Origin: an uncultured Verrucomicrobiae bacterium
Lineage (GTDB): Bacteria; Verrucomicrobiota; Verrucomicrobiia; Chthoniobacterales; JAFAMB01
Length of the DNA stretch: 64,000 nt
Reading direction: 5' to 3'
Assembly: GCA_963762565.1 (NCBI GenBank)
Contig: CAVXLD010000012.1
Span: 160,001 to 224,000 of the forward strand
Part shown: piece after piece, positions 1 through 64,000 of the stretch
Numbering within the stretch: position 1 is the first letter of the stretch
How the letters are laid out: the number at the start of each line of letters is the position of its first letter
Made by a program: the position numbers and the translations under genes
The notes under the pieces: generated by a model
The model's input: only the letters and a program-made list of their open reading frames with translations
Databases searched by the model: none
Told to the model about the DNA's origin: nothing

Positions 1-913
1 TGGAGCGGAACACGTCATCGAGTCGACCTTCTTCCACGTCCAGATGTTCAATTTTCCAAGCATTGCGGGTTCCAGCTTCAAGCAACTCCGGCAACACGTT
101 TCCCCGCGGAACGACCTGGACGGTCACGTGTTCCGGCTTTTCCGCAACGATCCAGAATTTTTCAACAGCTTTTAAGCTCTCGATTTGTGCTACCAGATTA
201 TCTTTCGAAACATTTCCTACCGTGACAATCACGTTACCGGCGGAAGGCGACTTTGCCTTCAATTCATCCGGCGTTCCATTCGCGACGATTTTCCCTTGAT
301 CGATGATGATTGCACGGGTGCATGCCGCCTCGACCTCTTCGAGAATATGGGTCGAAAAAATGATCGCTTTCTCTGAACCCATGCGCTTGATCAGCGTGCG
401 CACCTCGTATTTCTGATTAGGATCCAACCCATCGGTTGGCTCATCGAGGATCAGAACCTCGGGATCATGGATCAGAGCTTGCGCGAGACACGTTCGGTGC
501 CGGAATCCCTTGGAAAGTGTGTCGACGCTCTGATGCAGTACTTGCTCGAGGAAACAGAGCTGAACGACTCGATCGATCGCGTTTTTCTTTGCCGTCCCGA
601 ATAAGCCCCGCATTTCTGCGCAAAAACTCAGAAAACCGAAAACCGACATGTCCGAGTAGATTGGGGCGTTCTCCGGCAGGTAACCGATACGGCGGCGCGC
701 CTCCAGGGGTTGATCGGCGACGTTGAAGCCAGCGACGGTGACGGTTCCGGCGGTGGGCGGTAAATAGCCGGTGATCATCCGCATACTGGTGGACTTCCCA
801 GCGCCGTTTGGGCCGAGAAATCCGAGGACTTCACCTTTACTGACGGAGAAAGTCACGCCGTCGACCGCACACTTCGCGCCAAACATTTTGGTCAAGTGCT
901 CGACGTTGATCAT
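1..913 (-). CDS. ABC transporter ATP-binding protein (GldA/ABC-2 type), 3' end outside window
   Basis: Manual translation from ATG at 913: MINVEHLTKMFG..., Walker A GPNGAGKST, Walker B/D-loop LILDEPTDGLDP. Absent from the ORF track because it runs off the window. Confidence 0.9.
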   Translation of the reverse strand, partial: MINVEHLTKMFGAKCAVDGVTFSVSKGEVLGFLGPNGAGKSTSMRMITGYLPPTAGTVTVAGFNVADQPLEARRRIGYLPENAPIYSDMSVFGFLSFCAEMRGLFGTAKKNAIDRVVQLCFLEQVLHQSVDTLSKGFRHRTCLAQALIHDPEVLILDEPTDGLDPNQKYEVRTLIKRMGSEKAIIFSTHILEEVEAACTRAIIIDQGKIVANGTPDELKAKSPSAGNVIVTVGNVSKDNLVAQIESLKAVEKFWIVAEKPEHVTVQVVPRGNVLPELLEAGTRNAWKIEHLDVEEGRLDDVFRS

Positions 914-1199
914 GGGTGAGAGCTCATCGTGAAATGAATGTAGGGGTGGGGCGGCTTAGAAAGAGCGCGACGTATCGAATTTGTCAAGCACGGCCACTTT
1001 TTTCGGTGGAGCGATGCCCTCCCGGTATCGACGACTGTCCCCTCTTACCGAAGACGATGCGGACCAAGACGCGGCCACGAAGAAAATCGACTCAACCTAA
1101 CCCTATGCGCTAAGTCGCCTTCTCAGCGTTGGGATGGCGATTGCGCGTTGAGGCGAAGCCGTGGAGCGCGTTTGGCGTTTGGCGGTTCGGGCGGTGCCC

Positions 1200-1322
1200 G
1201 GGAGGGATCGCGTCCTCGCGATCCGTGGTTATCGAAGCCGAGGAAATGCTGTAGTCGCGGAACAAGAATAGACCTTTAGGTGATGGCACGTCCTCGCGGC
1301 GCGCGGGGACGCGCGCCCTCCC
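1200..1322. repeat. REP/REPIN-like element family A, copy 1
   Basis: GGAGGGATCGCGTCCTCGCGATCCG ...spacer... CGCGGCGCGCGGGGACGCGCGCCCTCCC. The two ends are imperfect inverted repeats and each is itself a hairpin. Confidence 0.85.
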
Positions 1323-1432
1323 TGAACCGCACAGCGATCGCCCGAACCGCCGAACGCCGAACGCCAGCAGCGCTCCACGTTTGCCTGCCAACGACATTGC
1401 GTTCACACTTGCCTTTCGTTAACGTTACAGCA

Positions 1433-3469
1433 GTGTCGACCTCCGTTCCTACCCCCAAGCCGGAAGTTTTATGGCGACCGAATGCCAACGTTGCCGAGAG
1501 GAGTAATCTTAATCGTTATCTCCAGTGGTTATCGAAAACACACGACGTCCGGTGTCAAAGCTACGGAGAAGTTTACGACTGGTCAGTCACCAAAATCGAC
1601 GATTTCTGGCGATCCATCGCCCAGTTTTTCGACGTCCAGTTTCATACCCACTCCGATCAGGCAGTTATTTGGCATCAGACGGATGATGCTCGCTGGTTCC
1701 CGGGCGCGACCTTGAATTACGCCGAACAGGTTTTACGAGCGATCCGGCAACGACCGGAGGAAGTAGCGATTCTTTCTGCGGTCGAAGGACAAGACCAATC
1801 GACGCGCCGTCGGATTAAAGGAAACGAGTTGCTCACGCAAGTAGCGGCGGTGGCTACTGCTTTGCGCGCGGCCGGAGTTGAAAAAGGGGATCGAGTAGCC
1901 GGCTATTTGCCGAATTACCCCGAAACCGTGATCGCGTTTCTAGCCAGTGCGTCCATCGGCGCCATCTGGTCCAGTTGTCCTCCGGAGCTCTCAAGCAAAG
2001 GGGTCTTAGAGCGCCTGCAACAGATCTCGCCGAAAGTGCTCTTTGGGGTGAACGGTTACTATTACGCGGGTAAATATCAGGACCGAAGTGAACCATTGCG
2101 CGACGTCGCCAATGGGCTCTCTTCGCTAAAGGTCGTCGTGATAGTTGGCACTAACCCTGTCCTAAGCGGCCTCTTGAACCCGGTGCCGGTCACATCGTGG
2201 GACAGCTTTATTCGTGATGTCGATCCGCGCTCATTTTCCGTACTGCCCGTCGAATTCGAGTATCCGCTTTGGATTCTCTTTTCATCCGGTACAACCGGGA
2301 TCCCAAAGCCAATCGTACAAAGCCACGGGGGAATCTTATTAGAACACCTCAAAGCCTTGGCCTTGCAGCTGGACCTGCAGCCAGGAGACCGGTTTTTCTG
2401 GTACACCACCGCAGGCTGGATGATGTGGAATTTCCTGGTGACAGGATTGGCTCTTGGCACTTGTATCGTCCTGTACGATGGAAGCCCAAAATACCCAGAT
2501 TGGATGGTTCTTTGGCGTTTTGCGGAGGAAGAGCGGATTACTTATTTCGGCACCAGCGCGCCGTTCTTACTCGCATGCGAGAAAACAGGGTTAAGTCCGC
2601 GTACCAATTTCTCTTTCAGTCATTTGCGGGCGATCGGGTCGACCGGCGCACCGTTACCCCCCGAAGGATTCGACTGGGTTTATGAGCATGTGAAACCGGA
2701 CGTGTGGTTGGGTTCCGCTAGCGGCGGCACCGATGTTTGTACCGCCTTCGTTCTATCGAATCCGTTGGATCCCGTCATACGCGGAAAACTCCAATGTCGC
2801 GGCCTCGGTGCTCGCATCGAAGCGTGGAACGAGAATGGTGAAGCAGTTTGGAATGAGATGGGCGAATTAGTCTTGACCGCCCCTTTTCCATCCATGCCGG
2901 TTTTTTTCTGGAATGATCCGGATGGTAGCCGGCTTCGAGGAAGCTATTTCGATTATTTTCCGGGGATTTGGCGGCATGGCGACTGGATCGAAATCGACCC
3001 GGATGATGGTCAATGTGTTATTTATGGCAGGTCCGATTCTACCCTGAACCGTGGCGGTGTGCGCATGGGAACCAGCGAGTTTTATCGGGTAGTTGAAGCG
3101 TTCCCTGAGATCCAAGAAGGTCTGGTGATCGATACGACGGGGCTCAAGCTTGGTTCGGAGGAAATGAGTGGAACGCTGATTTTGTTCGTGGTTTTGGCTC
3201 CTGGCGTAGAGTTCACGCCCGCACTAAAAGCGTCGATCTGCGATCGGATCCGGACTCAGCTTTCGCCTCGTTATACCCCGGACGATGTCTGTGTGGTCGG
3301 CGAGATTCCCCATACCTTGAATGGGAAGAAACTGGAGGTGCCGGTTAAGCGAATATTTCAAGGTGTCCCCCTCGCTAAAGCGGTGAGCCGGGAGGCGTTG
3401 AGTAATCCGCATGTGCTCGATGAATACGTTGAGCTGGCGGAGAGGATGGAGCCGAAGACTTCTGCGTAA
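1433..3469 (+). CDS. Acetoacetate--CoA ligase (acetoacetyl-CoA synthetase)
   Basis: AMP-binding motif ILFSSGTTGIPK, YTTAGWMMWN, SGGTD, GRSDSTLNRGGVRMGT, TLNGKKLEVPVK. The ORF-track start (1280) lies inside a repeat; in-frame GTG 1433 is more plausible. Confidence 0.9.
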   Translation: MSTSVPTPKPEVLWRPNANVAERSNLNRYLQWLSKTHDVRCQSYGEVYDWSVTKIDDFWRSIAQFFDVQFHTHSDQAVIWHQTDDARWFPGATLNYAEQVLRAIRQRPEEVAILSAVEGQDQSTRRRIKGNELLTQVAAVATALRAAGVEKGDRVAGYLPNYPETVIAFLASASIGAIWSSCPPELSSKGVLERLQQISPKVLFGVNGYYYAGKYQDRSEPLRDVANGLSSLKVVVIVGTNPVLSGLLNPVPVTSWDSFIRDVDPRSFSVLPVEFEYPLWILFSSGTTGIPKPIVQSHGGILLEHLKALALQLDLQPGDRFFWYTTAGWMMWNFLVTGLALGTCIVLYDGSPKYPDWMVLWRFAEEERITYFGTSAPFLLACEKTGLSPRTNFSFSHLRAIGSTGAPLPPEGFDWVYEHVKPDVWLGSASGGTDVCTAFVLSNPLDPVIRGKLQCRGLGARIEAWNENGEAVWNEMGELVLTAPFPSMPVFFWNDPDGSRLRGSYFDYFPGIWRHGDWIEIDPDDGQCVIYGRSDSTLNRGGVRMGTSEFYRVVEAFPEIQEGLVIDTTGLKLGSEEMSGTLILFVVLAPGVEFTPALKASICDRIRTQLSPRYTPDDVCVVGEIPHTLNGKKLEVPVKRIFQGVPLAKAVSREALSNPHVLDEYVELAERMEPKTSA

Positions 3470-3489
3470 GCCTTCGCCGACCCATCGTG

Positions 3490-3668
3490 GGGAGGGATCG
3501 CGTCCTCGCGATCCGTTGTTCGCGGAGCTGCGCGTTTTCGTCTTCGCGTGATCAATATGTCTGGAGCTGGTGAACGTCTTCGCGGCGCGCGAGGATCCGA
3601 CGTCGCCCCGGTGGATGAGAAATCGATAGAATGCATCAGGCTATGTCGGACAGGCAGCGCGCCCTCCC
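3490..3668. repeat. REP/REPIN-like element family A, copy 2, interrupted by a family B palindrome (3596-3655)
   Basis: Same left arm as copy 1. The right arm CGCGGCGCGCGAGGA|GCGCGCCCTCCC is split by a ~60-bp insert. Confidence 0.8.
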
Positions 3669-3741
3669 GGGCCAGGCGCCGATCTCCCACAGCTTACCGC
3701 GCTTGCCTGCTCTGCCGCTACACGGTACACGTTAATCTTTC

Positions 3742-4869
3742 ATGCCTAAGAATCACGTTTCACGGTTGATCTTCGCTTCGAGTGAGCTGTCAGCGGATAT
3801 GCTTTACGCCACCGGTTTTTCAGTTCCGGATCCGTTCCTTTACCTGGAACAGAACGGCAAGAAGACGATTTTACTCTCCGATCTCGAGATCGGCCGTGGG
3901 CGTAAAGAAGCGGCGGTGGATGAAATCGCTTCTCTATCCGGGATTCAGGATCCACTTGAAAAACGTTTGAAGAAAAGGCCGACGATCGAAGAAACCGTCA
4001 CTCAATTTCTGCGGAAAAGACGAGTCAAACGGGCTGAGGTGCCTGCCGATTTTCCCTTAGGCCTTGCCGTCGCCCTTCGGGAAGCTGGCATTCAAGTGAC
4101 ACCAGTCGATGGATTATTTCATAGTGCTCGAGAGTTTAAGGCCGCTGCCGAGGTGAAGAAGCTAGAACGCGCAATAGAGCTTACTGAAACCGGTTTGGCG
4201 CGGGCGTATGAAGTCTTACGAGCTTCAGAAATCAAGCCGGGCCGAAAACTGGTCTGGGGCGGCAAGCTGCTGACGTCAGAAATTTTGCGAGCAGAAATCG
4301 ACTGCGCGATCCTTCGTGCCGGAGGCACACCGACGAACTCAATTGTCGCTGGCGGCGATCAAGCCTGCGATCCACATCATGTCGGTAGCGGGCCGTTGAA
4401 AGCGAATTCTTTGATCATACTCGACATATTTCCACGCGATAAGGCGAGTGGTTTCTATGGCGATCTAACTCGGACAGTCGTCCGCGGCAGGGCTAGCATC
4501 GCTCAAAGAAAGCTCTGGGAAACAGTATTAGAAGCAGAAGAATTGGCTCTGCGGACTATCGCTCCGGGGAAATCCGGGAAAGAAGTGCAAGATAACGTAA
4601 AAACACTCTTCAAGGACCGAGGTTATCCTACCGAGGAAAAGAATGGACAATGGACCGGATTCTTTCACGGCCTCGGCCACGGCTTGGGTCTCGAAATCCA
4701 CGAACCGCTGCGCATTGGTTCAATAGAATTCAAGGTTGGCCATGTGCTGACCGTCGAGCCTGGTCTCTACTACCCGGGCGTCGGTGGGGCCAGACATGAA
4801 GACGACGGAATTGTGACCGAAACCGGCTTCAAGGTCCTGTCGAAGTTCCCGAAGGTGTTGGAGTTGTAG
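3742..4869 (+). CDS. Xaa-Pro aminopeptidase / M24 family metallopeptidase
   Basis: Pita-bread fold metal ligands: DPHH, ILDIFP, GDLTRT, HGLGHGLGLEIHE, TVEPG, RHEDD. Confidence 0.9.
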   Translation: MPKNHVSRLIFASSELSADMLYATGFSVPDPFLYLEQNGKKTILLSDLEIGRGRKEAAVDEIASLSGIQDPLEKRLKKRPTIEETVTQFLRKRRVKRAEVPADFPLGLAVALREAGIQVTPVDGLFHSAREFKAAAEVKKLERAIELTETGLARAYEVLRASEIKPGRKLVWGGKLLTSEILRAEIDCAILRAGGTPTNSIVAGGDQACDPHHVGSGPLKANSLIILDIFPRDKASGFYGDLTRTVVRGRASIAQRKLWETVLEAEELALRTIAPGKSGKEVQDNVKTLFKDRGYPTEEKNGQWTGFFHGLGHGLGLEIHEPLRIGSIEFKVGHVLTVEPGLYYPGVGGARHEDDGIVTETGFKVLSKFPKVLEL

Positions 4870-5045
4870 GGTTAGCGGTTTGCAGTTGGCTGTTTGCGGT
4901 TTCTCCACGCTGGGACATATAAGTCCTATACGTCCCATAGAGCCTGTCGCGCCGTAGGCTTCGCGAAGGCGGATCCTATTCGTGGTTGGTGAACGCCCTT
5001 CGAAGTGCCAGGCGCCATCAGCCACCTCTGAACCGCGAAACCGAA

Positions 5046-5609
5046 TCAGCCCTTCAGCGAGAAGCCTAGGATCAGGGCGCCCCAGGCTACACCGAGGGCG
5101 GTAGCGACCCGCCAGCGCAAGATTGATTTCGTGACCCAGGTGATCTGGTCTCGCAACAGATACGGTTTTCCGACCCAGAACATGCCCAGCGTGAGCCAGA
5201 CGTAGGCCAGCACTACGATTAATAACCTCCAGAGTTCCGGACGCAGAAAGGCGGAAGAGATCATCGGTTCCGCGATCAGCATGGCGAAAATACCAAGCGC
5301 TCTGGCTGCCAGTAATTCGTCGACAAAAAAAATGGTCAGAAAGAATAAGACCGGAATCGCGAATTCGACGTAAGGCCTGAGCCAGGAAAACTCTTCCAGG
5401 TCCATCGACGAGATCAGCCAGAAACACCAAACCGCATCAATCGCTAAGAGAATGATTCCGCCCGTTCTGGACCGGGGAAGCTTCAGCAAGAACTTCTGAG
5501 AATCAGTCGGACGCAATAGCGCATAAAGATGGGCCAAGAGAACAATCGATCCGATCGTCAGGCCGACCAGATTAAGACTCAGGTAGTAAATTCGAGGAGG
5601 GTAGTCCAT
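5046..5609 (-). CDS. Hypothetical integral membrane protein
   Basis: 187 aa with about 6 hydrophobic segments; starts 8 bp downstream of miaB. Confidence 0.7.
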   Translation of the reverse strand: MDYPPRIYYLSLNLVGLTIGSIVLLAHLYALLRPTDSQKFLLKLPRSRTGGIILLAIDAVWCFWLISSMDLEEFSWLRPYVEFAIPVLFFLTIFFVDELLAARALGIFAMLIAEPMISSAFLRPELWRLLIVVLAYVWLTLGMFWVGKPYLLRDQITWVTKSILRWRVATALGVAWGALILGFSLKG

Positions 5610-5616
5610 TTAATGT

Positions 5617-6996
5617 TCAGGAGAAAATAGCTGGGTCACCATAAAGCGTGTAGCCGGTGGAGCGGTTGATCCGAACCGGGAACATTTGCCCCCGATGTCG
5701 CTCCGACCCTTCAAAAACGACAATCTTATTCCCGCGAGTTCGCCCCATGAGCCGGCTCGGGTTAGTCTTGCTAGGCCCTTCGCATAGAATTTCTACTTCG
5801 CGTCCGACAAAAGCTTCGCCGCGCCGCCGCGCCCAGGAGTTGACCAGGTTCAATAGGTCGTGGTTACGCTCTTCTTTAACGGTGTCCGGGACCTGATCAA
5901 CCATCTCGGCGGCCGGAGTGTCTTTCCTGGTCGAATACTTAAATACAAAAGCATTATCGAATCCCACCTGGTCGACTAATTCTCTGGTCTTCGAATAGTC
6001 CCCTTCCGTTTCTCCAGGGAAGCCGACGATGATGTCGGTTGTAATCGCCATATCCGGACAGCGATCACGAATCGAGTCGACTAAAGCCAGATATTTTTCG
6101 GCGGAATAAGTGCGATGCATCCGCTTGAGGATAGGGTTTGAACCGGACTGAAGCGGCAGATGGATGTGTTCCACGAGCTTCGGCAGCCGGGTAAAGGCTT
6201 CGATCAAATCACTCTTGAACCCGATCGGGTGCGGTGATGTAAACCGGATCCGTTCCACACCGGCAATGTCATGCACGGCTTCCAAGAGTTGAACGAACGG
6301 TGACTTACCGTCCTGCCTGGGAAACTCGTGTCGCCCGTACAGGTTAACGATTTGTCCCAGCAAGGTGACTTCTCTGATTCCCCGGCTGACCAACCAGCGA
6401 ACTTCTTCCACAATTTCGGGGATTGGACGGCTGCGTTCCGGCCCTCGGGTATATGGCACGATGCAGAAAGTGCAATGCATGTTACAGCCTTGCATGATGG
6501 ACACGAAGCTCGTCACCTGTGCGGAGCCGACGGAATGATCCCGAATCGAGTTCTGGGAATCAGCCTCTTCATCAACGTCGACAATCGAGAAGCGTAGATC
6601 ATCGGTTCGACTGAGCGCGAGATCCTGGCGTCGTGCTGCTTGTTGAGAAAGTGCTTGGTCAACGTAGTCGGCGACTCGGTGAAACTTTTGTGTACCGATG
6701 ACTAAATTAAGGTGGGGTACGCTTCGCAGAAGCGACTCGCCGCGGCTCTGCGCCATGCAACCGAGAAACCCATAAACGACCGGACGCTGCTGGGATAGCG
6801 CCCCCAACATGCCCATTTTCCCGAGAGCCTTTTGTTCGGCCAAATCGCGCACGCTGCACGTATTCAGCAAAACCACATCGGCTTCTTCTTCGTGCGAAGT
6901 CAAAACGTGCCCGCGGGCGACCAGCATCTGCGCGACCTGCTCTGAGTCGCGCTCATTCATCTGGCATCCGTACGTTTTGATGTAAATCCTGGCCAT
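5617..6996 (-). CDS. miaB: tRNA-2-methylthio-N6-dimethylallyladenosine synthase
   Basis: TYGCQMN, NTCSVR, GCMAQ, radical-SAM CNMHCTFC, RFTSPHP, HLPLQSGS, C-terminal TRAM domain. ATG 6996 preferred as start. Confidence 0.95.
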   Translation of the reverse strand: MARIYIKTYGCQMNERDSEQVAQMLVARGHVLTSHEEEADVVLLNTCSVRDLAEQKALGKMGMLGALSQQRPVVYGFLGCMAQSRGESLLRSVPHLNLVIGTQKFHRVADYVDQALSQQAARRQDLALSRTDDLRFSIVDVDEEADSQNSIRDHSVGSAQVTSFVSIMQGCNMHCTFCIVPYTRGPERSRPIPEIVEEVRWLVSRGIREVTLLGQIVNLYGRHEFPRQDGKSPFVQLLEAVHDIAGVERIRFTSPHPIGFKSDLIEAFTRLPKLVEHIHLPLQSGSNPILKRMHRTYSAEKYLALVDSIRDRCPDMAITTDIIVGFPGETEGDYSKTRELVDQVGFDNAFVFKYSTRKDTPAAEMVDQVPDTVKEERNHDLLNLVNSWARRRGEAFVGREVEILCEGPSKTNPSRLMGRTRGNKIVVFEGSERHRGQMFPVRINRSTGYTLYGDPAIFS

Positions 6997-7055
6997 TAGC
7001 GATCGGGAAGGCGGGTAAGCTACCGTGAATTTGGCATTACGCGACAAAAAATAGA

Positions 7056-7172
7056 GGGAGGGATCGGGTCCCCGCGATCAGTGTTTGCGGAGCCGAGTAC
7101 AGACCAGATCGAGCGTTTGGCTGAGTCTACGATGCACACCTGTTCGCGGCGCGCGGGGACGCGCGCCCTCCC
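7056..7172. repeat. REP/REPIN-like element family A, copy 3
   Basis: GGAGGGATCGGGTCCCCGCGATCAG ... CGCGGCGCGCGGGGACGCGCGCCCTCCC. Confidence 0.8.
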
Positions 7173-7319
7173 GGCTCAGGGGCCACTTGGTCCGCTTCCC
7201 ACGAGAACGAAGCTAGCTCTTCTTTTCAACCAAATCGCACTGAGGGGCTTGAAACAAATCTAGGACTGGGAGAAAGCCTTATGGGAGTTCGGATCGGACT
7301 CTTTGAAAAGGTGACTTCT

Positions 7320-9122
7320 ATGAAAAGCTTCTTCGCATCGTTCCTCGGTACGATCGCCGGTATCTGCTTGCTCGTGGGGATCAGCGTGTTGCTCCTGATT
7401 TTCCTGCTGGTAGGCATTGCCTCCTCGAACAAGACCGAGGTGATCCCGAACCGTAGTTTGCTTGTCTTGGATCTTTCCTGCGCGATCTCCGACGCTCCGC
7501 CTCAATTTGATGCCGCCGATCTCATTGATTCGATGACCTCGGGAGAAGAAAAGCGGGTTACCCTACGCGACACGTTGCGAGCGATAGCTTCCGCAGCAAA
7601 CGATAGCCGGATCTCCGGAATACTGATCAGCGGCGATTCGTTCCCTGTTGATTTTTCTTCCGGCTATGCGGCGCTACGCGAAGTGCGTGAAGCTTTAAAG
7701 GCTTTCAAGGCGTCCAGGAAGCCGATCTATGCCTACCTGGTTGCGCCGAGTACTCGCACATTTTACGTCGCTTCAGTCGCCGACAAGATCTACCTGGATC
7801 CGGAAGATCCGATGTTATTCCATGGGTTATCATCGGGTCACTTGTACTTTGCCGATGCGTTCCAGAAATACGGGATCGAAGTGCAGGTCTCGAGAGTCGG
7901 CAAATACAAGTCGGCAGTAGAGCCTTATATCCTGGACAAGATGAGTCCTGAGAGTAGGGAACAAACGCAGGCCTTGCTCGGCGACCTTTGGCAGGAGATC
8001 ACCAGCGAGATCGAGGACGCCCGCCATTTGGAGCCTGGCTCCCTCCAGAAAGTGCTTTCGGAGTCTGGCCTCATTGACGGAAAAACGGCGCTGAATCAAA
8101 AATTGGTGACCGGGCTAAAGTCGCGCACGGACTTAATCGACGACCTCAAGAACGAGTACGGAGCCGATACCGACGACCACACGTTTCGCCAGGTTTCAAT
8201 TCCGAAATACATCAGCTCACTCGACCGAAACCGGGGATCGACCGAACCCCGGGGGGCGAAGGTTGCAGTTGTTTATGCCGAGGGAACCATCATTGATGGA
8301 GAAGGAAGCGGATCCAATCTTGGCGGCGATAAATTGGCGAGAGCGATCCGTAAGTTCAGACTGGATCCGGATGTCAAAGCCATTGTGCTCAGAATAAATA
8401 GTCCAGGAGGCAGCGCTTCGGCCTCGGAAGTGATTTGGCAAGAGCTGGCAGCGGCGCACAAGGTCAAGCCGGTAATTGTTTCGATGGGAACAGTGGCTGC
8501 TTCCGGCGGTTATTACATAGCGACGACGTCGGACCGTATCTTTGCCGAACCCTCAACGATTACCGGTAGTATTGGGGTGTTCGGTCTGTTCCCGAACGTT
8601 CAAAAGCTGTTCAGTAATCTCGGCATCACTTGGGATTCGGTGGAGACAACCCCGTATTCGGATCTTATATCGCCGTTCAAAGAAAAGACTCCTGAGGAGA
8701 TGGGAGTAATCCAGAAATATATCGACCAATTCTATCAGCAATTCCTAGAGCACGTATCGCGGGCCCGGAATATTCCGGTCGATCAAGTAAACGAGATTGC
8801 TCAAGGACGGGTGTGGTCTGGTGACGAAGCATTAAAGCTTCATTTGGTTGATCAGATCGGCGGTCTCCAGACCGCGATCGAATACGCTGCTGAACTCGCC
8901 CACCAAGGGCCGCATCCGAAGATCACGCAGTATCCGAGGAAGGAAACCGTCGGCCAAGCGATTCAGAAAGCTTTCAACGGAGTTGAACGTCCGCCCGTCT
9001 CGAAGATGGACTCGGTCAATCGGCAAATGCAGCTTTTGGAGAAGAATCTGCGCCAGTTCGCCTGTTTCAACGACCCGATGGGCATCTATTCGTTGCTGCC
9101 GATGGGCATCGAATTTAACTGA
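7320..9122 (+). CDS. sppA: Signal peptide peptidase SppA (67K type, S49)
   Basis: N-terminal TM anchor, tandem S49 domains, VGKYKSAVEP, RINSPGGS, AASGGYY, TGSIGV, AQGRVWSG. Start at 7320 or 7281. Confidence 0.93.
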   Translation: MKSFFASFLGTIAGICLLVGISVLLLIFLLVGIASSNKTEVIPNRSLLVLDLSCAISDAPPQFDAADLIDSMTSGEEKRVTLRDTLRAIASAANDSRISGILISGDSFPVDFSSGYAALREVREALKAFKASRKPIYAYLVAPSTRTFYVASVADKIYLDPEDPMLFHGLSSGHLYFADAFQKYGIEVQVSRVGKYKSAVEPYILDKMSPESREQTQALLGDLWQEITSEIEDARHLEPGSLQKVLSESGLIDGKTALNQKLVTGLKSRTDLIDDLKNEYGADTDDHTFRQVSIPKYISSLDRNRGSTEPRGAKVAVVYAEGTIIDGEGSGSNLGGDKLARAIRKFRLDPDVKAIVLRINSPGGSASASEVIWQELAAAHKVKPVIVSMGTVAASGGYYIATTSDRIFAEPSTITGSIGVFGLFPNVQKLFSNLGITWDSVETTPYSDLISPFKEKTPEEMGVIQKYIDQFYQQFLEHVSRARNIPVDQVNEIAQGRVWSGDEALKLHLVDQIGGLQTAIEYAAELAHQGPHPKITQYPRKETVGQAIQKAFNGVERPPVSKMDSVNRQMQLLEKNLRQFACFNDPMGIYSLLPMGIEFN

Positions 9123-9293
9123 AGCAGGGAATCACCTTTCAGGCAGGCAGCTCGAGGAGTTAGGTCGCCCAACGAAAGTTAATCGGTGCGCCAAAAATCT
9201 TTAATAAAAGATTTTGGCCCCGATTGCCGTCGGAATCCGCATTTTGTCTACGGATGCCCGAATTCCGCAAACGCTGGATGAGCGTTAGCCTAC

Positions 9294-11402
9294 TTGGGCG
9301 TCAGGATGGTCAACTACAACCTAACTATGTTAGCTGCATTACTTCCTGAGAGCAGCGCTCTTATCGAGCGTTTCTTTCGTCGTTTTCCTAAATTGCGTCA
9401 AGCAGGAGATATTACCCTTGGCGTTTTTGCCTGGTTCGTTGTGGCAACCGGCAGTGCGTCCGGTCAGTCAGCTGTCACCGTCGATCTTTCGCCCATGGTG
9501 GCCGAATCAACGTTGCTCTCCCCAGTCGATTCTGCAAAACAAATTAGTGTAGTGCTGGCACTGCCGTTGGCAGATAGTCAGGGGGCAGCGGACTTTGCCC
9601 AGCATGTATCGACTCCCGGAGATCCTCTCTATAGGCATTACCTAACTCCGGAGCAGTTCGCAGCCAGATACGGGGCTAATCCGGCGGATTATGCCGCAGT
9701 CGAAGAATGGGCGAAGGGTAATGGTTTAGAGATCGTGCAAGAATCTAGTGCGCGAACAGCCCTTACTGTGCGCGGCACTGCCGCCCAATTTGAAGCACTG
9801 TTTAAAACGCGGCTCGATCTTTATCAATCAATCGGCGGCGAGCAATTCTATTCTGCAAGTGTCAAGCCAAGCATACCGGACGTACTTGGTTCTAAGATCG
9901 ATGGAGTAATAGGACTAACCAACAGCGCCCCGCATTCGCGAGGCGCCAGAGTCCACCGGACGTTTGGCGACCATCCGAATACCTCGCCCGTAGGTCCCGA
10001 TACGGCTGGCGGAACGGGCCCGGGCGGAGCGTTTAGTTCAGCGGATTTGCGCACCGCCTATTGCATCCCGGCCTTCGGCGACGCGGAGCCGCAAACTGTG
10101 GCTTTGTTTGAAGAGTTCGGTGCCTACGAAAGCGATGTTAGATCCGATGTCCAGGTCTACTTGAAACAGATGGGATTGTCATTTCCGGCCCTACAATTCG
10201 TGAATGTCGAACATTTGAACAGGGGCTTTGAAAATCTTGCTGTGGAATTAACGACGGTTACCGACATTGAAATGGTCGTTGGAATAAATCCCGCGGTCAA
10301 AGAAGTACTCGTTTACGAAGGAGGGTACAATTTGGAGAACGGGCTTATCGATGGTCTGCAACGCGTGGCCGCGGACAATACAGCCAAAATATTGAACATC
10401 TCATATTGGGCAGATGAAGTGCAGCAGGGTGCTGCCCAGATCGCAGCAGAAAATACCGCCTTGACCCAATTAGCCGCTCAAGGCATCACGGTGCTTGCCG
10501 CCGCCGGGGATGACGGGGCCTATGGCGTGATCGGCCTACAGTCCGCTTTAAATGCACCAGACCCGGGGTCTCAACCCTTAGTTACTTGTGTTGGCGGCAC
10601 GACTTTATACACCGGGCCAGGAGAAGACTATGCAGCGGAAACCGTCTGGAACGACCTGGGACTGGGCGAGGGTGCAACCGGTGGTGGCATCAGCTCCCAT
10701 TGGCGGATTCCCTCGTATCAGAAATCAGCTAACCCCACGGTAAACGGCGGATCTGCCAAGATGCGCAACGTGCCGGACGTCGCGGCAATAGGCGATCCGG
10801 CAACTGGGGTAGCGATTTATTCTAAGATTAATGGCGGCTGGCTCCAAGAGGGCGGGACCGAAATTGCCACACCGTTGTGGGCCGGTTATATCAGCATTCT
10901 GAATGCAGGTCTTGAGTATCTGGTTGGCAGTAAGATCGGCCAATTTAACCCGCTCTTATACAGTACCAGGCCCAGTTTGCGAGACATACTGGACGGCGAC
11001 AACGGCGATCCACAGATCTACCAAATACCCGGTTACGACGCCGGATTGGGTTATGATAATTGCTCTGGCTTGGGCACGCCAGACGGGGGCGCTATAGCAT
11101 GGGATTTACTAACCAGAGAAGAAGGAGGGACGTCTCCCGACGATTTTACCACTTCCAATCAGGTGAGAGGGACTTCGGCGAGGATTTCCTGGACCGCCGC
11201 TAGCGGCGCGACCGGTTATGTTGTCTATCTATACTACGTTCTTCTAAATGGTTATACCTCAGTCGACGATGCCTTCGTCGCAAAAAGTGATCGCACGTTA
11301 GAACTGAAAAACCTACCGCGCGAGGTGATCTACAATTATGTCGTGACCGCAGTCAATTCAGGCGGATTCACATCCGAACTAGGGCAGTTCATAGTGCCCT
11401 AA
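9294..11402 (+). CDS. S53 (sedolisin/kumamolisin) family protein with activation prodomain and FN3-like tail; catalytic residues substituted
   Basis: Prodomain YRHYLTPEQF, AAGDDG, RNVPDVAA, Ca-site GYDNCSGLGTP. It has ELTTVTD in place of ELEAVLD and GGTE in place of GGTS. True start is probably downstream of 9294. Confidence 0.85.
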   Translation: MGVRMVNYNLTMLAALLPESSALIERFFRRFPKLRQAGDITLGVFAWFVVATGSASGQSAVTVDLSPMVAESTLLSPVDSAKQISVVLALPLADSQGAADFAQHVSTPGDPLYRHYLTPEQFAARYGANPADYAAVEEWAKGNGLEIVQESSARTALTVRGTAAQFEALFKTRLDLYQSIGGEQFYSASVKPSIPDVLGSKIDGVIGLTNSAPHSRGARVHRTFGDHPNTSPVGPDTAGGTGPGGAFSSADLRTAYCIPAFGDAEPQTVALFEEFGAYESDVRSDVQVYLKQMGLSFPALQFVNVEHLNRGFENLAVELTTVTDIEMVVGINPAVKEVLVYEGGYNLENGLIDGLQRVAADNTAKILNISYWADEVQQGAAQIAAENTALTQLAAQGITVLAAAGDDGAYGVIGLQSALNAPDPGSQPLVTCVGGTTLYTGPGEDYAAETVWNDLGLGEGATGGGISSHWRIPSYQKSANPTVNGGSAKMRNVPDVAAIGDPATGVAIYSKINGGWLQEGGTEIATPLWAGYISILNAGLEYLVGSKIGQFNPLLYSTRPSLRDILDGDNGDPQIYQIPGYDAGLGYDNCSGLGTPDGGAIAWDLLTREEGGTSPDDFTTSNQVRGTSARISWTAASGATGYVVYLYYVLLNGYTSVDDAFVAKSDRTLELKNLPREVIYNYVVTAVNSGGFTSELGQFIVP

Positions 11403-11452
11403 CGATCAGTTCTCAGAAACTGATCTAACTTGAACTCACAATCTAAATTGTT

Positions 11453-13525
11453 ATGCAACTCGGACACAAAACTAAAACACAATTTCTTTCTCCCGGCGTC
11501 ATTTTGCGCGCCGTAGCGATTTTACTGGTGCTGACACCTTGTGTGGTCGCCGGTCAGTCGGACGCGACCATTCCGCTTTCCTCCATGATCGCTCAAGCAA
11601 CGCGTATATCCGCCCTTGATCCCAACAAAGAGATCAGCGTTGTTCTCTCTTTGCCACTCGCAGACGCTGAGGGAGCGGCTAGGTTCGTTCAGCGTGTCTC
11701 TGACCCAAAGGACCCGCTATACCGTCATTACCTTACCCCGGAAAGTTTCGCTGCCCGATTCGGCGCCAACGCCACGAATTATGCGGCTCTGAAAGATTGG
11801 GCGGTGGCGAATGGGCTGAGGATTTCGCAGGAATCCAGTGCACGAACGGCATTAACAGTGCGTGGCAGTGTCGGCCAATTCCAGACCCTATTTGAGACGA
11901 AGCTAGACATTTATCAGACTGCGGATGGAAAACAGTTTTATTCTGCCAGGTTGGCACCTACTATCCCAAGCGCTATCGCGTCCCAGGTTGACGGAGTGAT
12001 GGGGTTAACCAACAGCATCCAATATGCGCCGTTGGCCAAGATAGGTAAGATATTCGGTGAAAGCCCAATCACACCTGGCGTTCGTACCGACACCGCCGGC
12101 GGCACCGGTCCCGGGGGAGCTTACGCGGCTTCGGATTTGCGAACAGCCTATGGTATTCCCTCCTTTGGTGGAGTTGCGCCTCAGACAGTGGCGGTGTTTG
12201 AACAAGGCGGTTTTTTCAAAAGCGATGTCGCTGAGTACATAAGAACGATGAACCTGCCGACGCCGGACGTAAAATTTGTAAGCGTCAACGGTTACAACGG
12301 CGAGGTGAATGATGCGGGGGTAGAATTAGAGGCCGTGCTCGATATTGACATGGTCATTGGGATAAATCCCGCCGTAAGTAGCGTGCTCGTTTATGAAGAT
12401 GGGAACGACAGTTTCCAGGTGGCGATCATCGACGCGCTGCAACAAGTCGCCTCGGATAATAAGGCCCAAACGCTCAGTATATCTTACGGGCTCGATGAAG
12501 TGCAACAAGGCAACGCTCAGCTTAAAGCAGAAAACTCGGCGCTGACCCAGCTCGCTGCCCAAGGCATCACCGTTCTGGTTAGTTCTGGCGATGACGGCGC
12601 CTACGGCCGGACTGGAACTAGCCACTACCCCGCGCATTTGGAGGCGCCGGACCCAGGGTCGCAGCCACTGGTCACCTGCGTCGGCGGGACCAGCTTGTTC
12701 ACCGCGGCCGGTCAGGTGTACGACGGTGAAACGGTGTGGAACGAGCTGGGCGCCGGTTGGGGTGCAACGGGAGGAGGCGTTAGTTCTTACTGGTCGATAC
12801 CTGCCTACCAGGCACCGATTTACGTTAGCAACAACGGTGGATCTACCACGAAACGCAATGTTCCGGACGTTGCGGCAGTCGCCGATCCATTGGCTGGTGT
12901 CGCCGTCTATTCCCGGATAAATGGCGGTTGGCTCCAGATCGGCGGGACCAGCGTTTCCGCGCCCCTGTGGGCAGGTTACATCAGCATTATCAACGCTGGG
13001 GCGGAGTTTCTTCTCGGAGAGCAAATCGGGCAGTTCAACCCGCTCTTGTACAGCATCGAGTGGAACAGCGTAAACGAAGTGCCAAGCTATTATTTGTACG
13101 GTATCTTCGATGGCACCAACGGAAATGCGCAGCTTTACGGCACGCCCGGTTACAACGCCGGGAATTTTAATATCACTTATTGCAATTGTTGTGGAAACGG
13201 CACTCCCTGGGGCGGGATCTTCGCCTGGGTGGCGTTGCAAAGTTTAGCTACCGGAGGCGCAGAGCCGGGAACCTTTTTTATAGATCCCATCAGTGCACAA
13301 AGTACTTCCGCTACGCTGAGCTGGACCCCGTCTCGTGGAGCCACCGGTTATGTTGTGGCGACATATTATTCCGGACCTTACTTCACATACTCGACAGCTT
13401 ATGTGACAAAGGAGCAAAAGCTAAAATTGACAGGCTTGGTACCGGCGACGATCTATGATGTCTTCGTAACTGCGGTCTATCGGTACGGCTACTCGACGGT
13501 CCTGGCCGCCTTTATAACGAAATAG
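11453..13525 (+). CDS. S53 (sedolisin/kumamolisin) serine peptidase with prodomain and FN3-like tail
   Basis: Signal peptide, intact EAVLD (Glu/Asp), SSGDDG oxyanion Asp, GGTS nucleophile. Confidence 0.9.
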   Translation: MQLGHKTKTQFLSPGVILRAVAILLVLTPCVVAGQSDATIPLSSMIAQATRISALDPNKEISVVLSLPLADAEGAARFVQRVSDPKDPLYRHYLTPESFAARFGANATNYAALKDWAVANGLRISQESSARTALTVRGSVGQFQTLFETKLDIYQTADGKQFYSARLAPTIPSAIASQVDGVMGLTNSIQYAPLAKIGKIFGESPITPGVRTDTAGGTGPGGAYAASDLRTAYGIPSFGGVAPQTVAVFEQGGFFKSDVAEYIRTMNLPTPDVKFVSVNGYNGEVNDAGVELEAVLDIDMVIGINPAVSSVLVYEDGNDSFQVAIIDALQQVASDNKAQTLSISYGLDEVQQGNAQLKAENSALTQLAAQGITVLVSSGDDGAYGRTGTSHYPAHLEAPDPGSQPLVTCVGGTSLFTAAGQVYDGETVWNELGAGWGATGGGVSSYWSIPAYQAPIYVSNNGGSTTKRNVPDVAAVADPLAGVAVYSRINGGWLQIGGTSVSAPLWAGYISIINAGAEFLLGEQIGQFNPLLYSIEWNSVNEVPSYYLYGIFDGTNGNAQLYGTPGYNAGNFNITYCNCCGNGTPWGGIFAWVALQSLATGGAEPGTFFIDPISAQSTSATLSWTPSRGATGYVVATYYSGPYFTYSTAYVTKEQKLKLTGLVPATIYDVFVTAVYRYGYSTVLAAFITK

Positions 13526-13781
13526 CCTCCTGCTCGCGGCACGAGTCTTGGCGGTTGGTTTGTGCTGGAAATGGATGACGCTGGAGCCGTGAATCTTACG
13601 AGGTACGGAGAGATGTTCGGCGTCATCCGTCAGGCCAGAGTGGTCATATCATCTTTTTGCAAAGTGGTATTATTTGACCCTAATCCCATGCTCTGAGGTC
13701 TTGACGATGCTCTGGCCAGTTTGGTAAAGGCTCATTGGCCGGTTTTGCCGGCCATTTGGTCTTACTAACTGGATCAAGCAT

Positions 13782-14438
13782 ATGGAGGATCGTCTGCCGA
13801 CGTCGTGCCGTAGGTTATTTCACGACGGAACGGTTCCATCCAACCCCGGGCAGGTCGAGATAACCCAACTGTTAGGGAGATGGAGAGAAGGGGATGCGTC
13901 GGCTCTGGAAAGCTTAACGGAACGGGTTTACGACCAACTTCGGGATCTGGCAAACCTAGCGTTGGGCAAGGATTGGGCAGCGAAATCGTTGCAACCGACG
14001 GAACTCGTTCATGAGGCATACCTCAAGCTGATGGGCGCCCAGAATGTCGACTGGAACAATCGCTCACATTTCTTCGCGGTCGCCGGGCGGGTGATGCGCC
14101 GGGTTCTCGTGGATCGTGCGCGCAACCGGAATGCTCGGAAACGGGGCGGCGACGCCACAAAGATCTCGATCGAGTCTGGCGCTGCCGATTTTGCTGAGGC
14201 AAACCGCCGGACGGTCGATCTGATCGAGCTGGATTTGGCCTTGAAGGAATTGGAGAACCAAGGCGAAGATTTGAGCCGGCTTGTTGAGCTCCGGTTTTTC
14301 GCAGGGATGACCATTGAAGAGACCGCTGAGGTGCTCGGCGTATCGCCGCGCACCGTCAAACGGGATTGGCAATTTGCGAAAGCGTGGCTCAAGCGGCGGC
14401 TGGAGCCGCAGACAGAGAAAGGGTGCAGGCATGCTTAA
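13782..14438 (+). CDS. ECF sigma factor, TIGR02999/ECF43-like
   Basis: SLQPTELVHEAYLKL, HFFAVAGRVMRRVLVDRAR, KRGG, VELRFFAGMT..ETAEVLGVS.RTVKRDW. Stop overlaps the kinase start. Confidence 0.88.
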   Translation: MEDRLPTSCRRLFHDGTVPSNPGQVEITQLLGRWREGDASALESLTERVYDQLRDLANLALGKDWAAKSLQPTELVHEAYLKLMGAQNVDWNNRSHFFAVAGRVMRRVLVDRARNRNARKRGGDATKISIESGAADFAEANRRTVDLIELDLALKELENQGEDLSRLVELRFFAGMTIEETAEVLGVSPRTVKRDWQFAKAWLKRRLEPQTEKGCRHA

Positions 14439-17334
14439 CAACTTGTCAGGCAATTATCCCCCCAATGAAGTCGCCTACGGTTCGAGGACGCTCAGAAATC
14501 TGTTCGCGGAAGCTATTGAAGTCAGCCCGGTGGACCGGGTTGGCTGGTTGGAACAGAGCTGCGCTCAGAATCCTGAGTTAGCGGAGGAGCTCCTTTCATT
14601 GCTGAGGTATGCCGATGCAGAAGATCCTTTTTTGGAGGTATCGGTTTCTCAATTTGGTCAGGCCGCATTTGAGCGACATCAGGAACTGGAGAATGAGAGG
14701 CCCCAGAGAGAGACTCTTGAGTCTGGGAGTTTAGTCGGGTCCTGGCGCGTTCTGCGTGAGATTTCCGGTGGCGGGATGGGCAGTGTCTATCTGGCGGAGC
14801 GGTACTTCGATGACGATGAATCGTCCAAACAGCGTGCCGCTATCAAAGTGATGCGGCATCGAGTTGATCCGGAGTTGTTTGCTCACCGGTTCCGGCGGGA
14901 GCGCCGGATTCTCGCCCAACTTAATCATCCTTTTATAGCTCGGTTTTTAGAAGGGGGCGCCTTAGAGAATGGATCGCCTTACCTGGTACTCGAATACGTG
15001 GAAGGCGAACCAATTAAAGAGTATTGCCGGAATCAGCGCCTTAGTCTGACAGATATTCTGAAACTCTTTTGCCGGGTCTGCTCGGCGGTAGCTTACGCAC
15101 ACATGAATCTGGTTGTGCATCGTGATCTTAAGCCCTCGAATATTCTCGTTACTCGCGACGGTACACCGCGGTTAATCGATTTCGGGATTGCGAAAGTTCT
15201 GGCGACCAACCAGGACGCGAGTTTGAGAGATGCCACCATTGGGATAGGACCCTGTACACCGCGATATTGCAGTCCGGAACAGGTCCGCGGTGAGGAGATA
15301 ACAACGGCGGCGGACATTTTCTCGCTCGGAATTATTCTTTATGAGCTCATCACCCGGTTTCATCCATTTGATCCGGCGACCAATGACGAAACCACCGCCG
15401 GATTTGAACTGCTAAAAAGAATCTGCGAGCACGAAGCGCGGAGGTTATCCGCCCACCCAGGAAAGAGCAGCGGGATCAAAATTCCTAAATCACAGCGGAA
15501 TGATCTTGAAGCCGTCATTTTGAAGGCGCTGCAAAAACAACCATGCGATCGGTACAAGAGTGTTGAGCATCTGGTCGAGGATATTGAGAATTTCTTGGAC
15601 TCCCGTCCACTCGCCGCCCGGCCGCAGAGTTGGTGGTACCGAACCCGCAGTTTGGTCCGGCGCCATCCTACCGCAACAGTCGCAACTTCGATAACGATCC
15701 TTGCCGGAATAGCTGCGTTGGGAATGATCCTGGCTTCGGATCGCGCGGCTCGGACAGAACGGGATTACGCCCTTCAACAACGAGAACTGGCGGCCACTTC
15801 GGCGCGGAGCATGATCACTGAGCTGGCCTCTAGGCTCCAAGCAATGGCCGCTCCAGTGCAACACCGACTCGAATTGTTAAAGCGCGCGATGCAAGTGTTC
15901 GATCAGATCGATTCTACGGGCCGTCCTGGATTCGATCCCGGACGAAGCGCAGTGCAACGTCGCGCCGAGCTCAGTACGGAGATTACGCTGGCCCGCGCTC
16001 TAGAGGAAATGGGAGATTTCCAGGCCGCTCTTCTACGCACCCAAAAAGCAGAGTCCCGAGCTACAAACCTCATGCAAGGTCAACGCCTGATTCCCGACAA
16101 TCAGCTCGCGATGGCAGGTGTATTTTTGGAGAAGAGCCGGCTACTTTCAAAGGTAGGAGATAAGTCTAGTGCAGAGAAAGCGCTTGATGAGGCTTGTCGA
16201 ATACTGCGAGTAATGGAGGAGGCCGGGGCTACGCCGGCTGATCTACAAGAACGTCTCGCAATTCTAGAGTGCGATTCACGCGTCTTGAAGGGCAAAATGG
16301 AGGATCGCGCGGTTCAACCAGGGCAGGCTATAAAAACGCTATGTGAAGCAGTCGCATTTGGAGAAAGAGCCTTCGCAACACGACCCTGTGACTTTGATGC
16401 CGTCATCTCTTATACGAACAGTTTGCAAGCGTTGGGCAGCTCCTATTTCGAGATCGGTAAATTAGATCTCTTTTTGTCGACGATCCGGAGGGCGCTGAAT
16501 GTTTTGAAGGAAGCGGCAGCGCGGGCGCCTGCTGATATTGCTCTTCAGCGGCGTTCAGACCTGGCCATTGCTCACTGGAGTTTCCTGGTGACCTATGCGA
16601 GTGACTCGGTCGAAAAAGTCAGCGTTCCGGGCGAGTCGCTAGCGATCCTCAGAAGGCTATGTGCTGCCGATCCAGACAACTTCGACCTCTTGCAAGATTT
16701 GCTTCAAGAGCTCAGTAACTATGGTACCTATTTCTTCGACAAGGGACTGTACGAACAATCGGGCAAGCTGCTCAGAGAAGCTGTAGACCTAGCCGAAAAA
16801 TTAACCCCGCAAAAAAGGGGAAGTGTTTTTGCCAGGACTTGCCTCGTCCAGGCCGCGTATAATCTATTTCAATGTTACACGAAGATTCGAGACTCTCGGG
16901 CGGCAGAAAGGTTAAGCAGCGAAGTGTTTGTCCCGTTGGCGCAGGAGCTCGAGAAGCAGACCGCTAGTCCGGAAAACCGATGGGCCGAGGCGGCTTGTTA
17001 CGATGTGCAAGGACAGATTGCCGGCTACAACCGGGACACTGGGCAAGAGAGCGCGTTTTTCCGTCGAGGTATAGAGCTTCTGGAAGAGAATCTCCGTGTC
17101 CGTGACTTGGCAGGCGAACGCGCATTCTATGCGAGCTTGCTTTCGAAATACGGAGAGGCGTTGGGCGAAGCTGGAGAAGTAGAATCGGCGCACGAGTATA
17201 TCCGGCGCGGGCTTGGCATCATGTGTGCACTTCGCGACAGCAAATCCATTATGCTGACTGGCGATCTTTTGAGGGACATTTCTGAGGCCGAAGAAAATTT
17301 GCAGCGATATAGGGGCGTTGTGGGGCAAGAATGA
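14431..17334 (+). CDS. Membrane Ser/Thr protein kinase with C-terminal TPR-like helical repeats
   Basis: GGGMGSVY, AAIK, HRDLKPSN, DFG, TPRYCSPEQ, a hydrophobic segment (TATVATSITILAGIAALGMILA) and a long helical tail. ATG 14431 overlaps the sigma stop. Confidence 0.9.
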   Translation: MLNNLSGNYPPNEVAYGSRTLRNLFAEAIEVSPVDRVGWLEQSCAQNPELAEELLSLLRYADAEDPFLEVSVSQFGQAAFERHQELENERPQRETLESGSLVGSWRVLREISGGGMGSVYLAERYFDDDESSKQRAAIKVMRHRVDPELFAHRFRRERRILAQLNHPFIARFLEGGALENGSPYLVLEYVEGEPIKEYCRNQRLSLTDILKLFCRVCSAVAYAHMNLVVHRDLKPSNILVTRDGTPRLIDFGIAKVLATNQDASLRDATIGIGPCTPRYCSPEQVRGEEITTAADIFSLGIILYELITRFHPFDPATNDETTAGFELLKRICEHEARRLSAHPGKSSGIKIPKSQRNDLEAVILKALQKQPCDRYKSVEHLVEDIENFLDSRPLAARPQSWWYRTRSLVRRHPTATVATSITILAGIAALGMILASDRAARTERDYALQQRELAATSARSMITELASRLQAMAAPVQHRLELLKRAMQVFDQIDSTGRPGFDPGRSAVQRRAELSTEITLARALEEMGDFQAALLRTQKAESRATNLMQGQRLIPDNQLAMAGVFLEKSRLLSKVGDKSSAEKALDEACRILRVMEEAGATPADLQERLAILECDSRVLKGKMEDRAVQPGQAIKTLCEAVAFGERAFATRPCDFDAVISYTNSLQALGSSYFEIGKLDLFLSTIRRALNVLKEAAARAPADIALQRRSDLAIAHWSFLVTYASDSVEKVSVPGESLAILRRLCAADPDNFDLLQDLLQELSNYGTYFFDKGLYEQSGKLLREAVDLAEKLTPQKRGSVFARTCLVQAAYNLFQCYTKIRDSRAAERLSSEVFVPLAQELEKQTASPENRWAEAACYDVQGQIAGYNRDTGQESAFFRRGIELLEENLRVRDLAGERAFYASLLSKYGEALGEAGEVESAHEYIRRGLGIMCALRDSKSIMLTGDLLRDISEAEENLQRYRGVVGQE

Positions 17335-17409
17335 GAACTCAGCGGCTCCAGCGGGCCCAACCGTCACTCCGATTCCATAATCGCTGCGCGGCGAATCCAG
17401 CGCACTAGT

Positions 17410-18630
17410 CTATGCTTTCGCTGGCGGTGTACTCTCGATCAGTTCCAGATACGTCGACTCCAGTTTCCGGATTTGGGTTTCCGAGTCGAATTCCCGGGAT
17501 ACGGTCTCGCCAGCGCGCAGGCTAAGATCTATCACGAGTTGCCGGTTTTCGGCCAATTGGTTCATCCAATGATAAACCCCCTCATGATCCCGTTCATCCA
17601 CCAGAATACCATTATGCAGATGCTCGATTGCCTCAGGGATTCCACCGTGACGAGTGGCAATGCTGCATAGGCCTGTTGCCATAGCTTCCAACAGGCTATT
17701 CGGGATCCCTTCGTTGTCGCCGCCGGAGGTAGTCTCACTTGGATGAATGAAGAGATGGCTCTCATAATAGCGCTTTAGGAGCTCCTCCTTGGTGAGAAAG
17801 CCGGTAAATTCAACCCGGCTGCGGATATCGAGCTGTTGCGCCAATTGCTCCAGCGGTTCACGCAACGGGCCGTCGCCGGCGATCACCAACCGTGATTGAG
17901 GCCAGCGTTGCGAAAATCTGGCGTAGGCTTTCAGCGTCACTTCGACTCCCTTCTTCTCGATTAGCCGGCAAGCCTGTAGAAGCTGGAAACCGCCGCTGTC
18001 TGGATAACTTCTGGCTCGGTAACCGAATTCTGAACTTGGTATACCCGTTCTCTGAATTCGGATTTTATCCCGGCTACATCCAGCTGCGATCAGTGATTGT
18101 TGAATTGACTCCGACCTCGCCAACAGTAGATCAGCTGCTTCGAAAACTTGCTGCAACCGGCGCTGACCGGAAGACGTATTGAAGCCGACGGCAACATCCG
18201 CTCCGTGGAAGGAAACAACTATTGGGATCGCTCGTTTCCGAAACAACGGCAGCCAAAAAACTCCGTTATTGCCGAAGTAAATGTGCAGGAGACTGATGTT
18301 GTAGGCACGGATTAACTTCGAGAATGCCGTGCACTCACCGGGCAATGCCAACTGGGGACTACGCAGGATCTGTTTTTGCCAGATCCGTCGAGCCCAGCGG
18401 AGTTTTGAGCGGCGCACCAAATGGACGTTCGAGTACGGAAATTGGTCTGAGTTTTCGCGTTTAAACGCGAACGCGTGAATTTCTGCCCGTTTGGGCCCGA
18501 CCACTTGGCGGTAGACGTGCCACATCTCCGGTTTCAAGAAGGTCGGGCAAAAGATGCCGATGTTCGGGACGTCCAATTGCTCGCGTGTTGCTAAAGGTAA
18601 GGTACCTGTGCCCTGCCCCATAAATACCAT
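17410..18630 (-). CDS. Glycosyltransferase family 4 (WcaL-like)
   Basis: VSFHGAD, RLIEKKG, EGIPNSLLEAMATG, TRHGGIPE. Confidence 0.88.
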   Translation of the reverse strand: MVFMGQGTGTLPLATREQLDVPNIGIFCPTFLKPEMWHVYRQVVGPKRAEIHAFAFKRENSDQFPYSNVHLVRRSKLRWARRIWQKQILRSPQLALPGECTAFSKLIRAYNISLLHIYFGNNGVFWLPLFRKRAIPIVVSFHGADVAVGFNTSSGQRRLQQVFEAADLLLARSESIQQSLIAAGCSRDKIRIQRTGIPSSEFGYRARSYPDSGGFQLLQACRLIEKKGVEVTLKAYARFSQRWPQSRLVIAGDGPLREPLEQLAQQLDIRSRVEFTGFLTKEELLKRYYESHLFIHPSETTSGGDNEGIPNSLLEAMATGLCSIATRHGGIPEAIEHLHNGILVDERDHEGVYHWMNQLAENRQLVIDLSLRAGETVSREFDSETQIRKLESTYLELIESTPPAKA

Positions 18631-18729
18631 GGCTTTCGTCCGGCCGCTGCCGGATCAGATGGTTGTTTTTCAAGGCGGTGCGAGCCGCACTGGCACCAAC
18701 GAAGGGCCTGCACCTTGAAATCTGGACAT

Positions 18730-18753
18730 AAAAAGGCCGGCTAAGCCGGCCTT
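18730..18753 (-). terminator. Rho-independent terminator
   Basis: On the minus strand AAGGCCGGC-TTA-GCCGGCCTT followed by a T run, 29 bp after the stop of 18782-19099. Confidence 0.65.
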
Positions 18754-18781
18754 CCTGATTTTCCAACGTAACGAATCTTGC

Positions 18782-19099
18782 TTAGAACGTAAACGAAAAC
18801 AACTTCCACACGTTCGGTCGTTCTCTCTTGTTATTGAGAGCGTCGATGGGATTGGACAAGATAACCTGTTGGCCGCTTCCATAGCTCGCGGGAGCACCCG
18901 GGTTTAGCAGTTGATACTTTCTTGGGGCTGTAAACCACTTGTGTACCATGCTTGAGTCTGAGCCCTCCTCAACCGCTGGCCTCGGCGGAATCGGTTGAGG
19001 CCTGACTTTCGGCGTCGTTGTAAACTCCTGGGTCTGAGCGAACACCCCGCCAGCGGAAAAACAAAAAAGAATCAACCCTAGCAGGAATCCTTTTTTCAT
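18782..19099 (-). CDS. Small exported hypothetical protein
   Basis: Clear signal peptide (MKKGFLLGLILFCFSAGGVFA), Pro-rich linker, ends LFSFTF; GAGG RBS upstream. Confidence 0.7.
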   Translation of the reverse strand: MKKGFLLGLILFCFSAGGVFAQTQEFTTTPKVRPQPIPPRPAVEEGSDSSMVHKWFTAPRKYQLLNPGAPASYGSGQQVILSNPIDALNNKRERPNVWKLFSFTF

Positions 19100-19282
19100 A
19101 TGCGCCTCTGTTTCTTATTTCTCACGAAAAATGCCGCGATTTGCTCCACAACGTAACCCTTCTTTGGCGATTTACTAGCACCATCACGTAATACTTAGGT
19201 GTTATTGGCTACTCGCTTCGTTTGGCGCCGCAAGCCGATCGATTGCGTTCTGCAATGCATGAGGTGGTCCAGGTATCCCAGC

Positions 19283-19981
19283 TCACCGTTGCTTTGCCCA
19301 ATCCGGCATCTTGTAACCTCGGTGGATCAGGTCGAAGACGGTGAACGACTGTACCTTAGGGGTTTCACGGATCTTTCGATTGGGACCGAAAAAGAAGTCA
19401 TAAGTTTCTTTTTGGGCGGGGTCATCTCGATCCAACGGGCCTGCACTCTGTTGAACCAAGGTCCCATTGTCCACGTAGTAGTACTCCAGGTCGCTCAATA
19501 GATTGGATTGATCACGATCCTTATTGTCCAGCTCGAGACTATACCCCTGAACAAGCCCTTGCCGTTGGAGCTCCGGTATTTCACCGACGTAGATGTTGTC
19601 AAAATCGATCAAAACGTCTGAGTCCGGCGGCGTCATCCGGCGATAGCCGTCTCCGTCCTTTTGATAACCCGCCCAGAGCCATGTGTTCGGCCCCGATTTT
19701 CGATACCAGGTTCCTACGAAAATATCCGGGGTGCCGTCTCCGCCGATATCCACCGAGACTGTTTTGACAATCCACAATCCGCCTGTGTTCTGGATCCTGT
19801 CAGGTACGTTCATCGTGAGGTAATCGGCAATTGGGTCTTTTATGTCTTGCCCGTTCGCGAACGTGCACACCCAGATGCTTAGGCAGGCTGATAGAACACG
19901 AGTGAGAGAAATGAATTGGTGATGAGGCATCCGTTCCATAAGAAGGTAAAAAAAGCGAAATAGGGTTGTACGGTCACTCAC
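19283..19981 (-). CDS. Exported hypothetical protein
   Basis: Signal-like segment ending ANG-Q and a DIGGDGTPD (DxDxDG-like Ca loop) motif; start uncertain. Confidence 0.6.
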   Translation of the reverse strand: MSDRTTLFRFFYLLMERMPHHQFISLTRVLSACLSIWVCTFANGQDIKDPIADYLTMNVPDRIQNTGGLWIVKTVSVDIGGDGTPDIFVGTWYRKSGPNTWLWAGYQKDGDGYRRMTPPDSDVLIDFDNIYVGEIPELQRQGLVQGYSLELDNKDRDQSNLLSDLEYYYVDNGTLVQQSAGPLDRDDPAQKETYDFFFGPNRKIRETPKVQSFTVFDLIHRGYKMPDWAKQR

Positions 19982-20088
19982 ATAAGTCCCATAGGTCTTA
20001 TACGTCCCATCCGTTCAACCGTCCCGCGCGCCCCCAGTAGGAAACCTGGTCCACCTCCCGTTTGCCGCCCCTCCTGGCTCCTGGGTCT

Positions 20089-20889
20089 TCAGGGTCTGAC
20101 CACCCGTACCCGGTATCCGCCGGACTTCTCGTCTGCCTCTAATTTAAGCAGCCCCCGCTTTTGGCCCTCTAACAGCAGATCATTGAACGAACGGAAGCCA
20201 AAGGCGCGTTCGTTGAATCCGGGGCTTCTGCGTTTGATTGCCTGCTTGATCATCGAGCCCCATATATCGTCCTCTTCTTCGCGTTCCTCGGTAATGGCTT
20301 CTAACGTCTGGACAACTAGCTCGATCGCTTTCGCAACAGTCAAACCTTTGCTTTCGGCTGATTTAGCGTCCGAAACAGTGGCCGTGCTCCGCCCTGTTGC
20401 CTTCGAAGGGGCAACGCGAACCAAATCGTCGTAGTAAATGAATTGGTCGCAATTGTTGATAAAAAGATCCGAGGACGATTTTTTAACGCCCACGCCGATG
20501 ACGGTCTTGGCATTTTCCCGGAGCTTGCTGACCAACGGTGAAAAGTCGGAGTCGCCGCTGATAATGACGAAGGTGTCGACGTGACCCTTGGTGTAACAAA
20601 GATCGAGTGCATCAACCACCATTCTGATGTCGGCTGAGTTTTTGCCTGACTGCCGTAGATGCGGGATCTCGATGAGTTCGAAAGCGGTTTCGTGTAAGCC
20701 GCGCTTAAAGTCCTTGTAGCGATCAAAGTCGCAGTAAGCTTTTTTCACGACGATATGTCCCTTAAGCAGAAGACGTTCGACCACCTTCTTGATGTCAAAG
20801 GCGGGGTAATGCGCTTCTTGCGCACCCAGGGCGATATTTTCTAAGTCCAGGAACACCGCCATCGTCGCATTCGAATCATCGGTGTTCAT
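20089..20889 (-). CDS. NYN (LabA/DUF88) domain protein with C-terminal OST-HTH/LOTUS domain
   Basis: VFLDLEN, KNSADIRMVVDA, ISGDSDFSPL, and C-terminal PGFNERAFGFRSFNDLL. Confidence 0.88.
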   Translation of the reverse strand: MNTDDSNATMAVFLDLENIALGAQEAHYPAFDIKKVVERLLLKGHIVVKKAYCDFDRYKDFKRGLHETAFELIEIPHLRQSGKNSADIRMVVDALDLCYTKGHVDTFVIISGDSDFSPLVSKLRENAKTVIGVGVKKSSSDLFINNCDQFIYYDDLVRVAPSKATGRSTATVSDAKSAESKGLTVAKAIELVVQTLEAITEEREEEDDIWGSMIKQAIKRRSPGFNERAFGFRSFNDLLLEGQKRGLLKLEADEKSGGYRVRVVRP

Positions 20890-21061
20890 TTATCTATGAA
20901 AGCGATGGAGGGCGGAGAAATCAACCATTGGTTTTTGCGGGAACAGCCAGCGATCCTTCCCGTGGCGCGGTCTATCTACGTGCTCGGATATAGAACCATC
21001 GGCTACCCCTGCTTCCCTGAATCCCGCTTTTCAGAGGCGAAATTCTCGCTTAAAGGACTGA

Positions 21062-22978
21062 ATGCTCTATTCGAAACTTGCGACCGCCTCGCGTCGCGTA
21101 GAAGCTTTGCTTGTCGTTAGCCTTTTTTGCCTGACTTGCCCAACTTTCGCGGATCAGGCCAAAAAGGAAGTGCACAGCCAAGCTGATCTCCCCCGGGTTT
21201 CTTATCCATTTAAAGGGGCAATCAGTACCTTGCTGCAAGCGGATGACTCGACCTTCGATTCCACGACGAGCCAGGCAATAGCTGAAATCGATTCGCTTTT
21301 AGCCGAATACGATATCCAGGACAACGCAACCCTGATTGAAATACTAACCGCCAAGCTTTCTGTGCAAGAATTGAAAAGAGACGCGGCCGGAGGCCTGGAG
21401 ACTATCGCTAAGCTTCGCGAGCTGCAGTCAAAGCCTGATCTCAAGCTGACCGTAGGATTATTTGATGAGGCGATTCTTAAAGCGCAGCAAAGCGTTTCGA
21501 GCACCCAAGGTGATGAGTACCAAAAGAAAGTAAAGTCGAATTATCAGGAAGCAGTAAATGCGCTCCCTTGGGATACGGTCCAGGACGTCATGAAATCTGC
21601 CCGTAGCATGTCCGGATTGATTTCCGAACCATTGATTTTGGGTCGAGCTGAACGTGATATCCAGCCACAGATCGACCAATCCGGGGCGATTCCGCGGGAC
21701 GCGATGTATCAAGTATTGGAATACCGGGCAGACCTGCGAACAAAACTGCCGCTAAAATCTGTACGGGTAAGTGTGTTGAAGAGTTATGTAGCGGCACACG
21801 ACACAGAAAAACCCGATATTTGGGCAGCTCGTGACGTCACCCTGGCTAGCAGTGATCGTCCGCAAAAGGTGTTAGTTGGAGTATGGGATACCGGCGTCGA
21901 TCCCACCGTCTATCCAGGAAAAACTTATACCTATGCTAACCCTGGTCCTTATCCTGCCCAGGGCCTTGCCTTCACCGATGACGGCTATCCTTCTAATTCT
22001 GCGCTTTATCCGCTGACGCCTGAGAGAAAGAAACAATATCCGGAGGCGTCAGACAGCCTGGAAGCGCGAGCCGATCTGCAGGCCGGTATTGAAACTCCGG
22101 TTACCGATACATTCAAAGAGCGGTTAGCGAAGATGTCGTCGGACGATGTGAAATCGTTGTTTGAGCAACAATCCTTCTTTGGAGGCTTTGCTCATGGTAC
22201 CCATGTCGCTGGCATCGCCTTAAGGGGGAACCCGGCAGCCAAACTGGTTGTATTCCGGTTCAATGACAATCTAAGTGATGAATTGCATTTTCCACCGTCA
22301 ACGGACTATGCGCGCCGGATGGCAGCAAATTTCAAATTGATCGGCGAATTTTGTGCTCAGCATAAGGTGCGGGTGGTGAACTTAAGTTGGGGCGATCAGC
22401 CGTCCGAATTCGAGGAGTGGCTTTCCCGGACGAAAGCGAATCAGACCCCTGAGGAGCGTAAACAAGAGGCCCTGGCCCTGTTCGCCATCTGGAAACAAGC
22501 GATTATCGATGCTATGCAGGCAGCTCCGGGTACCCTGTTTGTCACTGCGGCGGGGAATTCTGATAGCGATGCCGGATTCCTGGAGGATGTGCCGGCGTCT
22601 TTGGAGCTTCCCAATCTGATCACAGTCGGGGCGACCAACCAAGCTGGCGACGCCACGAGCTTTACTAGTTACGGGAAGACCGTGGTGGTTTACGCGAGCG
22701 GTTATCATGTGGAGAGCTTTATCCCTGGTGGCAAGAAAGTGAGACTGTCAGGGACCTCGATGGCCGCACCCCAGGTAACCAACCTCGCCGGCAAACTGTT
22801 TGCGGTTGACCCGGCGCTCACTCCGGAGAAGGCGAAAGAGTTGATTCTCGCCGGCGCCACCCTGAGCGACGATGGTAAACGGAAATTGATCGACGAAAAG
22901 CGAACGTTAGAACTGGTCAAAGAGAAGAGGACGACAGCCAAGACGGGTGAGGAAACAAAGGGAACTGGAGGAAGTTAG
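21062..22978 (+). CDS. Exported S8 subtilase
   Basis: Triad WDTGVD / HGTHVAGI / SGTSMAAP, oxyanion AAGN, signal peptide and a helical N-terminal extension. Confidence 0.9.
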   Translation: MLYSKLATASRRVEALLVVSLFCLTCPTFADQAKKEVHSQADLPRVSYPFKGAISTLLQADDSTFDSTTSQAIAEIDSLLAEYDIQDNATLIEILTAKLSVQELKRDAAGGLETIAKLRELQSKPDLKLTVGLFDEAILKAQQSVSSTQGDEYQKKVKSNYQEAVNALPWDTVQDVMKSARSMSGLISEPLILGRAERDIQPQIDQSGAIPRDAMYQVLEYRADLRTKLPLKSVRVSVLKSYVAAHDTEKPDIWAARDVTLASSDRPQKVLVGVWDTGVDPTVYPGKTYTYANPGPYPAQGLAFTDDGYPSNSALYPLTPERKKQYPEASDSLEARADLQAGIETPVTDTFKERLAKMSSDDVKSLFEQQSFFGGFAHGTHVAGIALRGNPAAKLVVFRFNDNLSDELHFPPSTDYARRMAANFKLIGEFCAQHKVRVVNLSWGDQPSEFEEWLSRTKANQTPEERKQEALALFAIWKQAIIDAMQAAPGTLFVTAAGNSDSDAGFLEDVPASLELPNLITVGATNQAGDATSFTSYGKTVVVYASGYHVESFIPGGKKVRLSGTSMAAPQVTNLAGKLFAVDPALTPEKAKELILAGATLSDDGKRKLIDEKRTLELVKEKRTTAKTGEETKGTGGS

Positions 22979-23003
22979 GTGAACGGTAGGTAGCCCGGGC
23001 GAA

Positions 23004-23284
23004 CTGGAGGGGAGCCGCTTTCGCCCGTTCCGACTCGAGCGCGCAGATTTAGCGGACAGCGAGTACCCAGACGGAAACCGTTTTTTACAGGCGGCTCCCG
23101 GGAACGGCTGCTGGCGAGAATTCACCCGCGGCGTTGCTCGATTTAAGACGACGTTCGCCGTTGCCATATCAGGAGATGTTTCCGGGAGCCGCCTGCTCAT
23201 TACATTTAGATGCGGTGTCTCCAGATTTGGTTCCTCCGTTCTTGCGGCGAGGCCTGGCACCACACAAAAGCGGCTCCCCTCCAG
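23004..23284. repeat. Family C element: 281 bp with perfect 18-bp terminal inverted repeats and an internal inverted pair
   Basis: CTGGAGGGGAGCCGCTTT (23004-21) / AAAGCGGCTCCCCTCCAG (23267-84). Inner pair CAGGCGGCTCCCGGGAAC (23088-105) / GTTTCCGGGAGCCGCCTG (23178-95). Confidence 0.8.
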
Positions 23285-23387
23285 GCCAAAATCTAGCGGC
23301 CCCGAAATACTCCGGGGTAAACGGTAAACGCTTCGCGCCTTTGCAGAGCCCCTTGCTATTTGTCATCTGTTATCTGTCATTCTTCCG

Positions 23388-23993
23388 ATGAGCGGAACAG
23401 AGAATGAAGAACGGGCTTTCCAGGAGGCAATCCGCCGTTTCGAAGAGGCCAACAATGCTGACCCGAACACCGTCATCATTGATGAGAGACCGGTTCCGTA
23501 CGAACTCTTCTACGCTCAACGCCTGACAGAATGGGTCGAACGGCTATCGCCAGGTGCGTCTCCGGCCCTGCTTTTAGCTGCACGTTGCCAACACATCTGT
23601 CGCTGGATGATTCCACGCAGCTCTTACCCAATGACCCGAGCCGGCTATCTGAAGTGGAGAACCGACTTGAAACAGTTCCATGCCCAGAAGTCAGGGCAGA
23701 TTCTGACCGAAAGCGGCTGTTCCCCGGATTTAATTGCCCGGGTGCAAGAACTCAATTTAAAAAAGAACTTAGGTCAAGATCCCGAGTTACAGGTTCTCGA
23801 AGACGCTCTTTGTTTGGTTACCCTTCAATATCAACTAACCGATCTCGTCAGGAAAACTGACCCGGAGAAGATGGTTAGCATTTTGCAAAAGACCTGGAAA
23901 AAGATGTCCGCTCAAGCCCGCGATGAGGCGCTCCGATTGCCATACTCAGAGGATCAGCGCAGCCTTTTGTCAAAAGCGTTGTCCGCGGTTTAG
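23388..23993 (+). CDS. DUF4202 domain protein
   Basis: ANNADPN, P.EL.YAQR, LAARCQHICRW..PRSSYP..RAGYLKWR, QVLEDALCL, KTWKKMS. Confidence 0.8.
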   Translation: MSGTENEERAFQEAIRRFEEANNADPNTVIIDERPVPYELFYAQRLTEWVERLSPGASPALLLAARCQHICRWMIPRSSYPMTRAGYLKWRTDLKQFHAQKSGQILTESGCSPDLIARVQELNLKKNLGQDPELQVLEDALCLVTLQYQLTDLVRKTDPEKMVSILQKTWKKMSAQARDEALRLPYSEDQRSLLSKALSAV

Positions 23994-24031
23994 GCTTCGT
24001 TAGCCCTCAAGGGAGGCAGGAAGGTGGAGGC

Positions 24032-25102
24032 GTGAAGGACGGAAAGAAGGAACAACAACTCTCGAGAGTGCCACAAGGGGCTCAACAGGGGTCGAATTCA
24101 GGCTTGCTGGGGCTGGTGGAACCGGAAGTCTGGACTGAACGCATGTTGGCAACCCTGGAAACGGGGATTGAAGGAGGCAAATGGTCCGACTAATTTATTA
24201 CAGCCTTGGCGTCACAGACCTCCCAGGGCAAGATCAATCAAAAGTGTGCCGATGGCAGAATCACTCGGAAAAGATCTCAGAGGGTTATTCGAATCGCCAA
24301 ACACCAGGAGATCCGATCCTGAAGCTGCAGCGGAGCTAAGGGTCTTTCAGTACTCGCCTTTGGCCGTCAAACGGTATGCATTCTCAAGGGCTGCCAAGAG
24401 AAACCCGATAGGATTTACGGTGACGGTCAGAGATCGGATCCGTACCTTGGTTAGCATGATCCAAGTCACTGAACCGCTCTTCGAACGGGAGTTCGCACAG
24501 CAGAGCTACGGCTGCCGTTCTGGGAAAGGGTGTAAAGAGGCACTACGCCGAGTAGAAGAGCTTTCTAAGTAGCGGCAGAACTGGGTATAGATGCCGTTCT
24601 GAAAAGCTACTTTGGGACCATACCGCATGAGGGGCTGATGGAACGAGTCGGAGAGAAAATCGCCGACTCCAGAGTACTGAAGCTGATCAAGGCTATGCTA
24701 CAGGCCGGAGTGATGGACAGCCTGAAAGGATGGCAAGCGACAGAACAAGGCAGCCCGCAAGGAGCAGTAATCAGTCCGCTCTTATCAAACATCTACCTTA
24801 ACGGACTGGACTGGAAAATGGAACGAAACGGCTATGAGATGGTGAGGTACGCGGACGACTTCGTCGTGCTGTGTAGGAGCCAAGAACAAGCCCAGGAGGC
24901 CCTAAAACAGATCAGACAGTGGGTAGAGGTAAACGGACTGAATCTGTACCCGAGCAAAACTTGGTTAGTAGATGCTTGCCAAAGAGGAGGGTTGGAGATC
25001 TTGGGTTAAAACTTTGAAAAGGGAAAGAAATGGCCACGCAAAAAGAGCCTAGATAAACTCAAAGACACCATAAGGAGCAAAACCTGTCGCACCAGCGGCA
25101 GG
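24032..25102 (+). pseudogene. ltrA: Group II intron reverse transcriptase/maturase remnant
   Basis: Fragments in shifting frames: VEPEVWTERMLATLETGIEGGKW, TVRDRI, EPLFEREF..SYG.R.GKG, YF.TIPH, GSPQGAVISPLLSNIYL, YADDFV, KWPRKKSL. Stops at 24570 and 25007, frameshifts, truncated maturase, no domain V/VI seen. Confidence 0.88.
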
Positions 25103-25378
25103 ACCAATTGGGGCAGCGTGGGTTTTTTTGGACCGCTGACCGTACATCCGGACTTTTGGGATCGCGGCGTTGCCAAACGGCTGCTCGAACCAGCGATGGA
25201 ACTCTTCACCAAATGGGTTACGACCCATGAAGGTCTATATACCTTCGCCGCCAGTCCTAAGCATGTCGCTCTGTATCAAAAATTTGGATTCTTTCCGCGT
25301 TTTCTCACCGCGGTTATGTCGAAGCCAGTCGACTCGGGCCCTTACTTGAGATCCTCCGCAACTTTCCTTGGCGATTGA
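25103..25378 (+). pseudogene. Internal fragment of a GNAT acetyltransferase
   Basis: TNWGSVGFFGPLTVHPDFWDRGVAKRLL (motif A) ... ALYQKFGF (motif B). No start of its own; runs into the 3' end of the convergent gene. Confidence 0.7.
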
Positions 25379-26379
25379 TTGTTCTCGATCAGATAAAGTC
25401 CGGTTTCCTCTGATCCTTTCGGCGAACCTCGGTAAAAGACCTTTTTCCCAGATGCGCTGATACAGAGCAGCGATTCTGACCGGTTCTCGGCGTAAAATTG
25501 AGCTGAAGCGAGTTCGGCTTTGTACAAGTCCAGTCGTTTATCCAGTTCAAAATAGGAATCATCCGCCGCGTTTTGATCGGACGATACCATACCCACCTTG
25601 GGATCCGGAGCGGCGACACTCAGAATTGTGCCGAACCCGCTTCCGCCCAACCTTAAACTTTGCAGATAAATCCGGTCAGGCCCGGCTGCCGTCACTTGCA
25701 CGCCTTGGCCGCTGGGTGTGGCGTCATCGGTCTCAAGAGTGGCGAGGGGAGCGATCCGGATCGCATTCAAATAATACATATGTACCGTTCCCTTCCCGCG
25801 AAGTTCTTCTGGCTCGAGAACGATGCTGCCGCACCACAGATCACCTCGATACCCGAAAAAGAGTTGCCCCCTCGGGGAGAAGCTCATCCCTTCCAAGGAG
25901 TCTACTCTGCGGACAAAGACCGCAATTGGGCGTTTCTCATCTTTGGGGAGGAACCATAGGTTGGTGTTTTCCCCTGACGTAGTAAAAAAAACGATGGAGC
26001 CATTCGTGGGATTGTACGCGAAATCCTCTGGTTTCCATTTCTCGGGAGTTCCGTCGGCCGAGAGCTTTTTCTGAAAAGAGAAAACTAAGACCGCTTTGTT
26101 GGCGGTTGCGTCATATGCGAGCAGGTCGTCGCCCTGAAGAACCAAAATGTTTCCGGTGTTCGACCGGCCAAGGCCGGTAATCTGACCCTGATGAATCTCC
26201 TTGGGCAGAGTAGGCTTGTTTGATTTGCCCGAGGCGAGATCGAGCTGCAGCAGCTGCTTATCATCATTTATCAGATAGACCGAGGCTTCCTCTTGGGAAA
26301 AGACGGCCGATGCTGCTATGGCCGGCCTGGACGGGAGGAAGACGCCGATTAGCAACAAAATTTTGCTAAGAGTCTCCAC
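25342..26379 (-). CDS. Exported hypothetical protein, possibly beta-propeller
   Basis: Signal peptide and repeated short beta-strand patterns (DFAYNP, GMSFSP). Confidence 0.6.
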   Translation of the reverse strand: METLSKILLLIGVFLPSRPAIAASAVFSQEEASVYLINDDKQLLQLDLASGKSNKPTLPKEIHQGQITGLGRSNTGNILVLQGDDLLAYDATANKAVLVFSFQKKLSADGTPEKWKPEDFAYNPTNGSIVFFTTSGENTNLWFLPKDEKRPIAVFVRRVDSLEGMSFSPRGQLFFGYRGDLWCGSIVLEPEELRGKGTVHMYYLNAIRIAPLATLETDDATPSGQGVQVTAAGPDRIYLQSLRLGGSGFGTILSVAAPDPKVGMVSSDQNAADDSYFELDKRLDLYKAELASAQFYAENRSESLLCISASGKKVFYRGSPKGSEETGLYLIENNQSPRKVAEDLK

Positions 26380-26432
26380 AAATTAGACTTCTCGCGTCCC
26401 AGGGCCCTCACGCCCGCCTTAATCGAAAACGC

Positions 26433-27560
26433 TTAACGGATAACCTTTTGGGTTTCGGGGTCGAACAAAGTCACTTTGTCGGCGGCAAGCTGCACCGTCA
26501 GTTTCTGACCTAAATGGTAGAGATGTTCGCCTTGGATTCGAGCAATCAGATAGCCGGTACCTGACTTCAGATACACGATCGACTCAGAACCCATCGGTTC
26601 CGCGATATCCACCGTTGAAGTTAATGGGATGCTCGGACCTGCCTTTGCCGATTCGCTGATGTTCTCAGGCCGGATCCCGAACACGATGTTTTTATCAACG
26701 TAATTGCTCGCCAGGGATTGGATCGCGCCGGTTAGAGGCGCCACTAAACCATCTTTCTCCGCGTTCTCGACGAAATAAATGCCGTCCGCCCGCTTCTGGA
26801 CCTTACCCTGGAGCAAGTTCATGGGCGGGCTACCGATGAAGCTGGCGACAAACATATTTTCCGGCTTCATGTAAAGCGTGAGCGGATCGGCCACCTGCAT
26901 AATGATGCCGTCTCGCATCACGCAGATCCGATCGCCCATCGTCATCGCTTCGATTTGGTCGTGAGTAACATAGATCATTGTGGTACCCAACTCGGCGTGC
27001 AATCGGGTGATCTCCGAGCGCATCTGCACGCGCATCTTGGCGTCCAAATTTGAAAGCGGTTCGTCAAAAAGAAACACACTGGGATCCCGGACAATCGCTC
27101 GCCCCAGAGCCACCCGTTGGCGTTGACCGCCTGAAAGGGCTTGAGGTTTCCGGTCCATCATATGGTCCAGTTGTAGCGCCTTGGCGGTTCTATTCACCAC
27201 CGTTTTGATCTCGTCTTTTGGCTTCTTCACGACTTCCAGCGCGTACGCCATGTTCTTAAAGAGGTTAAAATGGGGGTACAACGCGTAACTCTGGAAAACC
27301 ATGGCGATTCCCCGGTCTTTAGGTTCGAGGTGGTTCACCACTTTTCCGCCGATAGAAATGGTGCCGCTGGTGACTCTCTCCAGGCCGGCAATCATTCGCA
27401 GGGTAGTCGATTTTCCGCATCCGGAAGGGCCGACTAACACCATGAACTCGCCGTTCTTGATGTCTAAATCGATACCCTTGACGGCGGTGAAGGTCGGGCG
27501 TCCCCGATCATCAGTATAAGTTTTGACCAGATCTTTAATCTCTACGGAGGCTTCGCTCAT
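26433..27560 (-). CDS. Sugar ABC transporter ATP-binding protein (MalK/UgpC type)
   Basis: [45 protein letters not shown] tail. Confidence 0.93.
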
Positions 27561-27781
27561 GAGGTGATTTCTGGGGGGGTATAATTTTCTGCCAGGCCGA
27601 CGCTAGACGATACGGCGCCGAGTCACGGAAGCGAGCTTCGGCCATTTTCATTTGGGGGGAAATTGCAGGCGAACCAAGGTGAGAGTACCTCGAATTTAGC
27701 CAGGGCTCACGCAAATTGTTTAGCAAGCCGGAATCAACTTCTTCTCGGGTCTTGACTTGAGCGACGAAGTTGCTTGGCCTT

Positions 27782-27898
27782 GGAGGGATCGCGTCCTCGC
27801 GATCCGCGGTCGGAGCTGACCGCGTTGGTTAACCGGGAAACAATTGCGCCGATGGGTAATGGCACATCTTCGCGGCGCGCGAGGACGCGCGCCCTCCC
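27782..27898. repeat. REP/REPIN-like element family A, copy 4
   Basis: GGAGGGATCGCGTCCTCGCGATCCG ... CGCGGCGCGCGAGGACGCGCGCCCTCCC. Confidence 0.85.
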
Positions 27899-27909
27899 GG
27901 GTTTCCTCT

Positions 27910-28473
27910 CTACCAAGAAAACATCCCCCGGCCAGCGACTGGCTCGGTTTTAAGAGTGGCGGGAGCGGTTTGAATCTTTTGACGCAACGCCAACAGCTCC
28001 TGGCGCGCCCTTTCGTATTGAGCTTTAAAGGCGTCTTTGGAGGTGTACGCGTTGGGCTGTTCGAGGTCCCAGGCCAGCGCACGGTCAATCGCGCTGACCA
28101 GAGCCTTGGAATCCCGGTCCACATGGGCGTAAATCGATTGGCCGACGCTATTTGTGAGCAGCCATAAATGGTATGTCTCGTCAGAGGTCTGGCCGTCTTT
28201 GCCGGTCGCTAATATCCAGGCTCGGTAACGAATCAAACCAACGTAATACCAGAAGGCGGCCTCATCCTTCTGGCCCTCACGATAGAGTTCAGTCGCTAGA
28301 GAAAAATAAGTGGCGGGCGGTTTATCGACGATCCCATCGGCTAGCTGTTGAATGGTTTGTGCGGCCTCCGGTTCCCGTGCCAGAGCGACTTGGCATAAGA
28401 CCACGGTGGCGGTTGCAAGAATAACAAGTTCTCGGTGCATAAAGGCGTCTGGGCGAAATTGAGGCTCCGCCAT
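27910..28473 (-). CDS. Exported hypothetical helical protein
   Basis: Signal-like segment then A..LY..G.KDEAAFWYYVG.IR; starts 4 bp after the oxidoreductase stop. Confidence 0.6.
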   Translation of the reverse strand: MAEPQFRPDAFMHRELVILATATVVLCQVALAREPEAAQTIQQLADGIVDKPPATYFSLATELYREGQKDEAAFWYYVGLIRYRAWILATGKDGQTSDETYHLWLLTNSVGQSIYAHVDRDSKALVSAIDRALAWDLEQPNAYTSKDAFKAQYERARQELLALRQKIQTAPATLKTEPVAGRGMFSW

Positions 28474-28476
28474 TGC

Positions 28477-29574
28477 TTAGGAAGACTCTTTAATGGGGTG
28501 TATTATTCCGTCGGGCATCCGGTAGGCTTCGTAAATTTGCAACAACTCAAGCGCATCTTCGAGGGTTCCGTAAGCTGGGTCTTTCCCGTCCAACAATCGA
28601 GTGGTGAACTGAATCACCTCGGGAGCATAGCCTAGCAGAAAAAGGCCCTTGTTGTATAGCTGGCCCAGCGAGAACTCCGGTTCCCAGTAGAGTGGCGCAG
28701 AATCGTCCGTTATTGCGTCGAAATAATTACCGGCCCGGCCGTACGCGATTTTGCTTTTGGAACGCCGGTAATGAATCAAGCGAACGTTGTTTTCGACGAC
28801 CAGGTTTTCGCCGGCTCCAATAATCTCTAGTCGTTCCAGGAATGATGTAGACGATTGGCCGCTGCTCAGATGCAGGTTGCCGGCTGCACCGCTGGTGAAT
28901 CGGATCGAGACGGTTGCGGATCCGACTGCATTATTGCGGTTCACAAAAATCCATTCGATCGGCCCGCCAAGTAGACGCAGCACCGAGTGCGGATGAACGA
29001 TGTGATCCAGGAAACCAATCATTTTCTTTGGGTCACCTCGATCTTCTAACGGAGGTAGCGATTGCGGATAACGAGCCGTGATCGAAGTGATCGGACCGAA
29101 GTCCGGACGCCTGATAATCTCTTTTGCTTTCACGTTGGCCGGGAAAAACATCTTCTTAAGACCAACGCCGACCTGGCGCTTCGTTTCCGAACTCACTCGG
29201 ATCATTTCCCGGATCTCAGCCGAAGAGCTTGCAGGCGGTTTTTCAATCCAGACGTGTATGCCCGCCCGGAGACAATCGATGGCCAATTTCGGGTATCGCG
29301 GCCGTCCGTTTTCATCAACGTTGGTGACGATGAAGACGACATCCAATTCTTCCTTCCCCAACATCTGCATGTAATCCGTGTAATGGCGCTCCGCGCCGAA
29401 GACTTTCGCACAGGCGGCTGCCCGGACAGGATCGAGATCGCACACGGCGAGCAGGTTCACCGGAGCGTATTGAAAAGTCGGATAAATGTTTCGATAAGCG
29501 TGTCCGCCGCAGCCGATAAAACCGGTACGCAAGTGCTTTGGGTACTCGTAGTTATAAGTGACGGGCATAATCAC
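28477..29574 (-). CDS. Gfo/Idh/MocA family oxidoreductase
   Basis: GFIGCGG Rossmann motif, HVWIEKP, DHIVH. Confidence 0.88.
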   Translation of the reverse strand: MIMPVTYNYEYPKHLRTGFIGCGGHAYRNIYPTFQYAPVNLLAVCDLDPVRAAACAKVFGAERHYTDYMQMLGKEELDVVFIVTNVDENGRPRYPKLAIDCLRAGIHVWIEKPPASSSAEIREMIRVSSETKRQVGVGLKKMFFPANVKAKEIIRRPDFGPITSITARYPQSLPPLEDRGDPKKMIGFLDHIVHPHSVLRLLGGPIEWIFVNRNNAVGSATVSIRFTSGAAGNLHLSSGQSSTSFLERLEIIGAGENLVVENNVRLIHYRRSKSKIAYGRAGNYFDAITDDSAPLYWEPEFSLGQLYNKGLFLLGYAPEVIQFTTRLLDGKDPAYGTLEDALELLQIYEAYRMPDGIIHPIKESS

Positions 29575-29583
29575 GATCGGAAG

Positions 29584-29949
29584 CTATTCAGTCACGGTTT
29601 GACGGTCCGCTGATGAGAAAGCGATAAAAAGAACCGCGTCGGATTGGCCGATGTTGGTCGCGCAATGCCGGATGTTAGGCGGGATAACAACGGTATCGCC
29701 TTCACCCAACTCCGTTTCTTGATCTCCGGTGATAGTGTGTTTGATCCTGCCTTGAATCATCACCAGCGTTTCCGAGCAATTAGGGTGGTAGTGACGGCCG
29801 TTCGTGTGGCCTGGCTTCAGAATGCACCGGCCAACTGTCATATGGTCACTGTTGCCGATAGCCCGATTCGCGAACCAGGTGAGATTGCCCCAGTCAAATT
29901 CTTGCCGATGCGTTTTTCCGTATGGGAGGACTTGAATGTCGGTAGGCAT
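29584..29949 (-). CDS. Cupin domain protein
   Basis: HYHPNCSE and GDTVVIPPNIRH cupin motifs. Confidence 0.85.
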   Translation of the reverse strand: MPTDIQVLPYGKTHRQEFDWGNLTWFANRAIGNSDHMTVGRCILKPGHTNGRHYHPNCSETLVMIQGRIKHTITGDQETELGEGDTVVIPPNIRHCATNIGQSDAVLFIAFSSADRQTVTE

Positions 29950-30220
29950 AGGAACGGATTTCTTAGACAGAAGGTAACGAAGGCAACGAAGATGAGAAAC
30001 CCTAAGATGATGGCTTATGCAGCGAGCTGTACTTCAGACGGTCCACTGCCACTAGCCAAATCAGTATCATCCGTAGCCTGGACGTGGTCACCGAAGCCGA
30101 AGTCGCACGGTTCAGTGAGCAAACACAGAATTTTACTTCCGAGCCTTATTAGAGATCGGTCCCGGTTCCCTATCATTCCCGTCGCCAACGCAGGCCTCAT
30201 CGTGCTATACTCCGGCCGTC

Positions 30221-31126
30221 GTGACCCGCGGGCTCCAGATCAGCTTTTCGATTTGTCTGTATTGCTTCTCTGCCTTGAACAGTTTCGCGCAGTCGCAATA
30301 TGAGAGCAGCACTGACTTTGCTAAATACGCCATAAAGCTGCGTGAAAGCGGTTTGCTCGTTATGCAGGGCAAGCAAAAGCCTCAAGTGGACCCTAAAACG
30401 CCTTCCAATGGAGGTCTTCGGGTCGAGAGTGCACCTCTCAGTAACCGGGTAAGCGGGGTTCAGGCCGACCCCGGGCGTTATCCTTGGCGGCTGAGCATCA
30501 TGACCACCATTTTCTGGATCGGTGAACGTCCAACAACCAATAATCCGGTACCGAACGACGCGAGCTCGTGGGACCCAAATTGGTCCTTTGATTACGGTGG
30601 CTACGATGATCCCGATCTCAACGTGCGTAAGAAATTTGTGCCGGTAGGTTTCTTCCCGCGACAGAACCCATTTTATGTCGCTCTGCCGTACAATGATGTA
30701 CAGGGCGGCCATACTAAACCTGAGGCGAAGGACGCAATTCCGTGGTTTAAAGAGACCTTTGTTCGCGACGGCCAATCGGTTCTCAAAGGTCATTGGCTAG
30801 CGATCCGGCACAATAACCGAATTTGTTACGCCCAATGGGAAGACTGCGGTCCCTTCTGCACCGATCACTGGCAATATGTATTTGGCAACGAACGGCCGAG
30901 ACCGAATCTGAACCAGAGTGCGGGCCTTGATGTTTCTCCGGCAGTAAGGGACTACCTTGGGCTGAGCAATCTAGACTCCTGCGACTGGAAATTCGTCGAT
31001 TTCCGTGAGGTGCCGCCGGGGCCGTGGGCAATGTACGGGGATAACAACAGTTTCGTTATTTTACGGCGCCAGAGCAACCAGCGGTTTGCGCCTAAGACGT
31101 TGTTGTCGGCCTCGCTGAGGAATTAA
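30221..31126 (+). CDS. Exported hypothetical protein with DPBB/RlpA-like C-terminal motifs
   Basis: Signal peptide; YVALP, CYAQWEDCGP, GLDVSPAV resemble double-psi beta-barrel motifs. Confidence 0.6.
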   Translation: MTRGLQISFSICLYCFSALNSFAQSQYESSTDFAKYAIKLRESGLLVMQGKQKPQVDPKTPSNGGLRVESAPLSNRVSGVQADPGRYPWRLSIMTTIFWIGERPTTNNPVPNDASSWDPNWSFDYGGYDDPDLNVRKKFVPVGFFPRQNPFYVALPYNDVQGGHTKPEAKDAIPWFKETFVRDGQSVLKGHWLAIRHNNRICYAQWEDCGPFCTDHWQYVFGNERPRPNLNQSAGLDVSPAVRDYLGLSNLDSCDWKFVDFREVPPGPWAMYGDNNSFVILRRQSNQRFAPKTLLSASLRN

Positions 31127-31187
31127 GGCAGGCCGGCAAGCCGTGGAGCGTGCCTTTGCGCACGCGGCCCTGGTACACAGATCTAAC

Positions 31188-32435
31188 GTGCATCACGAAA
31201 TCGCCCTTATCTCGACCGTAGCCGTTGGATTGGTCTATGCTCTGATTGGCGGTTATATCGCCAGCCGTCTACGCCTTCCACCATTAGTTGGCTATCTTCT
31301 CGCAGGTATCGCGGTAGGGCCGTTTACACCTGGATTTGTAGCGGATGCCAAACTCGCCCCGCAACTGGCCGAGATCGGTGTCATCCTCCTGATGTTCGGT
31401 GTCGGGCTGCATTTTTCTGTGGGTGACCTGCTCGCCGTCCGGCGAGTCGCCGTTCCGGGCGCGCTGGTGCAGGTCATTGCCACTGTCGCTCTGACCTATG
31501 GCATAACCCGGATGTGGGGCTGGGGCCTCGGATCCGGCCTGGTTCTCGGACTCGCTCTTTCTGTGGCCAGCACGGTGGTACTACTCCGGGCTCTGGAATC
31601 GCAGGGACTTTTAAATTCGATCAGCGGGAAGATTTCGGTCGGCTGGCTCGTAGTCGAGGACCTGTTTACTGTACTTGTCCTGGTGCTATTGCCGGCGTTG
31701 GCCGCCTTACTGACAGGACAACCGGCTGACCCAGTTAGTCATTCTGAATCAGATCTGCTGGTAACGCTCGGGATTGCGCTAGCTAAACTGGCCGGATTCG
31801 TGCTTTTCATGCTCTTGATCGGCGCCCGCTTATTGCGCTGGCTGCTCAACCGGGTCGCTGCAACCGGTTCCAGAGAATTGTTCACTTTAGCTGTGGTGGC
31901 CGCTGCTATCGGTATCGGTTTCGGCGCTTCCGAGGGGTTCGGCCTTTCTTTTGCCCTGGGCGCCTTTTTCGCCGGTGTCATCGTCGGCGAGTGCGGTCAT
32001 GGCGAACGTGCGACCATAGAGCTCCGCCCGCTGCAAGATGTCTTCAACGCGCTTTTTTTCGTAGCGATCGGGATGCTATTCGATCCTGGTATCCTGCTGC
32101 GCGAACCGTTCGCTGAGCTGGCCATCGTTGCTGTTATTGTGCTGGGTAAATCTGCGGCCTCGTTTCTGATTGTCGTCCTGTTGCGCTACCCAATCGGTAC
32201 AGCGCTGATCGTTGCCGCCGGCTTGGCGCAGATCGGTGAGTTCTCTTTCATCCTGGCGGAACTCGGCATCGAGCTGCATCTGCTCCCGGCGGATGCGCAG
32301 AGCTTGATTGTAGCAGGAGCTCTAATCTCAATTGCGTTGAACTCGTTTCTGCTGCGAGCAGCCCGGGCTGTCCAATCCAGGCGTGAAACACCGGTGGTTT
32401 CCGCTGAATCGACCCCGGAGTCGCCAGTTGGTTGA
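31188..32435 (+). CDS. CPA2 cation:proton antiporter (YbaL/RosB-like), no TrkA-N tail
   Basis: PPLVGYLLAG, AEIGVILLMFGVGLHFS, ASTVV, WLVVED, ALGAFFAG, AQIGEFSFIL. Confidence 0.88.
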   Translation: MHHEIALISTVAVGLVYALIGGYIASRLRLPPLVGYLLAGIAVGPFTPGFVADAKLAPQLAEIGVILLMFGVGLHFSVGDLLAVRRVAVPGALVQVIATVALTYGITRMWGWGLGSGLVLGLALSVASTVVLLRALESQGLLNSISGKISVGWLVVEDLFTVLVLVLLPALAALLTGQPADPVSHSESDLLVTLGIALAKLAGFVLFMLLIGARLLRWLLNRVAATGSRELFTLAVVAAAIGIGFGASEGFGLSFALGAFFAGVIVGECGHGERATIELRPLQDVFNALFFVAIGMLFDPGILLREPFAELAIVAVIVLGKSAASFLIVVLLRYPIGTALIVAAGLAQIGEFSFILAELGIELHLLPADAQSLIVAGALISIALNSFLLRAARAVQSRRETPVVSAESTPESPVG

Positions 32436-32448
32436 GGCCGTTTTTTGG

Positions 32449-32733
32449 TCAAACGAGATCAGCTAATGACGGATGGAATGATTTGGGCTGGAATTCGATG
32501 ACCTCGTAATCCGCGATCTTTTCCTGGTAGAATGGATCCGCGTGGATCAGTTGGTCGACTTCCTCCCGGGTTTTGACCCGAGCTACAATTAGCCCTCCGG
32601 TTCTTGGCACCTGCGGACCCGATACCAGTAGTTTCTCGTCACGATATGCTTGTTCCAGAAACGCGCGGTGGGCTGGAGCGACCCGGTCCACTTCTTCGAT
32701 TGAGACCTTGTATTTCAGAATCAGGATATACAT
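32449..32733 (-). CDS. YciI family protein
   Basis: AHRAFL, SGPQVPRTGG, DPFY; ATG 32733. Confidence 0.82.
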   Translation of the reverse strand: MYILILKYKVSIEEVDRVAPAHRAFLEQAYRDEKLLVSGPQVPRTGGLIVARVKTREEVDQLIHADPFYQEKIADYEVIEFQPKSFHPSLADLV

Positions 32734-32834
32734 GGGATTGAAAGAGGCTCGCTCGTAGCTCTTTTCTGACGCTATGACAATCGTTTTTTGTGAACGTTCT
32801 CGGGAATCGAAATCGGAGACCGTTACAGCCAAGT

Positions 32835-34091
32835 CTATTTCAACCCCAACCGATGGTCATGCTCGATCTGGAGTAAGCGATTATACTTCGCTAAACGCTC
32901 GGATTGCGTGATCGAGCCGACCTTGATGAAATCTCCGGCCCAACCCACCGCGAGATCAGCTAGCCAGTTATCTTCGGTCTCGCCGCTGCGCGCACTAATC
33001 GAGACCTGCCATCCTACGGATCGAGCAAGTTCATAACTATGCTTGGCTTCGGTTAATGTACCGATCTGGTTGACCTTCAACAGTAGCGCATTCGCCGCCC
33101 GCCGGTCGATCGCCCGTCGAATCCGCGCGGGATTCGTGCACGTTAAGTCGTCAGCCAGAGTTAAGCATCGATCGCCGAGGTGTTGTCGTAGCGCTGGCCA
33201 ATGATCCCAATCTTCCTCGGCCAACCCGTCCTCAACGCTGACCATTGGATAACGCCTCGCCCATGAGCTAACGGTCTCGATGAGTTCTGAAGGTGAAAGC
33301 GTTTTATCGTCTAGCTGATACAGACCGTCCGGATTGATAAAGTGGCTGGCAGCGACGTCTACGGCAAGAGCGACTTGATATCCCGGTGCGTAGCCCGCAG
33401 CTTCGATCGCTTCCACGGCGGTATCGAGCATTTCTGAGCTACTTGCAAAAGGAGGGGCTAATCCGCCTTCGTCTGCGGTTAGCGCTGGAGTCGAATACCT
33501 TTTTCTTATTATCTCAGCAGCTTGTTGATAAATGTCGTACATCTGGGCCAGGCGTTCCGAGATACTTAAGCCGGACTGCGGGACAATCAGCACGTCCTGA
33601 ATGGCGACCTGGCCGAAGGCATGTTTGCCGCCGCTAAAGAGGTTAATGGTTAATCCCGGCAAGCGAGGAGAAGCCGGAGATAACAATGACGCAAAATATT
33701 CGAAGAGCTCTACGTGCTGGTGAGCGGCGGCTGCGCGGGCAAATGCTAACGAGACAGCGAGGATAGCGTTGGCTCCGAGGCGGGATTTATCTGGGGTTCC
33801 GTCGAGTTCCAGGAGTCGAGTATCCAGCTGCTCCTGATCAGCGAACGACTCATGCTTTAAGGCAGCTGCAATCGGCCCTCGAATATTGCCAACCGCCTGT
33901 TGGCAGCCCAAGCCGCGGAAGCGTCTCCCGCCGTCGCGGATTTCTTTGGCTTCTGCCCGGCCGGTCGACGCACCTGATGGAATCGAAACATTAACCATCG
34001 CTCCGTCCTCTAGTTTCACCGCAGCCGCTACGGTTGGACGGCCGCGACTATCCAAAATCTCCCAGGCATCAACCGTCTCGACTTTGATCAT
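32835..34091 (-). CDS. Enolase paralogue with non-canonical active site
   Basis: EILDSRGRPTV, PSGASTG, LGANAIL, DEGG, EDG, DDL, LLKVNQIG, AKYNRLL; but QD for QE and SARS for SHRS. Confidence 0.88.
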   Translation of the reverse strand: MIKVETVDAWEILDSRGRPTVAAAVKLEDGAMVNVSIPSGASTGRAEAKEIRDGGRRFRGLGCQQAVGNIRGPIAAALKHESFADQEQLDTRLLELDGTPDKSRLGANAILAVSLAFARAAAAHQHVELFEYFASLLSPASPRLPGLTINLFSGGKHAFGQVAIQDVLIVPQSGLSISERLAQMYDIYQQAAEIIRKRYSTPALTADEGGLAPPFASSSEMLDTAVEAIEAAGYAPGYQVALAVDVAASHFINPDGLYQLDDKTLSPSELIETVSSWARRYPMVSVEDGLAEEDWDHWPALRQHLGDRCLTLADDLTCTNPARIRRAIDRRAANALLLKVNQIGTLTEAKHSYELARSVGWQVSISARSGETEDNWLADLAVGWAGDFIKVGSITQSERLAKYNRLLQIEHDHRLGLK

Positions 34092-35146
34092 ACGTCGATC
34101 TTCCAGGCGAATTCTTCCACCAACGCCGGCAGAGAATCAGGACGATGCCTAAGTAGATAGAGTGCAGCCTCTTTCTGTCGGCAGCGTTCATCATCGGAAA
34201 GATATTCGAGCGGCGACCGGCCTGACGTTCGGGCGAGGAGACAGGCGATGGTATTGCTTATTGCCCGGGTTTCGACTCCGTTGAACCATTGTGCCGATCC
34301 GGTTTCTGATTTGTACACTTTCCAATACTCGATTGCAGCATCTAGGAATGCCGACCGATGCTCTTTAAGGTGGAAGCCTTTGCTTAATAAGTGAGTCAGA
34401 CTGAATCCAAGATCAAACGCTGGATCACCGATGTGCACGACTTCGTGATCGAGTAGGATCAAGCGACCCTCGAAAACTAGAATATTCTTCGGACTGTAAT
34501 CCCCGTGTACGACTGTAACGCAATGGGTGCGGTTTGCTGCAATCACATCGCGTAAGAACGAGGCTGCTTCGGGAACTCTTTCTCCGGTGAATTGATAGTA
34601 GGGCTCCAACCTTAGCGTCTCAAAAAACACCCGGTCTTCAAAAGTGGGAAAAAGCTCCTTACGCAGTTCATAGCCTTTGCCATGGATACTCGCCAGCAGC
34701 CGACCGAACTGGCTGACGAAATCCCGATCAAGTCGGCCGCTGAGAAGTCGCTCTTTCCAGTTCTCGTGGGGTTCGGGTACCGCTTCCATCGTGAGCAGGT
34801 ATTGCTCTGGGTCTTCGAAAAGCAGCTTTGGAATGGTGTTTGCCGGAGTGACTAGTGGAAGATAACGCAACGCGTTGGCTTCCACTCGGATCCGGGACGG
34901 ATCACTGAACCAATCGGCTTGAACTCGTAGCTTGGACAGTGCTTGCTTTAGCACCCAGCGAGTCCCATCCGGACGCCGGAGCAGAACGGTTTTGTTTGAG
35001 ACCCCTCCGCGAAGCGCACAAAAAGTTGGGGTTTCCTGCTCCCCGATCCGTTCGTTCTCGCGCAAGTATCTCAGCAGATCATCCGCATTCTCGATATCAA
35101 GGGGCAAGGTTTGGGGTAAACGGGATGAATCTAAAGACGAGAGCAT
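34088..35146 (-). CDS. APH/5-methylthioribose-kinase-like phosphotransferase
   Basis: GGVSN, VLKQAL.KLRV, LRLEPYY, HGDYSPKN, LDHE, GDPAFD; 4-bp overlap with the enolase-like gene. Confidence 0.85.
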   Translation of the reverse strand: MLSSLDSSRLPQTLPLDIENADDLLRYLRENERIGEQETPTFCALRGGVSNKTVLLRRPDGTRWVLKQALSKLRVQADWFSDPSRIRVEANALRYLPLVTPANTIPKLLFEDPEQYLLTMEAVPEPHENWKERLLSGRLDRDFVSQFGRLLASIHGKGYELRKELFPTFEDRVFFETLRLEPYYQFTGERVPEAASFLRDVIAANRTHCVTVVHGDYSPKNILVFEGRLILLDHEVVHIGDPAFDLGFSLTHLLSKGFHLKEHRSAFLDAAIEYWKVYKSETGSAQWFNGVETRAISNTIACLLARTSGRSPLEYLSDDERCRQKEAALYLLRHRPDSLPALVEEFAWKIDV

Positions 35147-35333
35147 GGTCGCGCCAAGAGAAAAACCTCGTTAGGAAACGGCTCCCTAGGAGACAGATCC
35201 TACAACGCCGGCATCGCTGACATCGCCGGAAACGCTCCCTGAGTTTGTGACTATCTTCCGCGCTAGCTCACGACGTACAGAAACGCGTTCAGCTCTGTAG
35301 AAGAGATATCTAATTTGGAACATTGGTCGCCCG

Positions 35334-35459
35334 CTAGAGCGCTCTATGAAATCGTTTCAAGACGCTTGAATTCGGCCTTTTTCCGGTTATGCATGTGTAT
35401 CAGCTTCTGCATATTTGTGCAGCAGCCCGGCTTCGTTCACCCAAACCCCTCAGACATGA
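35334..35459 (+). promoter_or_regulatory. Promoter/operator block, copy 1 (duplicated at 53157-53281)
   Basis: Contains the LacI-type site TGAAATCGTTTCA, TTGAAT..TATGCAT and the near-palindrome CTGCATATTTGTGCAG. Confidence 0.7.
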
Positions 35460-35608
35460 GTCTTCGCTGCAAAATGGGCAGGTCCGCCGCGGACGGATGT
35501 CGTTCGCTGCTCAAACAAAAGCTTGATCTCCCAAGTGAGCAGAAGTCCTTTGCAAATTAGCAACTCGTTCTAAGAAATTGGATTGATCCCCTGTCCTCTA
35601 AAAACCCA

Positions 35609-36751
35609 ATGGCTTACCTTGAGATCACTCAGCTGGACAAACACTACGACCGGTTTCAGGCGTTAAAGCAAATCAACCTGTCCGTTCAGAAAGAAGAATT
35701 CATTGTTTTTGTCGGTCCGTCCGGATGTGGGAAAACGACGCTTCTGCGAACGATCTCCGGGCTGGAAACACCCACCGTCGGCCAGATCACTTTGGATGGG
35801 CGAGACATTACCTATGTTCATCCATCGAAAAGGAACGTGGCGATGGTCTTCCAGAACTACGCACTTTTTCCACACCTGAGCGTCTTTGAAAATATCGCGT
35901 TTGGTCTGCGCTTGCATGGACTGTCCCGGCAAGAGATCGACCAGCGAGTGCAACGGGCAGCTAAATTGCTGCATCTCGAACCTTTACTGACGCGAAAGCC
36001 GAAACAGCTCTCCGGCGGCCAACGCCAACGGGTCGCAATCGGAAGGGCGATTGTGAAGCAGCCCAAGCTATTCTTGTTCGATGAGCCGTTGTCGAACCTT
36101 GATGCCAAGTTGCGGGTGCGGATGCGAGTCGAGCTCTTGAATCTGCATTACGAGACTCGGAATACGGCGGTCTACGTGACTCATGACCAGGTTGAAGCAA
36201 TGACGATGGCGGATCGGATCGTGATTCTAAACGACGGTCGAGTCGAGCAGGTCGGAACGCCGGTGGATCTCTACGAGCGGCCCACTAATAAATTCGTGGC
36301 CGGCTTTATCGGCTCACCGCAAATGAATTTCCTGGAGTTGACGGTAGAGACGCAACGCGAGAATGGGCTGGCGTGCGTAGCAGAAGGCCTGGGCAAGCTT
36401 ATGCTACCAATCCGAGCCGAAGCAGCAATTGACCAGAAGAAGGTTACTCTAGGAATAAGGCCCGAACACGTTCGGGTGGCCGCAACCGAGTCCAGTGTCC
36501 GGCTGCCTGCAGTCGTAAACATCGTGGAGAACCTCGGAAGCGAGAACCTTCTCCACGCCGAATTCGCCGATAACCAATTGTTGGTGGCAAAGATTGCCGG
36601 CGGCGTTGCTCCCGAGAGGAATCATCGGTTAACCCTCTTTCTGCCGGCTGAACATTTATATCTGTTCGATGAGCAGGAGAATGTGATTCCGGTTAGCCCT
36701 CTGGTCACGCCCGGAACCCCGCGTCCGCGGGAAAAGGCGAAAACCCCTTAA
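35609..36751 (+). CDS. Sugar/polyol ABC transporter ATP-binding protein
   Basis: [38 protein letters not shown]. Confidence 0.93.
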   Translation: MAYLEITQLDKHYDRFQALKQINLSVQKEEFIVFVGPSGCGKTTLLRTISGLETPTVGQITLDGRDITYVHPSKRNVAMVFQNYALFPHLSVFENIAFGLRLHGLSRQEIDQRVQRAAKLLHLEPLLTRKPKQLSGGQRQRVAIGRAIVKQPKLFLFDEPLSNLDAKLRVRMRVELLNLHYETRNTAVYVTHDQVEAMTMADRIVILNDGRVEQVGTPVDLYERPTNKFVAGFIGSPQMNFLELTVETQRENGLACVAEGLGKLMLPIRAEAAIDQKKVTLGIRPEHVRVAATESSVRLPAVVNIVENLGSENLLHAEFADNQLLVAKIAGGVAPERNHRLTLFLPAEHLYLFDEQENVIPVSPLVTPGTPRPREKAKTP

Positions 36752-36785
36752 ACCAACTTAACCCAATCTAAGCGAGGAAATTGTT

Positions 36786-37880
36786 ATGAGTGCTGTTGCC
36801 GACAAGCTGCCAAAAACGATGGCGGTGATCATGTGTCACGGGCCCAAGGATTATCGACTTGAAGAACGGGCCGTACCCAAACCCGGTCCGGGCGAGGTGG
36901 TGATTCGAGTTAAAAGTACTGGGATCTGTGCCAGTGATATCAAGTGCTACACTGGCGCGGCTCTCTTTTGGGGCGATGAACATCGAAAAGGCTATTGTCA
37001 GGCGCCAGTTACACCCGGACATGAGTTTGTCGGTGAGGTCGTGGCGTTGGGTGAGGGCGCTGCGGAAAAGTACAAACTGAAAATCGGCGACCGGGCTATC
37101 AGCGAACAGATCGTACCGTGCTGGGAATGCGAGTACTGCCGAATGGGCGCGTATTGGATGTGCGCCGTTCACGATATTTACGGTTTCCGCCAACGTACGT
37201 TTGGGTCATGGGCGGAGTACATGTTGTTCCCGGCGGGGTCGCTGAATTACAAGGTGCCGGAAACGATTCCTTGGCATCACGCGGTTTTCATTGAGCCGCT
37301 TGCTTGTTCCATTCATGCGGTCGAGCGCGGTGATATCAAATATCAGGATACGGTGGTTATCGCCGGTTGTGGACCGTTGGGTCTGGGAATGGTTGCGGCG
37401 GCCAAAATGAAAGGGCCGGAGCGAATCATTGCTTTGGATCTGAGCGATGAACGGTTGGAAGTCGCTAAGGGCTGCGGAGCGGATATCGGGATCAATCCGA
37501 AAAAGGGAGATGCCATCGAACAAGTGCGCGCACTGACCGGCGGGTACGGGTGCGATGTTTATATCGAGGCGACAGGGCATCCGAGTGCGGTTGAGCAAGG
37601 CCTGCACATGATTCGTAAACTAGGCACCTTTGTTGAATTTAGTGTGATGCGGGAAAAGGTGACGGTTGACTGGACGATCATCGGCGACACGAAAGAGCTC
37701 AACGTCCACGGGTCTCATCTAGGTCCTCATTGCTATCCGGTCGCGATCCGAATGATCGAACAAGGCCTGCTGCCGATGGATCAAATCGTAACTCATCGGC
37801 TGGGCATGGGCGATTACCAGAAGGGTATCGATATGGTTATTTCAGGGCTGACCTCAGTGAAAGTCACGCTAGAACCTTAA
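36786..37880 (+). CDS. eltD: Zn-dependent polyol dehydrogenase, erythritol/L-threitol dehydrogenase-like
   Basis: CHGP.DYRLEE, GICASD.KCY.GA..FWGDE, PGHEFVG, SEQIVPCWEC..C, GCGPLG, VDWTIIGD.KEL, HLGP all match my recollection of EltD-type MDR enzymes. Substrate not certain. Confidence 0.75.
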   Translation: MSAVADKLPKTMAVIMCHGPKDYRLEERAVPKPGPGEVVIRVKSTGICASDIKCYTGAALFWGDEHRKGYCQAPVTPGHEFVGEVVALGEGAAEKYKLKIGDRAISEQIVPCWECEYCRMGAYWMCAVHDIYGFRQRTFGSWAEYMLFPAGSLNYKVPETIPWHHAVFIEPLACSIHAVERGDIKYQDTVVIAGCGPLGLGMVAAAKMKGPERIIALDLSDERLEVAKGCGADIGINPKKGDAIEQVRALTGGYGCDVYIEATGHPSAVEQGLHMIRKLGTFVEFSVMREKVTVDWTIIGDTKELNVHGSHLGPHCYPVAIRMIEQGLLPMDQIVTHRLGMGDYQKGIDMVISGLTSVKVTLEP

Positions 37881-37921
37881 CAAACAACATCTGATCACGA
37901 TGTAAACTAAGGACAAAACAA

Positions 37922-38344
37922 ATGCCATCCCCGGACTTGCGTCAGCAACTAGACCTAGTTCGCTCTATTCAGCCGGCGCTCCATGTTACCCAAAACTGGA
38001 ACTACGAGAATCCAGAGCCTCTGTACAAGGCCTATATGCACCCGCCTCACGATGTGGGCGGTCAGTACGATGTCCCAGTGAATCACGAGGAAAAGGAAGA
38101 AGAGGAATGGGAACTGAATACTTACGTTACGTGCGAAGTCTTGGGCTGGAGAGGTGTATGGACCGCTGAGGAGCGAAGGCGCCGGGCGGATAACGATTTG
38201 GGTTATACGCTTTACCTGGGTATGCCGTATTACGCACGGTGGATTTGGGCGGCAGCCAAGATGCTGGTCGACAAAAAGCATATTTCGCTGGCCGAACTGC
38301 AGGAAAAAATTGCGGAGGTTAAGGCTCGTCATGAAAAAAAGTAA
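37922..38344 (+). CDS. scnB: Thiocyanate hydrolase beta subunit
   Basis: QPALH, PHDVGG, EKEEEEWELNT..TCE.L.WRGVWTAEERRR, YLGMPYY.RW...A..LVDK; homologous to the N-terminal half of nitrile hydratase beta. Confidence 0.88.
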   Translation: MPSPDLRQQLDLVRSIQPALHVTQNWNYENPEPLYKAYMHPPHDVGGQYDVPVNHEEKEEEEWELNTYVTCEVLGWRGVWTAEERRRRADNDLGYTLYLGMPYYARWIWAAAKMLVDKKHISLAELQEKIAEVKARHEKK

Positions 38345-38660
38345 GACTACGGACGGGCCCGGGAAAGCGCCTGGGACGCGGAGCCTTTATAAAGTCGGCG
38401 ATCAAGTCCGGGTGCGGGATATGCCGTACATGTTCTACACTCGTTCGCAACTGTATACGCGCGGTGTTTTGGGGACCATCGCCGCTCTCACCTACAAGGA
38501 CCTCATCCCCGAGGAGGAAGCCTTCAACTGGGATGGGCAGGTCGAACAGTATTATATTGTGCGATTTCGCCAGAAGGATCTTTGGCCGGAGTATCCTTTC
38601 GACAACGATACCTTACAGACGGAGTGCCCTCACCGTTGGCTCGAACCTGCAACCCGCTGA
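38331..38660 (+). CDS. scnA: Thiocyanate hydrolase alpha subunit
   Basis: VGDQVRVRD.P..FYTR...YTRG..GTI, EEEAF, F.QKDLWPEY, NDTLQTE; SH3-like C-terminal half of NHase beta. ATG 38331 overlaps the scnB stop. Confidence 0.88.
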   Translation: MKKSKTTDGPGKAPGTRSLYKVGDQVRVRDMPYMFYTRSQLYTRGVLGTIAALTYKDLIPEEEAFNWDGQVEQYYIVRFRQKDLWPEYPFDNDTLQTECPHRWLEPATR

Positions 38661-39415
38661 TGAGCCATAAAGAAAAGAATATGAGCCATACACATACTCA
38701 CGGAAATTCTGGTCATACCCCTCACAAAGCGGCTCCGATGGTGGAAGAAATAACCGACTACGAGGTTTTAGAAATTGCCGTACGGGAGCTTGCGATTGAG
38801 CACGGTCTCTTCACCGCAGAGGATCATCGCAGATTCACGGAGTGGGCAGAATCGATTGGACCAGCGGCGGGTTCTCGATTGGTGGCGAAAGCGTGGACCG
38901 ATCCCGCTTTCAAGGCCCGTGCCCTGAAAGACGGCGTCAAAGCTTGCAAGGAAGTCGGCGTCGATTGGGCGGAGCCGACGGGATTCGGCACTCCGAGCGA
39001 TTACATGGAATTTCATCTGCTTGAAGATACGCCAACCCTGCATCATGTGATTGTGTGTACGCTCTGCTCGTGTTATCCGCGCCCCTTGCTGGGAATGTCG
39101 CCGGAATGGTACCGCACCACTAATTACCGCCGCAGGTTAGTCCGCTGGCCCCGTCAAGTCCTGGCAGAGTTTGGGTTAATCCTTCCGCCCGAGGTGGAGG
39201 TACGCGTAGAGGACTCGAACCAGAAGTGCCGCTTTATGGTTCTTCCGATGCGACCCAAAGGGACCGAGAAATGGACCGAGAAGCAACTGGAGGCGATTGT
39301 CACACGTGATTGCATGATTGGAGTCGCGCTGCCAAAACCGGGACGAACAGCAGACGTTCACCCAATCCAAAAGGCTCGACGGCCTGTGAAGAGCTCGCAT
39401 CAGGAGGGCGCCTGA
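38660..39415 (+). CDS. scnC: Thiocyanate hydrolase gamma (cobalt-binding) subunit
   Basis: His-rich N-terminus, APMVEE.TD.E.LE.AVRELAIE, FGTPSDY, Co-type VCTLCSCYPRP, NYRRRLVRWPRQVLAEFG, VTRDC. TGATG coupling; alternative ATG at 38681. Confidence 0.92.
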   Translation: MSHKEKNMSHTHTHGNSGHTPHKAAPMVEEITDYEVLEIAVRELAIEHGLFTAEDHRRFTEWAESIGPAAGSRLVAKAWTDPAFKARALKDGVKACKEVGVDWAEPTGFGTPSDYMEFHLLEDTPTLHHVIVCTLCSCYPRPLLGMSPEWYRTTNYRRRLVRWPRQVLAEFGLILPPEVEVRVEDSNQKCRFMVLPMRPKGTEKWTEKQLEAIVTRDCMIGVALPKPGRTADVHPIQKARRPVKSSHQEGA

Positions 39416-39750
39416 TGAATGCCGATCGGATTGCGCTCTTGGAGGCTACTCGCAATCAAGACAAGGCATGGGAGGTGCTGGCCCCGCGGTATGGGGTGAC
39501 TAACCTAAATCCACCTTGGAAAACGAGTCTTACCGCAATGTGTGACTGCCTTGCGGTCAGCGGAGCACTTCCGGCGCTGGACCGGCGGAAAGCTGAGGAT
39601 GCGCTGGCAGAGACCGTATATATGGACGTACCTTCGCCCGAACGTCAGTTGCTCGCACTTGTCCATACCATGGTCAGCCGCGGTCTGGTGACCGAGGCGG
39701 ATCTGGCGAGCCGAATGCGTACTATTCGAGCGCGGCTGGAAGCGGTTTAG
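39415..39750 (+). CDS. Thiocyanate hydrolase activator/metallochaperone (P15K-like)
   Basis: YGVTN.NPPWK..L..MCD, RR.AED, PER.LLAL.H....RG...E..L..RM..IRARLE; TGATG coupling directly after scnC. Confidence 0.75.
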   Translation: MNADRIALLEATRNQDKAWEVLAPRYGVTNLNPPWKTSLTAMCDCLAVSGALPALDRRKAEDALAETVYMDVPSPERQLLALVHTMVSRGLVTEADLASRMRTIRARLEAV

Positions 39751-39814
39751 GGCAGCAATATCGCACTGGTCTGCAACCAAACCGCAATTTTGCGCGCACC
39801 GAGGCTGATATAGG

Positions 39815-40873
39815 ATGATTTGGAGGCAGTTTAGACGGGTTTTCAAGGACCGGGCAGCTGATCTCCGCGTTTCGATCATCGGTATCTATCTCATTCTTTT
39901 CGCGATGAATCTTGCCGCGTGGGCCTGGGCGTTTGCGGCTTTTTATTCGCATCCGGTGCTGTTAGGAACTTCGTTATTAGCCTACAGCTTTGGTCTTCGG
40001 CATGCCGTGGATGCGGACCACATCGCGGCGATCGACAACGTTACCAGGAAATTGATGAACGACGGAAAACGCCCGGTTTCCGTTGGCTTCTTTTTCTCGC
40101 TTGGTCATTCAACCGTGGTTTTACTCGCTTGCTTTGCCGTGGCTCTGACCACGAGCGCGTTGCAAAATCGTTTTGGCCCTCTTCAGCGGGTCGGTGGAAT
40201 AATTGGTACTTCTGTATCTGCGGGTGTCTTGTTCGCGTTAGCGTTCATGAACATCCTGATCATGACCAGGATTTGGCAGACGTTCCAGCGGGTACGGCAT
40301 GGAGGACGTTATGTCGACGAGGACATGGATATTATTCTGGCGCGAGGAGGTTTACTGGCCCGGATTTTCCGACCGCTCTTCAGGTTGATCACGAAAAGCC
40401 GGCACATGTATCCATTGGGTTTTTTGTTTGGGCTAGGATTTGAGACCGCCACAGAAGTGGCCCTTGTAGGTCTATCCGCCTCGGAAACCGCCAAAAACTT
40501 GCCGATTTGGTCAGTTCTCGTTTTTCCGGCTTTATTTACGGCCGGCATGTCGATGGTGGATACAACGGACGGGATTCTGATGCTGGGCGCTTACGGCTGG
40601 GCATTCTTAAACCCGTTGCGAAAGCTTTTTTACAATCTCACGGTCACAGCCGTCTCCGTGTTGGTGGCGGTACTGATCGGGGGAGTGGAGACCTTGGGCC
40701 TTATCGGTGATCAGCTCTCTTTTACCGGCTGGTTTTGGGATATTGTCCGCTCGGCCAACGACAATTTTGGCCTGATCGGTTACCTTATCATTGGGTTGTT
40801 CGTAGCGAGTTGGTTCCTGTCGCTGATTATCTATCGAATCAAGGGGTACGATAAGGTGGTGGTGTCAAATTAA
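39815..40873 (+). CDS. NiCoT (HoxN/HupN/NixA/NhlF) nickel/cobalt permease
   Basis: Signature GLRHAVDADHIAAIDN, FSLGHSTVV, GFLFGLGFETATE; about 8 TM segments. Confidence 0.93.
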   Translation: MIWRQFRRVFKDRAADLRVSIIGIYLILFAMNLAAWAWAFAAFYSHPVLLGTSLLAYSFGLRHAVDADHIAAIDNVTRKLMNDGKRPVSVGFFFSLGHSTVVLLACFAVALTTSALQNRFGPLQRVGGIIGTSVSAGVLFALAFMNILIMTRIWQTFQRVRHGGRYVDEDMDIILARGGLLARIFRPLFRLITKSRHMYPLGFLFGLGFETATEVALVGLSASETAKNLPIWSVLVFPALFTAGMSMVDTTDGILMLGAYGWAFLNPLRKLFYNLTVTAVSVLVAVLIGGVETLGLIGDQLSFTGWFWDIVRSANDNFGLIGYLIIGLFVASWFLSLIIYRIKGYDKVVVSN

Positions 40874-40940
40874 ACGTAGTTGGCACCACTCGACCAAAGA
40901 CCGCCATTCTTGACCCGTGCCGGCACACTCACAAGGCACT

Positions 40941-41110
40941 TCGTTCTCGTCCTCGTCGTCGTCCTTCCGACTTCGCCAACGCCTGGTTGTGGAGCGCGCC
41001 TCGCTTGCGAGGCCGAGTTCGAGCGGTTGGCAACATAGAGCATAGGCTTCGTCGGACAGGCTGTCCTCGAATCCGGCCACGCGGAGTGATGTAGTGTTGG
41101 AGTACTGCGC
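40941..41110. repeat. Composite of nested intergenic repeats
   Basis: Host CTCGTCCTCG..GTCCTCGAA..GGAGTGATG element (uninterrupted relative at 56281-56344), split by family B (40966-41061), which contains CCTCGCTTGCGAGGCCG (also at ~53318). Confidence 0.7.
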
Positions 41111-41177
41111 CAAGTCCGAAAAGCATCCGCCTTGGCGGATTGGAGATGCTGAATGGTTCTCAGTTTTTTTTGTGCGT

Positions 41178-41204
41178 TGTCGAATTGAAGCGCGACCGTT
41201 CGAC
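41178..41204 (+). promoter_or_regulatory. Putative ECF42-type promoter
   Basis: TGTCGA-N17-CGAC, 60 bp upstream of the DGPF gene; matches the known ECF42 consensus TGTCGA / CG(A/T)C. Confidence 0.65.
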
Positions 41205-41263
41205 TAGATTACTGAAAACTGGTTAGAATCAAATCAACCCAACTACCTAGGAGAAAATCTATT

Positions 41264-41602
41264 ATGCAATACTTGCTATTGATCTATGAGAACGAAAAAC
41301 GTTTCGCTACCGGTTACGACCCGGCAGAAATGAAAGAGTATATGGCCTTCGGCGAGACGTACGGGAAAGCTATTAAAGGTGGGAACGCGCTTCGAGCGAC
41401 AACCACAGCCACCACCGTCCGAGTCCGTGACGGCAAGCGTCTGACCACGGACGGGCCGTTTGCGGAGACCAAAGAACAGTTAGGTGGGTTTTATTTAGTC
41501 GAGGCGGACGACCTTGACCATGCCATCGAGATGGCCGGGAAAATCCCGGGCGCCCGCCACGGCTCTGTCGAAGTCCGGCCGATCGAGACATTCGGGCAGT
41601 GA
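41264..41602 (+). CDS. YciI/DGPF domain protein
   Basis: MQYLLLIY, TDGPFAETKEQLGGFY, GSVEVRP; AGGAG RBS. Confidence 0.9.
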   Translation: MQYLLLIYENEKRFATGYDPAEMKEYMAFGETYGKAIKGGNALRATTTATTVRVRDGKRLTTDGPFAETKEQLGGFYLVEADDLDHAIEMAGKIPGARHGSVEVRPIETFGQ

Positions 41603-42828
41603 GAGAACTAGAGGACGTCTTCCGTAATGAATGGGGGCGGATATTGTCCGCCCTCATTTCTGCGCTGGGTGACTTCGATCTTGCAGAAGAGGTGCTGCAG
41701 GAGGCTTTCTCTTCCGCCGTTGTCCAATGGTCTACGGGTGCACCCCAAAATCCGCGGGCCTGGCTCTACGCAACGGCCAAACATAAAGCGATCGATATCA
41801 TCCGGCGCCGGACTAACTTTGCCGAAAAGCAGGCAGAGTTGGTGATACGGGAAGAATGCGGCCGCACCGACGCTATTGATGGCGAAGAGGACTCTGTTGT
41901 GCCTGACGAACGATTACGATTGATTTTTACTTGTTGCCATCCCGCGTTGCCACCAGAAGCGCAAGCTGCCTTAACCCTGCGTACGCTATGCGGGCTGACA
42001 ACGGAAGAGATCGCCCACGCTTTTTTGTTGCCGACCGCTACCATTGCCCAACGGTTGGTGCGCGCGAAAACCAAGATTCGAAACGCAGGCATCCCTTATC
42101 GGGTTCCCTCTGCCCCGGACGTATCCGCTCGGCTATCCGTAGTGATGGCGGTGATTTACCTCGTATTTAACGAAGGGTACTCAGCGGCACTCGGCGATAC
42201 CCTGGTGCGTCACGAGCTTTGCGCTGAGGCTATTCGGCTGGCGCGATTGTTGCGACTGCTCTTACCAGAGCCGGAACCAGAATTAGACGCGTTGTTGGCT
42301 TTGATGCTGTTGCATGACTCTCGCCGAGGCGCTCGCGAAGATGCTAATGGCGATCTGGTTCTTCTGGCCGACCAGGATCGTACCCGTTGGAACCGCTCAC
42401 AAATCGACGAAGGGTGTGCCTTGGTGCAATCGGTGTTTCAGCAGGGTCCAATCGGACCCTATGCCATCGAGGCGGCCATCGCAGCTTTGCATGCAAGTGC
42501 CCCCTGCGCTGAGGAGACTGATTGGAAACAGATCAGTGCGCTCTATGGGCGGCTGTTTGCGCTACACCATTCGCCGGTAGTTGCCCTCAACCGCGCGGCA
42601 GCGATGTCGATGGCAGAAGGGCCAGAAGCGGCATTACCGCTGGTTAATGCTCTAGAGTCGTCGCTTGAAGATTACCATTTGTGGCACGCTACACGTGCCG
42701 ATTTGCTGCGACGACTCGGGCGTAAAGCAGAGGCCGCCGTTGCTTATCGGCGTGCTCTGGAACTGACGGAGAATGCGGTAGAGCGACGCTTTCTCACGCG
42801 CCGCCTGGAGGCACTTTCAGACAATTGA
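41599..42828 (+). CDS. ECF42-type sigma factor with long TPR-like C-terminal extension
   Basis: DLAEE.LQEAF, RLRLIFTCCHPAL, AQRLVRAK, YLVFNEGY, QDRTRW, SPVVALNRA; coupled to the DGPF gene. Confidence 0.9.
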   Translation: MRELEDVFRNEWGRILSALISALGDFDLAEEVLQEAFSSAVVQWSTGAPQNPRAWLYATAKHKAIDIIRRRTNFAEKQAELVIREECGRTDAIDGEEDSVVPDERLRLIFTCCHPALPPEAQAALTLRTLCGLTTEEIAHAFLLPTATIAQRLVRAKTKIRNAGIPYRVPSAPDVSARLSVVMAVIYLVFNEGYSAALGDTLVRHELCAEAIRLARLLRLLLPEPEPELDALLALMLLHDSRRGAREDANGDLVLLADQDRTRWNRSQIDEGCALVQSVFQQGPIGPYAIEAAIAALHASAPCAEETDWKQISALYGRLFALHHSPVVALNRAAAMSMAEGPEAALPLVNALESSLEDYHLWHATRADLLRRLGRKAEAAVAYRRALELTENAVERRFLTRRLEALSDN

Positions 42829-42882
42829 TTTAAGCGATTCTACAATCGTCACCGGTCTTTCTCGAAACGCCTCCCCAGATTT

Positions 42883-43290
42883 TCACCACGACGTGACGAC
42901 TTTCGGATTTTGGCCGCCTTTTTTCTTGCAGTCTCTGATGGCTGCCTGCTCCTGGTCATGTTTTGGGTCGCCCACATTCACAATGTGATGACCGGGCAGC
43001 GAAAAGCTAAAACCGACAATCGTTCCAGCGCCGTTGTCTGAGACCGCGACTGCTCCGTTGGCCGCCTTAATAAAGGTTCCGGCTATTTTAGCGTCTGCTC
43101 CGCCGCGGGCCTTGCATTTCTGGATCGCTTGCGCGCAAACCGCTGTCGTATCTGTAAGACTACTATCGTGCGCAATCGCCCACTTGCCGTTACTCGCGAC
43201 GGCGATCGCGAGAGCAGCAGTGAGGCTTTGCGTAGGGAAGAAACTCGATCCGAATAGGATCGACATAATCGTCAGCTGTCGTTTTATCAT
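42883..43290 (-). CDS. Small exported protein, DUF4189-like with internal repeat
   Basis: Two related halves: AIAVASNG...AIQKCKARGG and AVAVSDNG...AIRDCKKKGG. Confidence 0.55.
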   Translation of the reverse strand: MIKRQLTIMSILFGSSFFPTQSLTAALAIAVASNGKWAIAHDSSLTDTTAVCAQAIQKCKARGGADAKIAGTFIKAANGAVAVSDNGAGTIVGFSFSLPGHHIVNVGDPKHDQEQAAIRDCKKKGGQNPKVVTSW

Positions 43291-43509
43291 TTTGGGTCTG
43301 TCTTGATAACCCGTCCCTGGAATAGGTTGCTAGCTCGCCAATCAATATTCATGCCTCTGCACGTTTCGGTCTGAGCATAGCGAGTCATGCCTTAGGCAGT
43401 AAAACGGAAGAAAACGGCAACTGTTTCAGGAAAAGGAAACTGCGCCGATGAGACAATATGCTTCCCATCAAACAAATAGTGCCGGTTTCGAGAGATCCTC
43501 GATTGAGAG

Positions 43510-44748
43510 TCAGCGTTCCGGTCGACGCGAACCATTGGCAGAAAGTCCGCTCTGCCAAATCGCGTCGGGCATAAGCCAAGCACCGCAAAAGCCGAGAAAG
43601 ATCACCGCAGCGACTGGCTGGATAGTCAGAATCCAAAGAGCCTTTTGGCTGGGCAAAAAGCTGGTGCGAGCCACGGCGAAGACCATCAGGAGATAAACCA
43701 GTAGCATCCCCATACGCAACCAACTGGGCCGGGAACTCAGGAACACGTCGACGAACGTTAATACCATAGCGGGAGCGAGCAGCACGTAAGTCTGAAGTTC
43801 TGTGGCGGGACCGCAAAGTGTCATCCAGATGCAAGCGAACGCCAGTATCCCTGCTAACAGCCGATCCTTTGGCCAATCTTTCCAAACGCCAAACAAACAG
43901 AAAACGGCGATTAGACCCCCGCTCAGGATCTGAAAGGCGGTGTAAACGAAGCCGGGAATCGGGAGATGGCCGAAACGCACCAGGAGAAACCAAAGGTCCA
44001 ATGGCACATCCTTTATCGGGTAAAGGCGGCGGTCATCGGCTGAACGAGTTGAGATCCAGTCGTGATATTGCTGTGATACGTAAGCCCAGTGCTGAAAAAG
44101 AAAGGGCAGGATTCCAAGGAGGAGTAATGCCAGTAGCAGTCGCCAGCCCAGTCTCCGAGGCGCTATCAGCAAGAGAACGAGGCCGACCGCGAAGGGATAA
44201 ATCTTAATATAAGTCGCCGCGGCAATGCAAAGAGCTGCCACAGCCCAACGTTCAGCTGGCGCCGCTGCCACCGCGAGAAGTACGAGGCCGATCACGGTAG
44301 GATTAGCCTGGCCCGTATCCAGATTGCCGAGTACCAACGGCACTAGCAAAAGGTAGACGATACCGTGATATCCCGGCTTTATCCCTGAATAGGTGCCGCT
44401 ACCCAAGAGAGCCCAGACGCCGGCAAGAAATATCCCGGCGTTGAACCAGGTCCAGCAGAGATTGCCCAAACCGGGCGGAAGCAATGCAAACGGGGTAAAA
44501 AAGACGGCTGCTAACGGGCTGTAGACAAATCCTCTCCAGTCTCCATACAGATGTTGGGCACTTAGCCAATGTGACCCGGCAAGACGATAGACGGTGAACG
44601 CGGTGGCGCGATGGGGATTGCCAAGTGTGCGCACCGCCAACCCCAAGAAAACGATAGCCCATACCGCCAACGCACCGATGTTCCACCCGCCGAAGGTCTT
44701 AACCCAACCCTGCAGCCCGGCGGAACGACCCTCCGAGACCGTGCTCAT
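43510..44748 (-). CDS. GT87/DUF2029 family membrane glycosyltransferase
   Basis: VYRLAG.HW, FVYSPL.AVFF.PFA.LP, GQAN, IKIYP; many TM segments. Confidence 0.8.
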   Translation of the reverse strand: MSTVSEGRSAGLQGWVKTFGGWNIGALAVWAIVFLGLAVRTLGNPHRATAFTVYRLAGSHWLSAQHLYGDWRGFVYSPLAAVFFTPFALLPPGLGNLCWTWFNAGIFLAGVWALLGSGTYSGIKPGYHGIVYLLLVPLVLGNLDTGQANPTVIGLVLLAVAAAPAERWAVAALCIAAATYIKIYPFAVGLVLLLIAPRRLGWRLLLALLLLGILPFLFQHWAYVSQQYHDWISTRSADDRRLYPIKDVPLDLWFLLVRFGHLPIPGFVYTAFQILSGGLIAVFCLFGVWKDWPKDRLLAGILAFACIWMTLCGPATELQTYVLLAPAMVLTFVDVFLSSRPSWLRMGMLLVYLLMVFAVARTSFLPSQKALWILTIQPVAAVIFLGFCGAWLMPDAIWQSGLSANGSRRPER

Positions 44749-44934
44749 GGGAGACAAATCGCTGCCTGAATTCTATCTGCCGGGCTGACAGACGGCAAAA
44801 CGCATGCTATTTCCGGGACACGATACGAGTGACTGGTCGATAAGGCGTGCGAACTAAGAAAAGCGTGAAACATTTTATCTTCGGGAAGCCGATACCGTGG
44901 GCGGGAGCTGGTATCGGAAGAAAGCCCTGCATAA

Positions 44935-46209
44935 ATGGCTCTTAAACTCGATACTGGCAAGCTCCAGATTATTGACCGAATTGTTGGTGTTCCGCTCTGC
45001 GCCGTTTTTACCCTGCTGCGGCGACTGAAGGGCGACCGGTTTGTGCCGGAGAGAGTCGAGCTTCCGCGCAACGTGCTCTTCGTCAAATTGGCGGAGCAAG
45101 GTTCGACGGTTCTGGCCTATCCTGCCATCTCGCGGGCTCTGCAGCTCGTTGGCCGCGAAAACGTGTTCTTCCTAGTTTTTGAGGAGAACCGATTCATCCT
45201 CGATGCGATGGGTCTTATCCCGGCCGAAAATGTAATCACGATTCGTCATAAAAATCCGTTCGAGCTCGCCTGGCAGGCTCTCCAGGCCGTGATGCGTATC
45301 CGCCGACAACGTCTGGATGCTGCGGTGGATCTGGAATTTTTCTCTCGCGGATCCGCGCTGCTTACGTTCCTATCCGGCGCGCGGCAACGCGTAGGGTTTC
45401 ACACCTTTTTTGGAGATGGACCCTATCGGGGCGACCTGATGACGCACCGGCTATCGTACAATCCGTATCTACACACGAGTCAAACGTTCTTGCTCATGGT
45501 GGTGGCTCTGGAACAACCGGTGCCTCGCTCAGGTAAATTATCAGTCCAGGTACCCCAAATTGAGAAATGGGTACCGGATTTTGAGCCTCTAGCGAGTGAA
45601 CAGGATGAAATACGCACTCTGCTTCAACGGGAGACCCGTAGTGAGACCGATCCCCCCATTGTATTGCTGAATCCGAATGCAAGCGACCTATTGCCGCTGC
45701 GTAAATGGCCGGAGGATCGGTACGTCTCACTTGCGCGACGTCTGCTGGATGCGTTTCCCGAGATCTATATAGGACTGACCGGTGCCCCCGACGAGGCGGG
45801 ACCGATCGAAGCCATGGTTCAGGAAATCGGATCGCCTCGCTGTTTTTCGCTCGCGGGAAAAACGACGTTGCGCCAGCTCCTGGTGCTTTACACGCTCTCG
45901 GAGCTTTTGATTACCAACGACAGCGGGCCTGCGCATTTTGCAGCAATGACTCAGATCCACACGTTGACGTTGTTTGGCCCGGAAACGCCCGCTCTTTTTG
46001 GCGCACGGACTCCTCGAGCCGTCACGATTTGGCAGGGGCTGGCCTGTAGCCCCTGCGTTAATGCTTATAATAATCGTCAAAGCTCCTGCACGAACAACGT
46101 GTGTATGCAGAAAATCATAGTCGACCGTGTCTTCGACGAAGCCAGCAAAGTGTATCTTGCGCGGGCAAGGAAGCAGGAGATCTCTGCAATTGGGCATGTG
46201 CCCGGTTAG
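44935..46209 (+). CDS. Glycosyltransferase family 9 (heptosyltransferase-like)
   Basis: LNPNAS...RKWP, LAGKTTL, ITNDSGPAH, LFGPETP, CSPC..C....CM. Confidence 0.85.
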   Translation: MALKLDTGKLQIIDRIVGVPLCAVFTLLRRLKGDRFVPERVELPRNVLFVKLAEQGSTVLAYPAISRALQLVGRENVFFLVFEENRFILDAMGLIPAENVITIRHKNPFELAWQALQAVMRIRRQRLDAAVDLEFFSRGSALLTFLSGARQRVGFHTFFGDGPYRGDLMTHRLSYNPYLHTSQTFLLMVVALEQPVPRSGKLSVQVPQIEKWVPDFEPLASEQDEIRTLLQRETRSETDPPIVLLNPNASDLLPLRKWPEDRYVSLARRLLDAFPEIYIGLTGAPDEAGPIEAMVQEIGSPRCFSLAGKTTLRQLLVLYTLSELLITNDSGPAHFAAMTQIHTLTLFGPETPALFGARTPRAVTIWQGLACSPCVNAYNNRQSSCTNNVCMQKIIVDRVFDEASKVYLARARKQEISAIGHVPG

Positions 46210-46253
46210 ACGCTACTTGATCCCAGCCGCCCTCATTATTATCGGGCCGTACG

Positions 46254-46799
46254 TCAATGCGTGCGAAAGTCCTGCCCTTTGACTGCCCCTTCGCTAAAGC
46301 CGCCGCGACTGACCTGACTAGGAGCGCCAGTGAAGGTTAAGATGTAATCGAACCCGACGTGTTGTTGACTCGAAAAAGTTAACTCGCCAGTGACCGCAAG
46401 GCGCTTGTTATCTAACCAGTTCCCAAGAGTTCGTAAATCCTTCACTACCCGGCCTGATGACCCCGCTTGTCTCGCTAAATCATCGTATAGAGACGGAGGA
46501 TCTACTTCCAGAGTCCTCTGCCACTTTCCGTCTTGCAAATAGGCAGCATAAACGTAAGTGCCCCTCACGAAGTCGGTGGCCACGACCACCCGAGATGAGT
46601 CGGGTGACCATTTGACATCCAAGCGCTTCACTCCTTGCATGTCTTCGACCACTGTAAATATCGCGGTACCGTGCTCTACAATCTTTGCGGTGGTGCCGCC
46701 CATCAATACATACTGACCATTCGGCGACGCCACATCTTGGGCGATGCCACTACCGACCGACAACAATAACATGGCTAACTGAAGGCTCTGGATTTTCAT
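46254..46799 (-). CDS. Exported hypothetical protein
   Basis: Signal peptide, SPNG and WSPDS turns; starts 2 bp after the upstream stop. Confidence 0.6.
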   Translation of the reverse strand: MKIQSLQLAMLLLSVGSGIAQDVASPNGQYVLMGGTTAKIVEHGTAIFTVVEDMQGVKRLDVKWSPDSSRVVVATDFVRGTYVYAAYLQDGKWQRTLEVDPPSLYDDLARQAGSSGRVVKDLRTLGNWLDNKRLAVTGELTFSSQQHVGFDYILTFTGAPSQVSRGGFSEGAVKGQDFRTH

Positions 46800-46801
46800 A
46801 A

Positions 46802-47422
46802 TTAGTTTCCAGGAATTGAACCGCTATGCGCGTACGCTTGAACGGTGACCATCGGATTTCCGATAGTATTGGAGTTTTGTTGGAATTGGATACCGACCGC
46901 AGTGGCGGCGGCCTCCGAAATTTCGCCTGCAGGCGCGTCTGCCGGGCCGTTATCCTCGACTCTCGCCCAAACTTGTTGGCCGGTGTCCACATTGGTAACT
47001 AACGCCCAGTCACCAATCTGGACGCCGGCCGCGGCCATGGCCGCATCCCGAACCACGTATGCGTATTGCGATGAATCAACCGGTTGCCCGTTTATCGTTC
47101 CCGATGTCTCCGGGTTGTAATCAGGGTCGTAGGCCGTGCTCTCGTTCGGGTCACCATCGGTGTCAATACGAGCTACTTGAGTACTGGACGAAAAGGAAGG
47201 ATCACCCAATTCGTCCTGCGGTGTGCCAAACCCGGTACCCTCTGCATTGGTAACGGACTGGGTCCCAGAGACTGCGTTCCCTATTTGCTGACCTTGCGAT
47301 AAATCGTTTTGCGTTGGAGTACCGGACGCCCCGCCGCTCGGCTGACTGATGCTATCATCGCATCCGGAGAGACCCGCGATGAGTAGCATAACGAAGCTCC
47401 AGCGAGGGATAGTTCGCGCCAT
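46802..47422 (-). CDS. Lipoprotein with GH75/DPBB-like domain
   Basis: Lipobox LSGC, low-complexity linker, IDTDGDP, GVQIGDWALV, ARVEDNGP, GEISEAAA. Confidence 0.6.
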   Translation of the reverse strand: MARTIPRWSFVMLLIAGLSGCDDSISQPSGGASGTPTQNDLSQGQQIGNAVSGTQSVTNAEGTGFGTPQDELGDPSFSSSTQVARIDTDGDPNESTAYDPDYNPETSGTINGQPVDSSQYAYVVRDAAMAAAGVQIGDWALVTNVDTGQQVWARVEDNGPADAPAGEISEAAATAVGIQFQQNSNTIGNPMVTVQAYAHSGSIPGN

Positions 47423-47436
47423 ATGGCTTCCAGCGC

Positions 47437-48183
47437 CTACGTCGAGGTCCGTTCAGGGCGCGCTCGCAGGAGGAATCCGAATACCTGATTGGTCGCGCCA
47501 TACTTCTCGATCCACGTCTCCACTTTCCCAAAACAATTCCAGTTTTTGCCCTTTCCAATATCGAGGCCGTACACCTGGCGATCCGACCCAAGGATAACGA
47601 CTGCCCCTAACGATACGGGACCGGTCGCAGAGTAGACACTTGGCCACACCAAAATCGACCCGGCGGGCGCCGCGCTAGGATCAACCGGGATCGCGTCAGA
47701 CTGTTGGAGCTCTCGGAGAATTCCTAAGGTGCTATTAGATCTGAATGTGAACCCGGTAATCGGGCCTAACACTGTGTTAAGCGCGGCCCCTATAGGACAA
47801 ATATCTTCACCGGGTGCGATGGTTCTCTGCTGGCTTGACGGCGATCCGGTCACTCCCAGCAGAACGCAGAACCGGGAAAGTACTTCTGATGGGATCAGAC
47901 TCTGATCGCGAGCAAAGTCGAGAGAGGTATCGGCAAAGAGGACCTGGTAAGATTTAACGGACGGATCGGTAGACCCGTTGGCTATCACCAAGGCGCCACG
48001 GCTTGTTTCCTGTTGCAGAACAAACAAATCGTATCTGGTTGCGCTGGTCTGTACTTCTCCGTAAAAGACGATCCGACCCTGGGGAACCGCATTCTGAACG
48101 AAGTTAGGCAATTGTTGGTCGAGACCGTCGGCCATTGCTGTTGAGGCAGTGAGCAAGAACAGGAATGGGAGATATAATAACAT
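47437..48183 (-). CDS. Exported hypothetical protein, possible degenerate NlpC/P60-like C-terminal domain
   Basis: Signal peptide; C...PAGSILV....LGAVVI resembles C...PGDII...GHVGI but lacks the His. Confidence 0.5.
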   Translation of the reverse strand: MLLYLPFLFLLTASTAMADGLDQQLPNFVQNAVPQGRIVFYGEVQTSATRYDLFVLQQETSRGALVIANGSTDPSVKSYQVLFADTSLDFARDQSLIPSEVLSRFCVLLGVTGSPSSQQRTIAPGEDICPIGAALNTVLGPITGFTFRSNSTLGILRELQQSDAIPVDPSAAPAGSILVWPSVYSATGPVSLGAVVILGSDRQVYGLDIGKGKNWNCFGKVETWIEKYGATNQVFGFLLRARPERTST

Positions 48184-48270
48184 TATTACAGAGTGTATGC
48201 CACGTCTAAACCATAGTCAATAACAGCTATATTAGATGTTATTATGCAGGACGCTACGAGTACCCAGAAC

Positions 48271-48430
48271 CTGGAGGGGGGCCGCTTTGTAGGCTAGCAG
48301 CTCTGTAAGTTGGCGGCTCCCGGGCACGGTCCAGCGCTAGCCAGTTCTGTAGGCGGCTTCCAAATCGGCGGGTTCTGCCACCCCGTCCTTCTTGAATGGC
48401 TGACGCTGGGTAATTCCCGGGAGCCGCCTG
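48271..48430. repeat. Family C element, partial second copy
   Basis: CTGGAGGGGGGCCGCTTT, GGCGGCTCCCGGGCAC and TTCCCGGGAGCCGCCTG in the same order as 23004-23195. Confidence 0.7.
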
Positions 48431-48479
48431 TCTAACCCCGAAGGCTTTCGGTGGCTGCCGCCCAGAGAGCGCGGCGATC

Positions 48480-49343
48480 CTACTTGATCGCGCCCATGGT
48501 CAACCCACGGACCAATTGCCGCGAAACGATGATACTGAAAATGATAACCGGAAGGGCAATCATGGTTCCGGTCGCCATGATCTGTCCCCAGGGCAGGTCA
48601 TAGCCGCTCATGAAGCTGGTTGCTACGACCGGAGCAGTTTGAGCGTATTTTCGAGTGAGAACCAACGCGTAGAGCAGCTCGTTCCAGGAGAAGATAAAGC
48701 TGAAGATCGCGGAGACCGCAATACCGGGCGCAGCCAGCGGCAGACCGATCTTCCAAAAGATGGCAAACGAATTGTATCCCTCCAAAGTCGCAGCTTCATC
48801 GAGCTCCTTCGGAATATTGCGGAACTGATCGGCGCAGATCCAAATCACGATGGGAACATTAAAAGTGAGATAGATCAGGATCAGGACGAGTTGCGTATCC
48901 AAAAGCTTTAGATTGCGAGCTAGAATGAAGAAGGGTAACGCTAGCACGATTGGGCTTAGCATCCGGTTCGTAATAAACCAGAACCAGAGGTCTTTTTTGC
49001 CTTTAAACTCGAATCTAGCGATGGCATAGGCAGCCGGAGTGCCCAGCAGCAAAGAAAGCGCCGTTGTACTAAGGGCTACGATCAAGGAGTTTTCCAGGCT
49101 CAGAGCGACGTCGAATTTCCTTACTGCCCGCTGATAGTTTTCCAACGTTGGCGAGAACAGAAATTTCGGGACGGGCGACAGAATATCCTGCTGATTTTTA
49201 AAGGAGGTCACCACCATCCAGTAAAAAGGAAAAACGCAGAACACGATGATCGCCAGCAAAACGACGAAGTGCCAGATCTGCAGCTTCGGTCGATACCGAA
49301 GTACGCCATTCTTCGCGGTAGAAATAGAGCTCTCAGACTTCAC
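48480..49343 (-). CDS. Carbohydrate ABC transporter permease (MalG type)
   Basis: PFYWMVVTSFK, EAA loop ELDEAATLEG, WNE, LVRGLTMGAIK; GTG 49343 overlaps the upstream stop. Confidence 0.9.
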   Translation of the reverse strand: MKSESSISTAKNGVLRYRPKLQIWHFVVLLAIIVFCVFPFYWMVVTSFKNQQDILSPVPKFLFSPTLENYQRAVRKFDVALSLENSLIVALSTTALSLLLGTPAAYAIARFEFKGKKDLWFWFITNRMLSPIVLALPFFILARNLKLLDTQLVLILIYLTFNVPIVIWICADQFRNIPKELDEAATLEGYNSFAIFWKIGLPLAAPGIAVSAIFSFIFSWNELLYALVLTRKYAQTAPVVATSFMSGYDLPWGQIMATGTMIALPVIIFSIIVSRQLVRGLTMGAIK

Positions 49344-50250
49344 GATAAATAAACCGAATATAAATTCGGGATAGTATGATGGTGATAACCAGGAGAATAA
49401 TCGCTTCAGCGGAAGCCATACCTTGTTCAAACGACCGGAAACCGATCCGCTGGATGTAAATGCTGATCAACTCGGTGGCAGCCCCAGGTCCCCCGCGAGT
49501 CATAATAAAGACCACGTCGAACATCTTGAGGATATCGGCGGTTCTAAGGATCAAAATTGCGGTAAGTCCAGGCAGCAGAAAAGGCAACTGAACCTTACGC
49601 AATACGTGCCACCATTTATCGGTTTCCAGCTTAGCTGCCTCCTCGATTTCGACCGGGACCATGGTGAGGCTCGAATATAAAACCAGGGCGCAGAATGGGG
49701 TCCATTGCCAGCAATCCATGATCGAAATGCTGAGAAATGCCAGATTCGGATCGGCCAACCATTCCATCTTGTGGCCGAACACCAGGTTCCAAAAGAAATT
49801 GTTGATCCCAAAATCGCCGTTGAAAACCAGGCGTCCGATCAGCCCGACCACGGCAAATGTCGTTGCCATGGGGATGACCAGGGCGATCCGGGTGACATTC
49901 TTCAGCCATTCGTTACCTGGCCTGTGTAGAAGCAGGGCGATGGTCAGGCCGAGGACCACCTGAATCGGTAAGTTTACAATCAGGAACAGGAACGAGCGGC
50001 CGAGTGCGTTACGAAAAGATTCATCGAAGAGCAGGTCGCGGTAGTTCGAAAACCAAACAAAAGGGGCATCGAAAATCGGCCAGATACCAAGAAAAGCGCC
50101 CTTAAAATGGACCTTCGTTAAAATGAACTGCTGAAGCGATGTCCAAAGGGCGAAGAGCAAAGGGATAATGCCCACCAACAGGAGGACAATCATCGCGGGG
50201 GCTACGAACCAGAACACTCCCGTTGAATAGCTTTTCTTAGCAGTGGCCAT
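49333..50250 (-). CDS. Carbohydrate ABC transporter permease (MalF type)
   Basis: WQWTPF, EIEEAAKLE, MTRGGPG.AT. Confidence 0.9.
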   Translation of the reverse strand: MATAKKSYSTGVFWFVAPAMIVLLLVGIIPLLFALWTSLQQFILTKVHFKGAFLGIWPIFDAPFVWFSNYRDLLFDESFRNALGRSFLFLIVNLPIQVVLGLTIALLLHRPGNEWLKNVTRIALVIPMATTFAVVGLIGRLVFNGDFGINNFFWNLVFGHKMEWLADPNLAFLSISIMDCWQWTPFCALVLYSSLTMVPVEIEEAAKLETDKWWHVLRKVQLPFLLPGLTAILILRTADILKMFDVVFIMTRGGPGAATELISIYIQRIGFRSFEQGMASAEAIILLVITIILSRIYIRFIYREV

Positions 50251-50418
50251 CGTTGGTTTTCATGGTTGATGCAATTTCATGGGCAACACGAGCCATTGGT
50301 ACACGCGCATTACCGGGCATGACAAATGACAGGTGAAAAATGACAAATCACCTGCAGTCGGGCCACCCTACGGGAAGTCTCTGATCTGTCATCTGTCATT
50401 TGTAATTTGTCATTTTGG

Positions 50419-50445
50419 GCTGGCCCCGGTGGGGCCGGGGCCAGC
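50419..50445. other. Strong hairpin just downstream of the solute-binding protein gene
   Basis: GCTGGCCCCGG-TGGGG-CCGGGGCCAGC, with inverted TGTCATT/AATGACA heptamer runs at 50319-50413. Confidence 0.55.
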
Positions 50446-50454
50446 AGTGAGCTC

Positions 50455-51789
50455 CTATTGCGCTAACTTCTTTTTGCCGTCGTAGTAGCCGGCTTTCGAA
50501 AGCACGTCTTCGACTCGTTTTCCGATTTCTTCCGAGCCTTGCTTAACCGAGACACTTCCGGTCATCATGTTGGTGCCGACTTCCGCGACGATTTCGGAAA
50601 GCTGAGGCCATTCGGCAAATCGCGGGCGGAATTCGGGAACACCCTGTTGCCAGGATTCAACCATCGGCGAGACGAAAGGATACTTCTTAACCAGCTCAGG
50701 ATCCTTATAGACCGATTGGCGGGCCGGGATTCCACCATTCTCAAAGTATTCTTTGGCGGTTTCCTTGGAAGTTGCCCACTGAATAAAAAGCCAGGAAGCG
50801 GCCTTTTGATTATCGTTGGCTTGCTTGGCGACAGCTAAGCAAAAACCTCCCAGAGCGGGTTTGCGTCCCGCCGGTCCTTTTGGCTCGGGTGCAACGCCTA
50901 GGTCGTTAACGATCTTGGACGACTTCGGATCGACCAACGTGGAATAGAACGCTGACCACTCGGTGATCATCGCCACCTGACCTTGGGCTAGCGCATTCAC
51001 GGCTTCGATGTGGTCGAAATCCACGATCCCGGGCGGCATGTATTTGATCAGATCCTGCCGAAAGTTAAGACCTGCCTGCGATTCAGGGCTCAGCAGGTTT
51101 GATTTGAACTTGGCGTCTAACAACGAGCCGCCCCACGGCCAAATGAACCGCATAAAACTGTCACAGGATTGGGTTTCTCCGCGTCTAGACTGAAGGGCGT
51201 AACCGTATTTGCCGTTTTTGGTGAGCTTGGCGGCGTATGCCTTGAGCTCATCCCAGGTTCCCGGTGGTTTATCGAATCCGGCGTCCTTCAGCATTTTCTT
51301 GTTGTAGTAAAGAAGACCCGAGTAGTTATCGAAGGGTGGTCCGTAAACAACACCGTTCCAAGAGCCGAAAGCGTTCAGCAGGAGCGGGAAGAAGTCGGAC
51401 ATGTCATAGTTAGGATCGAAGATATTTGGGAACTGCTTCTTCAGATCATCGATCGGAACGATGTAGTCCGAATCGGCGAAGGTGCCGATCCACACTAAGT
51501 CGACCAAGGCAATGGTGAGATCACCGTTGGATGAGAAGTCGCGGACCTCTTTTTCCAGGGTACTCTCATACGGTACGATCTCGTAGTTTACCTTAATGCC
51601 GGTTTTTTGTTCGAAATCGGGAAGCATTTTCTCGATCGCTCGATAACCAGGCCGGTCGAGAAATATCACCGAGATTTGGGTTCCTTTATAAGGCTTTGCA
51701 GCCTCTTCCAGGCTCCAAGCACCGGCGACACCGGCGCTGAGCGCGAAACAGGTCGCACCAAGCACCAATTGACGGATGAATCTTATCAT
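50455..51789 (-). CDS. Sugar/polyol ABC solute-binding protein (SBP_bac_1)
   Basis: Signal peptide, AAKPYKG, FEQKTGIKV, LYYNK, GQVAM..EW, W.FIQWATS. Confidence 0.9.
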   Translation of the reverse strand: MIRFIRQLVLGATCFALSAGVAGAWSLEEAAKPYKGTQISVIFLDRPGYRAIEKMLPDFEQKTGIKVNYEIVPYESTLEKEVRDFSSNGDLTIALVDLVWIGTFADSDYIVPIDDLKKQFPNIFDPNYDMSDFFPLLLNAFGSWNGVVYGPPFDNYSGLLYYNKKMLKDAGFDKPPGTWDELKAYAAKLTKNGKYGYALQSRRGETQSCDSFMRFIWPWGGSLLDAKFKSNLLSPESQAGLNFRQDLIKYMPPGIVDFDHIEAVNALAQGQVAMITEWSAFYSTLVDPKSSKIVNDLGVAPEPKGPAGRKPALGGFCLAVAKQANDNQKAASWLFIQWATSKETAKEYFENGGIPARQSVYKDPELVKKYPFVSPMVESWQQGVPEFRPRFAEWPQLSEIVAEVGTNMMTGSVSVKQGSEEIGKRVEDVLSKAGYYDGKKKLAQ

Positions 51790-51977
51790 ATGGGTGGGAG
51801 AAGGGATTTAAGATGAACGTTTCCGGGAGTCCGTTTTTCAAAAAAACGGAAAGTCCGAAATGGGATTTCAAGACTTCAAGGGACGATGGTCCGCTGCCGC
51901 CTTCCGCCTTGGCTAAAGCTATGGCGGACAAATCGTCCCTCGTTCCCGAACGGTGGCGGACAAGATGCCGCGCTGGG

Positions 51978-53072
51978 CTAGCGCCGCTTCGTGGTTGATT
52001 TGGTTTGGGAGACCGGTTTAGATTTTTTTGGCAGGCGAGCATCGATCGCTCGACCATCTACACCTCCTTTCTCTAAGGGGGCGGTTGACCCGCGAATTTT
52101 GAGGCTTGGAGCCAGAATCACATTTTTTTTCTCTGGCCCGGTCGCAGCTTCGGCCTGCACCAGGTTGACCAGAAGCTCGACGGCTTTGGCGCCGATCTCT
52201 CGGTAAGGCTGAGCGATCGTGGTGAGCGGCGGAACCAGAAAACGGCTGATCGCGATATCGTCGAAACCCATGATCGAAATGTCGCGCGGGATACTAAACC
52301 CGGATTCAACCAGCTTCCGCCAGGCGCCGATGGCTACGATGTCGTTTGTGGCGAATATCGCAGTCGGCCGCGGTTCCAGCTGCAAGAGATCTGTAATCCG
52401 AAGCCCGAGTTGTAAGTCCTGACGTCCTTTGGCTATGTACGCTTCCGGGACTTCGAGCCCGAACCGCTGCAATTCCTGCTGAAAACCTTTGATCCGTTCG
52501 ACCACATTCTGGACACTCGGCTCGCCGCACAACACCCCGATTACTCGATGACCTAATGTGGCCAGATGGCGCGCAGCCAATCTGCCGCCAAGAAAATTAT
52601 CGGTGCAAATCGAGTACTGATCGGGAACGCGACGGTCAACGAACACGATTGGCACCGAAATGTCTTTCAAAGTTTCGGCTACCCGGCTTTTTTGTGAGCA
52701 ATAGACAAGCAGAATCCCATCGACTTGGCGGCTGACAAGGTGAGCGACCTGGGATAATTCCCTTTCCGGGCTGCGTTCCGAGATACAAAGCAAGGTTTGG
52801 AACCCGCGTTCCCACAACTTGTTCTCCATGACTGCCGCGATCTCACCGAAGAAGGGGGACGTGATGTTAGGAATCACCACCCCGATAGAATTGGTCTTTC
52901 GCAACCGTAAGCTGCGGGCGCCCAGGTTGACCCGATAATTTAGCGCAGCAATTGCTTGTTCGACACTCTCGGCGGTCGCCGCAGAGAGTGTCGCCGTTTG
53001 GTTGAGATAATGCGAGACGGTACTAGGGGCGACGCCGGCAAGTTTAGCGACACTCCTAATAGTGGGTTTCAT
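51978..53072 (-). CDS. LacI family transcriptional regulator
   Basis: TIRSVAKLAGVAPSTVS, ARSLR, PTAIFATND, DISIMGFDD, PPLTTIAQP. Confidence 0.93.
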   Translation of the reverse strand: MKPTIRSVAKLAGVAPSTVSHYLNQTATLSAATAESVEQAIAALNYRVNLGARSLRLRKTNSIGVVIPNITSPFFGEIAAVMENKLWERGFQTLLCISERSPERELSQVAHLVSRQVDGILLVYCSQKSRVAETLKDISVPIVFVDRRVPDQYSICTDNFLGGRLAARHLATLGHRVIGVLCGEPSVQNVVERIKGFQQELQRFGLEVPEAYIAKGRQDLQLGLRITDLLQLEPRPTAIFATNDIVAIGAWRKLVESGFSIPRDISIMGFDDIAISRFLVPPLTTIAQPYREIGAKAVELLVNLVQAEAATGPEKKNVILAPSLKIRGSTAPLEKGGVDGRAIDARLPKKSKPVSQTKSTTKRR

Positions 53073-53105
53073 ACTGGGGGGAAGGAGGGTGACGACCTAA
53101 GAGTG

Positions 53106-53119
53106 TTGAATCGATTCAA
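53106..53119. promoter_or_regulatory. Perfect LacI-type operator palindrome
   Basis: TTGAATCGATTCAA with central CG, 34 bp upstream of the lacI-like start. Confidence 0.65.
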
Positions 53120-53156
53120 TCAGACTCGACAGAAGTGGGCCGGGTGAAACGAATTT

Positions 53157-53281
53157 TCATGTCCGAGGGGGGGTTGGAGTGAACGAGGCCACTGCACAAT
53201 TATGCAGGAGTTGATACGTATGCATAGTGGTAAAAAGGTCAAATGCAAGCCTTTTTGAAACGATTTCATGGAACGCTCTAG
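53157..53281 (-). promoter_or_regulatory. Promoter/operator block, copy 2
   Basis: Reverse complement aligns with 35334-35459. Confidence 0.7.
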
Positions 53282-53354
53282 TTCCAGTTGTTTTATGGGC
53301 GAAGCCGTGGAGCGCCACCTCGCTTGCGAGGCCGTCGCGAACAGGGCGATATCA

Positions 53355-55289
53355 CTAGTCCTTCAGCTTGGCCTGGCCAACCGCGGTCGCGCTCTTTAAC
53401 CGATGAAAGGATTCGACGGCTTCGTACTCGGCCAGTCCGAGGCGGTCGTACTGTTTTGCTGTCGCTCGATTGATCTGTTCCGCTTGTTGCCAGTCTTCAC
53501 CTGCTTGCGTCTCCGTAAAAGGAGTTTGGCTGCGTTGTGAGCGGTGATGGTAAAGGCAATCTAGTTTGATCGCGAGCTCGGCTGGACTGAGTGGCACGGC
53601 CATATCAATCTCATGTGGCGGCCAAGGACGTTCATTCGAGGCGTAAAGCCAGATCTGGCAACTCGACAGCCAAGGTTCATCGCGGCAGATCTCTAGAGCG
53701 GCCGAGACCAATTGAAATGTTATCCCGGTGACACTGCTAGGATCGGCGCCGGCGCCGGTTAAATAAATCTGGTGCGGTTTGCGTGAGCGAATTAAAGCCG
53801 TGACCAATTCTACGTCTGCCGAATCCCAACGAAATTGGCGGTACCTGCCTTGTTCGTAAAAGGGTAAGTCAAGGAAACTGACGTGATCCAAGGGTAGCGC
53901 AAGAATTTGGCAAGAGGCGCGAGCTTCGGCTCTGCGAATCAATCCTTTGAACTGCCGGAGGTCTCTGCTGTCCTCGTCAAAAGGTGCTTTGCTGTCGGTT
54001 TCTTTGGCCAACTTATCCAGTTGGATTCGAGAACCGGAGCCGGAGACCGCGAGCTCATGTAAAAGACTGAACGCCATCCTGGCTTCCGCGTCCGGTACAC
54101 TGAGATTACCGGAAGTCATGTAGGCCAAGGTGACTTCATGACGTTGGTTAACTAACCGATGAATGGTTCCAGCCATCCCAATCTCGGCGTCTAACGGTTC
54201 TGGACTCAGTATCAGCACCCGTTTGAACGACGGTTCGGCTGGGACCGGACGATTGGTATCATCCGCGTTGGGCTTTCCTCCCGGCCAGCCTGTGATGGTG
54301 TGTTGGAGCTCGTTAAAGATTCTAATGTTGAGGCTGTAAGCGGAACCTGTCTCTACCAACAGCGGCGCCAGCGCATTCTCAGTGTAGTCCTCGTCCTGGA
54401 GCCGTAAGACCGGCTTTTGCCGGTTCTCGGCTAACCAGCTAACAGCTTTTCGAGTTAGCTGCCGGCCCCAACTGACCGGGCCTACCTTCCAAGGTGTCCG
54501 GAACCGAGTGAGGTCATTCGCTGCTGCCTGGTCGATATAAGCCGCGCAATCCGGATGATGTTGCAGAAAACTGGCGGGGACGCTGTCGGTCTCCGGTCCT
54601 TCAATTGCGGCGCGGAGGATCGACGCCTTGGATTCACCCCAAGCGATTAGTCGAATCTGGCGCGCTTGGAGAATCGTCCCGATTCCCATGGTAATCGCGT
54701 AGGCGGGGACATTTGCTTCTCCACGAAAATCACGGGCCGCATCTCGCCGCGTCAATCGATCGAGCGCGACCATTCTGGTCCGCGAGTCCCGGGTCGAACC
54801 CGGTTCGTTAAATCCAATGTGTCCGGTGCGGCCAATGCCCACGATCTGGATGTCGATTCCACCGGCCTGCGTGATCTGGGCTTCGTAGCGCGCACAATAT
54901 TCGAAAACTTTATCTCGTTCCACTAATCCATCCGGTACGTGGACCTGGTCAGCAGGTAGGTCGACGTGCCGAAAGAGTTGAACCTCCATGAAATGGCGAT
55001 AGCTCTCCGGGTGGGTCGGGGCGAGACCGTAGTATTCGTCGAGGTTAAACGTAATAACGTTCTTGAAGGAGAGCCCCTCTTCCCGATGTAGCCGGATCAG
55101 CTCTTGATACAGTTTTACTGGGGTTGAGCCGGTAGCTAGCCCCAAAACCGCTGGTTGATTCTTCGTTTGGCGTTGCCGAAGAAAATCGGCGATGCCGGCG
55201 GCCAACTCACGGACTGCCGTTTGGGAGTCTGCGAATACCTTCGTTCGGAGCTTCTCGAATTGTTCAGCTTCAATTGCGAGGCTAGGCAT
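53355..55289 (-). CDS. nagB: Glucosamine-6-phosphate deaminase, long form with PIG-L-like C-terminal domain
   Basis: LGLATGSTP, TFNLDEY, GIGRTGHIGFNEPG, AITMGIG; C-terminal QHTITGWPGGKP, MTSGN, LPFYE, HRSQ. Confidence 0.9.
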   Translation of the reverse strand: MPSLAIEAEQFEKLRTKVFADSQTAVRELAAGIADFLRQRQTKNQPAVLGLATGSTPVKLYQELIRLHREEGLSFKNVITFNLDEYYGLAPTHPESYRHFMEVQLFRHVDLPADQVHVPDGLVERDKVFEYCARYEAQITQAGGIDIQIVGIGRTGHIGFNEPGSTRDSRTRMVALDRLTRRDAARDFRGEANVPAYAITMGIGTILQARQIRLIAWGESKASILRAAIEGPETDSVPASFLQHHPDCAAYIDQAAANDLTRFRTPWKVGPVSWGRQLTRKAVSWLAENRQKPVLRLQDEDYTENALAPLLVETGSAYSLNIRIFNELQHTITGWPGGKPNADDTNRPVPAEPSFKRVLILSPEPLDAEIGMAGTIHRLVNQRHEVTLAYMTSGNLSVPDAEARMAFSLLHELAVSGSGSRIQLDKLAKETDSKAPFDEDSRDLRQFKGLIRRAEARASCQILALPLDHVSFLDLPFYEQGRYRQFRWDSADVELVTALIRSRKPHQIYLTGAGADPSSVTGITFQLVSAALEICRDEPWLSSCQIWLYASNERPWPPHEIDMAVPLSPAELAIKLDCLYHHRSQRSQTPFTETQAGEDWQQAEQINRATAKQYDRLGLAEYEAVESFHRLKSATAVGQAKLKD

Positions 55290-55450
55290 GGGGAAACTCT
55301 AATCTGGACCCGGGTGTTAACGGCGGCAACGGCGATAGGTTCAGCTTAGCTGTTCACCTTGCGAAAATTCTGCGACCAAACCGGAGCCCGCCTCCGCCAA
55401 GCCTACGGCGCGGCAGGCCCTCACCCCACCAAGTTTGCGCTCGCGCTTGT

Positions 55451-56263
55451 TCATAGGGTGGTCAGCTTCATCCGCCGTTCTATATATTCAGGCTCGAGCT
55501 TGTCGAATGCGTCCAGGAAGCGAACTCTGAAACTGCCAGGTCCCTCGGTTCGGGAATGGTCGGCTGCGATTTCACCTGCCAAATCCATCACGACCATTGC
55601 CGAGACTGCGGCCGAGATCGGAGGAGAGCTTACCGGTAGAAAAGCAGCAATTACGGCCGTTGCGACACATCCGGAGCCCGTTGTTCGAGCCATTAATGGA
55701 TGCCCGTTCTCGATCGCGATGACGGTGGTTCCGTCAGACACATAATCAGTTGCACCGCTGGCCACGACGATGGTCCCGGTTTGCTTAGCCAGTTGGCGAA
55801 CCACGCCAGGAGCTTGCTCCAGGTTTCCGACTGCATCGACCCCCCGCGCAACCGAGGAAAGACCGGCAAGGGCCGCGATTTCCGCTTGATTCCCCCGAAT
55901 GACGGTCGGGGTGGCGATGGTCATTAGCCGGTCCACCAGTTTCCGTCTCATCTGGGTGGCGCCGACCGCTACCGGGTCCAGAGCAATCGGAATCCCTTTG
56001 GCCTTTGCGGCCGCGGCAGCTAAGGCCATCGCTTCGGCGCTTCGCGGAGTCGGTGTGCCGATGTTCAAGTTTAGCGCGCCCACGATTCCTACCAGCTCGC
56101 CGATCTCTTCGAATGCGTCCGACATAATCGGAGAGGCTCCCAAAGCAAGCAGCGCGTTCGCGGTGAAGTCCCGGACCACGGAATTGGTCAAAGAAAGCAC
56201 CAAAGGAGTCATCTCCCGCAGCGTTCGAAAATCGACCCAGATACGATCGGCGGAAATGTCCAT
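55451..56263 (-). CDS. thiM: Hydroxyethylthiazole kinase
   Basis: TN.V...FTANALLALGASPIM, LNIGT, LDPVAVGA, IRGN.AEI, TGSGC. Confidence 0.92.
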   Translation of the reverse strand: MDISADRIWVDFRTLREMTPLVLSLTNSVVRDFTANALLALGASPIMSDAFEEIGELVGIVGALNLNIGTPTPRSAEAMALAAAAAKAKGIPIALDPVAVGATQMRRKLVDRLMTIATPTVIRGNQAEIAALAGLSSVARGVDAVGNLEQAPGVVRQLAKQTGTIVVASGATDYVSDGTTVIAIENGHPLMARTTGSGCVATAVIAAFLPVSSPPISAAVSAMVVMDLAGEIAADHSRTEGPGSFRVRFLDAFDKLEPEYIERRMKLTTL

Positions 56264-56472
56264 GCTCAGTGCGCTTGGTTCTCGTCCTCGTCCTCGAACC
56301 CGGCGCGTGGAGTGATGGAGTACTGGAGTATTGGAGCACTGCGCTCTGGCGGTATTGCATCTGCCTTGGCAGATTTGGAAACCGTCAGGGCAACGGGCGG
56401 GAGCAAGCGAGAGTTACCGGGGGGGCTTTTTTCCCGCTCGTTGTGAGCGTTGTCCGATGCTCGTTACACCGT

Positions 56473-56853
56473 TTATTTGGCGTGCTGGATTAGTTCGATT
56501 TCGTAACCCTCGGGGGCGTCGACAAAGGCGATCATTCCGCCCGACCCGGTCTTCGTGGGTCCATCGCTGAGGGGGTAGCCTTTAGCGGCGGCATGTTTTG
56601 CGAACGCTTCGAGATCATCAACCTCGAAGGCTAGATGAGTGATGTCGGACCCCACATTTACCGGGCCGCTCTCATCAAATTTGCAAAGCTCAATTTCTTC
56701 CTCGCTGCCGGGTGTTTGCAGGAACACCAATTGTGAACCGCGCGGGGATGTGTGCCGGCGTACTTCCTTCAGCCCAAGGACATCCTTGTAAAACGAAACC
56801 GTCTTTTCCAGGTCGGAAACGCGATAACGGGTATGGAGAAGCTTCTTAACCAT
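56473..56853 (-). CDS. VOC family protein, lactoylglutathione lyase-like
   Basis: LLHTRYRV.DLE..V.FY.DVLG, IEL, HLAFEVDD, AP.GYEIEL. Confidence 0.85.
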   Translation of the reverse strand: MVKKLLHTRYRVSDLEKTVSFYKDVLGLKEVRRHTSPRGSQLVFLQTPGSEEEIELCKFDESGPVNVGSDITHLAFEVDDLEAFAKHAAAKGYPLSDGPTKTGSGGMIAFVDAPEGYEIELIQHAK

Positions 56854-56966
56854 AGATTTTCCGAAGCCTGCCACAGACCGGGCGTTTCAGCTACAAAACG
56901 GTGATAATTTCACGCGAGCTGAGAGTGTACGATTAGGGCTATCTGTGGCAGGCTTCGGAAATCTCT

Positions 56967-58466
56967 ATGGTTTACATCGGCATCGATAGTGGAACGCAGA
57001 GCACGAAATCGATCGTGGTTGACGCAGAGAGCGGCGAAATCCTGGCTTCCGCTCAACAGAAGTACGACCTCATTCCGAATCTCCCTCCAGGTCATATGGA
57101 GCAGGATCCCCAGGAATGGCTCGACGCAACGGACGCCACTATCCAGGACTGCATTAAAAAAATTGGGAGCCGCGCAGACGAGATAGAGGCGATCGGCGTT
57201 AGTGGGCAGCAACACGGATTAGTTGTCCTTAATGCTTCTAACGAGGTAATCCGCGCCGCGAAGCTCTGGTGCGATACCTCTACCGCCGACCAGTGTCAGG
57301 AAATCATCGATGAGTTCAGTGGCGACGCTTCACTGATTAAGCTTCTCGGAAATACAATGTTACCGGGCTGGACTGCCCCGAAGATTCTCTGGCTTAAGCA
57401 ACACGAACCGGAGAATTACGAGTCTGTCTCCAGTATCTTACTTCCGCACGATTACATCAATTTCTGGCTGACCGGCGAAAAACGGATGGAGTACGGAGAC
57501 GCGTCGGGTACGGGACTGATGGACGTAAGAACTCGGCGCTGGTGTGAACCGGTTGTGGAATTTATCGATCCGGCATTGGAAGAGAGGTTACCGTCCCTCG
57601 GGTCTTCTCGACAAGCGGTTGGGCTGCTGAGAGAAAATCTCCGGCAGAAATGGGGTCTGAAAAAGTCGCCTGTGGTTTCAGCGGGAGGTGGGGACAACAT
57701 GATGGGCGCAGTTGGCACCGGAAACGTAAAACCGGGGGTAGTCACGGCCAGTCTCGGAACTTCGGGAACCATTTACGCGTTTTCGACTGCTCCTGTGATT
57801 GATTCCCAGGGTGAGGTTGCCGCTTTTTGCGACAGTACGGATAATTGGTTGCCGTTGGTTTGCACCATGAATGTCACGGTGGCTACCGAGCACGTCCGCC
57901 AGCTATTCGGATGGGATATCGCTAAATACAATGAAATCGTCGGAGCTGCGCCGGTTGGCAGCGAAGGGATTGTTTTCCTTCCTTATTTGAATGGGGAACG
58001 CACCCCGAATCTGCCCGCTGGTACCGGAGTCTTTCACGGGCTAACCGCTTCGAATTTTACTCCAGCCAACCTGGCTCGCTCCGCGATGGAGGGTGCGACT
58101 CTTGGTTTGGTTTACGGGCTCAACCGGTTCCGCAGCCTAGGAATTAAGCCTGCCGAGATTCGATTGACGGGCGGTGGCAGCCAAAGTGGAGCATGGAGAC
58201 AAGTCTGTGCAGACGCTTTCCGCGTACCAGTTGTTTGTTTGGCCACAGCGGAAGGAGCCGCCTTGGGCGCTGCGTTGCACAGCGCCTGGGTACATAGTCT
58301 CGTGAACAACAAGTCCAGTAATCTACAAGACCTGGTTTCTCGAGCGGTAAAGATCGATGAGAAATCGCGGGCGCTGCCGAATAAGGAAAACGCAGACCGA
58401 TATGAGGAGTTGTTTGGCCGCTTCAACGGCCTGACCCAACGCTTGGCCACAGGAGGTTACCTGTGA
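56967..58466 (+). CDS. xylB: Xylulokinase (FGGY)
   Basis: IGIDSGTQS, SGQQHG, LWCD, TAPKILW, LLPHDY, GGGDN, SLGTSGT, GERTP. Confidence 0.85.
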   Translation: MVYIGIDSGTQSTKSIVVDAESGEILASAQQKYDLIPNLPPGHMEQDPQEWLDATDATIQDCIKKIGSRADEIEAIGVSGQQHGLVVLNASNEVIRAAKLWCDTSTADQCQEIIDEFSGDASLIKLLGNTMLPGWTAPKILWLKQHEPENYESVSSILLPHDYINFWLTGEKRMEYGDASGTGLMDVRTRRWCEPVVEFIDPALEERLPSLGSSRQAVGLLRENLRQKWGLKKSPVVSAGGGDNMMGAVGTGNVKPGVVTASLGTSGTIYAFSTAPVIDSQGEVAAFCDSTDNWLPLVCTMNVTVATEHVRQLFGWDIAKYNEIVGAAPVGSEGIVFLPYLNGERTPNLPAGTGVFHGLTASNFTPANLARSAMEGATLGLVYGLNRFRSLGIKPAEIRLTGGGSQSGAWRQVCADAFRVPVVCLATAEGAALGAALHSAWVHSLVNNKSSNLQDLVSRAVKIDEKSRALPNKENADRYEELFGRFNGLTQRLATGGYL

Positions 58467-58596
58467 ACGACTTCACAGTTATCGGTTTGCGGCTAGGGGT
58501 TTGCAGTTTGGCTTTTCCGATAGGTGTTCCCGACGCTCTCGCCTTGTCCGCCGCAGCTAGGATGGCGAAGGACGATCGTTCTGGCTCGTTTCCTTT

Positions 58597-59148
58597 ATGA
58601 ATCTGGTGATAGCGGCCACTGGTGCGAGTGGCATGATCTACTTGCAGCGGCTGCTGGATCAAATCGATTGCCGACAAAACGAGGTCCACCTTGTTCTAAG
58701 CGGCTATGCGAAACAGGTGGTCACCGACGAGATAGGTAAACTGGAGGTGCCGGCTGGTGTACGGGAACATCCTGAACGAAGCATGAATGCGCCGTTTGCC
58801 AGCGGTTCGGCGCTATTTGACGCGATGGTTGTGGTGCCTTGTTCCATGGGCACACTCGGTCGAATCGCTGCGGGCAGCGGTGAGACCTTGATCCTCCGAG
58901 CAGCTGATGTGTTCTTAAAAGAGAGACGAAAACTTATCTTAGTTCCTAGAGAGATGCCTTGGAACCTGATTCATGCCAGAAACTGCTGTACCCTGTTGGA
59001 AGCAGGAGCGGTCCTGCTTCCAGCCTGCCCGGCCTTTTACGGCCGGCCCGAAACCTTAGCGCAGGTCGCGGACACAGTAGTGCATCGGATTATGGACCAA
59101 TTAGGTTTGTCTGTACCGAACACCTATCGTTGGCCCGCGGACCCGTAG
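58597..59148 (+). CDS. ubiX: Flavin prenyltransferase
   Basis: TGASG, ASGS, PCSMGTL, RAADV.LKERRKL.LVPRE.P, PAFY. Confidence 0.92.
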   Translation: MNLVIAATGASGMIYLQRLLDQIDCRQNEVHLVLSGYAKQVVTDEIGKLEVPAGVREHPERSMNAPFASGSALFDAMVVVPCSMGTLGRIAAGSGETLILRAADVFLKERRKLILVPREMPWNLIHARNCCTLLEAGAVLLPACPAFYGRPETLAQVADTVVHRIMDQLGLSVPNTYRWPADP

Positions 59149-59265
59149 GCGCTGCTTTAAGGTTTTGTGGTTACAAGGGCCGCTGAGCATGGCCACCGAT
59201 TAGATTTTCCCGGACCGTTCTTGCTACGGTTGACTGGCTAAAGGTCCTGTAGAACGGTTGGCAAC

Positions 59266-60327
59266 TTGAGCGCGCGCAGTGATTGTTGTGACCCCGTCGA
59301 TTTGCATGTCCATCTCATCGGCAACGGTCTGAGAGGTTCGGGGTGCCGCGTGCAGCACGTCTGGTGGCAAGAACCGTTCGTGCTGACTATGTCTCACAGT
59401 ATCGGGCTAGCCGTGGATCCTCGAAGTCCCGATCTCGATGAGGCTTATGTGCAGCGGCTTCGTGCGTGGCTCGATCAGTCGTCGTTGGCGGCCGTCGTAT
59501 TGCTTGCCTGCGACGAGGTCTACCAAGAGGATGGTACACCGCTCCCAGATCTTTCTCGTATCTATGTGCCGAATCAATACGTCTTCGAGATCGCCCGCCG
59601 GGACGCTAGGTTTCTTCCGGCGATATCAGTGCATCCTGCTCGAAAAGATGCGATCGAAGCTCTGGAGGCCGGAGTAGAGGCGGGTGCAGTTCTCTTGAAA
59701 TTGTTGCCGTGCGTTCAGGTCGTTGATCCCGGGCTGGCACGCTATCGTCCTTTTTGGAAAAGGATGGCAGACCTTCAGTTGCCTTTATTAGCTCATACCG
59801 GCGGCGAATTTTCGTTGCCGACACTTCGTCCGGACCTGTGTGACCCGCTTAGCCTTCGGCCGGTCTTGGAACAAGGGGTTACGGTCATCGCTGCACATTG
59901 CGGAGCGCCGGCTTTGCCGTGGCATCGTGATTTCTCCGGAGATTTTATGGAACTCAGGGATGCGTTTCCAAATTTGTACGGAGATATCTCGGCTCTTTGC
60001 CAACCCGTTCATTTTAAAACCCTTACGAGGGTGCGAGAGGATCCTGAACGAATCCTATACGGGAGCGATTACCCGGTCGTGCCTTCAGTTTTCTGGTCGC
60101 GCGCTTTTGGCTGGATTTCATCGCAAGATGCGCAAAGGATTTGGAAAATCCGCAACCCCCTCGAACGGAAAATCGAGCTTACCCGGGTGCTTGGTTTCCC
60201 TGACACGATCTTTTCTGGGGTGTACGATGTGCTTCGCCAGACACCTGCGCTAGCCAAAGTTCGGGCTGGGGCAGGCACAGCCCGGCCGCAGCGCACATTG
60301 CGCCGCAGCCCTGGCTCTGGTGTTTAA
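59266..60327 (+). CDS. Amidohydrolase family 2 protein
   Basis: DLHVH, SVHP, LKLLP, HTGGE, AAHCG, YGDISA, YGSDYP. Confidence 0.85.
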   Translation: MSARSDCCDPVDLHVHLIGNGLRGSGCRVQHVWWQEPFVLTMSHSIGLAVDPRSPDLDEAYVQRLRAWLDQSSLAAVVLLACDEVYQEDGTPLPDLSRIYVPNQYVFEIARRDARFLPAISVHPARKDAIEALEAGVEAGAVLLKLLPCVQVVDPGLARYRPFWKRMADLQLPLLAHTGGEFSLPTLRPDLCDPLSLRPVLEQGVTVIAAHCGAPALPWHRDFSGDFMELRDAFPNLYGDISALCQPVHFKTLTRVREDPERILYGSDYPVVPSVFWSRAFGWISSQDAQRIWKIRNPLERKIELTRVLGFPDTIFSGVYDVLRQTPALAKVRAGAGTARPQRTLRRSPGSGV

Positions 60328-60857
60328 CGGATCCAGTTCAGGAGCGAAATCGCGGTGCCTCGAAATAATCTAAAATTCCGTTTGCGTCGCCGGTTAAGGC
60401 TGCTAATTTCGTCGCCCGCCCGGGATTGTAGGAGAAGGAAAAGGGAGGCTTACCGGCCTTGAAATTGCCCGGGGATTTGCTTAAGCGAATTGGCTTAGAA
60501 TTGGTTCTTAGGGTTGATGTACTTGGGGTTCATGGATGGTGTAGGATGGTTGATGTAGGATGGTGTAAGAACCTGGCTGGTTCGAGAGCATTGCATGAGT
60601 GTTTGCTCTTAGCCTGTCGGACGGGCCCGGAAAAAGAAAACGGCGTAAAAGTTACTGAAATTAACTTGACCGTTTGGAAAGAAAGATTAAGGTGAATTTC
60701 TCCGGCGAAACGGGGGACGCACAAAAGGGTGCGGTTGTTCTTCCAGTTTAAGGGACTTCAAATTGACTCAATTTTGTCCCGGTTGAATAGAAGCAAGACT
60801 GCCTGTTTGGCCGGACACAGATTGAGTTTTTTTGTCGTCATAAACCGAGACGACAAT

Positions 60858-60867
60858 GGTTCTTTGA
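60858..60867 (+). promoter_or_regulatory. boxA-like antitermination site in the rrn leader
   Basis: GGTTCTTTGA, repeated exactly at 63326-63335 in the spacer before 23S. Confidence 0.55.
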
Positions 60868-61092
60868 TAGTTTGGTTCTGAGTTTATCAGGGTTGATAAA
60901 CACTCAGAATGGTGATGTCAGCGAAGACTGTGTTGTGCGTTAAAACGTCAACATTTTAGTTTTAATAGTTTTCATTGACCGACAACACTTACGCTCTCCG
61001 GAGAAATTCGGATGAGTGCGAAGAACGAATTGGTCAGAATCTTTTATGTTCGGCAAAGCCGCCGAACACCTAGCTCACGTTAGGAGATACTT

Positions 61093-62621
<1,529 letters not shown>

Positions 62622-62895
62622 TACCTTCCTCGGATTTTTCGAGGATGGAGGTCGACAGCTAAATCGATTGCTGGGGTAACCGATGTTTGGTAACCGGCGG
62701 TCGACATGCTGTAAGCCCTGCAGAGCGAAAGCGAACGCAGGCCTAAGATGTTGAAACGACTAACGCACAACTCAGTTTTTGCTGATAATTACGAAGCCCT
62801 TGGCAACGCCGAGAACGCCGGGATTGCCGACAACGCCGTGAACCGTGTATCTGTTGTCGGCGTTGTCGCTCGATAACGGCGTTAAGAAGTTCCAA

Positions 62896-62968
62896 GGGGG
62901 TATAGCTCAGCTGGTAGAGCGGTAGCTTTGCAAGCTATAGGTCAGGGGTTCGAGTCCCCTTACCTCCA
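62896..62968 (+). tRNA. tRNA-Ala(TGC)
   Basis: Acceptor GGGGGTA/TACCTCC with G3.U70, anticodon loop TTTGCAA, TTCGA T-loop; CCA not encoded. Confidence 0.96.
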
Positions 62969-63074
62969 ATAACAAACGCCGCGAGCGCTCCGGCAACCGC
63001 CGGACCAGCAAGGCCGTGAACGGAGATGCCGTTGCCGGCGATGACGCTCGATACCGGCGTTAAACGTTTTTTTC

Positions 63075-63148
63075 GGGCCTGTAGCTCAGTTGGTTAGAGC
63101 ATGCGCTTGATAAGCGCAGGGTCACTGGTTCGAGCCCAGTCAGGCCCA
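63075..63148 (+). tRNA. tRNA-Ile(GAT)
   Basis: Acceptor GGGCCTG/CAGGCCC, anticodon loop TTGATAA; CCA not encoded. Confidence 0.96.
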
Positions 63149-63484
63149 TATTTGAGCCTGGCTATAGTGGTCGGATGACACTTCGTAATTTTAGCAAGAA
63201 CACACCATTTTTAGTGTTTGGCAGTTCATGGTGGCGAAAGCTGCTGTGACATTGAGCCTGAGAACTCAAGCCAGACCATCTCCGCCTTCAGACATGAAGG
63301 TCCCGCGGAAGCGGGAGTGAGGGAGGGTTCTTTGACATCTGCATATAGGGTAGAGAATACAACTTTAGTAAGAAACGGAGATGATATGCTTCGTTTCAGA
63401 TATGGCGCTGAGTCTGAAGTGCGGAAATGAAGGGCAACCTTTGTTTCCTGAGAACTTCAGTTATCACACAAATACAGATCGAAA

Positions 63485-64000
<516 letters not shown>

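Follow-up and report, generated by a model that had tools for sequence, protein, structure and literature searches.

Five genes are encoded on the + strand between positions 37922 and 40873 of the window (i.e. the whole 64,000-nucleotide stretch of DNA that was analysed), namely scnB, scnA, scnC, a gene for a P15K-type activator and a gene for a NiCoT permease, in the order and at the positions given in the original prediction. scnB (37922–38344, 140 aa) codes for the beta subunit of a predicted thiocyanate hydrolase (SCNase); it is a homologue of the N-terminal half of nitrile hydratase beta and harbours the EERRRR pocket arginines. scnA (38331–38660, 109 aa) codes for the alpha subunit, a homologue of the C-terminal half of nitrile hydratase beta, and scnC (38660–39415, 251 aa) for the catalytic gamma subunit, with a His-rich N-terminus and a CTLCSC motif followed by YPRP. 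They are followed by the gene of the activator (39415–39750, 111 aa), a putative cobalt insertion or maturation helper, and by that of the permease (39815–40873, 352 aa), a HoxN/NixA family protein and presumed cobalt importer.

The genes are tightly packed. An AAGGA ribosome-binding site precedes the ATG of scnB, and the ATG of scnA at 38331 creates a 14-nt overlap with the 3′ end of scnB. The ATG of scnC (38660) shares one base with the stop codon of scnA (TGATG), a second in-frame ATG at 38681 representing an alternative start. The start of the activator gene overlaps the stop of scnC in the same manner (TGATG), with AGGAGG just upstream. These stop/start overlaps would couple the translation of scnB, scnA, scnC and the activator gene; the NiCoT gene begins after a 64-nt spacing.

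The cassette is flanked on the left by a gene of the Zn-dependent alcohol/threonine dehydrogenase family (36786–37880, + strand; Pfam ADH_N and ADH_zinc_N), and the gap between this gene and scnB is 41 nt, vs ~380 nt in the closest relative. On its right, a spacer (40874–41263) contains a dispersed short repeat element and a GTCGAA..TTCGAC inverted repeat upstream of the next gene. The right flank, also outside the cassette, comprises a YCII-domain gene and a gene for an ECF-type sigma factor with DUF6596 (41264–42828, + strand; Pfam YCII, Sigma70_r2/r4 and DUF6596). A promoter scan found no sigma-70-like promoter upstream of scnB. Over positions 35100–41300, it detected six terminator-like sites and a single promoter-like one, the latter upstream of the YCII gene; both counts are at or below the shuffled expectation. 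No gene for a thiocyanate transporter or regulator was found in the islet.

We then assigned the three subunits to families. The predicted split of a beta-type subunit over two genes is borne out by Pfam, with NHase_beta_N in scnB (72.7 bits) and NHase_beta_C in scnA (57.2 bits), and scnC matches NHase_alpha. ScnC passes the model of thiocyanate hydrolase gamma, TIGR03887 (380.4 bits for a cut-off of 291.45), and fails that of nitrile hydratase alpha, TIGR01323 (211.8 bits for a cut-off of 249.85); ScnB and ScnA score only 41.7 and 42.7 bits on the nitrile hydratase beta model TIGR03888, both below its cut-off of 152.2. For each subunit the best PDB match is the SCNase of Thiobacillus thioparus THI115 (EC 3.5.5.8; PDB 2DD4, 2DD5, 2DXB, 2DXC and 2ZZD). 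Thus, 2dd4_B is the sole PDB match of ScnB (E 5.9e-45), ScnA finds 2dd4_A first (E 6.6e-27, vs 6.6e-7 for the best nitrile hydratase beta), and ScnC aligns with 2dd4_C at 348.6 bits, vs 214.7 bits for the best nitrile hydratase in the PDB. The identity to the T. thioparus proteins, counted by hand on the printed alignments, is nevertheless only ~63% for gamma (151/239), 54% for beta (71/131) and 53% for alpha (49/93). Judged by these comparisons, the claimed SCNase identity holds, and the cassette encodes an intact enzyme of known type, whose activity is predicted from the gamma identity. This kind of enzyme is well known and widely annotated, and the locus is one further example of it.

The cassette shares with T. 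thioparus-type SCNases the B-A-C-activator gene order, as judged from a Thiobacillaceae locus (L088), and its gamma subunit has the same kind of His-rich N-terminus as that of T. thioparus. In contrast, what follows the activator gene differs, with a NiCoT gene here and genes for a NitT/TauT-type ABC transporter in the Thiobacillaceae and Thiogranum (L073) loci. Such a transporter also follows the activator in T. thioparus, where sulfur-handling genes lie beside scn, and the characterised SCNases come from sulfur-oxidising lithotrophs, according to the part of PMC5328954 that was available. This origin would favour a role of the enzyme in energy conservation, with the sulfide derived from thiocyanate being oxidised lithotrophically as in T. 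thioparus. Several observations make such a role unlikely. The islet harbours neither the ABC transporter of the lithotroph loci nor sulfur-handling genes like those next to scn in T. thioparus. Neither SoxB nor the RuBisCO large subunit was found in the genome, an assembly that is 93.7% complete and in which absence is not proof. Judged by the ABC transporter, SoxB and RuBisCO, the locus does not correspond to a Thiobacillus-type lithotrophic thiocyanate-oxidation island, i.e. scn genes followed by a NitT/TauT ABC transporter in a host with sulfur-oxidation and CO2-fixation genes. The neighbourhood is rather one of sugar catabolism, the window being full of sugar-utilisation genes. In line with the earlier proposal of a heterotrophic host, the bacterium is presumably a heterotrophic soil member of the Chthoniobacterales, a non-lithotrophic Verrucomicrobium unlike T. 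thioparus. With neither SoxB nor RuBisCO found, lithotrophy is a less likely function than the scavenging of nitrogen and sulfur or the detoxification of thiocyanate.

The cobalt nitrile hydratases (those of Pseudonocardia thermophila, 1IRE, and Pseudomonas putida, 3QXE, and one encoded in the same genome) belong to the same fold family as the SCNase, share its CTLCSC motif, and are similarly accompanied by a small beta-like activator and frequently linked to a NiCoT gene. One may ask whether the cassette could encode a cobalt nitrile hydratase of three subunits, its beta subunit being split, that converts organic nitriles to amides and resembles an SCNase in layout only, as the Pfam assignment of all subunits to NHase families might suggest. 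We regard this as very improbable. Nitrile hydratases have their beta subunit encoded by one gene, vs two in the scn cassette, they act on organic nitriles rather than thiocyanate, and their alpha subunits pass TIGR01323, which ScnC does not. In addition, the genome contains a separate canonical alpha-beta-accessory nitrile hydratase at another locus (G000:C1, L002), which passes both TIGR01323 (311.3 bits) and TIGR03888 (239.2 bits).

The residues around the metal argue in the same direction. In the gamma subunit (251 aa), residue 133 is the first of the CTLCSCYPRP sequence, whose Co-type CTLCSC motif, noted in the original prediction, is aligned with and identical to that of 2dd4_C and present in all 80 SCN-type rows. 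In 2DD4 numbering (hand-counted), gamma Cys128, Cys131, Ser132 and Cys133, which we take to be the cobalt ligands in the SCNase structure, are all conserved, as is gamma Arg136, which presumably controls the choice of substrate. The predicted distinction between an Arg after the metal motif (CSCYPRP) and the Trp of nitrile hydratases (CSCYPWP) is strict in our sample, with the former in 80/80 SCN-type gammas and the latter in 4/4 nitrile hydratase alphas from the same family of genomes. PDB chain 3vyg_C departs from the wild-type gamma here, with a Trp in place of Arg136. The predicted EERRR motif was likewise found in the beta subunit, as WTAEERRRR in scnB, and it occurs in 75/75 ScnB rows. 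Beta Arg90, Arg91 and Arg92 (same numbering, also hand-counted) are all conserved; Arg90 and Arg91, together with gamma Arg136, are, we assume, the pocket arginines with a role in substrate choice, on which our literature search brought up no paper. ScnC and ScnB thus share with the T. thioparus enzyme the CTLCSC motif, gamma Arg136 and beta Arg90/91/92.

A gamma/alpha tree was built with 84 rows, comprising 80 SCN-type and 4 nitrile hydratase sequences, in which the T. thioparus sequence is absent and represented by the Thiobacillaceae locus. A long branch with 100% support separates the SCN-type rows, ScnC among them, from those of nitrile hydratases. Clustering of the subunits with nitrile hydratases had been named beforehand as the outcome that would speak against an SCNase; both the models and the tree place them with thiocyanate hydrolases instead. 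In the gamma trees, the clade of the cassette is separate from that of the sulfur oxidisers, where the T. thioparus enzyme is expected to fall because its Thiobacillaceae relative sits there. We found no characterised member of the soil clade to which the cassette belongs, and its preferred substrate could therefore differ from thiocyanate.

Nearly all 79 related loci have the B-A-C-activator order, and a homologue of the activator is encoded directly downstream of scnC in 78 of them; the remaining locus ends 94 nt past scnC. The activator itself gives a weak match to Pfam NHase_beta_N (22.2 bits for a cut-off of 21.5) and is 50% identical over 112 aa to its homologue in the Thiobacillaceae locus. 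We take P15K to be the activator of the T. thioparus SCNase. The permease passes TIGR00802 (400.9 bits for a cut-off of 333.05), matches Pfam NicO (328.7 bits) and remains below the cut-off of the NicT nickel equivalog (358.4 vs 450 bits). Full-length NiCoT homologues adjoin the scn genes in 6/79 related loci, and a genome of the same family (L005) has one next to a nitrile hydratase. We presume that the NiCoT protein imports cobalt for the enzyme; that it prefers cobalt to nickel is suggested by the cobalt-enzyme genes linked to it, both in this cassette and in L005, L013, L020, L024, L046 and L054.

We next considered the distribution of the cassette. Near-identical cassettes are found in soil bacteria that bear the labels of five phyla. 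Those of loci L010 to L069 (titled Alphaproteobacteria, Binataceae, Acidobacteriaceae, Myxococcota and Verrucomicrobiota) have gamma subunits 72–90% identical to ScnC and the same four-gene core, often with an adjoining NiCoT or CbtB gene. Their flanks are otherwise unrelated, and only L010 has the same insertion site. The clade of the cassette is most probably one that soil bacteria from several phyla have exchanged. The original prediction, which described the enzyme as characterised mainly in sulfur-oxidising Proteobacteria, implied a novelty that has to be moderated. The cassette is rare in Verrucomicrobiota, as none of 400 other sampled genomes of the phylum carries it, and our literature search found no paper assigning a thiocyanate hydrolase to this phylum. 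On the other hand, titles at the level of Verrucomicrobiota already exist for four of the 79 related loci in public records, and the family is automatically annotated in many soil metagenome proteins. In addition, a published SCNase gene tree already spreads well beyond sulfur oxidisers, going by the available part of PMC10098168. The supplementary text of that paper, which may not include the tree files, does not contain the strings Verrucomicrobi, Chthoniobacter or Acidobacteri.

Comparison with genomes of the same genus delimited the insertion/deletion unit. In one of them (G002:C26, L092), 188 unrelated bases replace a 3318-base unit (37880–41197) that fills the interval between the stop codon of the dehydrogenase gene on its left and the conserved region upstream of the YCII gene. 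The dehydrogenase gene adjoins the YCII gene at this empty site, the flanks align at 81–85% identity, and the end of the spacer before the YCII gene is conserved, the GTCGAA..TTCGAC inverted repeat being retained there. A second genome of the genus (G001:C565, L093) likewise lacks the cassette. The 188-base spacer and the edges of the cassette have only short matches at chance level, and this comparison showed neither a duplicated target site nor terminal inverted repeats nor a mobility gene. The closest named record, L010, titled Chthoniobacterales bacterium and separately deposited, is collinear with the locus over 6.9 kb and has the same cassette between the same two flanking genes; a further same-genus genome (G005, locus L003) gave figures identical to those of L010, and the two were counted once. 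Relative to L010, dN/dS values of 0.055–0.15 indicate that the cassette genes are under purifying selection. The alignments also indicate that the whole cassette was acquired or lost in one piece, at a site between two chromosomal genes that are conserved.

The collinearity with L010 indirectly supports the attribution of the locus to a Verrucomicrobiota genome; the 16S gene of the window, 78% identical to those of E. coli genomes as expected, is uninformative in this respect. The gamma subunit is 83–89% identical to those of loci titled Alphaproteobacteria, Binataceae and Acidobacteriaceae, as might be expected if foreign, e.g. alphaproteobacterial, DNA had been joined to a verrucomicrobial contig in assembly or binning, and one Verrucomicrobiae-labelled relative (L017), on a 9.4-kb contig, nests among Binataceae and could itself be mis-binned. 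Such an artefact is hardly credible for the present locus, given the L010 record, the similar dS values relative to L010 of the cassette genes (0.6–1.4) and the flanks (0.8–1.2), the even G+C content across the region, and a G002 contig collinear with the window from 35.5 to 60.9 kb apart from the cassette. The same collinearity covers the stretch from scn to the rRNA operon, for which a chimeric contig had been named as the outcome to watch for; the contig is not chimeric. A soil run from another study also yielded contigs that cover the cassette, one of which joins the end of the NiCoT gene to the YCII upstream region. Contigs from two other soil runs stop matching exactly at 37879/37880, and among the soil-run contigs mapped to the region none connects scnB with the dehydrogenase gene in the way seen in the window; this divergence would fit the longer upstream spacer of L010. 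Within the downstream spacer, positions 40964–41247 reach read depths of 200–350 in unrelated soil runs, with joints that skip 100–225 bases, and the segment 41000–41112 matches many contigs of same-genus genomes.

Altogether, we consider it very probable that the locus is a self-contained islet for a Co-dependent SCNase, present in a heterotrophic host that uses it for thiocyanate scavenging or detoxification, and gained or lost as a unit. Its gene content, family, conserved residues, place in the tree, insertion/deletion and purifying selection come directly from the comparisons above; catalysis, cobalt use, the helper mechanism and the physiological role we infer by analogy. On the T. thioparus model, ScnB and ScnA, as the halves of a nitrile-hydratase-type beta subunit, would build the enzyme with ScnC, whose Cys-Thr-Leu-Cys-Ser-Cys motif would bind non-corrin Co(III), with Cys-sulfinic and Cys-sulfenic ligands. 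Beta Arg90 and Arg91 and gamma Arg136 would line the pocket for the thiocyanate anion, and the reaction would be SCN− + 2 H2O → COS + NH3. The NiCoT permease would import Co2+, and the P15K-type maturation factor would load cobalt into gamma. The enzyme most likely yields ammonia from thiocyanate or detoxifies it, and is unlikely to provide energy. As suggested in the original prediction, the thiocyanate might stem from glucosinolates or cyanide detoxification, and COS might be released. The genome encodes three beta-carbonic anhydrases, one of which would hydrolyse COS to give sulfide. Their PDB matches (E ≤ 1e-10) include ordinary carbonic anhydrases only and no carbonyl sulfide hydrolase.

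Work on SCNase has concerned its role as the entry enzyme in those sulfur-oxidising lithotrophs that serve to clean up mine and coke-oven water, and carbonyl sulfide gas is used to constrain estimates of photosynthesis. In this copy and its many close relatives from soil metagenome genomes, the same enzyme comes with nothing but a helper and a cobalt importer, and the bacteria live on sugars. This points to thiocyanate as a source of nitrogen and sulfur in ordinary soils, and to microbes as a possible origin of the carbonyl sulfide of soils. According to the available part of a study on soil COS (PMC6330096), thiocyanate hydrolase has yet to be assessed. The gain from the single locus is modest: it documents a gain or loss cleanly, through an empty site within the genus, and it provides a candidate thiocyanate enzyme from a new host background. 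More tentatively, the 3.3-kb unit might represent a minimal 'thiocyanate to ammonia' islet that has spread by horizontal exchange to soil bacteria with a non-lithotrophic metabolism in five phyla or more. In that case, such bacteria might also be a biological source of the COS emitted by soils, as no dedicated COS hydrolase was found in this host, and most of the biological removal of plant- and cyanide-derived thiocyanate in soils might be due to ordinary heterotrophs and not to sulfur oxidisers.

The cassette consists of five densely packed genes on the + strand of the window. scnB (37922-38344, 140 aa) is preceded by an AAGGA ribosome-binding site, and its 3' end is overlapped by 14 nt by scnA (38331-38660, 109 aa), which starts with ATG. 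The start of scnC (38660-39415, 251 aa) has one base in common with the scnA stop codon in a TGATG junction, and a further in-frame ATG is present at 38681. A second TGATG links scnC to the activator gene (39415-39750, 111 aa), with AGGAGG immediately upstream, and the NiCoT permease gene (39815-40873, 352 aa) follows after a gap of 64 nt. These junctions and overlaps bear out the coordinates, the gene order and the translational coupling given in the original prediction. The B-A-C order is also that of a Thiobacillaceae locus, as the original prediction states, unlike the alpha-beta-gamma order drawn for Thiobacillus thioparus in a review (PMC7193024). For thiocyanate hydrolase, the same review offers the maturation mechanism of the helper, by self-subunit swapping or by direct cobalt delivery, as a proposal only. 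The N-terminus of ScnC harbours a His-rich stretch (HTHTHGNSGHTPH; window 38681-38730) where the T. thioparus gamma subunit has a DH repeat; it may represent a conserved metal-gathering tail.

Pfam analyses assigned scnB to NHase_beta_N, scnA to NHase_beta_C, scnC to NHase_alpha and the permease to NicO, with a marginal NHase_beta_N match for the small activator ORF. For ScnC, the NCBIfam models set the two kinds of enzymes apart: it reaches 380.4 bits with TIGR03887, the equivalog for the gamma subunit of thiocyanate hydrolase (cut-off 291.45), but 211.8 bits with the nitrile hydratase alpha equivalog, below its cut-off of 249.85. Among all solved structures, the best match of every subunit is the T. 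thioparus enzyme. The gamma subunit matches 2dd4_C with 348.6 bits (151/239 identical residues, counted by hand), as against 214.7 bits for the best nitrile hydratase. For alpha, the E values are 6.6e-27 with 2dd4_A (49/93 identities by hand count) and 6.6e-7 with the best nitrile hydratase, and the sole match of beta is 2dd4_B (E 5.9e-45; 71/131 by hand count), with no nitrile hydratase. The cobalt ligand motif CTLCSC, Arg136 of gamma and Arg90, Arg91 and Arg92 of beta are kept in the 2DD4 alignments (residues numbered by our own count along these chains). At the position of Arg136, PDB chain 3vyg_C has a Trp, unlike the wild type, in agreement with earlier work in which this arginine was reportedly mutated to study substrate choice. 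The same genome also codes for a canonical cobalt-type nitrile hydratase (G000:C1:1147032-1150571), which provides an internal control for the assignment as thiocyanate hydrolase. Its alpha subunit (TIGR01323, 311 bits) carries CSCYPWP, its beta subunit (TIGR03888, 239 bits) is unsplit, and an accessory protein (TIGR03889) is encoded as well.

Relatives number in the thousands in a search of 5.8 billion proteins; the best 120 are 70-93% identical, and many of these are labelled thiocyanate hydrolase gamma subunit at the source. Scanning the prokaryotes at one genome per species yielded 79 loci with gamma subunits 68-90% identical. scnC and scnA are present in all 79 and scnB in 78, with partial or displaced scnB or scnA in a few (L040, L049, L053 and L068). 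An activator homologue lies directly 3' of scnC in 78 of the 79, and the remaining locus stops 94 nt past scnC. CSCYPRP is found in 80/80 SCN-type gammas, including that of the window, and CSCYPWP in 4/4 nitrile hydratase alphas of the window's genome and related ones. EERRR is present in 75/75 ScnB rows with a length of 120 residues or more, a set that omits the window's own copy and L003, the locus of the same-genus genome G005.

We built a gamma/alpha tree of 84 rows, comprising the window, the 79 loci and four nitrile hydratase alphas; it omits the window's duplicate entry L001, L003 (whose figures equal those of L010), the partial loci L008 and L009, and L006, which fell under the 150-residue filter. 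A branch with 100% support divides the SCN-type rows from those of nitrile hydratases, so the clustering with nitrile hydratases that would have counted against the original prediction is not seen. The window and L010, the closest named record (titled Chthoniobacterales bacterium, an order of Verrucomicrobiota), belong to a clade of 34 rows (97% support), separate from that of Thiobacillaceae, Thiogranum and gammaproteobacterial genomes. By title, this clade comprises 20 Pseudomonadota, five Binatota, four Verrucomicrobiota, two Acidobacteriota and one Myxococcota, the window and L015 bearing no phylum label. In a tree of concatenated ScnB, ScnA, ScnC and activator sequences (42 rows: the window, 33 loci of this soil clade and eight hand-picked outgroup loci), the window and L010 pair with 100/100 support, and two Acidobacteriaceae loci and two more Verrucomicrobiota loci are grouped beside them (93/87, not starred). 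A fifth Verrucomicrobiota-labelled locus, L017, nests among Binataceae; it lies on a 9.4-kb contig with a recombinase gene and may be mis-binned.

The high identity across phyla points to horizontal exchange. In L017, a serine recombinase gene (19-1455) is located upstream of scn at a distance of 1.7 kb, and in L012 an IS110-family transposase gene (7025-8110) is located 2 kb downstream of scn; these genes hint at the way in which the cassette moves.

The window lies on contig C12, one of the 15 contigs of a genome of 6.1 Mb with 93.7% completeness. Another genome of the genus, G002, has a 134-kb contig (G002:C26) that is collinear with window positions 35509-37879 and then 41198-60888, stopping just short of the 16S gene (61093). 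Between the two blocks, G002 has 188 unrelated bases and the window 3318 (37880-41197). As this collinearity extends across the region, cassette aside, the contig is not a chimera of the scn genes and the rRNA operon, an artefact that the original prediction had allowed for. In another same-genus genome, G001, no cassette follows the dehydrogenase gene. The cassette is thus a presence/absence unit within the genus: two of six genomes are above the family cut-off (the window's own and G005), the site is empty in two (G001 and G002), and the other two, assemblies 78% and 84% complete in which the site is unresolved, have nothing at cut-off. No mobility gene, duplication or terminal repeat was seen at the cassette edges.

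L010 has the gene order of the window, i.e. dehydrogenase, cassette, YCII and sigma-factor genes. Compared with L010, the cassette genes have dN/dS values of 0.055-0.15 and dS values of 0.6-1.4, similar to those of flanking genes (0.8-1.2). The cassette is therefore older than the split between the two species and has been kept by selection. Soil metagenome contigs from other studies cover it at 95-99% identity; in one of them, the end of NiCoT is joined to the region upstream of YCII, with a 225-base repeat-bearing stretch skipped.

Between the dehydrogenase stop codon and scnB, L010 has ~316 bases more (L010:1090-1405) than the window (37881-37921), with no match anywhere in the window, and 37879/37880 is also the exact point at which contigs from two other soil runs cease to follow the window. 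It seems that the upstream region belonging to the cassette was lost in the strain of the window, so that scn may be read through from the dehydrogenase gene. On the other side, the spacer past the NiCoT gene (40874-41263) contains a dispersed short repeat, with a depth of 200-350 in unrelated soil runs at 40964-41247; several contigs skip 100-225 bases in it, and positions 41000-41112 match many contigs of same-genus genomes. An inverted repeat, GTCGAA-N13/14-TTCGAC (41160-41200), just upstream of the YCII/ECF sigma-factor gene pair, is common to the window, L010 (4540-4570) and the empty-site genome (L092), and may be the operator of that operon.

Elsewhere in the window, intergenic stretches of ~45-120 bases (27782-27900, 48414-48459, 53298-53346, 55383-55435 and 56282-56344) match dozens of same-genus contigs at 73-100% identity and are probably REP-like repeat families. 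At 24168-25006, two adjoining short ORFs match a 353-position model for a group II intron reverse transcriptase/maturase, each over a separate part (37-116 and 143-263), which suggests an intron ORF that is broken or frameshifted.

The enzyme kind itself is known, with a solved structure and automatic annotation. According to PMC10098168, its homologues in a gene tree are mostly from Proteobacteria (especially Alphaproteobacteria) and Actinobacteria, and also from Cyanobacteria, Bacilli and haloarchaea, with extensive transfer; neither the main text nor the searched supplementary text mentions Verrucomicrobia. Our literature search found no published placement in Verrucomicrobiota, and public genome records already hold four loci with Verrucomicrobiota-level titles. 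In an even draw of 401 genomes across the phylum, the window's genome alone reached the cut-off (0/400 others), as did G005 alone among the 60 nearest relatives, these figures being samples (461 genomes in all) with many incomplete genomes. Some wider interest attaches only to the evidence of an empty site and to the soil clade with its several phyla.

In the Thiobacillaceae and Thiogranum loci, a NitT/TauT-type ABC transporter comes after the activator. T. thioparus DSM 505 is described as having the same arrangement, along with genes for sulfur handling (PMC5328954), whereas the window has NiCoT instead. In the annotated soil-clade loci (9/33), what comes after the activator is NiCoT, CbtB, a distant NicO-like gene or nothing recognizable, and the flanks are otherwise unrelated. 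The genome codes for three beta-carbonic anhydrases, and carbonyl sulfide hydrolase is absent from the PDB matches (E <= 1e-10) of all three; COS may either be hydrolysed within the cell or escape. Neither SoxB nor the large subunit of RuBisCO was found in the genome, and the window is rich in genes of sugar transport and catabolism, plus housekeeping genes such as those for enolase and MiaB. Given these absences, the sugar-gene setting and the lack of lithotroph-type neighbours, we take the role of the islet to be the acquisition of ammonia and sulfur from thiocyanate, or thiocyanate detoxification, rather than energy generation.
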